NCBI GenBank assembly: GCA_052327205.1 | Contig: CM126203.1 | Location: forward strand, 272,118,001-272,182,000 | Direction of reading: 5' to 3' | DNA from: Somniosus microcephalus | Lineage: Eukaryota | Length of the DNA: 64,000 nt | Shown here: piece by piece, positions 1 through 64,000 of the stretch | How the letters are laid out: each line of letters opens with the position of its first letter | Numbering within the stretch: the stretch's first letter is position 1 | The notes under the pieces: model-generated | The model's database searches: none | What the model saw: the letters and a program-made list of their open reading frames with translations, nothing else | Told to the model about the DNA's origin: nothing | Position numbers and translations under genes: made by a program

Positions 1-188
1 TATTTAGCCAATAAAAACCTATAGTTACTAACTTAACTCGTCGCTTTTCATGAACTGAATTGATAGGTATATTATTCTTTAAATCTTGACTTTTATTGTG
101 GTGATTTGCATTGCAGATAGTCTATCTGTTAGCTCAGATAAAACCTTTTGTTGCATACAATGACTCTCATGATTTTTATTTATTTCAG

Positions 189-352
189 CATCATTTTTTG
201 GAGAGAGCTACGTGCAGCTTAAAATAATAGAGGCCTCTAGCAAGACATCATTAAGTTTACAATTTCACACCTCAAAGTCAAGTGGACTACTTTTCCTTGC
301 AGCAGGGGAAACGGACTACTGGCTGGTGGAGCTCCAGTCTGGGCGTGTACAG
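189..352 (+). CDS. cspg4b: CSPG4-family gene, internal coding exon (start of laminin G domain 1; equivalent to CSPG4 exon 2)
   Basis: tttcag acceptor ends at 188 and gtatg donor starts at 353. Translates as (A)SFFGESYVQLKIIEASSKTSLSLQFHTSKSSGLLFLAAGETDYWLVELQSGRVQ, resembling CSPG4 ASFFGE...LLLAAG..D.LLLQL.SGRLQ. Splices in phase 0 to the next exon. Paralogue assignment (CSPG4B vs CSPG4) is tentative. Confidence 0.9.
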
Positions 353-437
353 GTATGCTAGTTGGAAAAATGGAGTAGCGTTTTGAAATAATGCTCATTC
401 ACCCTTTTGCTTAACTTTTGTTTTTTGCTGTTCTTAG

Positions 438-3400
438 GTGAAATTGGAGCTTGGTTCTGGTGAAAAGATTCTTCGCTCTGAAAGAGGAGTGAAGCTAAAT
501 GATTTGGCATTGCACACATTGGAAATATACCATGAAGATGGTGAAGTTACCCTGACAGTCGACAAACACTTCATAACTAGTGTGAAGATGCCAGGATTGC
601 TTCATGAGCTGAACATTCAACATGGCATATTTGTAGGTGGTACTGGTGGGTTTGACAAATCTTATATGGAAGGGGCAGCGCGTAACTTCCGGGGATGCAT
701 TGACGAGGTGGTATTCAACCTGCATGACATTTTGTCATCTTTAAGAACATATTCTGGCTTTAAAAATGTACATGAGGTTTCAGCAGGCTGCAGTGATGAA
801 TTTTTTGCTGAAGATGGTGAGCCAATCAGTTTATTTAGTTCCAAATCTTATCTTGAATTTGCCTTGTGGAATGCACAAGAGGAGGCAGTGCTTGAATGTG
901 CTGTGCGCACCACTGAACCATTGGGTCTGCTGCTGTATAACGCTGGTCGACAAGGTGATTTTGTCGCTATGGAGATTGCGGAAGGATTAATTCGTGTAGT
1001 TATTGGAAAATCTGGAAGAAAAACACACCTTTCTTCCCTAAGTCATGTTAACGACAATAATTGGCATTACATTAAGCTGCGATTTACATCTAAACATCTC
1101 CATCTTACAGTGGACGAGGAGACTGTAAAGGTTACTCTGAGTTCTGGCAGCAAGAATCTTAAGTTGAGGGGCCCTCTGTTTGTTGGCGGTATAGATGACA
1201 GCACTCGCGTCGAAGTCTTGAAGATCGGTCTTCAATCCCTTGCAGGAAGAAAAGCAAGAGGAGGATCCTTCAGGGGTTGCCTAAAGGATGTGAAAGCTAA
1301 CTCAGGAAAAAAAAGCTTAAGGAACGTGCTAGTTACAAAAGACATTTCAGCTGGGTGCACAGCAGTGAAAAAAAGTTTCACAACTGTTAAAACAACTACA
1401 GCTCAAATGCTAGTTATTCCAACGACTTCTACTCCTCAGACGACAGTTAAACCCACAGCAAAGGCACAGACCAAGAAATTCCTAACTCTCAATAACCTAG
1501 TAGTTGCAGAAGGAGGGCAGACAGCACTAGAGTCTAAACACATAAAGTTAAACCTAGAGTTCAAGAAATTGGGAGTGCGCCAGTCACAAATAATATTCAA
1601 GATAACAAAGCGGCCAAACCATGGACATCTAAAATTGGACACTGGTCCAGAGAGTGAACCGAATTCTTTCACCATGTTGGACCTCTGGTATGGGAGAGTA
1701 TTGTATGTTCACGATGGATCTGAGTATTCCCATGATCAGTTCTCATTTTCTGTTTTTACAAGCAGTAAGAAAGTGGTCCCAGAATACCTGAAAGGAGACA
1801 AGCAGTATCTGTTTAACATTACTATTACTCCAACTAATGATGCTCCTGAAATTGTTCTTCCTGAAGGTAATTTGTTCATTTTGCTGGAGAATTCCAAGAA
1901 ATGTCTTGCAAGTAATGTGATTAAGGCTATTGATATTGACACAAATTCTACAGAGCTTCAGTTCTCCATTTTAGGTAACCTTAATGCAGATGCTGGATTT
2001 TTGGAAAATGCCATGAATCCTGGTACGGCTATAACTACATTCTCCAACACTGATTTGGAAGAAGGGAACATGTATTACGTTCACCAGGGTGTTCGTACCT
2101 CAAGGATTGTGTTACGTGTCAGTGATGGTGATAGAGTGAGCAACACTGTAGTTTTACGTATAATGGCTGTACCAGTGGATTATAAAGTGGTCAATAACAC
2201 AGGCCTAATAGTGGAACAGAGTGATACGGCCTTGATCACTAAATACAATTTGTCAGTTGAAACTAATGCAGTCAATCAGGAAGTAGAAATCCGTTATAAC
2301 ATCGCTAAAGCCCCAAAGTATGGTGAAATTCAACGGCTGCAATCTAGCGGCGAATGGAAGAAAATCAGTTCTTTTTCTCAACGGTCGGTGGAGCGGGGCC
2401 GCATCCGATACTTTGGCACTTTCCATGAACTTCAGTCTCCTAATGTAACTGAGATGTTCAAATTTAAAGTTAGTATAGGGAGGGAGACAAGTGAGGAGCT
2501 AGTTTTCCCCATCATAGTGAAATGGGTTCATTTCAAACTTCTGAAAAATACACCATTAGAGATTGATAAAGGGAAGAAACAAGCTCTAACTTCTGAAAAT
2601 CTCCATGCTGTGATGGAAGGTGCAAGAACCTCTGAAAGTGGGCTACACTATAGGTTGGTGACTGCACCTAAAAGAGGACAACTTCTGTTGGATGGCAAGA
2701 TCCTAAAACAAAATTCTTCTTTCAGTCAGAAAGATATATCTGCACAGAAGGTGGAATATGAACTAATTGGCAAACCTCATGAAGACATAGAGGATGTCTT
2801 CAGCTTTCAGCTTTTCTCCAAGCATGCAGTATCACTAATGCATAATTTCCATACACTTATTAAAGCTGATGTTAACTCCATTAATTTGACAAATAAAGGT
2901 CTCACCTTGGTTGAGGGAGATGGAGAATTAATAACTCAGGCAGAGTTATATGCAGAAACCTTGAACACTAAAAGGTTCTTGTACACTATTATGCAGAGTC
3001 CAAGATCTGGCAAGTTGAAGCGCATCAACCGCTCTGATTCAACTGACAGTAATGACAATATAACGACCTTCACTAATGAAGATATTATTGGACAACGTCT
3101 CATGTATGTGCATGACAATTCTGAGTCTACACATGATGAGTTTATATTTGTAGCTGCTGCTGGAGAGGCCACAGACAATTCAGAAGCAGACCCGAACTCT
3201 CTCTCTGTTTTGGGGACATTTGCCATAACTATTCAGCTAAAAAATGATGAGAAACCAGTTCGTGCTGTAGACAAAGTTTTTCATGTGGTTAGGAATGGTC
3301 AGCGGCTGCTGACCCTTGAAGATCTGCGCTATCATGATCCTGATTCGGACTTCAGTGACGCACAGTTATTGTACACTCGCCGTGGTATTCCAAACGGTGA

Positions 3401-3989
3401 CCTAGTTCTAGTAAATGACACCGCCAAAAAACTTTTCCAGTTCTCTCAGGAAGACCTTGAGCAGAAGCGAGTTCTGTTTGTGCATCGCGGTGCTGACACT
3501 GGCAGGTTTGTCTTGTTTGTAACTGATGGTAAACACTACACTTCTTCGTTACTGGAGGTCAGTGCCTCAGATGCTTATGTTCAAATAGCTAACAACACAG
3601 GGCTTCTGGTGCAGAAGGGACAAGAAGAGCCTCTAACAACAGCTAATTTCAGTGTTAATACAAACCTTTTTATTGCAGAGGAAAGTGAGATTAATTACAG
3701 AGTGTTTTTGTCACCGAAACATGGAGCACTCTATTTGAATGGTATGCGTACAGAATCTTTCACTCAGAATGATTTGAAGAATGGCCAAGTAGTGTATCGC
3801 CATGACAACAGCAACAATCTTGTGGACAAGTTCAATTTCACAATAAAGGTGAAGCATTTACTGCTGGATGGAGGGGTTAATGTTCGTATATACCTGGAAA
3901 GCCATCAGCGTGCTCCAAGAATTGTGCACAACAGCAATCTATTGGTTGAAGAAGGGAAGCCTGTGAAAATCAGCAAAAAAAATCTTCAG
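438..3989 (+). CDS. cspg4b: CSPG4-family gene, giant exon (two laminin G domains plus CSPG/cadherin-like repeats)
   Basis: 3552-nt stop-free exon, ttcttag acceptor and CAG|gtgaga donor. LamG motifs (NFRGCI, SFRGCL) and CSPG repeats (YVHDGSE, YVHDNSE, YRHDNS, PTNDAP). A giant third exon is characteristic of CSPG4 genes. Confidence 0.95.
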
Positions 3990-4136
3990 GTGAGATGGCT
4001 GCAAGATGTGAGTTTGTTCTTGAATATAAACTGTTATCTTCTTGGTTAACATTACTTGTCTGATTGTTTCCCGAATTGTTTTTCCAAATATCCCTTCAAA
4101 TTAAAGGAGTACTTTAGGGAATTGATCCAAAACACT

Positions 4137-5860
4137 GGCTGGAATTTTACCGGTACTCAGAGTGCGGGTTTGGAGGCGGGTCTGCTGTCAAAATCACACA
4201 GATTGACAGCGGGTCGGTATCCCGCTGTAAACCCACCTCCTTGCCAATTTCCCAAGTATCGGGTCTGTCATCCCTGAACAGACCCGACACCAAGCAGCGG
4301 GTCAGCCAATTTAGATAGTTAAAAGCTTATTAGAAGGTAGTTAAGAACCATTTCCCCATGTACTTACCATTTTACCAGGTTTTGAATGAGGTTCCCAGAG
4401 AGCGGCTATCGCGTCAGGTAAGTATGTCGGGTCCTCAATAACTGGATTGCTGTGAATAGGTGAAAGCTGCAAAAGTGGTATAAAACCTACCATTTCACAG
4501 CTGTTCACTTCCCAATCTTAGAAGCTGGAGTATTAATGATTTGCAACCCACTTTTGTGCTTTATGCACTTTTGAAGTGTTTGGAATAATTTTTCTATCCA
4601 CTGTCGCCTCCTTGGAACAACCTGTCAGCTCAACCTCACCTGCCATCTATTCCATTAGCACCGGTGCCCTTGAAAAAATCTCACCTTGGTCCTCAGAATC
4701 CCACCACGATCAGCATCACCGGGCACACCAACCTTCTCCGCAATCAACTGATGCTGCACTGGACACAGGGCATCAGCACCCGACCACATTGCTGCCCGGG
4801 ACGCTAGCAATGGCCTCACCGTGTCCAGGTTTGCTTCACTTAACACTGTACACCCTGGCTGCCACATAATGCACCAGGTTGGCACTATTCCACACCAGCA
4901 CCATAAAGCATCCCATCAATGTCCAAGCCTTCCTTTCACACTCGTCACCATTGGGGGTGTGTTGGGGGGATGTTATGTCTCACCATTCACTGGAACTCAC
5001 TAAGACACTTTCAAAGGTGCACACAAATCTGTCCAAGAAGGCAAAGTGGTGACAATAACGTTTTCAATGCTTGACAACACATTAACAGAAAGTTTACACG
5101 AACATTGGCTAAAACACCCAGGTGGCTACCCTTGTGTGTTGTTAGTTGGTGTGATTGGACTAGGATGAGGGTGAGTGTGACGGGTGGCCAGTGAGATGGG
5201 GATGTGATAATGTAGATAGAGAGGGATAGGTGGAGGTGCAAGGTAAGTTGGTGTGAGTAAGAATGTGCAGGAGTAGGGTAGGAAGGCAGAGTGATAGGGA
5301 TGTGATGAGTGGCACATAAGGATGAGGTTGAGTGTGGCTTTTCAGTAACGTTTCGTGATCTACTGAGATCATTGAAAAGTTTGTGCCTCTGCAGCCTGGT
5401 CCTCCTGACGACATCCCGACTTGTGCCCTCCTGTGCAATGTGCAACCAGGCTGCGTTGGTGTCCTGGGGAGGTCTCTACCGCCCATTGGAATGGAAGAGG
5501 ACCTCTCTGCATGCTGTGACTCCATCCATAAGCATATGGAGGGAGTCATGGGAGAGCCTGTATGCAGCCGTGCACCAGTTTTTAGTTTTTGCAGTACCTC
5601 AATGCTATAGAACACTGACAGCACCACTGTCAAAATGAATGTGGACATGGTCCCTTTAAGGAAACCGGTTGATGACGCGTCATCAGACCCGCTTCCTTTT
5701 AGGTGGCCAGGAACCTCGCAGGGCGGGCTTAACCAGGCCAATCAGGGCATAATCACTTGGAGGAGGCGGGATGAAGTCGGGTGCGGATTTTGAGGCCGCT
5801 GTCTGCTCCGGCCGCACCAGACTCGCCACAGCTGGCGAAATCGCGACCACTGACTTTGTT
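4137..5860. mobile_element. Degraded PIF/Harbinger-derived element (Myb/SANT-gene remnant on minus strand)
   Basis: Begins GGCTGGAATTTT, similar to other Harbinger-type termini in the window. Minus-strand peptides near 5300-5560 (..RHKLFNDLSRS..) resemble CRKKFNNLTR of the Myb gene near 47030. Confidence 0.5.
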
Positions 5861-5868
5861 CTGGTGGA

Positions 5869-6184
5869 AATCAGAATCACAGAATCACAGAATCTGCAGT
5901 GCAGATAGAGGCCATTTCGGCCCATCGAGCCTGCACCGACACACATCCCACCCCATCCCCGCAACCCCACGTATTTAATCCCCTAACACTAAGGGTCAAT
6001 TTATCACAGCCAAATCAACCTAACCTGCACATCTTTGGACTGTGGGAGGAAACCGGAGCACCCGGAGGAAACCCACGCAGACACAGGGAGAATGTGCAAA
6101 CTCCACACAGTCACCCGAGGCCGGATTCGAACCCGGGTCCCTGGCGCTGTGAGGCAACAGTGCTAACCACTATGCCACCGTGCC
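5869..6184 (-). mobile_element. HE1-type tRNA-derived V-SINE
   Basis: Minus strand: tRNA head GGCACGGTGGCATAGTGGTTAGCAC...GGTTCGAATCC (A and B boxes), V-domain TGTGTGGAGTTTGCACATTCTCCC...GGGTTTCCTCCGGGTGCTCCGG, CR1-like 3' end with (GATTCTGT)n tail. Confidence 0.85.
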
Positions 6185-6722
6185 ACAGTCTGCATTGAAT
6201 AAACAGGATGTTATTTACAAATCCCCCTCACATTTTTTAATATACCAAGTTGTTGGAGTATGATATGCAGTGATGTGATGAGATAGAAAGGCTGGCTCCT
6301 TACTAAGCCTGTAACTATTCTCTGGTTCTGGACTACAGGTTGAATTGTAAATTGTAGTTGTGGCTATTGATCTGACTTTTATTTCCATGTTAATTGTAAA
6401 GGCGTTATTAAATGACAGTGTAAATTGTGTAGCACTAAATAGGCAGAAGCTTGATGCTTCAGTCACTTTATATTAGCAAAAATGCAATTTTCATATATTG
6501 GCATTATAATAGAACAATGCCTTTTTGCATCAAATTAACAAATTTGTTTTGTAAATGAACAAATGTAATTTTATTCAATAATGTTTTATATGTACCATGT
6601 ATAGGTTATCTCAGCTGTTACTATAATCTGTTAACTATAAATATGCTACCAGCAGTGAAGTACCAGTACAGTAAATACAAACACAAAATATACACTGCAA
6701 TAGCAAAAGCAAGTATGTAATT

Positions 6723-8430
6723 AGCTCCGCTTCTTCCTTGATCAGAGGCCCGACCAGTCCCCATCCACCACCACCCTCCTCTACCTGGCTGAACTTGTTC
6801 TCACATTTAACAACTTCTCCTTTGACTCCACTCACTTCCTCCAAATCAAAGGTGTTGCTGTGGGAACTCGCATGGGTCCTAGCTATACCTGCCTTTTCAT
6901 GGGATATGTGGAACTTTCTTTGTTCCAGTCCTACTCCGGTCCCCTCCCTCACCTCTTTTTCCGGTACATTGATGAATGTATCGGTGCTGTTTCCTGCTCT
7001 CGCCCTGAACTAGAAAATTTCATTCACTTTGCTTTCAATTTCCACCCTTTCCTCACCTTCACATGGTTCATCTCCGACTCTTCCCTTCCCTTCCTCGACT
7101 TCTCCATCTCCATCTCTGGGGATAGGTTATCGACCAACATTCACTACAAGCCCACTGACTCCCACAGCTACCTGGACTACACTTCCTCCCACCCTGCTTC
7201 CTGTAAGGACTTTATTCCATTCTCCCAGTTTCTCCGTCTCCACCGCATCTGCTCTGACAATGCCACCTTCCATACCAGTGCTTCCGACATGTCTTCCTTT
7301 TTCCTCAACCGAGGATTCCCCTCTACTGTGGTTGACACGGCCCTTGACTGTGTCCATTCTATCTCCCACACTTCTGCCCTCACCCCTGCCCCTCCCTTCC
7401 GGAACCACGATAAGGTTCCCCTTGTCCTCACCTTTCACCTCACCAGCCTCTACATTCAACGGATCATTCTCTGCCATTTCCGCCACCTCCAGCATGATCC
7501 CACCACCAAACACATCTTCCCCTCACCACCTCTTTCAGCATTCCGAAGGAACTGCTCCCTCCGCGACACCCTGGTCCACTCCTCTATCACCCCCAACACC
7601 CCTTCCCCTTTGCCCAGCACCTTCCTGTGTAAGCGCAGGAGATGAAATGCATGCCCTTATAGCTCCCCCCTTCCCACTGTCCAGGGCCCCAAACACCTCT
7701 TCCAGGTAAAACAGCGATTTACTTGTACTTCTTGCAATCTAGTATACTGTATTCACTGCTCACGATGCGGTCTCCTCTACATTGGGGAGACCAAACGCAG
7801 ATTGGGTGACTGCTTTGCGGAACACCTCCGTTCAGTCCGTAAGGGGGACCCGGAGCTTCGGGTCGCCTGTCACTTTAATTCTCCGCTCCACTCCCACTCG
7901 GACCTCACCGCCCTCGGCCTCTTACATTGTTCCACTGAAGCTCAACATAAGTTCGAGGAACAGCACCTCATCTTTCGATTCGGCACTTTACAGATTTCTG
8001 GATTCAACATAGAGTTCAACAATTTCAGATCATAACCTCGGCCCCTATCTTTTTTTTTCAACACTTTTTTTGTTTGTGTTTTCTTCTCTCCCACATGGCA
8101 GCTGTCTTTCATTCTGCCAGCGCAATTTACACTTCATCTGGAGCCATCCTTTGTTTCTTAACCTGTCCCATTACCATCTCCTTTTGCCTTGAATATCTCT
8201 TAATGTCTCTTAACCTCTCCTGCCTTCTATCCTATCACAGACCTTCCCTTTTGTGCTTTCATCCCCTCCCCCCTTTCTCAGCTCCTACACTTGCTTAAAA
8301 ATCTGTTCCATTGCCTGCTTTTTTTCCAGTTCTGACAAAAGGTCATCAACCTGAAACGTTAACTCTGTTTCTCTCTTCACAGATGCTGCCTGACCTGCTG
8401 AGTATCTCCAGCATTTTCTGTTTTTATTTT
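6723..8430 (+). mobile_element. Penelope-like retroelement, 5'-truncated (RT C-terminal half, GIY-YIG endonuclease, 3' repeat)
   Basis: RT motifs GTRMGPSY..LFMG and FFRYIDE, plus IHYKPTDSHSYL; GIY-YIG-like VYCIHCSRCGLLYIGETKRRLGDCFAEH near 7740-7830; in-frame stop at 7643-7645. Confidence 0.88.
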
Positions 8431-10794
8431 GTAATTAAATGCAGTTAGGTTATAATACCATTTCTTAACTCCAGTGACCATTGGCACCACATTTTCCACC
8501 AACCATTACTCAAACTAATCCTCTGAATATTGAACATCTGTGTCAGTCACGTGATTTTGTAACTGGAATCCCTGTACCTTCTACAACCATAGTGCTAAAT
8601 GACCACTTCAAACAGCCTTTTGAGCAGTTTCACTTTGACGAGCATTTTTGTTGCCAAACTCGTCAAAATTTGACATGGTCATGCTGAGAGTTAGTCTGAT
8701 CTTCAAGTTGTGTTTTTAATCCAAAATTCAAATGAGTTCTAACCTGAAGTAGTGTTTTGTTTTTCTCAAATTTTTATCGACAAGGCATAACTTATTTTTG
8801 TCCACCAGATGTCATCTAATCCTACTGAATGCGGTTTTTTAAATTGCTGACTGTAGATGCTGTTGTGTGTTTTAGTGCACTTAAGTTATTTGCTGTATTA
8901 TGGGCCATATCAGAACAAGTTAAATTTTGAAAAATATTTTAAATTTAAGAAGTGGATAATACGTTCATGTATTGTTTAGTTTTTTAGGTTTTGTGTAGGT
9001 ATTGGATTAGTGCAGTTTTAATGGGGTGACATGGTCTGTTCTTTACTATAGGCCATATTTAAGCCATTTTTTCCCTATGGTAGCTTCTGAGCCATTGAAA
9101 TTATGGGGTAGAATTTCTGTGTCGAGTTCCCCAATCTTCCACCATAATTTCGGTGGAAGAACAGTGAAAACCCTAGAGAAATGGCATATCCAGCCATTTA
9201 CACCTAAGTTACAGCAGGAGGTCTAGAGATCCCCTGTGAAAATTACTGGCTCATATATTTGGAGGTCTGTAGTACAGGTTTGTGTGAGAGCACTGTAAAA
9301 TCTTTTTATTCCTAAAGCAAAATACTGCGGATACAGCAGATCTGAAATAAAAACAGAAAATGCTGGAAAACACTCAGCAGGTCAGGCAGCATCTGTGGAG
9401 AGAGAAACAGAGTTAACGTTTATGAATATGGATCTTTAGCATTCTTGAAATGAGGCTGTTAATATTGTGCTTAGTGTGAGATCCTATTAAATACCCAACA
9501 CTGTTCAGTTGGTAAACTATGCAGCTAATAAAACGCAATTCTTTACAGACTGGGAAGGCCACACCCCCAGTCCCTGTTGATCACCGGTCTCTGCTGAATG
9601 ATGTAAGTTTATTAACCTGGGCCAGGTAGACAGTAGACAGCTGTAGCTCACAAGATGATTATGAATGAGAAGGGCCATTCGATCCATCTTAATTCATCCA
9701 GCCAGAGAGATGCTAAAGTTCCTCCATTGCAGCATCCAGTTGTTTATTAACTGATTCCAGGGTTTTTGCCTCCACCAGGAGGTCTAGTCCATACGTTGAT
9801 CACCCTTTTATGTCGAGAAGAATTTCTTGACATCAGTCCTAAATTTACCTTTTTACTAGCTTGAACCTGTGCCCTCCTTGTCCTACTCTCTCAGTTTAAT
9901 GTAAAGTCATACCATTTACTATCTTGTACATCTCTATAAAATCACCTCTTAGATGCATCCTTTCCAGGCTGAAAACTCATGGCCCACGTAGCGAGAGAAG
10001 TCACTGGCAGGACAATGGCAAATTGGTCCGCCGACCTCGTTTATTTATTTATTTACTACTGGCGAGCTGCAGGTGGTTTAAGTTAGAAATTTTACAGATT
10101 TAAATAAATTTGTAAACCTGGAACCCAACGTATTAAAAGTATCAGAAATTTAATTAAAACCACAACTTCACAAAAATATATTTTTATTCTTCAATTCTTC
10201 TGACAAGTTCAAAATCGTCTCCTACCATTTGGTGTTGATCTGGAGTTGATTACTGGGAATTACATGCTCAGTTGCGTACTGGCGCTGCAGCCAGTGGCAT
10301 TTTTTAAACATTGCTGGCATCAGCCACATACAATACAATACAATACAAATCGCTTTATTGGCATGATAAGGTACATCTTATGTTGCCAAAGCATCAAAAT
10401 ACATTTATGGTTGAGCACATAAACGCGGTTCCATTCATACAGTGTATAAACAGGTATATCCCTGAGTTTATAAATATATTTTCGCCTTGTTTATATATGC
10501 TATTCTAAAATGTAGAGCCAAATCATGTTTCTAAGTTGAGTTTCACTAATTTATTCTCCTTCCTCCTTCTAAGTTACTCCATTGTGGTAGAGTGTGTGGG
10601 TTTTTTGTGTTTGTAAGAATGTGGCTTTTCATGGGGATCTGCGTCACTTTCTCCCTTGCATAGTGGATCATTATTCCTGTTCTTTGTTTTCATTAAACCT
10701 GTGACTGTGAGGTGCTTCAAACTATGCTGCTGTCAGCATGAATTTTCCGGTGTGATTAAAGGGTATGGTTCTGTAGACAGCAAAAGTTTGTTTT

Positions 10795-11215
10795 ACATAG
10801 AATTTACAGCACAGAAACAGGCCAGACGGACCAACTGGTCTATGCCAGTGTTTATGCTGCACACGAGCCTTAATTCATCTCGCCTCCTCACCTTATCAAA
10901 ATATCCTCCTATTCCTTTCTCTCTCATATGTTTATCTAGCTTCCCCTTAAATGCATTTAAGTTATTCACCTCAACTACTCCTTGTGGTAGCAAGTCCCAC
11001 ATTTTAACTACTCTCTGGGTAAAGAAGTTTCTCCTGAATTCTTTCTTGGATTTATTAGTGACTATCTTATGTTTACGGCACCAAGGTTTTAATTCCACCA
11101 CACATTCTCCACGTCTACCCTATCAAAGCCCTTCATAATTTTAAAGACCTCTATTAGGTCAGACCTCAGCCTTCTCTTTTTTTTCTAGAGAAAAGAGCCC
11201 CAGCCTGTTCAGTCT
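10795..11215 (-). mobile_element. CR1 LINE 3' fragment
   Basis: CR1 ORF2 C-terminal motif RRNFFTQRVV..W..LPQ.VVE...FK..LD followed by 3' UTR. Confidence 0.8.
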
Positions 11216-12417
11216 GTGAGAGAACCTCATTAGCAGAATTAACCATGCAGTCTTTCTAATGGTACATTACCTTTGAGCGATATTGCTCATGGGATCCCTG
11301 GTTTTGGCAACAGTGCAGCGAGGTATATCAGACCTTTTGTAAATGCTGAAATCTACCTGAAGAAGTGGATTTCCCTGGGTATCTATAGCTAGCAGCAATG
11401 TAAGTGCAGGCTCTAATGGTATCAGCTGCCATTTGTTCCTGAAGTAAGTTGCCTGCTATGTATGAGCCAGCAATGCGATTTCAGAATGGCTGACCTGTAC
11501 TGGAATTCATCACCTAGTGGGGAAGGTCTCAAAGCCAGAAAATAAAGCCACAGATTGTGTGAAAAGTTGTTTGTTTCAACGGTGCTGTAGATTCTGCCTT
11601 GCATTTTAAGCAGGAAGAGTTTCACAGCACTGGGAGCCAAAGCCAATACACAGCTGCTGGTACTTGAGCAGCTCCCCAAGATAAATGCAACATAAATGGT
11701 AGAATTTCTTGTCTCAACTGTTGTTTTGTGAATGTCTAACTTCACTGCTGAGCTGATAGAGGTCAATTTGCAAGCTAAATTCTTCGCAATTTTCTGGTTC
11801 CTTGCTTCCAAGCGCATTAGTAGATTTAAAATGTAGTGCCTTGGAACTATAGAAACTTATAGCACAGGAGAATGCCAGTCATCTCATTGTATCTGTGCCA
11901 GAGCTTTGTTAGAGCAACCCAAAACTAATCCCACTGCCCTGCTCTCCCCACAGATCTGTATCTGCCTCTGCTTTGAATGTTTATCTGGTCTTCCCCTAAA
12001 AGAAGCAATGGGCTGCCTTAACTGCTCCGTGTAACACAGAATTCCACACTCTAACGATGCTCGGTGTAAAGACATTTCTCTCTCCTCACTATCCTAGTGA
12101 CAATTTTAAATGGATAACCCCTCAATACTGACTCCCCACCCAGAGGAAATAGTCTTTCCCCGCTTGTCTATGTACAATCAAAAAAATGGCAAGTGAATTT
12201 GTTTTTTTTGGCAATGGGGGTAAACTTTCTGCACCGGTATCCAGATCTCCCGCTTTGCGGGGGTTTCCGTTGAAGTTACAGCGGATGATCGGGAGAACAT
12301 CTGGGGAAATTCCAGGCATGGGCGTTTTTCCCTTTTTAAAATATGTCTATGTAAATATGTCGCTGATCTGGGCACTACATATTTCACCTCTGTATTGTGA
12401 TACCTTCTTTCTTTCAG

Positions 12418-12891
12418 GCCATGCATGAAGACAATCTACCATCCGAAATAATTTACAAAGTGAAAATTGCACCAGCTCATGGCTACATTCGTAGCTTTGC
12501 TGAAGCAGAAGGGTACTATGTTGGAACAGAACATAAACCAGTCCAGTACTTTACACAACAAGACCTAAATGATGGCAGCATTCAGTATGTGCAAGTGAGA
12601 GCAAATCAGATAAAGGACAGCTTTACTGTGGATATTACTAATGGAGTAGTAGAACTGTCTGGAATTCTAATCCAGATTGATATTATTCCAAGACTGATCC
12701 CACTGGAAGTACATAACTTTACAATCAAGGAAGGTTCATCTAAGGCATTGACAGAGGACTTTATAAAAGTTGCAAGTCCACACTTTGCTGAGCTTAATTT
12801 TGAATATTCAGTAATAGAAAAACCAAAACACGGACATATAGAGAACTCCCGTTTTCCTGATTTATCTCTCTTGTCATTTACTAGACAACAG
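12418..12891 (+). CDS. cspg4b: CSPG4-family exon (CSPG repeats)
   Basis: ctttcag acceptor and CAG|gtact donor; 474 nt, phase 0/0; AMHEDNLPSEIIY...FTQQDLNDGSIQYVQ...SFTRQQ. Confidence 0.92.
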
Positions 12892-13158
12892 GTACTGTGA
12901 AAATGTTTCATTTTTCTTGTCAATGTAGACTTTCCTGTGTACTTAATGATTTAATTTTGTTTTTCCCCATAAGATGTCTTTTGTCAGTCAAATGCATAAA
13001 TAAGACTATCTTGGCTACAATTCTAACTGAGAGCAATTCATCTCCTACTTGAAAGATGTAGGTTCTACTTATAGTTCAAATTCATATGACAAGTGAACAT
13101 TTTCAGAATCTGTGTATATTGGTAATAACACTGATTTTTATATCACTTCACCTTTTAG

Positions 13159-13335
13159 GTTGAACAAGAATTTATTTACTATGTTCATGATGACAGCGAG
13201 AGTCTCCGGGACAACTTCTCTATAATGGTCAATGATACCCAACTGAGAAAACAGAGTTTGCTTTGGACAGTTTTTATTAATATCACATCAGTGAATGATG
13301 AGCCCCCCATCATTATCACAAAAGAAATATTCAAA
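13159..13335 (+). CDS. cspg4b: CSPG4-family exon (absent from the ORF track)
   Basis: cttttag acceptor and AAA|gtaagt donor; 177 nt; VEQEFIYYVHDDSESLRDNFSIMVNDTQLRKQSLLWTVFINITSVNDEPPIIITKEIFK is a CSPG repeat. Confidence 0.92.
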
Positions 13336-13954
13336 GTAAGTTAACCATGTTTTGAGGTGAATGTGTGCACAAAAACACTAACTGAGTACAAAAAATCAAT
13401 AGCTTACTAGCTGATCTTCCATGACGTGGCTCAAAGGGAGTAGAGATGATGGGATACCCCCAGCATTTACACAGCACAAGTTGGCAGCAGTGAGAGCACA
13501 GAGGGCTCAACTGTCACATTGTAGGGGGAAATCACACATGGGAAGATCATGGAAGTAGCCTTGAGGAGCGCAGTGTTAGTGCAGTAGTGAAGTGCGAGAA
13601 GAAATATAGGCGCTCTGGAAACAGCAGCAGAAGGCAAGGCTGAGGGTTGCTGAAAGTAGGGAGGCTAATGAGCCAAAAATTGCTGAATGAAAGATGAGAT
13701 ATAGGTAACTATTGGTAGGTTTTGTATTTAATTTTCAAATTTTTGAATTTTGTATGTATTGTTGAGGGGGAGGTGGAGTTTAAAAAAAAGCAAGGTGGCC
13801 AACTATGGTGTGTCCTGTTCCTGAGCCAATCGGGGGGGGGGGGAAATAGTGTACTACATAGGGCATGTATACACTAACACCAGAATTATAATTGTATAGA
13901 TAGATCGATCCATTGTATATTTTGATTTGTTCCATGCTGATGATGGACGACTTT

Positions 13955-14566
13955 GGGGTGGAAATTTGGCCTGTTTTTGGGACTGCAATAGATGGCCCGC
14001 TGGGAGCACGTGCCAGAGGCCCAAGGCTCACACACAACTTTGCCTCATCAGCTGGCGAGCTGCAGATGGCATTCAGGTGTCCCGAGGCAATTCACCGGTT
14101 TCACAAGGATGTAGTCGGGCATGCTCCCTTCAAGGCCCTCAGTTAAGTCCAGGGAGGGGAGGCGATTGGGAGGGGGGGGGAGGGCCGAGCGGGGGCTGGC
14201 AATGGACTTCGGGACTGCTTTGCAGCCAGGAGGAACAGGCCTGCTTCTCATCGGCTCCACATTCAGATAAGTATTTTCAAAAAGAAACTCTTTAATGTTA
14301 GGTAAACATCGGTCCATTTTTGGGAAGGTTAGGTAAACATGGCAGCCTATTTTTGGGAAGGGGTCCTCAAACAGGCATTAGGCCCCCTATTTGCATATGG
14401 AAAGGGCCTAATGTCTGTTTCAGGCTTGCCCTGGACGTCTACCAATATGGCAGGCAGCGCACTTCCGGTGCGGAGTGTGCTAGCACATGACACCTGCCAT
14501 ATTGAACGCTTAGGTGCCCATTTTGCACCTGTAAAACAGACATGGCGTCAACGAATTTCTAGACCT
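13955..14566. mobile_element. Non-autonomous Harbinger-like element (MITE)
   Basis: Ends GGGGTGGAAATTTG and CGAATTTCTAGACCT resemble the TIR of the 51272-55374 Harbinger; GC-rich non-coding interior. Confidence 0.5.
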
Positions 14567-15017
14567 ATAGCTTTATACTATCTTGAAATCATGTTGGGCA
14601 AAGTCATCTAAACTAGAACAAATTATTGTGCTTGCCTGCAACAGTTTGTGCAGCAAGTTAGTCTTGGACACTTGGAGAATAAACCCTAATTAATAATATC
14701 TACTGTGGCAGAGTGTTTGAGGGCCCTGATCCCCAAGTAAGGGAATGGGCTTTTAAAAAACCTCACCTTTTAAGGGGAAGGGCATGGCCCCTTTAAGATC
14801 TTTGCTTTTAAAAGATAATTGCAACTGGAGTGGAGAGAGACTTTCTCCGTCTGCTGAGGATAAAAGGGTGAGGTTCAAGAGAAGTAGGCAGGCTGAAAGG
14901 CTTGGAGTTGGAGAGGACTACTGTTTGTAGGAGAAAGGAGGCTCCGAGACGGTAGAACCCTGTAACAGTACATAGTACAATAGGCGCTCTCTGTAATGAA
15001 ATCTTAGAAGCCATGTG

Positions 15018-16980
15018 CATAGAAACATAGAAGATAGGAGCAGGAGTAGGCCATTCGGCCCTTTGAGCCTGCTCCGCCATTCAATGAGATCATGGCTGAT
15101 CATCCAAATTCAGTACCCTGTCCCTGCCTTCTCCCCATATCCCTTGATCCCTTTAGCCTCAAGAAATATATCCAACTCTTTCTTGAATATATTTAATGAA
15201 CTGGCCTCCACCACCCTCTGTGGCAGAGAATTCCATAGGTTCACCACTCTCTGGGTGAAGAAATTCCTCCTCATTTCAGTCCTAAATGGCTTACCCCTTA
15301 TCCTTAGACTATGACCCCTGGTTCTGGACTCCCCGGCCATCAGAAACATCCTTTCTGCATCTAGCCTGTCCAGACCTGACAGAATTTTATAGGTTTCGAT
15401 GAGATCCCCTCTCAATCTTCTAAACTCCAGTGAGTATAAGCCCTTCTCCCAATCTCTCCTCGTACGTCATTCCTGCCATCCCAGTTATCAGCCTGGTGAA
15501 TCTTCGCTGCACTCCCTCCATGGCAAGAACGTCCTTCCTCAGGTAAGGTGACCAAAACTGCACACAATACTCAAGGTGCGGTCTCACCAAGGCCCTGTAC
15601 AACTGCAGCAAGACATCCTTGTTCTTGTACTCGAACCCTCTTGCTACGAAGGCCAACATACCATTTGCCTTCTTAACCGCCTGCTGCACCTGCATGCTTA
15701 CCTTCAGCGACTGGTGCACAAGAACACCCAGGTCTCTTTGCACTTCCCCTTCTCCCAATCTACTGCCATTCAAATAATAATCTGCCTTCCTGTTTTTGCC
15801 ACCAAAGTGGATAACCGTGCATTTGCCATGTTTCTGCCCAATCACCCAACCTGTCCAAATCGTACTGCAGTTTCACGACATCCTCCTCACAGCTTACCCT
15901 CCCACCCAGCTTTGTGTCGTCTGCAAATTTGGAGATATTACATCCAATTCCCTTGTCCAGATCTATTGTGAACAGCTGGGGTCCTAGGACCGATCCTTGC
16001 GGTACCCCACTAGTCACTGCCTGCCACTCGGAAAACGACCCGTTTATTCCAACTCTGCTTTCTGTCCGCCAACCAGTTCTCTATCCAAGTCAATACCTTG
16101 CCCCCAATCCCATGTGCCTTAATTTTGCACGCTAATCTCTTATGTGGGACCTTATCGAAAGCCTTCTGAAAGTCCAAATACACCACATCCACTGGTTCTC
16201 CCTTATCTATTTTAGCAGTTACATCCTCAAAAAATTCCAGTAGATTAGTCAAGCATGATTTACCTTTTGTAAATCCACGTTGACTTTGTCCGATCCTGTC
16301 ACTGCTTTCCAAGTGCTCTACTATTACATCTTTTACAATAGACTCTAGCATTTTCCCCACTACCGATGTCAGGCTTACCGGTCTACAATTCCCTGCTTTT
16401 TCTCTACCACCTTTTTTGAATAGTGGGGTAACATTAGCTACCCTCCAATCCATGGGTACTGTTCCAGAGTCTATCGAGTTCTGGAAGATGACCAGCAATG
16501 CATCTACTATCTCTAGGGCCACTTCCTTAAGTACCCTGGGATGTAGACCATCAGGCCCTGGGGGTTTATCGGCCTTCAGTCCCATCAATTTTCCTAACAC
16601 CATTTCCCTACAAATACTGATTCCTTTCAGTTCCTTCCTCTCATTAGACCCTATGTTCCCTGGCATCTCTGAGAGGTTATTTGTGTCCTCCTTTGTGAAG
16701 ACAGAACCAAAGTACGTATTTAGTTGGTCTGCCATTTCCTTGTTTCCCATTATAAATTCTCCTGATTCTGACTGTAAGGGACCTACGCTTGACTTCACCA
16801 ATCTTTTTCTCTTCACATATCTATAAAAGCTTTTACAGTCAGTTTTTATGTTCCCTGAAAGCTTACTCTCATATTCTATTTTCCCTTTCTTAATTAATCC
16901 CTTTGTCCTCCTTTGTTGAATCCTAAACTGCTCCCAATCCTCCGGATTATTGCTTTTTCTCCTCCGGATTATTGCTTTTT
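15018..16980 (-). mobile_element. CR1 LINE, 5'-truncated, with frameshifts and small internal deletions
   Basis: RT motifs [31 protein letters not shown]; (TATGTTTC)n tail at 15018-15035. Confidence 0.95.
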
Positions 16981-17279
16981 GAAGATAAACCATAGAAGTT
17001 TACAACACATTCATACCTTCTGTCTATGCTGGTTCAATGCATTACCAAATATAAATTATATTGCATGATGAAGTTATGAGACTGGAATAACTGGCTCTAA
17101 ATTTGTTTATTTAATCACAGCAACCTACATCTGTTTATTAAATGCCATGAGAAAATGCAGAATAAAATTTTTACAAATATTTATGAAATGGGTACAAGCA
17201 CGCAGCAGTTTGTACTTGGCTTATTATGCATTGTAAAAGGAACAGATTATGTTTTCCTCATGACAATTTCAGACATTAA

Positions 17280-17722
17280 AAAAAAAGAATTTTCATTTAT
17301 ATAGCACCTTTCACATCCTCAGGACATTCTAAAGTGCTTCACAGTCAATTAATTGCTTTTTGAAGTAGTCACTGTTGTTATGTAACCAAACGCAGAAGTC
17401 AATTTGCGTAAGGCAAAATCCCATAAACAATATTGAGATATTGATCTGTTAATCTAATTTTGGTGGTGTTGGTTGGCCAGGACACTGGGAGAATTTCCCA
17501 GCTCTTATTGGGGTCGTGCCATGGGGTCTTTTACATCCATCTGAAAAGGCAGACGGGGCCTTGGTTTAAAGTCTCATCCTTAAGACAGCTCCTCTATCAA
17601 TGGCGCTCTCCCTCAGTACTGCACTCAAGTGTCAGCTGCGATTGTGTGTTGATGTACTGGACTGGGGCTTAAATCCATGACTTTCTGACTCCGAGGCAAG
17701 AATGCTATCACTGAGCCAAGCC
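17280..17722 (-). mobile_element. tRNA-headed SINE (SacSINE1/DeuSINE-like)
   Basis: Minus-strand head GGCTTGGCTCAGTGATAGCATTCTTGCCTCGGAGTCAGAAAG; body shared with the copy at 33242-33567. Family name is from recollection. Confidence 0.65.
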
Positions 17723-18040
17723 AACAATTTCTATTACATCGTGAACAAACTTGTATTTGATTTTGTAGATGTTATACTGCTGATTATGTTAACCTCAGTT
17801 TTTGTTTGGATCACTGTCTTCAGTTTTTGTCTAAATAGTCTTTTACAACCATGCAGCTTTTCGTAAACAAACTGATAAAAGTCTAGAAGAAAGTTAGCAA
17901 AATAAAAAGACAGCTGTCTGGATTTCAGTAGAAGCACTATTCAGAGATCACTTTATCAACCAACGTTTTATGCAGATTCCTTCATAGCAGCCCGAGCAGA
18001 ATTATGTGTCAATATAATTTATGAGCATTTAAGTCTGATC

Positions 18041-18203
18041 NNNNNNNNNNNNNNNNNNNNNNNNNNNNNNNNNNNNNNNNNNNNNNNNNNNNNNNNNNNN
18101 NNNNNNNNNNNNNNNNNNNNNNNNNNNNNNNNNNNNNNNNNNNNNNNNNNNNNNNNNNNNNNNNNNNNNNNNNNNNNNNNNNNNNNNNNNNNNNNNNNNN
18201 NNN
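18041..18203. other. Assembly gap (163 N)
   Basis: Run of N directly abutting the minisatellite. Confidence 0.99.
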
Positions 18204-20372
18204 CCCCCCCAGTCTCTCTCTCTCTCCCCCCCAGTCTCTCTCTCTCTCTCCCCCCCAGTCTCTCTCTCTCTCCCCCCCAGTCTCTCTCTCGCCCCCCCGC
18301 CCAGTCTCTCTCGCCCCCCCGCCCAGTCTCTCGCCCCCCCCGCCCAGTCTCTCGCCCCCCCGCCCAGTCTCTCGCCCCCCCGCCCAGTCTCTCGCCCCCC
18401 CGCCCAGTCTCTCGCCCCCCCGCCCAGTCTCTCGCCCCCCCGCCCAGTCTCTCGCCCCCCCGCCCAGTCTCTCGCCCCCCCGCCCAGTCTCTCGCCCCCC
18501 CGCCCAGTCTCTCGCCCCCCCGCCCAGTCTCTCGCCCCCCCGCCCAGTCTCTCGCCCCCCCGCCCAGTCTCTCGCCCCCCCGCCCAGTCTCTCGCCCCCC
18601 CGCCCAGTCTCTCGCCCCCCCGCCCAGTCTCTCGCCCCCCCGCCCAGTCTCTCGCCCCCCCCGCCCAGTCTCTCGCCCCCCCGCCCAGTCTCTCGCCCCC
18701 CCGCCCAGTCTCTCGCCCCCCCGCCCAGTCTCTCGCCCCCCCGCCCAGTCTCTCGCCCCCCCGCCCAGTCTCTCGCCCCCCCGCCCAGTCTCTCGCCCCC
18801 CCGCCCAGTCTCTCGCCCCCCCGCCCAGTCTCTCGCCCCCCCGCCCAGTCTCTCGCCCCCCCGCCCAGTCTCTCGCCCCCCCGCCCAGTCTCTCGCCCCC
18901 CCGCCCAGTCTCTCGCCCCCCCGCCCAGTCTCTCGCCCCCCCGCCCAGTCTCTCGCCCCCCCGCCCAGTCTCTCGCCCCCCCGCCCAGTCTCTCGCCCCC
19001 CCGCCCAGTCTCTCGCCCCCCCGCCCAGTCTCTCGCCCCCCCGCCCAGTCTCTCGCCCCCCCGCCCAGTCTCTCGCCCCCCCGCCCAGTCTCTCGCCCCC
19101 CCGCCCAGTCTCTCGCCCCCCCGCCCAGTCTCTCGCCCCCCCGCCCAGTCTCTCGCCCCCCCGCCCAGTCTCTCGCCCCCCCGCCCAGTCTCTCGCCCCC
19201 CCGCCCAGTCTCTCGCCCCCCCGCCCAGTCTCTCGCCCCCCCGCCCAGTCTCTCGCCCCCCCGCCCAGTCTCTCGCCCCCCCGCCCAGTCTCTCGCCCCC
19301 CCGCCCAGTCTCTCGCCCCCCCGCCCAGTCTCTCGCCCCCCCGCCCAGTCTCTCGCCCCCCCGCCCAGTCTCTCGCCCCCCCGCCCAGTCTCTCGCCCCC
19401 CCGCCCAGTCTCTCGCCCCCCCGCCCAGTCTCTCGCCCCCCCGCCCAGTCTCTCGCCCCCCCGCCCAGTCTCTCGCCCCCCCGCCCAGTCTCTCGCCCCC
19501 CCGCCCAGTCTCTCGCCCCCCCGCCCAGTCTCTCGCCCCCCCGCCCAGTCTCTCGCCCCCCCGCCCAGTCTCTCGCCCCCCCGCCCAGTCTCTCGCCCCC
19601 CCGCCCAGTCTCTCGCCCCCCCGCCCAGTCTCTCGCCCCCCCGCCCAGTCTCTCGCCCCCCCGCCCAGTCTCTCGCCCCCCCGCCCAGTCTCTCGCCCCC
19701 CCCGCCCAGTCTCTCGCCCCCCCCGCCCAGTCTCTCGCCCCCCCGCCCAGTCTCTCGCCCCCCCCGCCCAGTCTCTCGCCCCCCCCGCCCAGTCTCTCGC
19801 CCCCCCGCCCAGTCTCTCGCCCCCCCGCCCAGTCTCTCGCCCCCCCGCCCAGTCTCTCGCCCCCCCGCCCAGTCTCTCGCCCCCCCGCCCAGTCTCTCGC
19901 CCCCCCGCCCAGTCTCTCGCCCCCCCGCCCAGTCTCTCGCCCCCCCGCCCAGTCTCTCGCCCCCCCGCCCAGTCTCTCGCCCCCCGCCCAGTCTCTCGCC
20001 CCCCCGCCCAGTCTCTCGCCCCCCCCGCCCAGTCTCTCGCCCCCCAGCCCAGTCTCTCGCCCCCCCGCCCAGTCTCTCGCCCCCCCGCCCAGTCTCTCGC
20101 CCCCCCGCCCAGTCTCTCGCCCCCCCGCCCAGTCTCTCGCCCCCCCGCCCAGTCTCTCGCCCCCCCGCCCAGTCTCTCGCCCCCCCGCCCAGTCTCTCGC
20201 CCCCCCCGCCCAGTCTCTCGCCCCCCCGCCCAGTCTCTCGCCCCCCCGCCCAGTCTCTCGCCCCCCCGCCCAGTCTCTCGCCCCCCCGCCCAGTCTCTCG
20301 CCCCCCCGCCCAGTCTCTCGCCCCCCCCGCCCAGTCTCTCGCTCCCCCCCCCCCCAGTCTCTCTCTCTCTCT
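18204..20372. repeat. Homogeneous 20-bp minisatellite (GCCCAGTCTCTCGCCCCCCC)n, roughly 100 copies
   Basis: Near-perfect tandem array varying mainly in C-run length; both ends grade into CCCAG(TC)n simple sequence. Confidence 0.98.
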
Positions 20373-20529
20373 CCTTACACCCTCTCTCTTTCCCTCTCTC
20401 CTTCCCACACAGACAGACAGACAGACAAACTCTTTTATATATATTAAAAATTATTTCTACTTTTTTCATAACAACATGCCCTCAAAAAACCCTCGGCACT
20501 GCCGGGCACTCCAGCTAGTACAGTTATAA

Positions 20530-22322
20530 AACACCTTGGGATTTTCCTTTATTTTGCCCGCCGGTGTTTTTTAAGCCCTCTCTTCGCTCTCCTAATTTCT
20601 TTTTCAAGTACCCCCCTGCACTTTCTGTAGTCCTCTAGGGCTTCCATTGTTTTTAGTCCTTTGTATCTGCCAAAAGCCTCCCTTTTTTTCCTAACCCATT
20701 CTTGTATATCCCTTGACATTCAGGGTTTCCTGGGCTTGTTGGTCCCACCCTTGACCTTTAGGGGAACATGTTGATGTTGTACTCTCTCTATTTCCTTTCT
20801 GAAAGACTCCCACTGCTCTGATGTGGATTTTCCTACAAGTAGCTGATCCCAGCCCATTTGGGCCAGATCCTGCCTTATCATATTAAAATTGGCCTTCCCC
20901 CAATTTAGTACCTTTATTTCCGGTCCATCTTTATCCTTTTCCATGACTACCTTAAATTTCACCGAATTATCGTCACTGTCACCAACCTGCTCTCCTACTG
21001 ACACTTCTACCACTTGCCCGGCTACATTCCCTAGAATTAGGTCCTGAACCACCCCCTCACTTGTAGGACTTTCTACATGCTGGCTCAAAAAGCTCTCCTG
21101 GATGCACTTTAAGAATTCCACACCCTCTAAACCTTTCACACTCTGACTATCCCAGTTAATATTGGGGAAGTTGAAATCCCCTGCTATTATTACCCTATTA
21201 TTTCTACACTTCTCTGAGATTTGCCTACATATCTGTTCCTCTATCTCCCCCTGACTGTTTGGGGGCCTATAGTACACTCCCAGCAAAGTGCTTGCCCCCT
21301 TTTTGTTTTTAAGTTCTACCCATATGGCCTCATTAGAGGAACCTGCTAAGAAATCATACCTCCTTACAGCATTAATTGTCTCCTTGATTAATATTGCGAC
21401 ATCCCCTTCTCTTTTACACCCCCTCTGTCTCGCCTGAAGATTCTATACCCCGGAATATTGAGCTGCCAGTCCTGCCCCTCCCTCAATCATGTCTCTGTGA
21501 TAGCAACAATATCATACTCCCATGTGTTCATCAACACCTTCAATTCACCTGCCTTAGTCGCAAGACTCCTTGCATTAAAATAAATGCCATCCAGCCTTGC
21601 CATTCTCCCTTGTGCCATTACATATTTGCTCTGCCTTCCAGGCTGACTTGTTTTTTCCTCTATATTTGGCTGTGCATCACCTCCTACTATAGCTCCACTC
21701 AGTTTCTCATCCCCCTGCCAAGTTAGTTTAAACCCCCCCCCCCCCCCAACAGTACTAGCAAACCTCCCCGCAAGGATGTTGGTCCCGTTCCGGTTCAGGT
21801 GCAACCCGTCCGACTTGTACAGGTCCCACCTTCCCCAGAAGCAGACCCAGTGATTCAGGAAACTAAAGCCCTCCCTCCTGCACCAACTCTTTAGCCACAC
21901 ATTCATCTGCTCTGTCCTCCTATTCCTATACTCACTAGCACGTGGCACCGGGAGTAATCCAGAGATGACAACCTTTTGAGGTCCTGCTTTTTAATCTACC
22001 TAGCTCCCTAAATCCTTGTTGCAGGACCTCATCCCTCTTTCTACCCATGTCATTGGTACCAATGTGAACCATGACCTCTGACTGTTTGCCCTCCCCCTTC
22101 AGAGTGCCCTACAGCCGTTCAGTGACATCCTTGATCCTGGCACCAGGGAGGCAATATACCATCCTGGAGTCACTTCTGTGGCCACAGAAACCTCTATCTG
22201 TTCCCCTTACGATAGAATCCCCTATCACTATTGCTCTCCCACTCTTTTTCCTCCCCTCCTGTGCAGCTGAGCCACTCGTAGTGCCACGGACTTGGCTCTT
22301 GCTGCATTCCCCTGAGAAACCA
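20530..22322 (-). mobile_element. CR1 LINE 5' portion (ORF1 SGNH esterase-like domain and APE endonuclease), degraded
   Basis: IVIGDSIVRG, CLPGARIKDV, DGLHLN (ORF1); YFNARS, GVYYRPPN, AGDFNFPNINW (endonuclease). Confidence 0.88.
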
Positions 22323-22352
22323 TCGTGCCTTTTAATGAAGCTCCACAATCTA

Positions 22353-24270
22353 TCATAGCCAACTCACTCTCATACCGTCGTAGTTTCCTTTGTTTAGATT
22401 TAGGACCCTAGTTTTGGATTGGACTACTTCACTTTCCATCTTAATGAAGAATTCTATCATGTTATGGTCACTCTTCCCTAAAGGACCCTGCACACTAAGA
22501 TTATTAATTAACCCCTTTTCATTGCACAATATCCAATCTAGGATAGCCTGTTCCCTAGTTGGCTCCTCAACGTACTGGTCTAAAAATCTATCTCGTGCAC
22601 ACTCCAGGAATTCATCCTCCACAGTATTATTGCTAATTTGGTTTGGCCCGTCTATATATAGATTAAAGTCACCCATGACTACTGTAGTACCCTTGTTACA
22701 TGCATCTCTAATTTCCTGTTTGATGCCGTCCCCTAGATTACCACTACTGTTTGGAGGCCCATAGACAACTCCCACCAATGTTTTCTGCCCCTTGGTGCTT
22801 CTTAGCTCCACCCAGACTGATTCTACATCTTGAATATCTGAGCCAATATCCTTTCTCACTGATGCTCTGATTTCATCCTTTACTAACAACGCCACCCCAC
22901 CTCCTTTTCCTTTTTGCCTGTCCTTCCTAAATATCGAATATCCTTGGATATTCAGCTCCCAGCCTTGGTATCCGTTTACATCTATTTGCGCTGTTAATTC
23001 ATCTACCTTATTACGAATGCTTCATGCATTCAGATACAGTGCCTTTAGATTTGTCTTTTTATCATTTTTAGACATCTTAACATTTTTTGTACTATGGTCC
23101 TATTTGCCTTATTACCATTTTTTCTTACCCAGACCCTATTTGTTAGTGCACTTTTTTGTTTGTATACTCTGTCTCTTCCTCACACAATCTGGTTATCCTT
23201 ACCCCAATCACTTTCCTGCACTGCTTCCTTGTCCTTTCTCTTCAGCATTCTAGATTTCTCTCCACCAGGACCACCCCCCCCCCCCCCCCCCCCATTTAGT
23301 TTAAAGCTCTATCTACCTCCCTAGTTATTCGATTCGCTAGAACTCTGGTCCCAGCATGGTTCAGGTGTAGTCCGTCCCAACGGAACAGCTCTCTCTTTCC
23401 CCAGTACTGGTGCCAGTGCCCCATGAATTGAAACCCACTTCTCCCATACCAATCTTTGAGCCACACATTCATCTCCCTGATCCTATTGCTATTGACCCTA
23501 TGCCAATTTGCTCATGGCTCCGGTAATAATCCAGAGATTATGACCTTTGTGGTTCTGCTTTTTAATTTAGTCCCTAGCTGCTCAAACTCTCTCAGCAGAA
23601 CATCTTTCTTTGTCCTACCTTTGTCGTTGGTACCTACGTGGACCACGACAACTGGATCCTCCCCCTCCCACTCCAAGTTCTTCTCCAGCCCGGAGGAGAT
23701 GTCCTTTACCCTGGCACCGGGTAGGCAACATAGCCTTCAGGACTCACGCTCCTGGCTGCAGAGAACAGTGTCTATCCCCCTAACTATACTGTCGCCTACT
23801 ACAACCACCTTCCTTTTTACTCCCCCCCCCCCCCCCCCCCCACTTGAATGGATTCCTGTACCGCGGTGCCGTGGTCAAGCTGCTTGTCCTCCCCGCAGCC
23901 CCCACACCTGTCCACAATGGTTGCAAGAACCTCAAATCTATTGGACACGTGCAGGGACTGAGGCTCCTGCAATACTACCTCCTGGACCCCCGTACCTGCC
24001 TCACTCACAGTCACACCCTCTTATCCCTAACCACGTATCAATTCTAAAGTATTTAATCTAAGGGGTGTGGCTGCCTCCTGGAGCAAAAGGTCAAGGTAAC
24101 TTTCTCCCTCCCTGATGTCTCGCAATGTCTGCAGCTCGGACTCCAGCTCCTCAACTCGGAGCCGAAGTTCCTCGAGCCGCAGACACTTACCGTAAATGTC
24201 GCCCTGGACAAAAATGTCCACAAGCTCCCACATATTGCAGCAGCAACACATCTCCTGTTCTCCCATTATT
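22353..24270 (-). mobile_element. Second CR1 LINE 5' portion (ORF1 and endonuclease), different subfamily
   Basis: ORF1 N-terminal C..C.MWE and coiled coil LEELRLRVEELESELQTL, VSNRFEVL; endonuclease VMGDFN and LGKSDHN; cut off at about 22353. Confidence 0.88.
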
Positions 24271-25179
24271 TTATTTATTTAATTAATTAGTTTAGTGTTA
24301 ATCAAATTATTTACCTCGTTTAGTTTATTAAATTAAATTTAGTTTTTAAAATTTAGTTATATGCTATATGTTAACTTAAAACTTAGCCCACAGACACTAC
24401 CAATCACTTACCTACCTTACCTGTGACGTCACACTGCAGTTTTCTCTTGTTGCAGGTCTGCTGCTGCATTTAGCCCCGCTCTCGGGCCGCGGTCTGCTCC
24501 CGCTCAGGTCCACCACCTCTCAAACTCCCAAGTTGTTCACTCTGTGCCTGCTGCACTCAGATTTATAGGCACAGTCACAATTTATAGGCACAGTGCCATT
24601 TTTGTTCTGCCTGCCTGTTATATTAATTGTGATAAATGTTTCATTACATTGAACAACTAGAGTGAATAAAACAGATGAGGCTTTTGTCTTGTAATTTTGT
24701 TGTCCCTAAAATGTCATGGGAAATTTCAGTTCATCATGAAGTTGCAACTAAAACCAATTCCTCAAAAAGAAAATGTCATTGGCAAGTGGCCACAAAGATT
24801 GTCACTCTATTTAGCTAGATGTAAACAACCATGATTTAATATACTCAGAATAGAAAGCAAATCTGAAGCATAATTCAGTAGTGTCACTTTTAATGTAAAG
24901 TGGTCTTACTTGTGGGTGTAAGTGCTATTCCATAATTACTAGATTCCTCAGTAGAAACTTTAATGCATTTAACACTATTAAGAGGTTATTTTTTTCAGTG
25001 ATGAATAATTAAAAGAGGGTGCAAATGATAGTGGATTGGCGGTTAGGATCAGATCAGCCATGATCTTATTGAATGGCGGAGCAGGCTCGAGGGGCCGATT
25101 GGCCTACTCCTGCTCCTATTTCTTATGTTCTTATGTTCAAATGACTATTTTATTGTTGCTTTGTTCTTATTTCATTTAG

Positions 25180-25378
25180 GTATGGGTGGGCTCAGTTACA
25201 GAGATAACAAAAAATGATCTGAATGCAGAAGATAAAGACTCATCCCCCGAAGAACTAGTCTACTCTGTCACTCCTCCTAGCAATGGCCACCTTGCTCTAA
25301 AGTCTTCTCCAAATAAACACATCCTCAGCTTCACCCAACTTCATATAAATAATGGGCAACTTGTGTTTGTCCATAATG
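25180..25378 (+). CDS. cspg4b: CSPG4-family exon
   Basis: catttag acceptor and G|gtaagt donor; 199 nt; VWVGSVTEITKNDLNAEDKDSSPEELVYSVTPPSNGHLAL...LVFVHN. No later exon was recognised in the window. Confidence 0.92.
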
Positions 25379-26789
25379 GTAAGTCTTCCTGTTATTCAAC
25401 TTTCAAGTTTGTTTTGGAAATGTTAATGGAATTTAAAGTGGAACATAGTTCTCGAACTAAATGAGGAGACTCTTGATAACATTTTAGCAGTTTCATAAAC
25501 ATAGGACCTGAATGTTGAACCACTGGAGAATAGTGGATGTAGTGCCAATTTTGATAAACCAAACGAGATATGTATCTGAGAATTCGAGACCAGTTAGCCT
25601 TATATAGTTATTGGGGATGGGATATGTACAAGGTTTATCTGAAAGTTGCAGAGGCCTTAAGGAATAGTCAGCATTGATTTTAGAAGCTGTGGCTCACAAA
25701 CATGCTAGAAGGATTTGAAGAATTAAATAAATTGGTTAAAATTTTATACAGTAGATATAATACTTGGATTTTCAGAAGGCATTTGATAAAGCCAAAATAA
25801 TTAATAGCTAATTGGATTCAAAATTAGCTCAACAATAGGAGGCGGTGATAATCTGCGACTGGAATCCGCACAGTAGAGTTGCACAGGGATCTGCTTTTGG
25901 TTCCTTGCTGTTGAATCTGAAACTGCATTTTGTAATCCTACAGAATTTACTGATGAAATTAAACCTTCCAGCCAGTTGCCGCGTGTAAAGGACACTGATG
26001 GCATTTAAATCTGTACTAATTAAGTAGATGAGCTAAAGAATAACAGACAAATTTTAATGTGCATAAATATAAGCTGAAGCACAGGAACACAGTGAAGAAC
26101 TTCATTAGCAAAGGTGGAAAAGTTCATGTGCAGCTGTTATTACTACTTTGGCTGGAATTTTTACCTGGAGATCACATACTGATCTGATAGATGGAAAGTG
26201 CAGATCAGACACAAAAACCGACGAGGTTTTAGAAATCACCTACAAAGTACTGAAAGCAAACTCCGAGCAAGTACTGTGAGCAAAAGCCTTTCTCAGAGGT
26301 AGCGAAGCAAGTGTCAACTCTCAGTTCTTATGGGATTTATTGTCTGTCATTTGGTCAGCTCCCTCAATTGCCGCTGTGCTCTCGACTTGCTTTCACTGGC
26401 GAGGTCCAGGAAGCCGTGCACCCACAGTTAAAGTTGAAAACCCCTGTTAATAAAGCTGTTAATTATCTCTTAACTGCCTCTTTAAATTGGCAACCTGCTT
26501 CTCCTGAGAGGGTTTCTCGCACGCAGTCGAACACACTCCAGTTAAATGTGGAAGTCGGCGGGTTGGAGCCGACCTCCCGAAGCGCTGTCAATTTCAGCAC
26601 TTTTAACCACCCACACACTCCCAAACACACTCACTCTTTGCAGTTAAAATCCCCCCCCCCCCTGCTTTTGTGTTTACCTATAGAATTCTAGAAACGTCAG
26701 CAAAGAAGGAGGCTACTCGGTCCATTGTCCCTGTATCAGTGCTAGGTCCACATCAGAAATGTTGGCCCAGGCATTAGGATTGTAATGAG

Positions 26790-27240
26790 GGCTGCCCTAT
26801 GAGGAGAGATTGTGTAGAATGGGCCTATACTCTCTGGAGTTTAGAAGAATGAGAGGTGATCTCATTGAAACATACAAGATTCTGAAGGGGATTGACAGGG
26901 TAGATTCTGAGAGGTTGTTTCCCCTGGCTGGAGTATCTAGAACTAGGGGGCATCGTCTCGGGATAAGGGGTCGGCCATTTAAGACAGAGATGAGGAGAAA
27001 CTTCTTCACTCAGAGGGTTGTGAATCTTTGAAGTTCTCTGCCCCAGAGAGCTGTGAATGCTGAGTCTTTGAGTATATTCAAGGCTGAGATAGGTAGATTT
27101 TTGGACTCTAGGGGAATCAAGGGATATGGAGATCAGGCGGGAAAGTGGAGTTGAGGTCGATGATCAGCTACGATATTGAATGGCGGAGCAGGCTCGAGGG
27201 GTCGTATGGCCTACTCCTGCACCTATTTCTTATGTTCTTA
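26790..27240 (+). mobile_element. CR1 LINE 3' fragment
   Basis: LYSLEFRRMRGDLIETYKIL...RRNFFTQRVV, 3' hairpin and (TTCTTATG)n tail. A shorter 3' tail copy lies at about 25018-25137, just before the exon at 25180. Confidence 0.9.
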
Positions 27241-27421
27241 TAAGCTCCACAATAGAGTAGATTTTACATTAGTAGTGTGGGAGCAGAGGGCTTGATGGGC
27301 CAAATAATTTTTTGACATTTCGCATTTTATGTTCTTGTGATAGTTCCTGAATTGACGGAACAGGAGAAATGTCACGCAAAGAAAGGCAAACCGGTAAAGG
27401 ATGAATATTGTGGAACGTTTG

Positions 27422-28123
27422 GGGGTAGAGTTTCCACTTTGGGTGCAGTCGGCAATCCAGGCGCAAATTGCGCTAGTTTACTGAATTGAATTTTTTGCTG
27501 AAACTCATTTGCATATGGCCGAGCGTAAAATCTTCCATGAGCCAGCGCAATTGGGCTGTGTTTTAGAATGTTTAAAAAAAATTATTTTGCATTAAAAAAT
27601 ATTTCTTGGAATGGTAAACTGATGCAGTTTTACTAATGCAGCCAAAAATGGGTTATCACAAAAAAATCAGCATTTTTAATCTGTGTCTAGTCCATCACCT
27701 GTGAGTAACCTGATTTTAAATAACTGACAATTACTTTAATAAACTAGACAGAGCCATTTACTAGTTTCATTGGTCTACACTAGTCAGTTTCTTAGTAAAT
27801 GAAATACTTTTTAATATTTAAAAGGTGCTTATTAGTGCCCTTGCACCTAAAAAAAAAAGAAGCTTAATTTTAAGAGTCTCCACGAAGGCCTGCAAACGGG
27901 TCTGATTAGCAGATACTCGCCATGGTGATTAATTGGATCTGGGGACGTGGTCGGTTTTGTGGGCGGGGCCAACTTCCAATGCAATTTTTTTTTAAACTAG
28001 CGCAAAAGATGACGCAAATTATATTTGCACTGGATGTAATTTGTGTTTGAAATTCCTCGATCTTTTGCGCTGGTTTGGTTGATTTTGGGCGAGTTGCGTG
28101 CAGCCTAACGGAAACTCGACCCC
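27422..28123. mobile_element. MITE with 14-bp TIRs (Harbinger-like)
   Basis: Left GGGGTAGAGTTTCC versus reverse complement of the right end GGGGTCGAGTTTCC (1 mismatch); AT-rich non-coding core. Confidence 0.7.
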
Positions 28124-29135
28124 AATGTTGGTTATACATTCTGGAGCTTTGTTTGATTTACCCCAAGCAGTCTTTCTTCCCCCAACTCTGTGATACTGGG
28201 ATAGTTCTTAAATAAGACGTTTGTTATCTTCATTGTAATTTAAAAATTATTAATTGAATTAGTGGCGTCCATTGATATTGGCTCATGTTTAAAAAGGTCT
28301 AAGTGATGAGAGGCCATCACAGAATATTGGAATATGACATAGGCTATTGAAGCCTACTGGTTTATTCTGGATCATGATATGGTATATAGTTACCCACACA
28401 TCTATAGAGTAATGTGACTTTGGATTGCTGTGTCTTCCATTAATGTTTCATTAATATTTGATATTTAATTGATGCCGGTCATTGCATGCACAGTTGCTGG
28501 GTTTTTTTTAGGGCATTCCACATCACTTTCTTCAGTGGCCATTTAATTCCATGGTGTGTTTGGTAACTGCCACTAAATCGGTGAAAACATAGCGATCGCT
28601 TCAATAAATTGAAAGGTCATGGTACCTGCTTTTTCTACCGCCAGATGGCGCTCTGTTTGCATGGCTTACTGAGTGACTGACTGATGACGACCAGTCTTGC
28701 AGTTAGACAAAACCTAGGAAAATGCCTGAGGATCTGAATTTTAACACTATCAGGGAATGGCCAAAACTTGTTCCACCCTTGTTTCTAGACCCTTAAGTGG
28801 TGCAGAAGCTAGTAAAATCTAGCTAGCATAATTTGAGTAGATTTTCATTACCATCTGCTAGTGTGCCATTGATCAGATCTAGTCCCGAGGGGCTGAAATC
28901 ATCAATTTCACACCTGATTACTTAATGCTGACCTGCTGTTAGACATGAATTAGAGCCTTTAGTTCTCTTAAGAGGCGTGTTATATTAATAACTCTACTTG
29001 CAGAAAGGACAGTTTTGTTTATTATGGGTGTATCAGTCACGATCAGCTGTGTGTGAATGTATCTATATGTATGTCATACTGCAGATTAAAACAAAAATGT
29101 GCTGTTTTAAAATAACTTTTCATCATAAATGTGCT

Positions 29136-32100
29136 TCATAGAGTCAGTCATAACAGCACAGAAGGAGGCCATTCGGCCCATCGTGCCCATGCCGTCTCTC
29201 TGTAGAGCAATCCAGTCAGTCCCATTCCCTCGCTCTATCCCCGTAGCCCTGCAAGTTTATTTCCCTCGAGTGCCTACCCAGTCTCCCCTTGAAAACACTG
29301 AGTGTCTCCGCTTCCACCACTTCCGTCGGCAGCAAGTTCCAGGTCCTCATCACTCATAGAAACATAGAAGATAGCAGCAGGAGTAGGCCATTCGGCCCAT
29401 TGAGCCTGCTCCGCCATTCAATGAGATCATGGCTGATCATCCAAATTCAGTACCCTGTCCCTGCCTTCTCTCCACTTTGATCCCTTTAGTCTTAAGAAAT
29501 ATATCCAACTCCTTCTTGAATATATTTAATGAATTGGCCTCTACTGCCTTCCGTGGTAGAGAATTCCACAGGTTCACCACTCTCTGGGTGAAGAAATTCC
29601 TCCTCATCTCTGTCCTAAATGGCTTACCCCTTATCCTTAGACTGTGACCCCTGGTTCTGGACTCCCCGGCCATCGGGAACATCCTTCCTGCGTCTAGTCT
29701 GTCTAGTCCTGTTAGAATTTTATAAGTTTCAATGAGATCCCCTCTCATTCTTCTAAACTCCAGTGAGTATAAACCCAATCGACCCAATCTCTCCTCATAA
29801 GTCATTCCTGCCATCCCAGGTATCAGCCTGGTGAATCTTCGCTGCACTCCCTCCATGGCAAGAACATCCTTCTCAGATAAGGCGACCAAAACTGCACACA
29901 ATACTCAAGATGTGGTCTCACCAAGGCCCTGTACAACTGCAGCAAGACATCCTTGTTCCTGTACTCAAACCCTCTCGCTACGAAGACCAACATACCATTT
30001 GCCTTCTTAACCGCCTGCTGCACCTGCATGCTTACCTTCAGCGACTGGTGCACAAGGACACCCAGGTCTCGTTGCGCTTCCCCTTCTCCCAATCTATTGC
30101 CATTCAGATAATAATCTGCCTTCCTGTTTTTGACACACAAGTGAATAACCTCGCATTTATCCACGTTATATTGCATCTGCCATGCTTCTGCCCAATCACC
30201 CAACCTGTCCAAATCATACTGGAGTTTCTCGGCATCCTCCTCACAGCACACACGCCCACCCAGCTTTGTGTCGTCTGCAAACTTGGAGATATTACATCTA
30301 GTTCCCTCGTCTAGATCATTAATATATATTGTGAATAGCTGGGGTCCTAGGACCGATCCCTGCAGTACCCCACTAGTCACTGCCTGCCACTCAGAAAAAG
30401 ACCCGTTTATTCCAACTCTTTGCTTTCTGTCTGCCAACCAGTTCTCTATCCAAGTCAATACCTTGCTCCCAATCCCATATGCCTTAACTTTACACGCTAA
30501 TCTCTTATGCGGGACCTTATCGAAAGCCTTCTGAAAGTCCAAATACACCACATCCACTGGTTCTCCCGTATCTATTTTACCAGTTACATCCTCAAAAAAT
30601 TCCAGTAGATTAGTCAAGCACGATTTACCTTTTGTAAATCCATGTTGACTTTGTCCGATCCTGTCACTGTTTTCCAAGTGCTCTGCTGTTACATCTTTTA
30701 TAATGGACTCTAGCATTTTCCCCACTACCGATGTCAGGTTTACCGGTCAATAATTCCCCGTTTTCTCTACCACCTTTATTGAATAGTGGGGTAACATTAG
30801 CTACCCTCCAATACATGGGTACTGTTTCAGAGTCTATCGAATTTTGGAAGATGACCAGCAATGCATCTACTATTTCTAGGGCTACTTCCTTAATTACCCT
30901 AGGATGTAGATTATCAGGCCCTGGGGATTTATCGGCCTTCAATCCCGTCAATTTCCCTAACACCATTTCCCTACAAATACTGATTTCTTTCAGTTCCTCC
31001 CTCTCATTAGACACCATGTTCCCCAACATCTCTGGGAGGTTATTTGTGTACTCCTTTGTGAAGACAGAACCAAAGTATGTATTTAATTGGTCTGCCATTT
31101 CTTTGTTATCCATTATAAATTCCCCTGATTCTGACTGCAAGGGATCTATGCTTGACTTCACCAAACTTTTTCTCTTCACATATCTATAAAAGCTTTTACA
31201 GTCAGTTTTTATGTTCCTTGAAAGCTTGCTCTCATACTCTATTTTCCCCCTTTTAATTAATTCCTTTGTCCTCCTTTGTTGAATCCTAAACTGCTCCCAA
31301 TCCTCAGGTTTACTGCTTTTTCTGGCCAATTTATATGTCCTCTCCTTGGATGTTATGCTATCCCTAATTTCCCTTGTTAGCCACGGTTGAGTCACCTTTT
31401 TTGTTTTATTTTTATGCCAAACTGGGATGAACAAATTCTGTAGTTCATCCATGCGATCTTTGAATGTTTGTCATTGCCTATCCACCATCAACCCTTTGAG
31501 TGACATTCCCCAATCAATTCTACCCAACTCGCGCCTCATACCATCGTAGTTTCCTTTATTTAAATTCAGGACCCTAGTCTCTGAGTCAACTACTTCACTC
31601 TCCATCTTAATGAAGAATTCTATCATATTATGATCGCTCCGACCCAAGGGGCCTTGCACAACAAGATTGCTAATTAATCCTTTCTCATTACATAATACCC
31701 AGTCTAAGAAGGCCTGATCTCCAGTTGGTTCGTCGACATATTGGTCCAGGAAACCATCCCGTATACACTCCAGGAATTTCTCCTCCACAGTATTGTTACT
31801 AATTTGGTTAGCCCAATCTATATGTAGATTAAAGTCACCCATGATAACTGCTGTGCCCTTACTGCACGCTTCTCTAATTTCCCTTTTAATGCCATCCCCA
31901 ACCTCCGCATTACTGTTTGGGGTTCTATATACCACTCCCACTAACGTTTTCTGCCCCTTGGTATTTCTCAGTTCTACCCATACAGATTCCACATCATCCG
32001 AGCTAATATCCTTCCTTACAATTGTGTTAATCCCCTCTTTAACAAGCAATGCTACCCCACCTCCTTTTCCTTTTTGCTTATTTTTCCTGAAAAATGCTGC

Positions 32101-32900
32101 GTAAAAGCATTTTTCCTCAAATCCCCCCTCTATCTCATGTCCAAAACCTTAAATCTGTGTCCCCTAGTCCTCGTACCATCAACTAGTGGGAACAACCTTT
32201 CCCCGTCTAGCCTATCCAAACCAGTCATAATCTTGTACACCTCTATCAAATCACCCCTCAACCTCCTTTGCTCTACTGAAAACAAATCCAGCTTCTCCAA
32301 CCTGTCCTTGCAGCTAAGATCCCCCATCCCCGGAACCATTCTGGTAAATCTCCTCTGCACCCTCTCAAGTGCCTTCACATCCTTTCTAAAGTGTGGTGAC
32401 CAGAACTGGATGCAATTCTCCAGTTGTGGCCTAACCAGTGCTTTATAAAGGTTCAGCATAACTTCTCTACTTTTGTACTCAATACCTCTATTTGTGAAGC
32501 CCAAGATCCCATATGCTTTGCTAACCACTCTCTCAATATATCCTGCCACCTTCAGGGACCTATGCACATTAACTCCCAGGTCCCTGTGTCCCTGCACACT
32601 CTTTAAAACTGTGCCATTAAGTGTATATTGCCTCTCACTGTTCCTTCTGCCAAAATGCATCACCTCACACTTCTCTGTATTAAATTCCATCTACCACTTG
32701 TCTGCCCATTCTGCTAGCCTTTCTATGTCCTGTTGCAGTCGATTGGTATCATCGGCAAATTTAGAAATTCTACTCTGTATTCCAATATCCAGGCCATTTA
32801 TATGTATCAAAAAAAGCAGTGGCCCCAGCACTATCCCTTGGGGAACACCACTGTCTACCATCCTCCAGTCTGAAAACCAGCCATTTACCACAACTCGCTG
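29136..32900 (-). mobile_element. CR1 LINE (subfamily B) interrupted by a nested CR1
   Basis: 3' end at 29136-29354 resumes at about 32095 (catcact | gctgcgtaaaa); RT C-terminus GVPQGIVLGP and KFADDT. A related uninterrupted fragment lies at 49864-50256. Confidence 0.85.
29355..32094 (-). mobile_element. CR1 LINE (subfamily A), most of ORF2, frameshifted, nested in another CR1
   Basis: Endonuclease and RT spread over ORFs 31471-32049, 30664-31452, 29823-30725 and 29437-29901; (TATGTTTC) tail at 29355. Confidence 0.95.
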
Positions 32901-33174
32901 TTTTAATAACTTCATCATAAATGTGCTTCAAAACTAGTATCACTACAGTATTATCAGTGTGAAAGCAATTCAGCATGTCAGCCTTACTGTGGCAAAGCTT
33001 ATCAGAGAAACTCTTCATAAACCATGTCTCCCATTTACATCCTTCATGTAGGATGCATCATTTTATATGTGTCATTACATTCAACAATTTGCATTTGTAT
33101 AGTGGCTTCAACATAGAAAAATGTCCCAAGGCACTTCATGGAGAAATAGGAAAAACCTGCTGATTAGAAGTATC

Positions 33175-33650
33175 AGCTTGGCTCAGCTAGTAGCACTATT
33201 TCTTCTGAATCAGAAGGTTATGGGTTTAAGCCCCACTCCAAGAAAGAAAGACTTGCATTTATATAGTGCCTTTCACGACCACCGGATGTCTCAAAGTGCT
33301 TTGCAGCCAATGAAGTACTTTTGCAGTGTAATCACTATTATAATGTAGGAAACACGACAGCCAATTTGCGCACAGCAAGCTCCCACAAACAGCAATGTGA
33401 TGATAACCAGATCCTCTGTTTTTTTGTTACGTTGATTGAGGGATAAATATTGGCCAGGACACTGGGGATAGCTCCCCTGCTCTACTTCGAAATAGTGCCA
33501 TGGGGTCTTTTACGTCCACCTGAGAGAACAGACGGGGCCTCGGTTTAATGTTTCATCTGGAAGACAGGATGTAATATAATTTTGGCAGACACTTCAGAGG
33601 GATTGCTGCATTGTTGAAAGTGCTGTCTTTTGGATGAAGCTTTACATCCA
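33175..33650. mobile_element. SINE inside a SINE: plus-strand tRNA-headed SINE interrupted by an opposite-strand copy (33242-33567)
   Basis: Head ttggctcagctagtagcact...gggtttaagccccactcca breaks at about 33241; the insert matches the 17280-17590 body; the host SINE resumes at about 33570. Confidence 0.6.
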
Positions 33651-35204
33651 GGCTTATCTGTTCTCGCCTGACCGGTGTCTTGATGGGTTTTTCAGAGGAT
33701 GTCAAGAGAGGCACCAAGGGAAGCTGTGGGCTTATTTAAGGGGGATTCAAGGCTGGAACGGAAACTGGTGAGTAGGAAGGCAGAGGAGTAGTGATGGGTT
33801 GGGGTTGGGGTAATAATTAACAGGGGACAAAGTACCCAAAAGGGGAGAAATTAAATGGAAAGCCCGAGAGGGGCCAAGAGGGAAAAAGAAGAGATGGAAG
33901 TAATGGGCTCTGATGTGGAGAGGCAGTCGAAATGCACACATGAATGGTCATGGAGGGAATTCTGGTTACATAGGCATGGATAAGATGAGAAGCAACATGT
34001 CCAACAGAGGAACATACCTCTTACTCCAGGTGCCTTGGATGTTGCAGTAAAATATTACAATATCTAATTAACCAACTATCATCAGCCCACAGGTGCAAAA
34101 CTTCACTGGATCAACAACCTCACCAAACACTGAAGCCCGCCACAAAGCAAGGCTCAAAAATTCACCAGACGTACTCCATTCAGAGAGGAGATTAATGGTT
34201 TAACATTGAGAGGAGATTAATGGTTTAAATGACCTGCAACCTGCTGAAAGGAAAGGCATTCTTTAGATATAAAGGATCTGTCAACCAATGCAAAGATTAA
34301 AAAATACAAAAGAACATGCAAACAAATAAGAGGGTAACCAGGAAAAAGTGAGGAGTGGAAATTCAGGGGGGAGAAAGTGAAAACCTGTGGATGAATCTGA
34401 AAATGCAGGAATCACACAGTGGATATGTCAGTCCGCAAGGGAAAAAAACCTAACAAGCACCACTGGCACAGACCTTTAGGAAAATTTTAACTGGGTGCAG
34501 GCTTTGGATGGGTGTGGGGCAAGGCAAACATCAAACCTGCCCGTTGTCATCAGTTTTAGGCCCGGCCTATTTTAACTCCTGGGCCTCATTTACACCTCAC
34601 TAACCAACTGGCAGCCCGAAACGGGCCAGGTGGTTAAAATTGTGCAGGCTGGAAGGCAAGTGGTGAGGAGGGGGTCTTAGCAGGGTCTCGGGTGGGAAGT
34701 TGGGGAAAGGGGTGGGAAGCCCGGGACAGATCAGGCTGAGACTCCTGCACCTACAGCTGTTTATTCTCCAATCCCTGCTATATCACACATATATAGTTTA
34801 ACTCTTGCCATTTGTGGCCTCTTCAGCATTCAGAGCAGCTTTTACTGAGTGGGTGACTGAGACAGGCACCTGCTGAGACCAGTTAAAAAGTCACTGGAGT
34901 CCTGTTGACCTGATAGGACCATGATTTGCATACATGTGTTGAGACTCCTGACTGATTTAGGCAGGCACCTAATTTGCTGCCAGAATTAGCAATGCTAAAA
35001 TCCCCATGGAGCAGGTAATTGGCTTGTTCCTTTTTAACTGCCCCCCCTCCCCCCATCCCAAAATTCCCCCCTTTGTGCCAGAGCTATGTTATGACTAAGA
35101 GCCTATATCTAGAATGTCAATTTGCCTTCCTTCCCCGGACACCAACAACCCACCCCACATTCCCTGCATTCAAGAAAATGGGGACTAAAGCTGAAGTCTG
35201 AAGT

Positions 35205-35560
35205 TAATTACGTCAGTGTTCAAACCAGAGGGCTGCAAAGTGCCTAGGAGGAAGATAAAATACTGTTCCTGCAGCTTGGTTACGAGCCAAACGTGGAGAG
35301 ATCAGAGTGGGAGGGGAGTTAAAGTGGCAAGCCGCAGGGAGATCAAATTGTATTTGCAAACAAAATGAAGATGTTCAGCAAAGCGATTACCTAATCTGTA
35401 TTTGGTCTCCCCAGTGTAGAGAAAAGCACACAGTACCCAGTGAATACAATATACTAGATTGGACGAAGTACATGTAAAGAAGTTTCTCACATTGAGAAAG
35501 GATTTGGGGCCTTGGACAATGGTGTCAGAAGAGGTGAATGAACAGTTGTTGCTCCTGTTG
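35205..35560 (-). mobile_element. Penelope GIY-YIG remnant
   Basis: FTCTSSNLVYCIH...LYTGETKYRLGNRFAEHL, homologous to 7715-7830. Confidence 0.75.
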
Positions 35561-35896
35561 TATATTCCTGGTAGTCTCTGGTTTTGTTTCAGATATCCAG
35601 CATTTGCAGTTTTTTTTCTTTTTAATTTTCACATTATTTTGCATTGGAGTATCTCCAGTTGAATTTCAAAGTGTTCTTCGGAGGGAATACTACTTCAGGA
35701 TTAAGTACAAGTTGGAAGACATCAAAGCAGCAATAATTTCCCATAAAATGCTTTTTCATTGCATTTCTATCCAAAAAAGGTTACCAAAAAGCATACTTGT
35801 CTACTGGGCAGATTGACAAGTGTCTTAACTAAAATAAAAACAGAAAATGCTGGAAATACTCAGCAGGTCAGGCAGCATCTGTGGAGAGAGAAACAG

Positions 35897-35933
35897 AGTT
35901 AACGTTTCAGGTCGATGACCCTTCATCAGAACT
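35897..35933 (-). ncRNA. Minimal type I hammerhead ribozyme motif (Penelope-associated)
   Basis: Minus strand AGTT-CTGATGA-AGGGTC-ATC-GACCT-GAAA-CGTT-AACT: stem I AGTT/AACT, CUGAUGA and GAAA core, stem II GGTC/GACC, palindromic ACGT stem III. Confidence 0.75.
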
Positions 35934-36069
35934 GGACAAAGTTAGAGATGTAACAGGTTTTAAGCAAGTGCAGAGGCCGGGAAAGTGGGGAGGGGAGGAA
36001 AGAACAAAAGGGAAGGTCTGAGATAGGATGGAAGGCAGGAGAGATTAAATGACAAACGGTATGATAGTA

Positions 36070-36745
36070 CAGGTAGACTATCCTTTATCCGAACTTCCGA
36101 AAACTGAAAACCTCTTCAAAACCGAAAGTTTTTTCGTTCAGCGTAAGTCGTGCGCACGACATGACCAGAGTGGCGCACGACTTACGCTGAGCAGGGCAGA
36201 GGGTCACAGAGTTCCCTCCTGGGTAGGAGATTGCAGGCCAAGCCGGGCAGTGTGAAGGAGGTACCGGGAGAGTGAACCCAACAATACAGCGGCCTGTCCG
36301 ATATTCTTTTCTCCCCCCGACCCGAACCGAACCGCGGCCCATTCGATATTCTTTTCTCCTCCCCCCCCCCCCCCCGACCCGACCCCCGACCCGAACTGCG
36401 GCCCGTCCGATATTCTTTTCTCCCCCCACCACCCGACCCAACCCGACCGCCCCCCCCCCCCCCCGACCTGAACCGCGGCCCATCCGATATTCTTTTCTCC
36501 CCCCCCATCCGACCCCCGACCTGATTTACGGGCTAGCTTAGAAGGAGTCAGCCGATATCCAGCTTTCCAGAGAAGCAGGAAGGGGAATGAGACATGGAAC
36601 AGTCGCAAGAGGTAGCCGGAACTTTTAAAATTTATATTAAATACAAATTTCCCAGTCTTATAATAATACCTTCTGAAATCCAAAAAATTCCGAAAACCGA
36701 AACTCAGCTGGTCCCAAGGCTTTCGGATAAGGGATAGTGTACCTG
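36070..36745. mobile_element. Tc1/mariner (pogo/Tigger-like) MITE
   Basis: TIRs CAGGTAGACTATCCTTTATCCGAA and CAGGTACACTATCCCTTATCCGAA (2 mismatches in 24); TA duplication at 36068-36069 and 36746-36747; internal ~60-bp C-rich tandem repeat. Confidence 0.88.
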
Positions 36746-37629
36746 TACAAAGCAAAAGGAGATGGTAATGGGACAAGTAAAGAAACAGAAGATGAGTCTA
36801 GAAGAGGTGTAAATGGGAATGGCAGAATCATCATCAGCTGCCTTCCACCTGATCACAGACCTTCCCTTTTGTTCTTTCCTCACCTTCCCCCCCCCTTTCC
36901 CTGCCCCACACTTGCTTAAAATCTGTTGCATCTCTAACATTTTCCAGTTCTGACGAAAGATCATCGTTAACTCTGTTTCTCTCTCCACAGATGCTGTCTG
37001 ACCTGCTGAGTATCTCCAATATTTTCTGTTTATTCCAGATTTCCAGCATCCGCAATATTTTGCTTTTGTATAAACTGTGCTATAATTGAAAGTATGTTTA
37101 GTTTTTTTAAAAATCAGTTTGTCAAAAGAATTTAAACAATCTCTAATTTTCTTGATTTATGATAGATATCTATCAGAAAGAAAATGAATGCTACTATTTC
37201 CATATTTTAATTACTGTGATAGCCTACAGTGAGTTCTTGTAAAATCTGGAATAATTCGATTTTTGTTACATTCAATCCATTGGAGTGTTTCTTATGGCCT
37301 GTAACTGCTGCAATAGAGAGTCTTGCTTTTAATTAGGGGAAACCCTGATCCTAAATAAAAATAGGTGACACATTTATGAAAACCTGTGGGATAAGAATTA
37401 TGTTCCACAAGTGGGCTGACTGCTCACCCATGTAACAGATATAAATGTGGATATAATTACGTGGGTTTTCATAATGTATTCTGTTTATACCAGACAAAGA
37501 TGAATTAGATAAAACTGTTTAGGTGAAAATATAAAAGATTATAACGGCATGCAATAATCCTTCATGGTGTGGATCCAGAACAGCTGAAGGGAGTATAAGT
37601 CAGGGACAGAGGGACCTGGGAGTTAATGT

Positions 37630-38219
37630 GTGTGGGAAGCGGCGGCGGCAGTATTTAAACGCAACCCCGAGGCGGCAGAGCAGCAGGTAGGCCCCGGAGT
37701 GGCAGCAGTGCGGACCTATGTGGGCAGCGGCAGCAGTATTTAAACGCGACCCCGAGGCGGCAGAGGAGCAGGTAGGCCCCAGAGCAGCAGCAGTGCAGAC
37801 CTGCGGGATGAGGTCCTAAAAGCTGAATATAGGGAGTTAGGAGGTAAATTGAAAAATAGGACCTCAAACGCAGTAATCTCAGGATTGCTACCAGTGCCAC
37901 GTGCTAGTCAGAGTAGAAATAGAAGGATATTTCAGATGAATACGTGGCTAGAGGAATGGTGCAAGGGGGAGGGATTCAAATTCCTGGGACATTGGAACTG
38001 GTTCTGGGGGAGGTGGGACCAGTACAAACCGGACAGTCTGCACCTGAGCAGGACCGGGAAAGATGTCCTTGGGGGAGTGTTTGCTAGTGCTCTCGAGGAG
38101 GGTTTAAACTAAAATGGCAGGGGGTTGGGAACCTCAGCAGGGAGACAGAGGAAAGGGAAACAAGGATAGAAGCAAAAGATAGGAAGGAGAAAAACAAAAG
38201 TGGCAGTCAGAGAAATCAA
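37630..38219 (+). mobile_element. CR1 5' part (duplicated ~85-bp GC-rich UTR-like unit and ORF1 C-terminus)
   Basis: VISGLLPVPRAS...MNTWLEEWC...FLGHW...DSLHL; two tandem copies of gcagtatttaaacgc.accccgaggcggcagag at 37630-37805. Confidence 0.75.
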
Positions 38220-38241
38220 GGGGGAAAAATTTGGTTGGTTG

Positions 38242-38457
38242 TGTTAGATCTGTGTATCTTGATGTTGTGTGTCCTTCAATAACTAGACACGAGACTGCAG
38301 GGAACAATCAACAGGTGTTTACTGGATGAGGGTTACTCTAAAACTAAACATACAGATCCCTACTCAGGGTTTATATACAGGTGTGGTCACTGCCGGTACT
38401 ACAGTATACAGGAGCTGTAAAAAGTAGTTCTCCCCTTATATAGGTACATACACTACA
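38242..38457 (-). repeat. 3' LTR (216 bp)
   Basis: Direct repeat of 43234-43447 with about 5 substitutions and a 2-bp indel by eye. Confidence 0.95.
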
Positions 38458-38545
38458 ATTCCTCCCCTTTTATAGATTAACAGTACCATAACATTCATTT
38501 AACAATTAACACTTTTAACATGCACATTAACTGAAAATAGTCCAT

Positions 38546-41500
38546 TTATAAATTCAGTCTTTGGGGCAGCTTCCTGATCCTTTCTGGATAGCGCTTTTCC
38601 TGAGTGTCTTGCTCTTGGTGCGGAGGCCCCCTGTCGTCAGTTGGCTCATCAGCTTCCGATGCTACTGTTTCTGGGGTAGATGCTACCTGTATGTCGGGTT
38701 CATCACCAGGTACGCGACACATGGGGTTGACTCGTTCCTGTGACTCTAGGATCTGGTCGACATGGCGTCTCACAATGTTCTCCCCAACATCCACTGTGTA
38801 CATTAGTGGCCCCTGCCGTGTGCATATCGTTCCAGGTTGCCATTTCTCTGTTCGGTAGTCGCGGGCCAAGACTGGTTGCCCTACATTGAAGCTCCTTGTC
38901 GGCTTCTCATTGATGTGCTGGAATTGCTTATTTTCAACATCCCTTCGTACATTTGGTCTGAGCAAATCCAGACGAGATCTCAACCTTCGGTTAAAGAACA
39001 TCATGGCCGGGGTCTGGTTGGTGACTGCATCTGTCGCATTTCTGTAAGCTAACAGGAAATTGTCCACCTTGTGCTGTAGTGGAATGTCGTCATCGCACAT
39101 GGCCCGTACTGCTTTTTTAAAGGTTTGTACGAACCTCTCAGCCAATCCATTTGTGGCTGGATGATACGGGGCGGATGTGTAATGCCTTACCCCATTCCTT
39201 TTCATGAATCTTCAAAACTCTTCGGACACAAACTGTGGTCCGTTATCAGAGCAAATCTGCTCTGGCAAGCTGTTCCTGGCAAATATGGTCCGTAGGACTG
39301 CAATAGTTTTCTCCGTGGTGGTGGACGACATTTTGATCACCTCAGGCCATTTCGAGTGCGCATCCACGGCTATTAAAAACATTGAGTCCATGAATGGACA
39401 AGCAAAATCAATATGCACCCTTTGCCATGGAGATGAGGGCCACTCCCATGGGTGTAGAGGGGCATGTGGTGGTGCATTTTGGACCTTCTGGCATCCTGAG
39501 CAGCTCTTTGTCAGGTCCTCAATTTGCTGATCGATCCCCGGCCACCACACATAAGCCCTAGCAAGGCTTTTCATCTTCACCCCTCCCAGATGGCCTTCGT
39601 GAAGCTCATTGAGCACTCTCTCCCTTAACTTGGGTGGAATTACCACTCGGGATCCACACATCAAGGTCCCCTGGCATACTGACAGCTGTTCTCTTCTGGA
39701 TGAGAATGCTGGCAACAGTGAGTTGCCATGTGTTGGCCATCCCTTCACCGTCCAGTTTTTACCCGAGACAGTGTCAGGTCATTTCGGGTCTCCTCTATAT
39801 CAGCGTTAGTTACTGGCAAGCGTTCAATTATAGTCGAATAAAATATTTCGACAGGGTCCACTGCTGGTGCTTCCTCCGCAGTAGGCAGTGGCAGGCGCGA
39901 TAGCCCATCAGCGTTTCCATGCTGTTTCGTGCCCTTATACTCGATTTCATATTGGTTCGCCCCTAGAAAAAGGGACCATCTTTGTAGCCGTTGCGCAGTC
40001 ATCACCGGAACGCCCTTCTTTGGATTAAAGATGGAGACAAGTGGTTGGTGGTCAGTCAGCAAGGTGAACTTCTGCCCGTGCAGATAGTGGTTGAACTTTT
40101 TCACTCCCCACACTAGGCTGAGGGCCTCCCTGTCAATCTGGGCGTAGTTACGCTCGGCTGAGGTTAGTGACCGAGACGCAAAGGCTACCGGCCTCTCCGA
40201 GCTGCCCGGGAACTTGTGCGACAGCACCGCTCCAATGCCATAGGGTGATGCATCACACGCCAACCGAATTGGTAGTGCTGGGTTGAAATGAGCCAACACC
40301 TCTTTTGATGTGATCAATTCTTTGCACTTCTGGAAAGCTCGCTTACATTCGTCATTCCACTTCCATGGTACCCCCGTTTGCAGTAGGGTGTTCAGTGGGT
40401 GTAGTACTGTAGACAAATTCAGCAAGAACTTATGGTAGTAGTTCACCAGCCCGTGGAACGACCTCAGTTGTGACGCATTTTCCGGTGCTGGAGCCTTGAC
40501 TACTGCCTCAATCTTTTCAGGGGACTTATGTAACCCCTCTTCATGAATAATGTGGCCACAATACGAGATCTGCTTCTGGAAAAACTCGCATTTGTGGCGA
40601 TTTGCTCGGAGCCCATATTCCTTCAATCTAGTGAGCACCTGCTCCAGGTTGGCAAGGTGATCACTGTCACTTTTGCCCGTGACCAGGATGTTGTCCAAAT
40701 AACACTGGGTCCCTGGAATCCCTTGCAGGACTTGATCCATTGCCCTTTGCCAAATAGACGGAGCTGATGCTACCCCGAACACCAGCCGATTGTGTTGGTA
40801 GAGACCTTTATGAGTGTTGATCGTGAGGTACTGTTTCGAGGCTTCTTCTACCTCCATTTGCAGGTACGCCTGGGCCAGATCAATCTTAGTGAAGCGTTTC
40901 CCTCCAGATAGCGAGGCGAAAATATCTTCAATCCGTGGAAGCGGATATTGTACCGTGTGAAGGACTGGGTTCACTGTCACCTTAACGTCCCCACAGATGC
41001 GAACCTTCTTTGGTTCCCCAGGCGTATTACTCAACGACCTCTTCATTACAGGAATGATGGGTGTAGCCCACTCGCTCCAGTCCACTTTGGACAGTACTCC
41101 TGAACGTTCCAAACCTTCCAGCTCTGCTTCGACGGCTGGGCGGATTGCATAAGGTCTGGCCTTAAAAAAAACTTTGGGCTTGCATTTTCCTCTATTTTGA
41201 TCGTCGCTGTTATGCCTTTTAGTGTTCCGAGTCCCTCCTGGAACACTTCTTGTGCGTCAGTTAGCATTTTTGACAGTCGTCCAGGTGTGACGTCGTCATC
41301 GTTTTTGGCATCTACAGTCAGTGCTTGTATGGAATGCCAATCTAGCTGTATCTTCCAGATCCATTCACGTCCTAGTAGTGGTGGTCCTCCATCTGGCAAT
41401 ACATATAGGTCCATTTTTGGTGTTTCCTTGCCGTTATATATAACGTTCATCCTTATTTTTCCTTTGGGGTAGACTTTTTGCCCCGTGTACGTCTTCAAGA

Positions 41501-42476
41501 CACTCTCTGTATCTCTCAAGGGTATATGTGAGAATAGCCGCTTGTAGTCCCTTCGGTTTATGACTGTTAGGGCTGATCCTGTGTCCAATTCCATTTTCAC
41601 TTGGACTCCAGCTATCTTGAGCGTGACCCAGATAGTTTGGTGATCCTCCGTTTTGATCACCTTATGTAGTTTCAGACAACCCAGCTCCTTGCTTCCGGAG
41701 TCTGTATCACTCTTCTGTTCGTCTGAACTACTCTCCGTCACCTTATGTACCTTCTTGTACTTCTCCTGTGGAGATTTCTTGCTGCTGGTTTTCTTTCCCG
41801 ACCTGTAGACTCTTGCTATGTGTCCTACTTTTCCACACTGTCTGCACACTTTGTCCTTGAACCAGCAATCATTATGGTCGTGTGTTGTTCTGCCGCAGCG
41901 ATAGCACTTCACTGTTCCGTATGACATTTCATTTGTGCCATATTCTTGCGGTCTCCGTTGTATCTCTGCAGCGCCCCGTGCGGCTGCTTCGTGTGATACT
42001 GCCATGCTGAAAGCCTTGTCCAGCGTAAGATCCTTTTCTGATAGAAGCCGTTTCTGGGTTCCTTCACTTTGAAGCCCACACACAAACTTGTCCCTTAAAG
42101 TATCTGCTAGTCCCGTTCCAAACTGGCAGTGTTTTGATAGCTTGCGCAGTTCCGTTAAATACTCAGCATTACTTTCATCTTTATGCTGGTTCCTTTTGTG
42201 AAACTTAAATCTTTCTGCTATCAGCAGCGGTGTGGGGTTTAATTGGTCCTGTAGGATTGACACTATGTTTCCAAAATCCTTTTCCACTGGCTTCTCTGGG
42301 GTTACTAGGTTTCGCAGTAAGCCATACGTTTTTGCACCCATTGAATTCAACAATACCAGCGCTTTCCTCTCATCTGGCACTTCATTCGCCTTGCAGTACA
42401 CTTCTATGCGTTCAACATATGTCGTCCAATGTTCGACTTCATTGTCGAACGCTGTGATACTGCCACTCTTCGGCAT
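38546..42476 (-). pseudogene. gag-pol polyprotein, frameshifted
   Basis: Four consecutive ORFs (41046-42476, 39745-41112, 39212-39748, 38546-39205); RT catalytic motif reads YLDN instead of YLDD; integrase HIDFA, SDNGPQF, TNGLAER. Confidence 0.93.
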
Positions 42477-42694
42477 CCCTGGGTGTGGTTAGACTGGCTC
42501 AAAATGGCGTTTTCCCACGCTCTCCCTTCTCCGCTGTGGCTCAAAATGGCATTTCCCGCGCTCTCCCTTCTCCGCTGCGGCTGCTCGGCCCTTGAACACC
42601 GGCTGCGCTCTGCACGTTTCCCTTTCTTCCCCACTGACGCTGCTCGTCCCTTGAACACCGGCTGCGCTCTGCGCGTTTTCCTTCGCGCCTCTCT

Positions 42695-42965
42695 CCTCCC
42701 GTCGACGCCATTCGGTCCTGAACACTGGCTGCGCCCTGTGCGCTCTACCCTCTCTCTTCTCCCGTCGATGCTGTTCGGTCCTGAACACCGGCTGCGCCCT
42801 GTGCGCTCTACCCTCTCTCTTCTCCCGTCAACGCCACTCGGTCCTGAACACCGGCTGCGCCCTGTGCGCTCTACCCTCTCTCTTCTCCCGTCGACGCCAC
42901 TCGGTCCTGAACACCGGCTGCGCCCTGTGCGCTCTACCCTCTCTCTTCTCCCGTCGACGCTGCTC
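42695..42965. repeat. 60-bp tandem repeat (~4.5 units) in the Gypsy leader
   Basis: Unit ccgtcgacgccactcggtcctgaacaccggctgcgccctgtgcgctctaccctctctcttct repeats with a 60-nt period. Confidence 0.9.
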
Positions 42966-43233
42966 GGCCTTTCCTATGCCGTCGGTCGGCTCTAGCCGCC
43001 GCTGTCCGGGAAGGGTCTGCGCCGCACCTGTTGCCAGCCCATTTCGCTGGAGAACCAAGCCCAGCTCTCAACAGCCTCCCCTGCGATGCTCAAATCTCCG
43101 CTGGATAACTGGGCGGTTGCTCGTGGTCGACGCCTGTGCTTCTGGCCTCGACCACCTTCCACTGTTCTCCAGGAGCGAATCCCTGGGAGGTGATGCAGAG
43201 TTGCAGGTAGGTTCGAATCTGCCTCGTCGCCAA

Positions 43234-43447
43234 TGTTAGATCCGTGTATCTTGATGTTATGTGTCCTTCAATAACTAGACACGAGACTGCAGGGAACAAT
43301 CAACAGGTGTTTACTGGATGAGGGTTACTCTAAAACGAAACATACAGATGCCTACTCAGGGTTTATATACAGGTGTGGTCACTGCCGGTACTACAGTATA
43401 CAGGAGCTGTAAAAAGTAGTTCTCCCCTTAAAGGTACATACACTACA
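43234..43447 (-). repeat. 5' LTR (214 bp)
   Basis: TGTAGTG...TCTAACA on the minus strand, followed by the PBS. Confidence 0.95.
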
Positions 43448-43801
43448 GGTTGCGCCACCCATTAGCGCCTAAAGAGGTCTAGAAGTGGGGCGCTAGCCAA
43501 CTAGCGCCCGGGCGCAGCGAACCCTGCATCTCTTCCCAAATTGAGCGGACATTTAGCGCCGGTGCTAAACTGTAGCGCCTGCTCACTGGCGCACGCAGAT
43601 CATGATGTCATTTCAGTGTGCAATGCCCTTGGGGCGCCCCGGACTGGAAATTCAGTGGCGCCCCCCTCCGTTCCGCCTGTCGCTACCAACAACAGGTTAC
43701 CGTGAACGTTTCCCAGTCGCTGTCGGGCTGGGGGTGGGGGTGCTATTTAAAGGGGACTCTTCCTGGATTATTAGTGGTAGCCATTTTTGGACCACACCTT
43801 C

Positions 43802-43839
<38 letters not shown>

Positions 43840-43965
43840 GCTCAGGGACAAACGGAGAGCCATTCCTGCAGTGAGCCAGTGCTGGCTGAGGAACTTTAGC
43901 CTTCTGAACATAACTTTGCAGTTGGTAAGCTTCTCAACCGGCATAACTTTCAGTGCGCACTTACT

Positions 43966-45068
43966 ATGGGGGCTGCATTGGATGGGAACGTCGTCCTTCT
44001 CAATCACACTGACGGCACAGAGACGCAGGGATAGAGTGGCAGGCATGGCCAGACAGAGGAGGGCCAACAGACGTCGGCACACGAGACCTTATGCTGCCAG
44101 GGTTTTCCGCCAACAGTTTTCGTATATCAACATGTCGGAGGAGCAGTGTTTCCGAAGGCTGCGCTTCAGTAAGGAGGTGGTCACTGAGCTCTGCCACCTG
44201 CTTCAGCCAGATCTGCAGCCTCAACTAAGGTGCAGGACATCTCTGTCGGTGGCTGTGAAGATCACTGTGGCTCTAAACCTCTATGCCAGCGGCTCCTTTC
44301 AGGCCGCTGCTGGGGACATTGCCAACATCTCACAGTTCACGGTGCATTGCTGCATCCGTCAAGTGACTAATGCCCTCTTTAAAAGGAGACGGCAGTACAT
44401 CTCCTTCCCAATGACCCCGGACAAGCAGCGAGAGCGCGCCGAGGGCTTCGCAAGGATAGCGGGCTTCCACATGGTGCAGGGCGCCATTGACTGCACGCAT
44501 GTGGCTTTGTGGGCGCCTCTAGAGAATGCGCAACCGAAAGGGGTTCCATTCTTTGAATGTGCAGCTGGTCTGTGACCACCGACAGCTGATACTCGCTGTC
44601 AGTGCCCACTTTCCAGGCAGCAGCCACGACGCCTTCATCCTGCGCCAGACTTCTGTGGCAGACCTTTTCGAAGCCCCAGCTCACCCAGGAGGCTGGCTTC
44701 TCGGGGACAAGGGCTATCCTCTGCCCCGGCTGCTGACCCCGCTCCGTTCGCCCAGCACCCCTGCTGAAGAACGATACAACGAGAGCCATCAAGTGACTAG
44801 GAACATCGTGGAGCACACAATCGCCGTGCTGAAGCAACGGTTCCGCTGTCTGGACCATTCCGGAGGAGCCCTTCAGTACTCACCTGAGCGAGTCTCCCAC
44901 TTCGTGGTTGTGTGTTGCATGCTGCATAACCTGGCAATCCTCAGGACCCAGCCAATGCCACCAGACATTGAAGCACCAGCAGAGCAGGAGGAGGAGCAGC
45001 ACCAAGACGGGAGGGAGGCACAAACTGCAAGGGCCGTCCGTCAGAGGCTTCTAGCAAGTCGCTTCTAG
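43966..45068 (+). pseudogene. Harbinger/HARBI1-like DDE transposase, one frameshift near 44530
   Basis: [75 protein letters not shown]. Start position uncertain. Confidence 0.9.
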
Positions 45069-45374
45069 GCCCCTCTGAGGGAATGCTTTCTGCCATTCCA
45101 AGAACATTAATGGAACCATTCTGCTACCCCTAAGCCGGTCAAGGCAACAATTTGTGCAAAGAACAGACATGGACATTGTGAATAAATAAACTTCTTTATT
45201 TAACAAACTGTGTATCCTTCCCGCATGACAAAGCAATGGAAACAAACACCAAAACAAACAGACTGCCACATAACTGGCTCTCACACCCTGGAGACAATGT
45301 CCAAAACATAACCAACATTCAGACCAGCATCCTCGGCCTTGAATGAAAGAAATAACATAATTTAGCATCACCCC

Positions 45375-47241
45375 CTACTTTTTGCCCCTCGATGATGATC
45401 TGCTTCCCTTGCGGAATTGTCCCCTTCCCACCCTGCAGCTCCTCCGTAATGGGACCCCAGTGGCTGCAGCAAGGCTGGGGGAGACCTGCTGACTGTCCGA
45501 AACTGAGACCGCAGATGCCCTTGAGGTACGGCCTGGACCAGCTCTGGGCCTGGAGGGCCCGGCTGCTGACTGCTCCAACTCCGCATGGGCGGCAGCAGTC
45601 TGTCCTACAGGTGGTGGCAGCTGCAGTGGAGAAGTGCCAGTGGTGGCATCAGGAATGCTGTCATCCTGAGAGCGGACAGCAGCTCCCTGGTCGGCCGACA
45701 CACTGGCACTCTGACAGGGCAGCACCGCAGCATGCGCAGCAATCGGCTGGTGCACAGATTGCTGGCCTGCTGTGGCGCAGCGAGGGCCCCGGGGACTCCT
45801 GCCCGATCCAGCGAAGGTGGCAGCAGTCAGTGCTCGCGTGGCCTCAATCTGCGTCTGCATGAGACCAGCCATTGACTGCGTGGCAGCATTCAGCACTTGT
45901 GTGGCAGGTGCCAGTGCTTCGCCGAAGTCCTGGACAATCCTTGCCAGTGCTGCACCGAAGTCCTGCACACTCCTTGCCTGTGCTGCGCCGAAGTCTTGGA
46001 CACTCCTTGCCAGTGTCTCAATGGAATCGGGCATCCTTGCCACTGCAGCCATGAGCTCAAGTGTGCCTCAGCCCAGCCTGGGCGCTCATTTCTGCGAGGG
46101 CACGCACCTCTTCTGCGCTCTGTGCAGCAGCACTCGTGGCCCGACTCATCCTCCGGGGAGATGGCCCCCGAGCTTCCCTACCCCCCTCGCGTTGCTGCAG
46201 GCCGCTGGGTCCTGGAGCTGCATCCTCCTCGGACCATTCCCCCCCCGCTCCCCCCCAGGGAAGGCGTCTCCCCAGTCTGGACATGGGCTGGCTTGCTTGA
46301 GGGTGGCACGGATGGTCCGGCTTCCTCCTCCTCGTTGCCTCCAGAGTCACTCGCACTGGCAGCTTGAGGGCCCGCCTCCCGAGCTGGTGATGCAGCATCT
46401 GAAAGCAGGGAGGTTCAAGAGTGGCTTTAGCGAAAGGACAGGGTAGCAGCAAGGGATGCATGAGGGCTGCAATGCTCTGAGTTGGCTCGAGAGTGAAAAA
46501 GCATGCTGGTGTGAGGAACAAGTGGAAGGAGAGAGGTCAAAAAGGTGATGACCTTACCATTGCTGTCCACAATGGGGTCGGCATCTCCAGAGGCGACGGG
46601 TCCAATCATCCGGCTTGCCACAATCCGATGGACTCGCTCCTCCAGGTCTGTGAGGGTCTGCAAGTGAGGCCGGCCTCCTCCGGTTCGATGCTGTTGCCTT
46701 CTATTATGGGCCAACTTGGCCTGCAAGAGAAAGGATGGGGTGTGAGGAAACCTGCAGCCCTGATCTGGGATGACATGCCTCCCATGGTCCAGGAGCCCTT
46801 ACATTATGCTGCCCTGATCTGGGATGACGTGCCTCCCGTGGTCCAGGAGCCCTTACATTATGCACAGAGCTGAATGTGCGTGTGTGTTTCCAGAAAGGGC
46901 CATGGGTGCTGGATGACAGCTGGGCATTGGGGCTTTGCACACCCTCTGGCCATAAAGTGAGGTCCAGATGGAGGGATGAAGATGATTCTGAAAAAGGCAC
47001 TCACCCTGACGACCCGAGTGAGGTTGTTGAACTTCTTCCTGCATTGCACAGGAGTCCTGGGAACCATGCTGCTGGAGGTGACTCTGTTGGAAACCTCCCT
47101 CCAAGCTCTGCGATAGTCGCTGTGCTGAGGCCTCCTGCCATTCTCTGGGTAGAGTACAGATCGCCTGCACTCCACCGCGCCAACCAGAGCATCCAATGCC
47201 CCCTCGCTGAAGCGCTGCGCTCTCTCCCTGGCCCTCTCCAT
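45375..47241 (-). pseudogene. Harbinger Myb/SANT-like DNA-binding partner gene with 3 exons (47241-47005, 46720-46558, 46398-45375)
   Basis: MERARERAQRFSEGALDALV...AWREVS...RTPVQCRKKFNNL; canonical GTGAGT/TTGCAG and GTAAGG/TTTCAG introns; exon 2 AKLAHNRRQQHRTGGG; exon 3 has a frameshift or stop in the G-rich tract near 46180-46260. Confidence 0.85.
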
Positions 47242-47265
47242 GTTCAGGCAGTTATCGACGCCACA

Positions 47266-49862
47266 GGTAGTGGGAGTGGTATATAGACCCCCAAACAGTA
47301 ATGCGGTGGTTGGGGATGGCATTAAAAGAGAAATTAGAGATGCGTGCAATAAGGGCACAGCAGTTATCATGGGTGACTTTAATCTACATATAGATTGGGC
47401 TAACCAAATTAGTAACAATACTGTGGAGGAGGAATTCCTGGAGTGTATACGGGATGGATTTCCTGGACCAATATGTCGAGGAACCAACTAGAGATCAGGC
47501 CATCTTAGACTGGGTATTATGTAATGAGAAAGGATTAATTAGCAATCTTGTTGGGCGAGGCCCCTTGGGTTGGAGCGATCATAATATGATAGAATTCTTC
47601 ATTAAGATGGAGAGTGAAGTAGTTGACTCAGAGACTAGGGTCCTGAATTTAAATAAAGGAAACTATGATGGTATGAGGCGAGAGTTGGGTCGGATTGATT
47701 GGGGAATGTCACTCAAAGGGTTGATGGTGGATAGGCAATGGCAAACATTCAAAGATCGCATGAATGAACTACAGAATCTGTTCATCCCAGTTTGGCATAA
47801 AAATAAAACAAAAATGGTGACTCAACCATGGCTAACACGGGAAATTAGGGATAGCATAACATCCAAGGAGAGGACGTATAAATTGGCCAGAAAAAGCAGT
47901 AAACCTGAGGATTGGGAGCAGTTTAGGATTCAGCAAAGGAGGACAAAGGGATTAATTAAGAGGGGGAAAATAGAGTATGAGAGTAAGCTTGCAGGGAAGA
48001 TAAAAACTGACTGTAAAAGCTTTTATAGATATGTGAAGAGAGAAAGATTGGTGAAGTCAAGCGTAGGTCCCTTGCAGTCAGAAGCAGGGGAATTTATAAT
48101 GGGGAATAAAGAAATGGCAGACCAATTAAATGCATACTTTGGTTCTGTCTTCACAAAGGAGGACACAAATAACCTCCCAGAGATGTCAGGGAACATGGGG
48201 TCTAATGAGAGGAAGGAACTGAAAGAAATCAGTATTTGTAGGGAAATGGTGTTAGGGAAATTGACGGGATTGAAGGCTGATAAATCCCCAGGACCTGATA
48301 ATCTACATCCCAGGGTACTTAAGGAAGTGGCCCTAGAAATAGTAGATGCATTGCTGGTCATCTTCCAAAATTCGATAGACTCTGAAACAGTACCCATGGA
48401 TTGGAGGGTAGCTAATGTTACCCCACTATTCAAAAAAGGTTGTAGAGAGAAAACGGGGAATTATAGACCGGTAAGCCTGACATCGGTAGTGGGGAAAATG
48501 CTAGAGTCCATTATAAAAGATGTAATAGCAGAGCACTTGGAAAACAGTGACAGCATCGGACAAAGTCAACATGGATTTACAAAAGGTAAATCGTGCTTGA
48601 CTAATCTACTGGAATTTTTTGAGGATGTAACTGGTAAAATAGATACGGGAGAACCAGTGGATGTGGTGTATTTGGACTTTCAGAAGGCTTTCGATAAGGT
48701 CCCGCATAAGAGATTAGCGTGTAAAGTTAAGGCACATGGGATTGGGGGCAAGGTATTGACTTGGATAGAGAACTGGTTGGCAGACAGAAAGCAAAGAGTT
48801 GGAATAAACGGGTCTTTTTCCGAGTGGCAGGCAGTGACTAGTGGGGTACCAGAGGGATCGGTCCTGGGACCCCAGCTATTCACAATATATATAAATGATC
48901 TAGACAAGGGAATTGGATGTAATATCTCCAGGTTTGCAGACGACAAAAAGCTGGGTCGGAGTGTGTGTTGTAAGGAGGATGCCGAGAAACTCCAGTATGA
49001 TTTGGACAGGTTGGGTGATTGGGCAGAAGCATGGCAGATGCAATATAATGTGGATAAATGCGAGGTTATCCACTTTGGTGGCAAAAACAGGAAGGCAGAT
49101 TATTATCTGAATGGCAATAGATTGGGAGAAGGGGAAGTGCAACGAGACTTGGGTGTCCTTGTGCACCAGTCGCTGAAGGTAAGCATGCAGGTGCAGCAGG
49201 CGGTTAAGAAGGCAAATGGTATGTTGGCCTTCGTAGTGAGAGGATTCGAGTACAGGAACAAGGATGTCTTGCTGCAGTTGTATAGGGCCTTGGTGCGACC
49301 ACACCTGGAGTATTGTGTGCAGTTTTGGTTGCCTTATCTGAGGAAGGATGTTCTTGCCATGGAGGGAGTTCAGCGAAGATTCACCAGGCTGATCCCTGGG
49401 ATGGCAGGAATGACGTATGAGGAGAGATTGGGTCGATGAGACTTATACTCGCTGGAGTTTAGAAGAATGAGAGGGGATCTCATTGAAACTTATAAAATAC
49501 TAACAGGACTAGATAGACTGGATGCAGGAACGATGTTCCCGATGGCCGGGGAGTCCAGAACCAGGGGTCACAGTCTAAGGATAAGGGGTAAACCATTTAG
49601 GACTGATGAGGAATTTCTTCACCCAGAGAGCGGTGAACCTGTGGAATTCTCTACCACAGAAGGCAGTGGAGGCCAATTCATTAAATATATTCAAGAAGGA
49701 GTTAGATATATTTCTTAAGGCTAAAGGGATCAAGGGATATGGAGAGAAGGCAGGGACAGGGTACTGAATTTGGATGATCAGCCATGATCACATTGAATGG
49801 CGGAGCAGGCTCGAGGGGCCGAATGGCCTACTCCTGCTCCTATCTTCTATGTTTCTATGTTT
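47266..49862 (+). mobile_element. CR1 LINE (subfamily A), most of ORF2
   Basis: 661-aa ORF 47454-49439 with RT motifs; a few disablements; (TATGTTTC)n tail at about 49846-49863. Confidence 0.95.
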
Positions 49863-49863
49863 C

Positions 49864-50256
49864 ATTAGATCAAAGGAGGTTGAGGGGTGATTTGATGGAT
49901 GTGTACAAGATTATGAATGGTTTGGATAGGCTAGACGGAGAAAGGCTGTTCCCACTAGTTGGTGTACAAGGACTAGGGGGACACAGATTTAAGGTTTTGG
50001 GCAAGAGATACGGGGGATGTGAGGAAAACCTTTTTACGCAGCGAGTGGTGAGGATCTGGAATTGCTGCCTAAGTAAGTGATGGAAGCAGTGACAATTGAT
50101 GTTTTCAAGGGGAGACTGGATAGGCACTTGAGGGAATAAACCTGCTGGCCTACGGGGATAGAGCGGGGGAATGGGACTGACTGGATTGCTGTACAGAGAG
50201 CTGGCGTGGACTCGATGGGCCGAATGGCCTCCTTCTGTGCCGTTATGACTATGACT
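49864..50256 (+). mobile_element. CR1 LINE (subfamily B) 3' fragment
   Basis: QRRLRGDLMDVYKIMNGLDRLD...FTQRVVRIWN; (TATGAC)n tail. Confidence 0.85.
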
Positions 50257-51271
50257 CATAGTAAGACAATTACTGAGTGACGTGCTTAGAATGGTTACAC
50301 TTTTGTAATTAATTTTGAAGCAATTTTTCATCGGAGGGGTAAGAACTCTCAGTAATTGGACTGTGATGTGCTCGCCATACAATATGAAAAATATTGATGG
50401 AATTATAGCATATGTGATATAAAACTATTCTACCAGTTTTTTTCCTTCTAAAATACAGTTAATGTGGAAACGATTTAGGGAATTTAATCACAATATGGGC
50501 ACATGGTTACGTCTGAACTAACTGTCTCCTATCAAAATAAGCTTACTATATAGCCTGCTGGTCTTTATCAAAATATATGTGGTATGTTGATTTGAATTTT
50601 TGTGCTCATCAAGGTAAGGAACGGTACTGTCAGGAATCGAATACTTTTCTATTTTGACACCCATTATCAGTATTAAACATTCTCAGATTAGTTACAGCAC
50701 AGCCAAATGCAGAATAATCCTTTATTCAACTCCAAGAGGGTGCCTAAACCCAAGATCCCCATTCCCAAATGGATCAGAGTAGAATTTCTTTTCCCAAACC
50801 CAGCAGTTTCTCTGAGTATTAGTGGTGGTTTTTGTACTAAATTATGAGCAATGCTGTGGCTCCCGACTTTCCATCAGTTTGTACGAGGGAAAATTATGTT
50901 TGAACATCTGCAACAGCCTTTCCTTATCCCAACTCCAATCCATTTTCCATCTTACTGCCTACTCTAATCTTTAAAAAATAAATGGGTATTAAGTACATAG
51001 GTAAATGTTTGAGAGCCACACACAGACGATAAAGAGAGAGGCGATATAATGGAGAAGAAACTTACAGAAAGAATGAAATAGAACAATGAATTGGACAGAG
51101 TAACAGACACCACATGAAGGACAGCGTGTAATGACCATACAGAGAGAGAAAAGATAGAAGACAAAAACAGAAACTGCAATACAAACAATGAGAGTGAGAA
51201 AAGAGAGAGACAATTGGGGAAGATGTTTTTTTTGTCCATGATCAGTGCCACAGGCTATCAGCTATTATAAT

Positions 51272-54200
51272 ACAATGGCCTAGAAATTTGATAAGGCCCG
51301 AAAACGGGCACGAGGATCACAGTGCCAGTTCAGAGGGCTGCAGGCTGCGGGCAAATTTCGTGCTACCTGCTAATTTACATGATTGTAGCGTTCAGCCCAT
51401 CGCTGAACGCACTGCTGAGTGGCTGAATGCTCAGCAGGGAGCTCAAGTTCATGTCAGGCTAGCACCACTTAAAGCAAGCCTGCACTTCTTAAAGGCAATC
51501 TGCACCTCTTAAAGGGGCGGCACATTCTGCCTGCAGCAGCTGCTGGAACTGGTTGTAGAGGTAAATGTGAGAAAGAAGCAGATTGCTTAATGGTTCAACA
51601 GGCCAGAGAAAGGGCTCCAAGATTCTCTGATGCAGCACTGGAGGCCTTGGTCCAGGAGGTCAACTCCAGGAGAGAGGTCCTCTGTCCAGGAGGCCCTCCA
51701 GGCAACAGACCAGACTACAGTGGAAGCGGATAACCAGTGTGATAAATGATAGCAGTATAGCCCCGAGGACCTGGACTTAGTTCAGTAAGAAGTTTAGTGA
51801 CCTCACACGAGTGGTCAAGGTCAGTGAATTCGTCTTCAAATGCTGTCTCTCACCATCTGCACCTCGAGCCTCACGCAATGCTCAGTGCACCACCCCCCTA
51901 TCACTCATCTACCAACAATCTCTACCAAACACGACTCGCACCTTACATTCATAGCTTCACCTCACCCGCACACTTGCCACTGTTGCCTCACACCCACATC
52001 TCACAGCTTCAACACAAGCTATTCGACCATGACGGGCACATCAGCTAAACACATTACACCATACTCACTGACACACTTCCCTTTCTCTTGGAGAAAAAGG
52101 TGGCTTATAACGGGTGCCAGCAGACCTTAACTGGTGGGGTACAGGCTCGCCTGCATCGCCTCACCCCCTCGGAGGAGATGGTGCTGGCCATTCTTGGCAG
52201 GGGCAATGCTGAGCCCATAGCCAGCGGCGGGGCTGAAAGAATAGAAGATGATGGTATCTTCATACTTTATCCTCCTCGCATCCCACTTCCTCCTCATCCC
52301 ACAACCTCTTCTGATTTACAATCTACACATGGTGTAAGCATGCACGTCTTATTTTCCCCCCCTCTGCTCACCACAACTCTACCCTTGTGCCTTCCTCATT
52401 TTAGACACCCAAGAAATCCAGCCTGCCCAGCCAGTGAGTCAAAATGAAGAGGGAGAGGAAAGTGAAGAAGAAGAAGAAACAGTCACTCGATTTCACACTC
52501 CCAGCCACCAGCTCAGATACTGACAGTTCGCATACCTTAGAAGATAGGTTAGATGTGGGATCTGCACAGGGTGAGACACCGGACACAAGTGGCCTGCAGC
52601 CAGGGCAGGGGGAAAAGGGTAACTCAGGTGCCAGCTCCCCGGAGGGCAAGGTTGCACACGATTTCTGCTGCAGATGACTCCAATGAAGACTTCGCTGGGG
52701 CGGCCTACACGAGAACGCTGATGGATATGCACAATGAAATGCTTGGTGCATTGGCAGGCCTGCCAGAAAGCCTGAATGCAATGTCACAGAGCATGTCCAG
52801 CTCCAGACTTTCACAGGGCTTTGGGCAGACCTTGGAGCCCATCCTTCCCAGCGTGGAAGGGCTGGGCAGATCCATTAATGCACTTGTGGACCCAACTATC
52901 ATGCAGCGTCTGATGGCCAAAGTCTCAGCTTCCATTGCAGCACAAGCAGAAGCCACCCAATGTCGGAGTGTTGCAATGGAAGCTCAGACTGAAGTCGTGC
53001 AAACTCAGCTTGCTGCCACGCAGAGCACAGACTTCTGCCATTATGGGTGGGTTTACCAGTGTTGAAAGAGGGTTGCAGGGTGTCACAGCAGTCTGTACTC
53101 CATCAGATTGCTGAGGCGCTGCCCCGGGGGAGTGGCAATGAATCCGTGGAGGCCGCCCCTACTGTCCTCTCTCACGATGACAGCATTTGTCGTCCCACCA
53201 CTGCCACTCCACCAGCGCCCTTGCTGATGCCTGTCAGCCAGCCAGTCCAGATTGCTGCCGGCCATGCTGAGGTGGTGCAGTCAAAGGCCGGGCCTACTAG
53301 GTCATCCTACAAGGGCATCTGCAGTCTCCCCCACTGAAAGTCGGCAGCCTTCCACCGGCCATGTTGCAGCCACTGGGGCAGCACTGCGTAAGAGCACTAC
53401 GATAGACAAAGGCACATGCAAGACAGTCCCTAAGGGAATGCCCAAGGGTGATTAGTTGATTTTTTGATGTAATATTGGATGAATAGATGTTGGATTGGAA
53501 TAACAACAGAAAATGCTGGAAATACTCAGCAGGCCAGGCAGCATCCGTGGAGAGAGAAACAGAGTTAACGTTTCAGGTCTGGGACCCTTCATCAGAACTG
53601 GAAAAAGCTGCAGATGTAACAGATATTAAGCAGGTGCAGAGACAGGGGGTGGGGTTTAGCAGGGGAGGAAGGAATAGAAAGAACACCCTGTACTTTTGTA
53701 AGCGGCAGGAAAGATAAAATGTTGCAAATGGGAATGGCAAAAATCATACTGCATGAAAAATGGGGGCAGGGATAATTATCTGAAATTAATGTTGAATGGG
53801 GAAAAAGGGCTGTCTGGGTTGCCTCCCTCCTTTCGCTTTCTCTTCCTCTTCCTCCTTCTCATCTTCCTCCTGCTCCTGAGCTGGTGGCAAGGGCTGTGCC
53901 CTCATGACAGCCAGGTTGTGGAGGGTGCAGCAGACCACCAGGAATCAAGTACTGTAGGGCTCCTCCAGTGCGGTCCAGGCAGCATCCCAACGGTCTGCTC
54001 TATGATGTTTTGTGTGGCAGCATGGCTCTCGTTTACACATTATGGCCACGTGTGGTTGGATGCAGAGCGGAGTCATGAGCCAGGAAGTCAAGGGATATCC
54101 CTCGTCACCCAGTAGCCACCCTCTGGTTTGTCTTGGCTCAAAGACTGAAGGAACAGCAGACTGGCGCTGAATAAAAGCATCATGACTGCTGCCAGAATAC

Positions 54201-55374
54201 TGGGCATTCACCATCATGATGTGCTGAGCATGGTCACACGCCAACTGCACATTCAGCAAGTGGAAACCTTCGCAGTTGCGGTACATCTCAGCATTTAGAT
54301 ACGGTGCCCGCAAAGCCACGTGTATGCAGTCGATGGCACCCTGCACCATGGGGAAGCCCATGATCCTGGCAAAGCCACGTGAACAGTCCGCCTGCTTCTC
54401 TTTGGTCAGAAAGAAGACAATAAAGTCCCCTCTCCTGGCATAAAGAGCATCTGTCACCTCTCTTATGCAGCAGTGGATGGTGAACTGGGAGATGTTACAG
54501 ATGTCACCTACTCCAGCCTGGATTGATCCCGACGCAAAATAATTCAGGGTCACTGTCACCTTCACAACCACTGGCAGTGCTGTCGTTGCTCTGGAGTGAG
54601 GCTGCAGGTCTGGTTGCAAGAGGTGGCAGAGTTCTGTGAGCACCTCCTTTGTAAAGCGCATACCTCTCACACACTGCTCCTGGCTCAAGTTGAGGTAAGA
54701 GAATTGCTCTCCAAAAACCCTAGGTGGATAAGGCCTCCTGCTGAGAGCCCTTCTCCCCACCTCCTCCTCTTCCCTCTGTGAGCAGCTTGTCCCCTTCTTT
54801 GCTGACTCTGCTCCATCTCCCTGTCATACTGCAGGCTAATGGGGATGACAACTAGAGCACTGATGACTGGGAACAAGTGGTCTGACCAGAACCCTTGTAG
54901 TCAGAAGCAAGGCTTTCTCCACTTGCAGCACCACTCCCTGCCACTTCAACAACTTTAAACAACTCGAGAAAGCTCCAAACACTTCCATAAACTTACACAG
55001 AGCCAGTAGAAATCAAAAAGCAAGTTACCTGAAAGTTGTTGATGATCCCTTTAAATAGCCCTGTTGGGGGTTCCTTCCTGCTGCTGAATGCATGTTCAGC
55101 TGTGCGAGGTTAACACAGGATGTTAGTTCCAGCAATGACAACGAAAATGGCAGCACTGGCATCAAATCAGCATTGCGTGCTGATTGACGTCATGATCTGC
55201 CTACCATACTCCAACACACGCTCCTACGGCGCCCGACCGCCCTCACCAAGATGGCGTCCGGCGCAGCCCGCACCAGAAGTGTGCGCATGCTGCTCGGAAA
55301 CCATTTTGGACCCAATTCGACAACCGTAGCAACCAAACAACGGGCACTATGCAACCGAATTTCTAGGCCATTGT
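51272..55374. mobile_element. Full-length degraded PIF/Harbinger transposon (Myb/SANT gene + at ~51590-53455; transposase - at ~53830-54880)
   Basis: Perfect 17-bp inverted repeat ACAATGGCCTAGAAATT at both ends (outer bases may be a palindromic target site); MVQQARERAPRFSDAALEALV; transposase [23 protein letters not shown]; stops and frameshifts; Penelope-tail insertion at about 53495-53795. Confidence 0.9.
53563..53599 (-). ncRNA. Minimal type I hammerhead ribozyme motif, second intact copy
   Basis: Minus strand AGTT-CTGATGA-AGGGTC-CCA-GACCT-GAAA-CGTT-AACT; differs from the 35897 copy only in the stem II loop. Confidence 0.72.
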
Positions 55375-55869
55375 GTGTTGCACGGTATAATGCTTCTGTC
55401 ATTATAAAGTAACATATCCTCCAACTCACTTTGAGCTTTGCCACAGGAGATCTTATAGTTTTTCATTAATCTTTAGTTTTCTGAGGAATGTAAAAGCCTG
55501 TGTGTTTTATTAAAGGGGGTGTATCACTATAATTAGGGCATGTGATTTATTATGACAAAAAATGCAGAAAATTACAGAACAATTGTAGGTGAAAGTGAAA
55601 TTCACGTAAGTAGGCATGGAGAAATCCTAATCCACAGAAATGAGTGCAATGGGTACACCCACTTTGCCCCTTCTGCCACCTCCCACACTATTTAGCCATT
55701 CTGATCTCCTGCACGGTTTATTTCTCTCCACAGTTCACTTCTGGCGCTGCTCCCTTTTAGTTCGTAGTTGTTGGTTCGTAGTTGTTACAATGCAGACACT
55801 AACTTACTTGCCCTCCTCTGCCCACAAGGTCAACTCTGGTATACCTTGGCAACATCAACAAGAAGCAGT

Positions 55870-56590
55870 AGGTCTGTTTCCACCTGTACGCTGATGACAT
55901 CCAGCTCTACCTTTCTGCTTTCTCCATCAATCCAAAGGCTGTAGTTACAAGATCCGGATGATCCAAACTATCCTGCAGCTCAATGTCTGCAAAACCAAAG
56001 CTGTCCTTTTTGGCTCTGATCCGCTGCCTTCTCAGGCTACCTCAAAATACTGAGTCTTAATGTACCATTGAACTCCAAGCTCAGCTTCCTCCCCCACATC
56101 TCTTATTACCAAGACAGCTTTCTTCTACTTAAGCAATATTTCTGTTTCTCCCCCCCAACCCCACACACACACACACACACACACACACTTACCATAGAAG
56201 CCCTCCTAGTTCATGCCTTTATCACCTTGCAGGCTCAACTTTTCAAACACTCTAAGCTGGACATCCGGCTTCAGTGCTGCAGCCCATGTCCCCAACTGTA
56301 CAAAGTCCTACACTCCCATTACCCCCATCATCTACAACCTGTGCACCAACGAGCCGACTTCAAAAATCTTCTCCTCACTTTCAGATCATCCATGCTCTTA
56401 TCCTGCCCTACCTTAGTGATCTTCTGCCTTACATCCCCGCATGCACCATCTGCTCCTCTTAACTCTGGGCTTGTCTCTCGCTGCTTCAGTCACTATGCTC
56501 CTGCCCCCTGGAACTTTCTACCCAGTTCCCTCTACCTTGCCACCTTTCTGCTTTTGAAGACCACCTGTTCAATTTTGCTTTTGGCTTCTC
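55870..56590 (+). mobile_element. Old L2-like LINE remnant
   Basis: tacgctgatgacatccagctctacctttc encodes YADDIQLYLS; heavily decayed; contains an (AC)n tract at 56162-56188. Confidence 0.6.
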
Positions 56591-56892
56591 CGCCAACCCC
56601 CCCCCTCGAATTTTCTTAAACAAAGTCCATAAGCCTGTGAAAATGTCAGATTCTGGTTAACAACCCTGCGGAGGCTCCTCCCATCTTCCCGTATCCAGAT
56701 AATTACATCTTAGTGTTACCATGTACAATTAATTTGGCATGCTAAACTTCATTGCCCAGGCATGTACATCATGGAACTAACTTCATGCTGCACAGAATAA
56801 GTGCTAATGATCACAGGATGTGGCACAGCTGTCATGTAATGATGAGTCACTTGCCCTAACCATGAGGATCCACCTTTAAAGATAAAACTGCC

Positions 56893-57138
56893 TGTTAAGT
56901 CTGTGTGTTATATTGAGAATTACTACACAGACCACAAGAGTAAAATTTAACAGGTCTTCACTGGTTGAAGGTCAGGGCGGAACTGCCCAATAAATCCTTA
57001 CACAGCACTTATATACCGGTGTGGTCACCACCGGTATTACAGTATACAGCAGCCAAGATAAAGTAGTGCAACTCTTAAAATAGTTCTCTTAAAGGTGGAA
57101 CGGTTCTCTTAAAAGGTGGAACGGTTACATACACTACA
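56893..57138 (-). repeat. 3' LTR of the chimeric element (~246 bp)
   Basis: Starts TGTAGTGTATGTA like the sister LTR; shares the block tatac.ggtgtggtcac..ccggta.tacagtatacag; ends ...TTAACA; internal 20-21 bp tandem duplication at about 57083-57123. Confidence 0.85.
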
Positions 57139-57230
57139 ATCCTCCCTTTTTAGCTTAACAGTATATATTTCCCATTAAACATAACATCATAACATATATA
57201 CACAACTTCATGTAAGAACAGTTCACAGAT

Positions 57231-57850
57231 TCAGTCTCTGAGGCGGCGCCTCCTGACTCGGTCCGGATAACGCCTCGGTGGTGTAGTAGTTTTCGGTGGT
57301 GTAGTAGGTTTTCGTTGCTGGGGTGACTCATCTAATAGTCCTTCACTGGACTTAACAGCTTGAATTTTCGTAACTTCAGAACCAGCATTGTTGACTTCTA
57401 AAGGCTCGAGTACCTTGGGAAGTTTTTCTGCGTCCAGACTGATTTGGCTCAGTTCGGAGGGACCACGTGCGTGACCTGGTAGGGGTGATAATGGTTCAGA
57501 TGAGTCATCATCTTCATCATCCTGGGACAACTCACATGAATATACTAGATTGCTGTCCTCCTCAGTATCTACGTCCTCCAAATGTTTTATTATTTCTATT
57601 TTTGGAGCTTCAACTGTGAGTGTGGCTGTGGTCTGTGCATTACTTGATTTGCAGCTATATTCACCAGAGTCTTTGGGTATGAGATTTGTAATGGTAAGTT
57701 CTATCACATTCTTCTTTTGTTTAAATTTGTTTCGGTCAGAAGATTCGATTAAGCTCTGGTCTTTGTACCATCTGACCATCTTGGGAGTAGGTGTAAACTC
57801 ACAGCTCAAAGTAGCCGAATGCTTCTCTTCCCCTGTAATGTTCTGTAGTT
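57231..57850 (-). CDS. Chimeric ORF, part 2: rest of titin-like Ig, STK10-like linker, Gypsy C-terminal tail
   Basis: In frame with part 1 once the CR1 is removed: KVVKE|LQNITGEEKHSATLSCEFTPTPKMVRWY...DSGEYSC...; stop at 57231-57233. Confidence 0.88.
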
Positions 57851-60800
57851 ACATAGATACATAGATACATAGAAGATAGGAGCAGGAGTAGGCCATTCGG
57901 CCCTTCGTGCCTGCTCCGCCATTCGATGAGATCATGGCTGATCCTTTAATTCAGTATCCCGTCCCCGCCTTCTCTCCGTAACCCTTAACCCCTTTTGCCC
58001 GTAGAAATATATCTAATTCCCTCTTAAATATATTTAATGAGCTGGCGTACACTGCCCTCTGTGGCAATGAGTTCCACAGGTTCACCACTCTCCGAGTGAA
58101 GAAATTCCCCCTCATCTCTGTCCTAAATGGTTTAGCCCTTATCCTTAAATTATGTCCTCTAGTTCTGTTCTCACCCGCCAAGGGAAACATTCCTTCTGCA
58201 TCCAGTCTGTCTAGACCTGTCAGAATTTTATACACTTCTATGAGGTCCCCTCTCAATCTTCTAAACTCCAGTGTGTACATCCCTAAACTACATAGTCTCT
58301 CCTCATAGGTCATTCCCGCCATTCCTGGTATCAGCCTGGTGAATCGCCGCTGCACCCCCTCCATGGCAAGAACATCCTTCCTCAGATGAGGCGACCAAAA
58401 CTGTACACAGTACTCGAGGTGTGGTCTCACCAGTGCCCTGTACAGCTGCAGCAAGGTATCCCTGTTCCTGTATTCTAACCCTTTTGCTATGAAGGCCAGC
58501 ATACCGTTTGCCTTCTTGACCGCCTGTTGCACCTGCATGCTCGCCTTCAGTGACTGGTGTACAAGAACACCCAGGTCTCTCTGTACTTCCCCCTCTCCCA
58601 ATCTATTGCCATTTAAATAATAATTTGCCCTCCCGTTCCTGCACCCAAGGTGGATAACTTCGCACTTGTCCACATTATAGTGCATCTGCCATTTATCCGC
58701 CCAATCGCCCAGTCTGTCCAAATCGCTCTGGAGCTTCCTGGTCTCTTCCTCTGAGCCCACCCCCCCTCCTAGTTTAGTGTCGTCTGCAAATTTGGAAATG
58801 CTGCATCCGACTCCCTGATCCAGGTCATTAATGTAAATTGTGAACAGCTGGGGGCCCAGGACAGATCCCTGTGGTACCCCACTTGTTACTGCCTGCCATT
58901 CAGAAAATGAGCCGTTTATTCCAACTCTCTGTTTTCTATCTGACAGCCAGTTCCCTATCCACGCCAAAACTTTCCCCTTTATCCCATGAGCCTCAATTTT
59001 CCATGCTAATCTTTTATGTGGGACCTTATCGAAGGCCTTTTGGAAGTCCAGGTACACCACATCTACTGGCTCTCCCCCATCTATTCTACCAGTTACTCCC
59101 TCAAAAAATTCCAATAGATTAGTCAAGCACGATTTACCCTTTGTAAATCCATGTTGACTCTGTCCTATCCTGTCCCCATTTGCTAAGTGCTCCGCTATTT
59201 CATCCTTAATGATGGACTCCAGCATTTTGCCCACAACTGATGTAAGGCTTACAGGTCTGTAATTACCTGCTTTTTCCCTACCCCCCTTTTTGAATAGTGG
59301 GGTAACGTTAGCTACCCTCCAATCCATCGGCACTGTTCCCGAGTCTAATGAATTCTGAAAAATCATCCTTAGTGCATCCGCTATCTCTAGGGCCACCTCC
59401 TTCAGTACCCTAGGATGCATGTTATCAGGCCCTGGGGATTTGTCCACCTTCAATCCCTTTAGCTTCCTTAACACCATATCCTTAGAGATATTGATTTGCG
59501 TCAGTTCCTCCTTTGCCAATGTCCCTATTTTTCCCGATATCCCAGGGAGGTTTTTTGTGTCTTCCTTCGTAAAGACTGACCCAAAGTATGCATTTAGTTG
59601 ATCTGCCATTTCCTTATTTCCCATTATATATTCCCCCGTATCTGACTGCAATGGACCAACTTTGGTTTTCACCAGTCTTTTCCTTTTGATATATTTATAA
59701 AAGCTTTTGGAGTTAGTTTTTATATTTTCCGCCAGCTTGTTTTCGTAAGCTATTTTGCCCCTCTTGATCATGCCCTTTGCCCTCCTTTGCTCTATCTTAA
59801 ACTGTTCCCAATCTTCCGCTCTGGCGCTTTTTTTGGCTATTTTATACGCCCTATCTTTGGATTTTATGCTGTCTCTAATTTCCCCTGTTATCCACGGTTG
59901 AGTCACCTTTTTAGATTTCCTTTTATGCCAGATTGGTATAAACAATTTTTGCAATTTTGTCATTCTATCTTTAAATGTTTGCCATTGTTTATCTACCTCC
60001 AGTCCTCCCAGGAACGTTGTCCAATCAGACCTACTCAGTTCCCGTCTCATGGCATCATAATTCCCCTTGTTTAAATTCAGGACCTTAGTCTCTGAGTCAA
60101 TTTCTTCGCTCTCCATTTCGAGTGAGAAATCGATCATGTTATGATCGCTCTGACCCAAGGGTCCCCGTACAACAAGATTACTGATTAGTCCCTTCTCATT
60201 GCACAGTACCCAGTCCAATATAGCCTGTTCCCGAGTTGGTTCCTCGACATATTGATCCAGATAACCATCCCTTAAACACTCAAGGAATTCCTCCTCCTCA
60301 TTATTTTTACTGATTAGGCTAGTCCAATCTATATGTAAGTTAAAGTCACCTATGATGACAGCTGTGCTCTTATTGCACGCTTCTCTAATTTCCCTCGTGA
60401 TGCCCTCCCTAACCTCTATTTTACTATTTGGAGGCCTATATACCACTCCTATTAATGTTTTTCGCCCCTCGCTATTTCTTAGCTCCACCCATATAGATTC
60501 TGTATTAACTGAGTTAATATCCTTCTTTTCAATTGCATTTATCCCCTCTTTTACTAGCAATGCTACCCCTCCTCCCTTTCTTTTTTGTCGATCCTTCCTA
60601 AATACTGAATACCCCTGTATGTTAAGCTCCCAGCCCTGCTCACCCTGCAACCATGTTTCCGTAATCCCAATTAGATCATAATTATTAACCTCTATTTCCA
60701 CAGCTAATTCATCTACCTTGTTCCTGATGCTTCTCGCATTAAGGTATAAAACCCTCAGGCTTTTTTTATGCTCACATTTTTTATGAATTAGTTTGGCCCT

Positions 60801-61216
60801 TTGTTTTTTGTTCCTCACCCTTTTACCATTTATTTCTGTCTGCCTTTCACTTTCCTCTATTTCACTACATAGGTTTCTAGCCCCCTGCCATACTAGTTTA
60901 AATGCTCCCGAACTGCTTTATCAAAAATTACCCCGAGAACATCAGTTCCATCTCTGCACAGGTGTAGACCGTCCCTTTTGTATAGGTCACACCTACCACA
61001 AAACTGGTTCCAATGCCTCAAAAATTTAAAACCCTCCCTCTTACACCACTGCTCAAGCCACGTATTTAGCCTAACTATCCTGTTCTCTGTACTCTTACTA
61101 GCACGTGGCACTGGTAGTAATCCAGAGATTACTACCTTCGAGGTCCTACTTTTTAGCTTGGCTCCTAACTCCCTAAATTCTACTTGTAGGACCTCTTCCC
61201 TTTTTTTAGCTACGTC
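57851..61216 (-). mobile_element. Young CR1 LINE, truncated within ORF1, ORF2 intact
   Basis: (TATGTATC)n tail at 57851; flanked by a 3-bp direct repeat (gtt at 57848-57850 and 61217-61219). Confidence 0.96.
57951..60818 (-). CDS. CR1 ORF2: APE endonuclease and reverse transcriptase (955 aa, uninterrupted)
   Basis: YLNARSI, GITETWL, IGDFN, SDHN; [27 protein letters not shown]; no stops. Confidence 0.95.
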   Translation of the reverse strand: MRNKKQRAKLIHKKCEHKKSLRVLYLNARSIRNKVDELAVEIEVNNYDLIGITETWLQGEQGWELNIQGYSVFRKDRQKRKGGGVALLVKEGINAIEKKDINSVNTESIWVELRNSEGRKTLIGVVYRPPNSKIEVREGITREIREACNKSTAVIIGDFNLHIDWTSLISKNNEEEEFLECLRDGYLDQYVEEPTREQAILDWVLCNEKGLISNLVVRGPLGQSDHNMIDFSLEMESEEIDSETKVLNLNKGNYDAMRRELSRSDWTTFLGGLEVDKQWQTFKDRMTKLQKLFIPIWHKRKSKKVTQPWITGEIRDSIKSKDRAYKIAKKSARAEDWEQFKIEQRRAKGMIKRGKIAYENKLAENIKTNSKSFYKYIKRKRLVKTKVGPLQSDTGEYIMGNKEMADQLNAYFGSVFTKEDTKNLPGISGKIGTLAKEELTQINISKDMVLRKLKGLKVDKSPGPDNMHPRVLKEVALEIADALRMIFQNSLDSGTVPMDWRVANVTPLFKKGGREKAGNYRPVSLTSVVGKMLESIIKDEIAEHLANGDRIGQSQHGFTKGKSCLTNLLEFFEGVTGRIDGGEPVDVVYLDFQKAFDKVPHKRLAWKIEAHGIKGKVLAWIGNWLSDRKQRVGINGSFSEWQAVTSGVPQGSVLGPQLFTIYINDLDQGVGCSISKFADDTKLGGGVGSEEETRKLQSDLDRLGDWADKWQMHYNVDKCEVIHLGCRNGRANYYLNGNRLGEGEVQRDLGVLVHQSLKASMQVQQAVKKANGMLAFIAKGLEYRNRDTLLQLYRALVRPHLEYCVQFWSPHLRKDVLAMEGVQRRFTRLIPGMAGMTYEERLCSLGMYTLEFRRLRGDLIEVYKILTGLDRLDAEGMFPLAGENRTRGHNLRIRAKPFRTEMRGNFFTRRVVNLWNSLPQRAVYASSLNIFKRELDIFLRAKGVKGYGEKAGTGY

Positions 61217-63665
61217 GTTCTTTGACTACCTTTGACGGAGGCTCTTTAATAGTCAGCCTCGCCTTAGATTTTGATTTCCCTGCAATAAACTGCAGCAAGC
61301 CGGTCATCTTAGAAATTGTTTTTTTCAGAGTGAGACGATGAATAGTGCCACAATGCTCAATGTCCACATCTTCAGAAGCATGAAGAATTTCACCATTTAG
61401 TATCCATTTTGGAGGCTTCACGTCAGCAACTGAAAGCTCACACTCAAGAATGGCGTCACTTGGCTCTGTCACTTCCACATCACATATGGGTTTAATGATG
61501 GCAATTGATTGCTCTTCTACATATAACTTTGCTGTGCTTTGGTCATCTATGGCGTCGCACATGTAGTTGCCTTCATCTTCAAAAGCGACATTATTAATAA
61601 CGAGCTTCCTGTACACATCTTCACTCACAATCTCATATTTATTACTGGGATGAATCTCTTTGTCTTTGTAATACCACTTGACAGCATTTGGCCTGGAAAC
61701 CTTGCATTCGAAAATGACACGATGTTTTTCCATGCCAATCTTCTCTCTTAAGGGTTTCACAATTTTAACTGGCAATTCTTTAATTCGAAGCAAAGCTCTG
61801 GAAGTAGCGCTTTCAGCAACAAACTTGATCTCTGCAGCATCTTCAGTCTTTGCCTCTGCCACCAATTCCCTGAGTGGCTTATTACTACTGACACTGCTCA
61901 CAAAAGTGTGCTCTTTCTTCTTAGCTTTCAACTGATCGATGAATTTGACATATTCCCTTTCTTGCTCAGCTTTGATTCGTTTGGCCTCATCGCGCAGACG
62001 GTTTGTGTGTTCCTGTTCCATTTTCTCAATCAGCTGCTTCTGTTGTCTTTCCAGATTCTCCCACTCTGTGTCAAAGAACTTTTTCTTTGCATTCATCTCT
62101 TGCTCAAAACGGCGAATCATTTGTTCTAATTGCTGTTGTAGTTTGAAATTGAGTTGAATTCGAGCCCGGTGTTCCTCAGAAATGTGCATGTCTGTAGACT
62201 GGACAGACTCAGAATTCTCTGTCAAACTATGTTGTTGCTGTTCAGTGGAATTCTGTTCTGATACTTTGTTCTCTCCTGAAGCATTTATACACTCCTTCGT
62301 TTTTCCATCATTAGTCTGCAAGTCCATTTTAGACTTGTCTTTTGCACATGGGCTGGTCTTACCATCATCAGTTCCAGGGTCTGAGCTGATTGTCTTCACC
62401 GAGTTCTCACTCTCTGCTTTGTCACTGTCACTGCTGCATATGCCCTCATCCAATATTCTGGACAATCGTGCAGGTTTGACATCTTTTCTTTTTCCGGAAT
62501 CGCCCGTTATTGCTTTTAGGGGGTGCCAGTCCATATTTATTTTCCTGATCCACTCCCGTCCCAGAAGTGGTGGACCTCCCTCAGGTAGTACATATATGTC
62601 CATTCCTTGGTGTTCTTTGCCCTTATGTACCACCTTGACTTTTATCCTTCCGATGGGGTATACTCTTTGCCCCGTGTATATCTTTAATACTATCTCCGTA
62701 TCCCGTAGGGGAATATGTGTGAATAACCTTTTGTAATCTTGCTTATTCATGACCGTCAACGCCGATCCGGTGTCCAATTCCATCTTCACTTGGACTCCTG
62801 CTATCTGCAGGGTGACCCAGATAGTTTGTCGGTCAGCTTCCTTACTCACATTGTGAATTCTCAGACTACCCAGTTCCTTGCTGTTGGAGTCTGAATCCGA
62901 ATTCTGTTCATCCGAACTCTTCTCAGCCACCTTGTGTACCTTGCTGCACTTTTCCTGTGGTGACTTTTTGTTGCTGGTCTTCTTTCCTGACCGGCATACT
63001 TTAGCTATGTGACCAAGCTTGCCACATTTTCTACATTCCTGGTTTTTAAACCAGCATTGGTTCTGATCGTGTGTTGTCTTCCCACAACGATAACATTTCG
63101 TTGTACCCAAAGCCATTTGATCTACGCTGAGTACCGCTGCCTTCAGCTGCATTTCCGCAGTGCCTCTCGCTGCGGCTTTGTGCGATGCTGCAATAGAGAC
63201 AGCCTTATCAAGTGTAAGATCATTCTCTTCAAGTAGCCGCTTTTGTGTTCCTTCTTTCGACAATCCGCACACGAATTTGTCTCTCAGTGCCTCTGTCAGT
63301 CCTTCCCCAAACTGACAGTATTTCGCTAGCTTACGCAGTTCAATTAAGTACTCCGCGTTGCTTTCCTCTTTCAGTTGCGTTCTCGCATAAAATTTAAATC
63401 GTTCCGCTAACATCAGCGGTGTGGGGTTCAACTGATCCTTCAGGACAGCAACAATATTAGCGAAAGTCTGATCCGCCGGTTTAGCTGGTGATAGAAGATG
63501 CTTCAATAGCCCGTATGTCTTCGCACCCATTGAGTTTAGTAAGGTTAATGCTTTATCTTCATTTGATATTTTATTTGCCTTACAATATATCTCTATGCGT
63601 TCTACATACGTGGCCCAATCTTCAACATCGGGATCGAAATCGTTGATGTTACCACGCTTAGGCAT
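61217..63665 (-). CDS. Chimeric ORF, part 1: Gag-protease fused to STK10-like linker and coiled coil and titin-like Ig domains
   Basis: ATG at 63665 (MPKRGNI, compare sister MPKSGSI); two CCHC knuckles; ELDTGSA; then EEHRAR...AKKKFFDTE...[25 protein letters not shown] and I-set Ig repeats; cut by the CR1 at 61216. Confidence 0.88.
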
Positions 63666-64000
63666 CCTCGCGATCTTCTTGAGAAACAAAAGAATTTTTT
63701 TTTTTTCTTTTACAAAATGGCGGTTTCCCGCGCTTGTCTTCTTCCCCCGCCTCCGAAAATGGCGGCTTCCCGCGTTTGCCTTTCTCCCCCACTGACTGTA
63801 ATGGCGATTGCCGTATTGCTGCGTTCGCCCTCCCCCAGCGGTTTTCAAATCGCGCCTCCCAGCCCCTCTTGCAGTCCGGTCCTTTCCCCCCGGCTGCAGC
63901 GGAGTTCTCCGCGTTTTTTTTAAAATTTTCTCCCGCGCCTTACGCTGACCCGGTCGCTGCGCCTCGCGGCCTCGGTAGCTGCCCGGCCTTTTTCACCGGT

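Follow-up and report, generated by a model that had tools for sequence, protein, structure and literature searches.

Host RNA is captured by retroviruses through strand transfer of the reverse transcriptase (RT), by copy-choice and forced copy-choice. A general RT strand-transfer model is also cited for the LTR-mediated retrocopies described by Tan et al. (2016, PMC5131818), which include maize Bs1 and share with the element described here the replacement of an internal ORF by host RNA; the words "circular" and "circRNA" occur 0 times in the main text of that paper. The other closely related system is that of the circRNA-derived pseudogenes of mouse circRFWD2 (Dong et al. 2016, PMC4897178), which, as here, display a non-colinear exon-exon joint, consist of circle exons only and have no poly(A). 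LTR sequence is enriched in the flanks of the circRFWD2 copies, although the mechanism was left open and called mysterious (PMC4897178).

The window, i.e. the whole 64,000-nt stretch of Somniosus microcephalus DNA that was analysed, holds most of a non-autonomous Gypsy LTR retrotransposon in which RT, RNase H and integrase have been replaced in frame by permuted exons of STK10. Its features, in the order in which the element is read, are as follows.

64456-64701, just outside the window: 5' LTR, 1 base different from the 3' LTR.
62456-63665, minus strand: Gypsy gag with a CCHC knuckle, followed in one frame by aspartic protease and cargo (Pfam zf-CCHC and gag-asp protease).
62444-62455, minus strand: 5' junction, a 12-nt microhomology TATTGGATGAGG common to the parent element (just after the protease) and host STK10.
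62174-62443, minus strand: downstream portion of the 675-nt exon of STK10, cut off by an internal deletion of 414 nt that has a GAGG microhomology at 62177-62174 (against full copies L016-L027 and the host).
61911-62173, minus strand: spliced STK10 coiled-coil exons, the rest of the 124-nt exon and the 180-nt exon (Pfam PKK and host exons).
61910-61911, minus strand: back-splice joint, end of the 180-nt exon to start of the upstream 135-nt exon (host splice sites).
61848-61910, minus strand: first part of the STK10 135-nt exon.
61217-61847, minus strand: first part of the obscurin Ig cargo, spliced and colinear, with a 10/11 microhomology at its start.
57851-61216, minus strand: CR1-type LINE with endonuclease and RT ORF (Pfam), AAC duplicated at the insertion site.
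57509-57850, minus strand: second part of the obscurin Ig cargo, ending in a 7-nt GAAGATG microhomology with STK10.
57338-57508, minus strand: STK10 again, from the last part of the 135-nt exon into the first part of the 675-nt exon (joint at 57486/57485), closing the turn.
57327-57337, minus strand: 3' junction, host TAT followed by TAGATGAG from the parent integrase tail (7/8 to the host).
57231-57326, minus strand: remnant of the integrase C-terminal tail with stop codon, in which the tail of a second helper subfamily has taken over part of the sequence.
57139-57151, minus strand: polypurine tract.
56893-57138, minus strand: 3' LTR, TG...CA, 246 bp.
56888-56892, minus strand: target-site duplication of 5 bp, GGCAG, also present ahead of the 5' LTR.

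The element's own ORF has no RT or rve domain, the RT at 57951-60917 being part of the inserted CR1, and no env was seen in the Gypsy carrier. The cargo abuts the integrase tail directly, without a poly(A) tail. TGG stands one base after the 5' LTR, and no tRNA genes were found in the window. The tail at 57231-57300 matches L061 and L073, members of the second helper subfamily, and has a variable run of arginines at its end, which points to repeated recombination with helpers.

The remainder of the window holds several unrelated features. Exons at 438-4049 and 12367-12900 belong to a host gene whose repeats are of laminin G and cadherin-like type and which we take to be CSPG4-like, and broken ORFs at 43781-45068 and 53945-54823 resemble Harbinger-type transposases. 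A GC-rich, strongly skewed short tandem repeat of ~2.2 kb (18204-20450) adjoins an N run (18041-18203). A decayed Gypsy at 38546-42995 retains gag, PR, RT, RH and IN with frameshifts; it was considered as the parent of the element and rejected, being only 71% alike over gag-protease.

The host STK10 gene lies on C8, and the cargo consists of five of its spliced exons (135+675+131+124+180 = 1245 nt) in permuted order. The 180-nt exon ends at a GT donor (the host continues GTAAAA) and the 135-nt exon starts at an AG acceptor (preceded in the host by TTAACAG), so that the joint fuses a downstream donor to an upstream acceptor at the exact splice sites; in the linear mRNA the two ends have only AG in common. 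An exact 30-nt pattern across this joint has 887 genome matches (control 0). Among the 12 full copies examined, the nine without indels have 8-12 differences from the host over 1245 nt, with six positions common. Host alleles include A at circle position 878 and T at 1175, counted from the motif. It is this splice-site joint, at 61911/61910, that does most of the work in arguing for a circle, and the capture of a back-spliced STK10 RNA by a Gypsy element is considered very probable.

Two other sources for such a joint need to be weighed. Two ordinary linear STK10 mRNA pieces might have been joined by RT template switches, the permutation being accidental, since template switches are frequent in the family (obscurin, a third cargo and the 414-nt deletion); however, those switches lie mid-exon at 4-10 nt of homology, whereas this joint sits on two splice sites with 2 nt in common and the outer ends meet at one motif. 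The accident is barely credible, and has largely been refuted by the exon map. A linear RNA with the five exons repeated, with entry in its second repeat and exit in its first, would give the same splice-site joint and the same 1245-nt period, and could stem from trans-splicing, exon repetition or a lost tandem-duplicated allele; Dong et al. (PMC4897178) also state that non-colinear joints may have other sources. Against this stand the absence of duplicated STK10 exons from the 60 kb of host locus, and the restriction of the 12 full copies, and of the alignment of full copy L016 to the host, to those five exons. Nothing in a linear repeat forces the exit at the entry motif, which would be met in 1.4-1.8% of cases by chance, and this template is regarded as quite improbable.

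Some further properties of the host gene and its relatives were observed. The circle would comprise 415 codons with no stop in the coding frame (five STK10 exons, L034-L039), and if translated would be an endless reading frame. The two flanking introns (15.5 and 8.0 kb) have no inverted repeat between them at E 1e-5, a point against the circular reading. The intron after the 131-nt exon has a GC donor. The STK10 proteins closest to the cargo are from sharks. An intronless STK10 copy (L040; G000 C3, ~354.658 Mb) covers residues 753-977 at 97% to shark protein P0001, is 5'-truncated and abuts CR1 sequence; it is likely an ordinary LINE-made retrocopy of linear STK10 mRNA. Two intron-containing STK10/SLK paralogs lie at ~2.2-2.3 Mb of C8 and ~27.5 Mb of C30 in G000.

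The sequence-only reading of the window had started from an 11-nt repeat at the cargo ends, TATTGGATGAG at 62455-62445 and TATTAGATGAG at 57337-57327 on the minus strand. Both are placed as claimed, are identical at 10/11 positions and stand in equal codon phase (I-L-D-E and L-L-D-E, respectively). The bare repeat is not above chance, as 110 11-mer pairs with ≤1 mismatch occur in the 3197-nt element body (CR1 excluded). It carries weight because the alignment to the autonomous parent, at 98-99% over L016 1-1231, stops exactly at one motif and resumes exactly at the other, at L016 2468, and because the motif occurs just once in the 60 kb of the host locus that were searched, inside the 675-nt exon. 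Host sequence 5' of this single motif is the cargo end, and that 3' of it is the cargo start. The motif spacing is 5118 nt in the window copy because of later changes to that copy; in full copies it is 1245 nt, the summed length of the five host exons. By position, both motifs are found at this spacing in 7/12 full copies, with a small-indel shift in 4 and a mutated 3' motif in 1.

It had been predicted that the segments ending GLLDE and starting GICSS would form one contiguous host peptide. This was borne out in shark STK10 P0001 (SSEGLLDE then GIC(G/S)SDSDK) and P0005 (ANEGLLDE before GIC(G/S)SDSDK), and the two segments are adjacent in the genome's own STK10, at the single motif in mid-exon. 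Linear STK10 contigs in three of four sequencing runs (X1, X5, X11; that these are RNA runs is a guess) continue through the motif and jump back by 1245 nt, and therefore confirm the adjacency in other organisms. These contigs show linear STK10 only; since assembled contigs drop rare forms, they are neutral on the circle. Element transcripts would contain the same joint as the circle.

An autonomous parent with the predicted microhomology was also found. A reading pattern for the parent sequence after the protease gave 11,509 matches (control 2), and 20 of these parent-type loci, selected mostly for the motif, were fetched. Four of them (L058, L062, L069, L074) are 98.7-99.0% alike to L016 as far as the 5' junction and 96-98% alike beyond the 3' junction, and the gag-protease of L016 is 98-99% identical to the autonomous parents. 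In the same four loci TAGATGAG precedes the tail, L057 has one change there, and most other fetched loci have different tails. L074 encodes gag-PR-RT-RH-IN in one 1334-aa frame, with the Ty3/Gypsy domain order. Its match to host STK10 is 12/12 after the protease and 7/8 in the integrase tail, TATTGGATGAGG being the longest exact match, and the only one so long, between L074 and the circle. The two parent sites are 2652 nt apart, in frame and themselves 7/8 alike; the hybrid lacks these 2652 nt of RT-RH-IN and keeps both LTRs. The 3' junction is likely the entry point onto the circle and the 5' junction likely the exit point from it during minus-strand synthesis.

With the parent in hand, the claim of a terminal redundancy bracketing the cargo has to be restated. 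The repeat is real, but it did not arise by duplication of host sequence: a single host motif matches the parent at two sites. No more than 4 nt of the host could have been copied twice, and the 5' motif is also parent sequence. The sole mismatch between the two motifs, the A of the 3' copy, is the parent base and differs from the host; it is present in 51/56 loci checked, some of which overlap. The claim that the copying made exactly one turn is supported, with a host-only span of 1236 nt and a maximum of 1249, i.e. one turn, -9 to +4. Entry and exit of RT at the same short motif is likewise supported by the matched positions, the joint and the parent microhomologies at both places. As evidence for a circular template the repeat is no proof alone, and its contribution is the added support of matched entry and exit (~1.4-1.8% by chance). 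This estimate counts entry sites within 12 nt of the exit motif, 35/1909 among equally good sites and 11/780 among in-frame ones, if entry is independent of exit; selection for an open frame and best homology could make the coincidence more frequent than the estimated 1-2%.

Direct observation covers the parent element, the exons of the host gene, the joint at the splice sites, the microhomologies, the period of 1245 nt and the dispersed copies with their LTRs and target duplications. The course of events that probably links them is a single-pass, RNase-H-limited copying of a 1245-nt STK10 circular RNA, by which RT-integrase was deleted. The circular RNA would likely have been packaged together with parent RNA. 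Minus-strand synthesis on the parent would reach the integrase tail, i.e. the 3' junction, first, where the nascent 3' end, complementary to TAGATGAG, could pair with the STK10 motif at 7/8 bases, the mismatch being a G-T wobble. RT would then copy backwards round the circle and through the back-splice joint. RNase H is known to cut RNA behind the polymerase, so that after one turn the template should run out close to where it was entered; here, RNase H would cut the RNA at the entry site and the template would end after about one turn (1236-1249 nt). The new end, carrying the motif, would find the perfect 12-nt match after the parent protease, 2652 nt upstream and in frame, and synthesis would continue. 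The hybrid would be spread by helper enzymes, and later steps would comprise the loss of 414 nt, the uptake of obscurin mRNA by the same kind of switch, and the insertion of a CR1 LINE into the window copy.

Consistent with such a limit, retroviral RTs with intact RNase H made products of <150 nt in vitro on a 42-nt circle and RNase-H-reduced enzymes 300-1000 nt, the short products being "possibly" due to RNase H according to the authors (PMC9550094). As the short products amount to up to about 3 turns on a tiny circle (PMC9550094), RNase H is no absolute one-turn limit. The wobble entry at 7/8 is weak, and rival orders of events give a stronger entry. Foremost among these, the same STK10 circular RNA may have been looped in at one site, RT-IN being lost in a separate step by slippage between the parent's two look-alike sites. 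Entry and exit would then coincide, either at the 12-nt match or at the one motif of a parent already without RT-IN, and an identical product would result if a circular cDNA crossed over at the motif. In its favour, this order needs no RNase H to account for matched entry and exit, the two sites in the parent agree at 7/8 and keep the frame, and the junction letters fit equally well. However, two rare events are needed and neither predicted intermediate was found, though every later intermediate of the family occurs in numbers. An exact pattern for the looped-in intermediate had 11 genome matches (10 of them read), with G next only in the host, and one for an empty, RT-IN-deleted parent joined at the motif had 0. 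Because both searches used exact patterns, which would miss decayed copies, this failure is modest evidence. The two-step order is rated unlikely in comparison with the single pass round the circle.

The element has spread widely. The window cargo as a DNA query gave 1377 candidates, of which the 40 scored were 99-100% alike, and exact patterns for the junctions had 887 and 727 matches on both strands. The copies have distinct flanks and target duplications. A query with the STK10 stretch that the window lacks gave 98 matches among 150 scored of 191 candidates, including a few host or paralog exons; in the full-length subfamily, all 12 loci examined (12/12) have this stretch between the two junctions. 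Among the 14 other copies fetched with the window element, three have no Ig part and consist purely of permuted STK10. The 414-nt stretch is missing from every one of the 17 copies sampled at the head of the C1 list; 16 of them share the GAGG joint (62177-62174 in the window), and in one the loss is longer. Some of these copies carry obscurin, some a third cargo and some both. L088 and L089, on different contigs, each have an identical LTR pair and share their right flank, which suggests that one was duplicated, either segmentally in the genome or in the assembly. Element sequence was also found in sequencing runs of three organism codes from two studies (run kind unrecorded). No annotated chimeric protein appeared among the best 120 of 2231 matches (7985 candidates scored), which are all STK10-type by name or Pfam.

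The obscurin cargo comprises five spliced exons with a host match of 96-99%, and replaces ~35 nt of STK10. Its template is taken to be linear because the host exons match in colinear order, and its switch points show microhomologies of 10/11 and 7/7. Titin was considered as the source of the Ig cargo and rejected, since the best matches were to obscurin, including the five host exons. Obscurin carriers numbered 931 candidates (150 scored). The CR1 is in the window copy only, being missing from the 14 other copies (L002-L015), and L086 shows the empty site. The order of events, full to deleted, then obscurin, then CR1, is read from nesting because the cargo tree is unresolved, with 1/40 inner branches supported (43 rows, 5 left out for short matches). 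A third cargo of ~450 nt overwrites the 5' motif junction in frame in L077-L079, L108, L111, L113, L115, L116 and L124, and resembles the region around the taspase site of KMT2A/B.

A diverged sister lineage (L104:881-4579 at ~16.332-16.336 Mb of G000 C1, and L125-L138) is young and abundant, with 1147 candidates, of which 40 were scored at 99-100% to L104; it is ~80% alike to host STK10. It has the same 414-nt deletion and keeps long open frames, and its extra cargo, a long coiled coil with a C2H2-like finger, gives an open frame of 834-988 aa in many copies. Pairwise dN/dS is 0.17 for gag-protease against the parent, and 0.44 over 74 codons and 0.18 over 49 coiled-coil codons against host STK10; the out-of-frame STK10 tail has frameshifts and no third-position bias. 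As one small pairwise comparison, these cargo values are a lead to selection only. One joint in the coiled coil of this lineage, which we take to resemble RAI14/ANKRD24, looks like a second back-splice.

Because the donor gene and the parent element share one genome with both switch points and with several of the later stages, the mechanism is readable base by base. The element preserves the joint of a putative shark circular RNA, and displays a route to circularly permuted, multi-gene fusion frames that have spread to hundreds of copies. Tentatively, a wider rule may be proposed, in which RNase H holds the RTs of LTR elements to one turn when they write circular RNAs, so that a permuted, full-turn, in-frame cargo bracketed by one motif would be the general signature of a recurring route, which in sharks would have founded large families with a gag-protease-cargo fusion kept by selection (dN/dS 0.18 over 49 coiled-coil codons). 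If this is true, such shark families are mobile sources of shuffled protein domains. The rule is testable, as an RNase-H-competent RT should copy about one turn and exit where it entered.

In comparison with known systems, retroviral host-RNA capture shares with the STK10 element co-packaging, short homology, loss of pol and dependence on a helper. The STK10 element differs in its host template, likely a circle closed covalently, and in its carrier, which is a Gypsy retrotransposon. No report of a circSTK10 was found in the literature, nor, among titles and abstract openings (subscription papers and supplements apart), one of a circRNA captured inside an LTR element with mapped junctions, although the supplements of Dong et al. 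may map LTR junctions. The retrocopies of Tan et al. (PMC5131818) resemble the element in their multi-gene chimeras and secondary spread as non-autonomous elements, and have microsimilarity at both switch points (median 6 bp, compared to 12/12 and 7/8 here). Their templates are linear mRNAs entered and left at different places (PMC5131818), whereas in the STK10 element entry and exit coincide and the cargo is permuted. The circRFWD2 pseudogenes also exist in many copies, 33 of them high-confidence (PMC4897178). Beyond what is described for them, the STK10 case has the parent element, both switch points and the one-turn length resolved to the base, a cargo in frame with gag-protease, and the joint in at least 887 copies. 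The STK10 element thus joins two known phenomena, circRNA pseudogenes and LTR-mediated retrocopies, with its junctions resolved to the base.

Follow-up and report, generated by a model that had tools for sequence, protein, structure and literature searches.

A spliced obscurin-type Ig array within the STK10 cargo of a gypsy-type LTR element in Somniosus microcephalus, probably gained by template switching

The element and its host-gene cargo

The window, a stretch of 64,000 nt of contig CM126203.1 (positions 272,118,001 to 272,182,000), carries an LTR element in which STK10 sequence is interrupted by an intron-free array of Ig repeats. Its features are as follows.

56888..56892: 5-bp target-site duplication; its twin lies outside the window, past the 5' LTR at G000:C2:272182456-272182701
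56893..57138, minus: 3' LTR (TG...CA, 246 nt), 1 mismatch in 247 aligned letters against the 5' LTR
57139..57151, minus: polypurine tract, the identical word occurring in a pol-bearing relative
57231..57326, minus: remnant of the integrase tail, with cargo in the same frame; the tail TTPPRRYPDRV also occurs in the pol-bearing relative
57327..57515, minus: 3' part of the STK10 cargo (final part of the back-spliced exon plus the first part of the following one)
57509..57515, minus: 7-nt word common to STK10 and obscurin
57509..57607, minus: first 99 nt of obscurin exon E (parent C5:24727901-24727999)
57608..57850, minus: 3' part of obscurin exon D (parent C5:24726026-24726268)
57851..61213, minus: CR1 LINE of 3,363 nt, a later insertion, with a 988-codon endonuclease-RT frame and a 3-6 nt duplication
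61214..61243, minus: 5' part of obscurin exon D, matching the parent locus
61244..61513, minus: obscurin exon C, complete (parent C5:24724556-24724825)
61514..61777, minus: obscurin exon B, complete except for a 3-nt deletion unique to this copy (parent C5:24716102-24716368)
61778..61851, minus: last 74 nt of obscurin exon A (parent C5:24714905-24714978)
61841..61851, minus: 11-nt word common to STK10 and obscurin
61841..62458, minus: 5' part of the STK10 cargo (part of the large exon and two later exons)
61910/61911, minus: back-splice junction in the STK10 cargo
about 62175, minus: 414-nt in-frame deletion in the STK10 cargo
62459..63665, minus: gypsy-type gag and aspartyl protease, without RT, RNase H or integrase core

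Judged by these features, the carrier is a non-autonomous gypsy-type LTR element that has retained gag-protease and lost RT and integrase. Even the nearest pol-bearing relative to be found shares only 84% identity with it in gag-protease and 81% in the LTR; there were 3,046 candidates, and the PBS word was the same in 3 of 4 fetched copies and the PPT in all 4. The STK10 cargo contains an exact back-splice, in which the donor at C8:167191933 is joined to the upstream acceptor at 167198433 with exon order reversed, and its two ends overlap by 14 nt. This cargo is likely to derive from a circular RNA. The Ig array is free of introns, as the first-pass annotation stated, but 57851-61213, which went unmentioned there, is the CR1 LINE; it splits obscurin exon D in only 1 of 62 obscurin-type copies examined and terminates the fused frame of this copy at 819 codons.

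Source and joins of the Ig array

The I-set Ig motifs described in the annotation are present on the minus strand, and its estimate of about 320 codons in three complete and two partial repeats was close. The array comes to 977 nt (~325 codons) and matches five exons of one host obscurin locus at 97-98% DNA identity, with partial exons of 74 and 99 nt on either side of three whole Ig exons (267, 270 and 267 nt). All four exon junctions are crossed and the GT-AG introns are precisely absent, in agreement with the earlier proposal of capture at the RNA level and not from a single exon or intron-bearing DNA. Genome searches with the cargo or with P0120 gave element copies only; the parent locus was located with the adjoining uncaptured part and examined over ~140 kb. 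Its exons are colinear with residues 361-1347 of turtle obscurin (P0001), and exons upstream in the locus match chimaera obscurin b at 73-79%, compared with at most 43% for OBSL1-named proteins. At the protein level the Ig piece gave 58-63% with obscurin-named proteins and at most ~50% with OBSL1-named ones.

The annotation had preferred titin as the source while keeping obscurin as an alternative, and it is the alternative that fits. The one titin-named hit, in a search of proteins of up to 2000 aa, matched at just 28%, and PDB titin pieces were only weakly alike, whereas the obscurin locus matches in DNA at the identity given above. On these comparisons, the Ig array is a fragment of obscurin (OBSCN) and not of titin. 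The five exons keep gene order with no back-splice in the obscurin piece, and nothing points to a circular obscurin donor, so that the argument from titin circRNAs falls away. Nor is a muscle transcript needed as the source, since rodents are reported to have obscurins in organs other than muscle (PMC3916441); the accessible part of that article makes no mention of testis or ovary, and our literature search found no report of obscurin in testis.

The STK10 motifs LVAEAK and EDDDSSEP, which the annotation placed a dozen or so residues from each other, flank the obscurin piece; the distance between them in a shark STK10 (P0121) is 14 residues. In STK10-only copies 35 nt separate the two shared words, and the obscurin piece takes the place of these 35 nt. 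The swap is a net gain of 924 nt that keeps the frame, as had been noted for both joins. Microhomology was also found at both: the 5' join word AAAA(G/A)CTGAAG is common to STK10 and obscurin at 10 of 11 nt and the 3' word GAAGATG at 7 of 7, although the 3' word originally given, GATGATGAA, is slightly off the latter. At a random switch point, the chance of at least 7 identical letters is P = 0.0007, and of at least 6, P = 0.002. Both obscurin ends lie mid-exon, on the shared words and in frame. A processed pseudogene made by a LINE was considered and rejected on account of these mid-exon ends, together with the lack of 3' poly(A) or of a target duplication at the ends of the piece.

Copies, order of capture and reading frame

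Elements carrying STK10 without the Ig insert, for which the first-pass annotation had suggested a search, are numerous. The STK10-obscurin junction occurs at 293 sites and uninterrupted STK10 at 581 (one of which should be the gene itself); reversed-pattern controls gave 0. LTR pairs were present in 35 of 40 copies, with 89 differences in 8,385 letters, and 24 of 31 had an exact 5-bp target duplication. At each of seven positions, 80% or more of 58 copies depart from the host obscurin gene, while host mRNA reads in X24 keep the host letters, which shows a single obscurin capture. Five derived letters are common to STK10-only and obscurin copies; thus all copies descend from one STK10 capture. 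Sampled in genome order, 20 STK10-only copies divide into 6 with the long cargo and 14 with the 414-nt deletion. The deleted exon sequence was found in none of the 62 obscurin copies, and derived letters exclusive to deletion-type and obscurin copies lie either side of the insert. The existence of intermediates without obscurin and the back-splice in the STK10 cargo support the view, already put forward in the annotation, that acquisition was serial and that STK10 would have been captured before obscurin.

Cargo divergence, which had been suggested as a means of ordering the events, is 2.93% from the gene for the STK10 parts of obscurin copies (751/25,635 letters) and 2.34% for their obscurin parts (709/30,296), a small gap, measured on copies that are not independent. 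Long STK10-only copies diverge from the gene by 0.95%. A gag-protease tree was built from 79 rows, excluding L126 (too short), L082, L091 and L109 (without the region) and the duplicated insertions L018, L080, L081 and L083. Obscurin copies require 8 label changes on this tree, at least 4 of them forced, and a single change sufficed in 0 of 200 bootstrap trees. The tree gives no order of events, and we therefore infer recombination. A KMT2A-type piece has been added in many copies, bringing the host pieces taken by the family to at least three, each in place of element sequence.

For private and lineage-shared changes alike, dN/dS was 0.9-1.1 at kappa 4; the Ig protein itself appears unselected, with neutral amino-acid change. 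Indels were in frame in 8 of 10 shared cases compared with 16 of 54 private ones (Fisher P = 0.004). Words common to two coding sequences share a frame ~45% of the time, which makes this frame argument weaker (by hand, P about 0.03-0.05), and two of the 8 may be a single event. Before this count, alignment artefacts at the KMT2A-type junction were collapsed to one +354 event; they had given the appearance of a stop near ORF position 1160-1182 and of frameshifts common to several copies. An apparent lineage stop in 9 copies was likewise discarded, being CGA-to-TGA on different branches and in one STK10-only copy. The frame is open throughout in just 10 of 40 copies. Two sizes of deletion within the Ig piece, 327 and 360 nt, mark lineages that went on spreading (13 and 2 of 58 copies), and the seven founder differences (4 silent, 3 replacements) are too few to judge. 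Element-type RNA reads cover the Ig piece; contigs of runs X4 and X5 extend less than 31 letters past the junctions and were not counted as bridging. Among 79 public protein hits of 580-1847 aa, drawn from the best candidates, none combined PKK with Ig domains.

Route of capture and known systems

Taken together, it is likely that the spliced obscurin piece was gained by RT template switching in the non-autonomous gypsy-type LTR element, nested in its STK10 cargo. A circular STK10 RNA, copied for one full turn plus 14 nt, would have taken the place of pol; the 414-nt in-frame deletion would have come next and the obscurin entry after it. Obscurin would have entered on a single occasion, through two switches onto an obscurin RNA that shared a particle with the element RNA. 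The product has since reached ~300 sites, probably with RT and integrase supplied by a pol-bearing relative, and would have exchanged segments with sister subfamilies; the element probably needs just a frame open to its 3' end.

A spliced product bounded by microhomology would look identical if obscurin cDNA made by another RT, such as that of the abundant CR1, had mended a broken genomic copy of the STK10 element via the same words, and that copy had then spread. The CR1 found here has an open RT frame, and break repair by reverse-transcribed spliced mRNA is named in the title of PMC4516963. We nevertheless regard this route as improbable, since at least three host pieces in one family, each replacing element sequence, suit repeated switching during the element's own copying, and the obscurin ends lack poly(A) or a duplication. 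Capture of STK10 and obscurin in one copying round with four switches, the STK10-only copies being sister products or later losses, has a precedent in fly two-gene captures with several switch points (PMC5131818), and obscurin copies do not form one clade in the backbone tree. Yet the 35 nt are still there in STK10-only copies, 6 of 20 of which also have the further 414 nt, and both the five common derived letters and the letters shared with deletion-type copies on either side of the insert count against it; this scheme is already largely refuted and very unlikely. Equally hard to credit is retention of the Gag-protease-STK10-obscurin fusion because its Ig or coiled-coil domains aid the particle or the host. 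The 10 open frames in 40 copies and the RNA reads over the Ig piece would suit such a role, and the founder differences leave it undecided, but dN/dS is near 1 and the lineages with the 327- or 360-nt deletion have gone on spreading.

The family might be seen, though with slightly less than even confidence, as a running recorder of RNAs present at shark germline retrotransposition, in which circular and linear captures are nested, subfamilies exchange cargos by recombination, and a copy spreads only if it can be translated as far as its 3' end, the filter being reading frame and not protein function. No new mechanism and no new functional gene is demonstrated. What the genome offers is an unusually complete vertebrate record of an LTR element taking up RNAs serially, one inside another, with the two parent genes, the two junctions and two precursor stages preserved alongside ~300 descendants. 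Direct counts of switch-point homology, cargo recombination and frame retention, usually argued from single cases, become possible. The hundreds of young copies are also a warning for annotation, as reads and gene models for STK10, obscurin and KMT2A are drawn to them.

The capture mechanism is already known (Tan et al., 2016; Bs1), and a literature search, with most subscription papers and Repbase/Dfam outside its reach, found no paper on the shark element. In mouse, circRFWD2-derived pseudogenes (PMC4897178) resemble the STK10 cargo only, as dozens of back-splice copies flanked by LTR-element sequence; the part of that article available notes no nested second gene, whereas the shark element has one, without a back-splice. 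The shark element has the hallmarks of LTR-mediated retrocopies, namely absent introns, short words at both ends, internal replacement, both LTRs and a target duplication. As in the available account of those retrocopies (Tan et al., 2016, PMC5131818), internal ORF sequence is replaced by partial spliced mRNA, with short words at the switch points (median there 6 bp), two-gene chimeras and later rounds as a non-autonomous element. Unlike them, the shark's second capture lies inside the first cargo and not between element and gene, the element has ~300 copies compared with few sites, precursor stages survive and a single long frame is maintained. By the same account, maize Bs1 is also an LTR element and carries parts of three host genes that are not linked; the shark case differs in being vertebrate, in having a back-spliced first cargo and in retaining its intermediates in one genome.

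Obscurin parentage of the nested Ig array

The Ig array nested in the STK10 cargo, which the first-pass annotation had called titin-like, is real and well documented, but its parent gene was misnamed. Among the best 120 of 131 protein matches to the Ig piece (proteins up to 2000 aa), those with names were obscurin or OBSL1 and none was titin; identity was 58–63% to obscurin-named proteins as against at most ~50% to OBSL1-named ones. A search with the neighbouring, uncaptured part of a catshark protein led to a single locus, at 24.70 Mb on contig C5, five exons of which match the Ig cargo at 97–98% identity. The order of this locus matches turtle obscurin, and it is 73–79% like chimaera obscurin b. 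The captured exon parts (74, 267, 270, 267 and 99 nt) span 13.1 kb at the locus, and the four introns between them, all GT-AG, are missing from the cargo; the piece thus neither comes from a single exon nor contains intron sequence, and its description as spliced held.

At the insertion site, STK10-only copies read AAAAGCTGAAG, then 35 nt, then GAAGATG, and the obscurin piece starts with AAAAACTGAAG and finishes with GAAGATG. An exact shared run at a random switch point has a chance of 0.002 for 6 letters and 0.0007 for 7. The insert takes the place of the 35 STK10 nt (net +924) and retains obscurin's own frame, the two other frames having 38 and 21 stops.

The cargo element and its copies

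The array is carried by a gypsy-type LTR element whose coding order is gag and protease, host cargo, integrase tail.

Window 56893-57138, minus strand: 3' LTR of the cargo element (5' LTR just past the window edge)
Window 57851-61213: CR1 LINE, interrupting the Ig array in the window copy only (1 of 62 copies examined)

The LTR pair shows 1 difference in 247 letters, and a 5-bp target duplication flanks the element. The frame end (window 57231-57260) is an arginine run in obscurin-type and most deletion-type copies; in long STK10-only copies it resembles the integrase of pol-bearing elements. A second gypsy-type element (window 38242-43430; gag-pol broken, LTRs 98% alike) is 71–75% like the cargo element in gag-protease. 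Large exons at window 438-4049 and 12367-12900 encode laminin G and cadherin-like repeats and are putatively CSPG4-like.

The STK10 cargo, whose best protein matches are sharks, consists of five exons from C8:167.19-167.20 Mb in rotated order. It starts within a large exon and runs to the donor at 167191933. An exact join leads from there to the acceptor at 167198433, which lies upstream, and the sequence then returns to its own starting point with a 14-nt overlap. Such a back-splice join in rotated exons is the defining mark of circRNA-derived copies in the available text of PMC4897178, and the STK10 cargo bears it; the obscurin piece lacks it. Elsewhere, STK10 residues 753-977 occur without introns on contig C3 (354658271-354658945, L049:4272-4946; 97% alike), adjoining a CR1 stretch; this copy is likely a processed pseudogene of the ordinary 3' kind. 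At C8:2305443-2305640, an 823-codon open frame includes an STK10/SLK-like kinase stretch (85%).

Exact junction patterns in the 6.4-Gb genome gave lower bounds of at least 293 obscurin-type and at least 581 intact STK10 sites, controls giving 0; the predicted intermediates with STK10 cargo and no Ig insert are therefore present. A PKK domain search returned 16,569 candidates, of which 150 were scored. Sites were retrieved from C1-C2 in genome order, 40 of obscurin type and 20 with STK10 only, plus 26 picked by score. The long cargo is present in six of the 20 STK10-only copies, and the other 14 lack 414 nt by an in-frame deletion; the exon so removed was found in none of 62 obscurin copies. 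LTR pairs diverge by ~1.1% in obscurin-type copies (35 pairs); deletion-type copies (14) stand at 1.0% and long ones (6) at 1.6%. Four fetched copies (L079, L080, L081 and L083; C1:60.5, 64.1, 76.6 and 108.7 Mb) have the same flanks and target duplication and are one insertion multiplied together with its surroundings, perhaps within a larger mobile or duplicated unit; L016 (C36) and L018 (C32) also have a flank in common. One short repeat of 340–365 nt was inserted independently in three obscurin copies (L031:5217-5582, L094 and L104, element-oriented), with a further example at window 5872-6179.

Order of captures and a third cargo

Across 58 obscurin copies (62 minus four duplicated insertions), seven differences from the host gene are each present in at least 80%. 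Five derived STK10 letters are common to all three copy classes, and several more, on both flanks of the insert, occur only in deletion-type and obscurin copies. The annotation had proposed STK10 first and then a muscle transcript, to be ordered by divergence from the parents: in the same copies the STK10 parts do exceed obscurin (2.93% against 2.34%), but the gag-protease tree speaks against a simple ladder. Obscurin and deletion-type copies are intermixed in it (8 changes, at least 4 forced), which we read as recombination following one obscurin capture, because there is one junction and seven common differences. The distribution of a third cargo across both classes supports this reading.

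L087:2455-2935 (C1:239294554-239295034): KMT2A-type piece, 481 nt; parent C26:7610598-7611078

This piece, 98.8% like its source within one large exon behind a FYRN domain, contains the two Taspase1 sites given for MLL in the available text of PMC3343046. It is in frame and stands in place of the end of the protease together with 68 nt of STK10. Of 40 obscurin copies, 18 carry it (three of these duplicate a single insertion, and one is partial), as do 2 of 14 deletion-type copies; there are 164 candidates. Since it comes from a single exon, an RNA origin cannot be shown.

Reading frame, expression and known systems

Scored against host exons, private changes in the obscurin piece comprise 68 silent, 158 replacement and 7 stops; those in 2–4 copies 17, 47 and 1; those in at least five 7, 19 and 0. 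The resulting dN/dS is 0.9–1.1 (kappa 4) or 0.7–0.8 (kappa 1). Over the whole frame, 8 of 10 events in at least two copies are in frame compared with 16 of 54 private ones (P = 0.004), although two of the eight may be one, artefacts at one junction had been collapsed for the count, and the two frameshifts among the ten sit in simple runs. Common words between coding DNAs are in frame ~45% of the time, and allowing for this by hand brings P near 0.03–0.05, so that frame retention is moderately supported. Protein-level function of the cargo is not supported.

Two RNA runs (X23, 24% read; X24, 31% read) from organism B, possibly another species, were sampled. X23 reads across the Ig piece, mostly but not all sense, carry element letters at 7/7 diagnostic sites and host letters in none of 2–16 reads per site; the obscurin subfamily therefore appears to be present in RNA at low depth. 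These reads may instead come from carried-over DNA or, by read-through, from introns of host genes. X24 reads mostly show host letters (e.g. 93/104 and 106/127), and 36 and 52 extend into adjoining obscurin exons. From the end of obscurin exon D (L028:5171), 14 X24 reads cross into the adjoining intron of the host gene, as in unspliced RNA or a retained intron.

Among pol-bearing elements, a young family with 3,046 candidates (the best 40 at 99%) has PBS, PPT and integrase tail in common with the cargo element. In four copies the likeness to that element is 84% for gag-protease and 81% for the LTR; the family is a candidate helper only.

Capture must have reached the germline, because the copies are inherited; obscurins in rodents are present outside muscle too, according to the available text of PMC3916441. 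Among the papers that our literature searches listed, none was on this element. The mechanism of capture is already known: in the available text of Tan et al. (PMC5131818), which cites maize Bs1, animal retrocopies include two-gene chimeras and further rounds, and the cargo element is a product of the same type. What is new is the nesting of captures, the copy number and the preserved stages.

What the first reader, a model, noticed from the sequence alone, without database searches (positions are those of the whole stretch)
57231..63665. Frame preserved across about six junctions suggests selection for translatability
Seen: the PR/linker, linker/coiled-coil (an internal deletion that appears to remove the conserved RKTLKRTR...RELRLLQK stretch), back-splice, STK10/Ig, Ig/STK10 and STK10/Gypsy-tail joins all keep the frame, with no stop over about 590 codons of cargo. 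The neighbouring sister element has three frameshifts and a dead RT motif. Inference: either the fusion protein is useful (to the element or host, for example a kinase-less STK10 coiled coil acting as a decoy), or an open frame to the native stop is needed for RNA stability or cis-packaging.
Basis: inference. Interest (0 to 1): 0.7.

Follow-up and report, generated by a model that had tools for sequence, protein, structure and literature searches.

The report
Retrotransposon filters host cargo by frame
A shark jumping gene that swapped its copying enzymes for scraps of host genes shows no inherited stop or frameshift in those scraps while their amino acids drift freely, so it likely needs to be read through to the end rather than to make a useful new protein; this particular copy is itself broken by a second mobile element.

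Summary
All six joins are in frame, but the Ig cargo is obscurin, not titin. This copy is not open: a 3,366-nt LINE at 57851-61216 stops the frame at 61206. The joins arose once and were copied (241 to 1,132 motif matches). Short matches between coding sequences are in frame 37-52% of the time, so the six joins alone are modest evidence. The comparison among copies is stronger. In 137 independent insertions, inherited cargo changes were 89 missense, 35 silent, 0 stops and 0 small frameshifts; copy-private changes were 430, 162, 18 and 24 (about 9 disablements expected, p=0.0004). The missense/silent ratio relative to private changes is 0.96 in cargo and 0.33 in Gag-protease. An open frame is selected; the cargo's amino acids are not detectably selected, and the decoy idea lacks support. 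Most derived copies end at a shifted stop, not the native one. The likely filter is nonsense-mediated decay or translation-coupled packaging, untested. This scan noted similar families, and this reading, on other DNA of this genome.

The parts
62449..63665 (-). Gag (zinc knuckles) and aspartic protease of a non-autonomous Ty3/Gypsy element; ATG at 63665
   Evidence: Pfam zf-CCHC and gag-asp_proteas/Asp_protease_2; 81-93% identical to autonomous single-ORF partners; inherited missense/silent ratio 0.33 of neutral
62174..62458 (-). STK10 linker piece, entered through a 10-nt in-frame match to the protease end
   Evidence: 97.5% identical to host exon at G000:C8; junction
61911..62177 (-). STK10 coiled coil (PKK), two spliced exons, after a 414-nt in-frame deletion with a 4-nt match
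   Evidence: Pfam PKK; undeleted precursors exist
61841..61910 (-). STK10 upstream exon reached by back-splice (circular RNA junction at 61910/61911)
   Evidence: exact donor and acceptor, both phase 0; five exons sum to 1,245 nt, equal to one turn in the precursor
61217..61851 (-). Obscurin Ig cargo, first piece (spliced exons)
57851..61216 (-). Inserted LINE (endonuclease + RT, ORF2 open over 988 codons at 57951-60917) that breaks this copy; stop in the Gag frame at 61206-61208; 3-nt target duplication
   Evidence: no break at this place listed among the other sampled copies
57509..57850 (-). Obscurin Ig cargo, second piece
57327..57523 (-). STK10 piece that completes the single turn of the circle
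57231..57326 (-). Gypsy integrase-end tail with basic RRYP.R motif; last codons in a shifted frame; stop at 57231-57233
   Evidence: matches tail of autonomous partners; stop classes
57139..57151 (-). Polypurine tract
   Evidence: sequence
56893..57138 (-). 3' LTR (TG...CA); its 5' twin lies about 450-700 nt beyond the window end; 1 mismatch in 247; 5-bp target duplication
63666..64000 (-). 5' leader (continues beyond the window to the primer site and 5' LTR)
38549..42488 (-).

Best explanation
This is a broken copy of a young, non-autonomous Gypsy family in which lineages that kept spreading show no inherited stop or frameshift in the captured STK10 and obscurin sequence while its amino acids change at the neutral rate, likely because an RNA must be translated almost to its 3' end to survive and be packaged. 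Shown: the stepwise build (STK10 circle, then deletion, then obscurin), short matches at five of the six joins (the back-splice join is an exact splice junction), an abundant autonomous partner with one long Gag-Pol frame, constraint on the family's own Gag-protease, neutral cargo residues, and no inherited disablement. Inferred: capture by reverse-transcriptase template switching; the partner supplies RT and integrase in trans; the element's own Gag-protease acts on its own RNA. The filter I favour is nonsense-mediated decay. The parent has only about 75 nt between stop and polypurine tract, so an out-of-frame join at joins 1-4 would leave 1.2-1.9 kb untranslated. The cargo is translatable filler.
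For: Inherited versus private changes in 137 independent insertions. Cargo: 89 N/35 S/0 stops/0 small frameshifts/7 in-frame indels inherited, against 430/162/18/24/21 private; about 9 disablements expected; one-sided p=0.0004; same result under two other settings. Gag-protease: 40 N/47 S inherited against 250/97 private (ratio 0.33, p=7e-6); 0.27 for alleles absent from 20 autonomous copies. A looser pair test applied equally to all classes linked 116 of 293 shared non-CpG cargo substitutions but 1 of 16 shared disablements (p=0.007). Shared rearrangements of 30 nt or more (-57, -75, -93, -174, -327, +321, +354, -414, +924) are all in frame. Two new cargos in sublineages read through in frame. 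Shifted frames at joins 1-4 stop within 26 codons. Autonomous partner: 4,508 motif matches, YLDD, 1,317-codon single frame. Precedents: premature stops in gag lower unspliced RSV RNA through Upf1 (PMC2925335, passages); the IAP 1delta1 in-frame fusion acts in cis (PMC6466679, PMC7411935, passages).
Against: No test here separates decay from packaging or from a need for the tail peptide. Join 6 is in frame although a shift there would stop near the normal place. 14 shared non-CpG cargo disablements exist (2 stops, 12 frameshift groups), plus CpG stops in up to 12 copies. I class them as recurrent because carriers are not linked, but L188 and L189 share both a 6-nt and a 4-nt deletion and may be one small frameshifted lineage. 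Private deletions of 30 nt or more (new insertions aside) are also 5 of 6 in frame, so mechanism explains part of the in-frame bias. Weak constraint on the coiled coil is not excluded (13 N/8 S, ratio 0.67, p=0.44). Eight fixed silent differences from the host are unpolarised. Recombining copies are not independent, so p-values are approximate. 9 of the sampled loci had no flank check. Ty1 packages defective RNA in trans efficiently (PMC3945221, passages), and non-coding cattle ERV copies spread best (PMC10924933, passages), so the rule is not general.
Confidence: 0.72

Rival explanations
1. The frame must stay open so that the basic integrase-end peptide (RRYP.R..R) stays fused to the element's own Gag-protease, for RNA binding, nuclear entry or particle assembly in cis; the cargo is a neutral linker.
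For: The motif is in frame in autonomous, precursor and derived copies. Join 6 is in frame though not needed to avoid an early stop. Shared tail indels upstream of the motif are multiples of three; the one spread frameshift lies after it.
Against: The tail is much rewritten and its last residues were lost in most derived copies. Join 6 sits at a codon-phased LDE match. There is almost no power in the tail: one private net frameshift seen.
Confidence: 0.15
2. No selection on the cargo frame: joins are in frame through codon-phased microhomology and exon phase, and copies are simply too young to have decayed.
For: Matches of 4-7 nt between the coding sequences are in frame 38-52% of the time, and more for longer ones. 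LTR pairs differ by a median 0.9% (44 pairs). 30 of 82 full-length copies lack point disablements. Private large deletions are also mostly in frame.
Against: It does not explain 0 inherited disablements against about 9 expected while 124 substitutions were inherited in the same cargo. Six joins at 0.4-0.5 each is still about 0.004-0.016.
Confidence: 0.08
3. The chimeric protein, such as a kinase-less STK10 coiled coil acting as a decoy, benefits the element or the host.
For: Naive dN/dS against the host genes is 0.25 (STK10) and 0.39 (obscurin) for this copy and 0.40 pooled, below the roughly 0.70 that private changes give by the same count (arithmetic). The PKK segment ratio is 0.67, not significant.
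Against: At all 4 fixed amino-acid differences the copies keep the residue of other vertebrates and the host has changed. The inherited cargo ratio is 0.96. 21 copies lack 109 codons of Ig, 25 replaced the protease/STK10 join with unrelated sequence, and 2 replaced part of the coiled coil. Unbroken copies show no lower private N/S (59/24 against 245/87), and none of 54 copies stands out. This copy is interrupted.
Confidence: 0.05

Closest known systems
LTR-mediated retrocopies in animals (Tan et al. 2016, PMC5131818; 12 passages seen)
   Same: Host mRNA replaces internal ORFs; short matches at joins; several parent genes; sense orientation; 14 of 17 young Drosophila cases have their longest ORF in the parent's frame; some re-transpose.
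   Different: In the passages seen, the in-frame state is put down to youth and copy numbers are small. Here hundreds to over a thousand copies and intermediate stages allow inherited and private changes to be separated, showing selection on frame without selection on residues.
Mouse IAP 1delta1 (Saito et al. 2008; original not held; seen only through passages of PMC6466679 and PMC7411935)
   Same: Non-autonomous LTR element with an in-frame fusion ORF that acts in cis while enzymes come in trans.
   Different: 1delta1 is a gag-pol deletion of an endogenous retrovirus with no host cargo. Here pol is replaced by host sequence, repeatedly exchanged.
circRNA-derived pseudogenes (Dong et al. 2016, PMC4897178; 12 passages seen; author name recalled)
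   Same: Non-colinear exon join; mouse circRFWD2 copies are associated with LTR (MMERVK10C) sequence.
   Different: Here exactly one 1,245-nt turn is fused in frame to Gag-protease, with homology at both entry and exit.
Maize Bs1 (named in passages and reference list of PMC5131818; the paper itself was not held)
   Same: LTR element with a hybrid ORF from several host genes.
   Different: Bs1 is cited as able to give a functional hybrid protein; here cargo residues evolve neutrally.
pol-less Athila families (PMC2410132; 12 passages seen)
   Same: Non-autonomous families keep Gag under purifying selection.
   Different: No host cargo or frame-only constraint in the passages seen.
Rous sarcoma virus RNA and nonsense-mediated decay (PMC2925335; 12 passages seen)
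   Same: Premature stops in unspliced retroelement RNA trigger Upf1-dependent loss: the mechanism inferred here.
   Different: RSV protects a long 3' region with a stability element; this family's parent has a single frame ending about 75 nt before the polypurine tract.

Membership tests
Ty3/Gypsy LTR retrotransposon | Paired LTRs with TG...CA, target duplication, primer site, polypurine tract | tested here: met
   40 of 44 copies with both flanks have a 5-bp duplication; tRNA identity of the primer site not tested
Ty3/Gypsy LTR retrotransposon | Gag, protease, RT, RNase H, integrase in that order | tested here: not met
   Only Gag and protease in this element; the full order is in the partner family. 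Hence a non-autonomous derivative.
Mag lineage of Ty3/Gypsy | RT/integrase phylogeny | not tested
   Resemblance (single ORF, two zinc knuckles) is recalled only
LTR-mediated retrocopy | Intron-less host sequence replacing internal ORFs in sense orientation | tested here: met
   Exon-by-exon match to STK10 and obscurin loci of the same genome
LTR-mediated retrocopy | Short shared sequence at template-switch points | tested here: met
   4-10 nt matches at joins 1, 2, 4, 5, 6
circRNA-derived retrocopy | Back-splice junction at exact splice sites | tested here: met
circRNA-derived retrocopy | The circle exists as RNA in the host | tested here: inconclusive
   Reads across the join cannot be told from element transcripts
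IAP 1delta1-like cis-acting fusion ORF | Translation of the ORF raises mobility of the same RNA | not testable with these tools
   Only the population signature was measured
Domesticated chimeric host gene | Single conserved locus with amino-acid constraint | tested here: not met
   Multicopy; neutral cargo; no outlier among 54 copies; this copy interrupted; no Gag/protease-STK10 fusion among the best 120 hits of either protein search
Domesticated chimeric host gene | Orthologous insertion in related species | not tested
   No related genomes are held for this window

The most novel reading that the evidence does not exclude
The family works as an in-frame exon-shuffling engine: a translation checkpoint lets only in-frame chimeras multiply, so a vertebrate genome fills with over a thousand ready-made, frame-correct fusions of unrelated host genes without any selection on what the proteins do. 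Frame preservation in chimeric retrogenes would then be no evidence of protein function.
Probability: 0.55. Interest if true: 0.75.

Novelty: new variant of a known kind. Interest (0 to 1): 0.6.

Why it matters
In-frame joins in chimeric retrogenes are often read as a sign of a useful protein. This family separates the two: the frame is conserved, the residues are not. It gives a natural dataset for asking whether RNA surveillance shapes which mobile elements spread, and shows a route by which frame-correct domain fusions could be mass-produced before any function exists. Each ingredient (LTR capture of mRNA, circular-RNA retrocopies, cis-acting fusion ORFs) is known separately; I did not find the frame-only selection on captured cargo in the listings of searches, which cover open-licence papers only.

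Tried and rejected
(1) Titin as Ig donor: rejected; obscurin exons match at 97-99%, while solved-structure hits are distant. (2) An 'empty' Gag-protease-tail parent into which the circle inserted at one site: 0 matches to the gapped motif; autonomous partners carry the matching LDD/LDE codons at both ends instead. (3) Whole-element distance as a test of inheritance had little power, because copies are mosaics (cargo 30 N/12 S/0 stops, stop test p=0.62). It flagged two frameshift groups that were artefacts of precursor-class membership; I replaced it with local linkage. (4) A 360-nt in-frame deletion in 5 loci, and two pairs of loci, share flanks and were collapsed as duplications, not counted as transpositions. 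(5) Naive dN/dS against the host: rejected as a test. (6) Expression: no RNA holder on record was listed. Two RNA runs with a related species label lay on Gag-protease and STK10 parts at 92% or more, but cannot be told from partner or host transcripts; expression of this chimera is untested. (7) One row (join 2, shifted frames) used a wrong offset and was redone. (8) The 'unbroken' pattern missed tails reading RHYP, so 21 of 82 is a floor and 30 of 82 a ceiling. (9) Bs1 and Saito 2008 originals are not held, and no supplements were read; they may bear on novelty. (10) No structure or complex was predicted, since no binding is claimed.
Full report
What is there. The minus strand holds an LTR element: ATG at 63665, Gag with zinc knuckles, an aspartic protease, host cargo, an integrase-end tail with its stop at 57231, a polypurine tract and a 3' LTR at 56893-57138. 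The 5' LTR lies just beyond the window, differs by 1 base in 247, and a 5-bp target duplication flanks the pair. A same-strand LINE of 3,366 nt sits at 57851-61216 with a 3-nt duplication, and the Gag frame stops at 61206. The two remaining pieces are each stop-free and lie end to end on an uninterrupted natural copy.

Cargo. Protein searches name STK10 and obscurin. Both host loci were found, and the cargo matches them exon by exon at 92-99%, without introns. All six joins are in frame. Five STK10 exons sum to 1,245 nt, which equals the distance between entry and exit in precursor copies: one turn of a back-spliced circle. The autonomous partner family (4,508 motif matches; all 20 inspected run from the protease into RT-like sequence, 15 of them open over the 500 codons read; one inspected copy has a single 1,317-codon frame) carries codon-phased matches to the same STK10 site at its protease end and its integrase tail. 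Stages coexist: full circle (74 motif matches), deleted circle with or without later cargo (1,132), obscurin-bearing (241).

How surprising are six joins? They are single historical events. Exact matches of 4-7 nt between these coding sequences are in frame 38-52% of the time, so six conditions give roughly 0.004-0.016, and we see the family because it spread. The sister element is a different, older-looking family with two net frameshifts, one stop and YLDN. It is not a matched control. Family copies decay too: 21-30 of 82 full-length derived copies are unbroken.

The test among copies. I sampled by motif in chromosome order: 90 of the first 100 listed of 241 obscurin-type matches (the window's copy and 9 others were not taken), the first 30 of 74 precursors, and the first 30 of 1,132 deletion-type matches. 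Seven loci were the same place as others, and 6 were collapsed for shared flanks, leaving 137; 9 had no flank check. LTR pairs differ by a median 0.9% (44 pairs). Changes in one copy serve as the neutral standard. Changes whose carriers also share nearby alleles count as inherited. CpG transitions were set aside.

Cargo: private 430 missense, 162 silent, 18 stops, 24 small frameshifts; inherited 89, 35, 0, 0, with 7 in-frame indels. The ratio is 0.96 (0.62-1.47), and about 9 disablements were expected (p=0.0004). Gag-protease: private 250/97/10/16; inherited 40/47/0/0; ratio 0.33 (0.20-0.53), and 0.27 for alleles not seen in 20 autonomous copies. Without any linkage filter, non-CpG stops are 18 of 610 private and 2 of 327 shared cargo changes (p=0.012). 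A looser pair test linked 116 of 293 shared substitutions and 1 of 16 shared disablements. Shared stops and frameshifts fall mostly at CpG sites and slippery runs, in unrelated carriers; L188/L189 is a possible exception. All nine shared rearrangements of 30 nt or more are in frame, but so are 5 of 6 private large deletions. A whole-element distance test was too weak to show the deficit.

Against a useful protein. Naive dN/dS versus the host is 0.25-0.40, but at the 4 fixed amino-acid differences the copies keep the outgroup residue; the 8 fixed silent ones are unpolarised. Spreading lineages drop Ig domains or swap cargo. Unbroken copies are not more constrained. Weak constraint on the coiled coil cannot be excluded.

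Mechanism. Shown: frame-only constraint on cargo, and amino-acid constraint on the family's own Gag-protease. Inferred: the RNA is translated, its Gag-protease favours its own template, and the partner supplies RT and integrase. An early stop would not remove Gag-protease, so a second requirement is needed. I favour nonsense-mediated decay: the stop normally lies about 75-85 nt from the polypurine tract, shifted frames at joins 1-4 stop 1.2-1.9 kb early, and premature stops destabilise unspliced RSV RNA through Upf1 (PMC2925335). The exact native stop is dispensable: 64 of 67 measured derived copies end in a shifted frame. A need for the basic tail peptide is the main rival. RNA from a related species label lies on the element's parts but does not isolate the chimera.

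Comparison. It works like LTR-mediated retrocopies (PMC5131818), circRNA-derived pseudogenes (PMC4897178), pol-less Athila families (PMC2410132) and IAP 1delta1 (via PMC6466679, PMC7411935); I saw passages only. Ty1 and a cattle ERV show that an open frame is not a general need (PMC3945221, PMC10924933). Earlier notes of this scan report similar families and the same reading elsewhere in this genome; a sequence look-up returned nothing, so whether they are the same family is unchecked. They are leads, not support; the id of the Tan paper came from them.

Verdict. New variant of a known kind; interest 0.6.

Noticed in passing
window 57851-61216: The inserted LINE has an open 988-codon ORF2 and is about 80% identical to several other LINE copies in the window.
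   Followed up: partly
window 438-4049 and 12367-12900 (+): Long exons resembling CSPG4/NG2 (recalled, not searched); the element may lie in or beyond this gene.
   Followed up: no
L089-L093 (G000:C1, 60-109 Mb): Five copies tens of megabases apart share the same 3' flank, so a larger unit carrying this element was itself duplicated or mobilised.
   Followed up: partly
L190:2303-2776 (and about 24 other copies): A roughly 150-codon in-frame insert of unknown origin replaces the protease/STK10 join; no convincing Pfam match.
   Followed up: partly
L253:3600-4694 and L254: A sublineage carries other in-frame cargo: a coiled coil and a C2H2 (JAZ-type) zinc finger; donors not identified.
   Followed up: partly
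L148, L150, L165, L166, L221, L237 tails: An in-frame acidic insert of 43-69 codons in the tail, possibly from another Gypsy subfamily's integrase end.
   Followed up: no
L284:6131-6344: A much more diverged (77-84%) STK10 cargo piece with the same deletion join, suggesting an older or faster-changing relative.
   Followed up: no
L004 laid on runs X18 and X20: Contig depth suggests STK10-type cargo is multicopy in both other organisms but obscurin cargo only in X18; depth is a poor measure.
   Followed up: no
L060 (G000:C3:354.66 Mb): An intron-less 97% match to the STK10 C-terminal region, probably a separate processed copy.
   Followed up: no
window 18000-20500: A long 20-nt tandem repeat array with open frames on both strands.
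   Followed up: no
window 43781-47487 and 52400-54823: Harbinger-like transposase and Myb-like frames (recalled resemblance).
   Followed up: no
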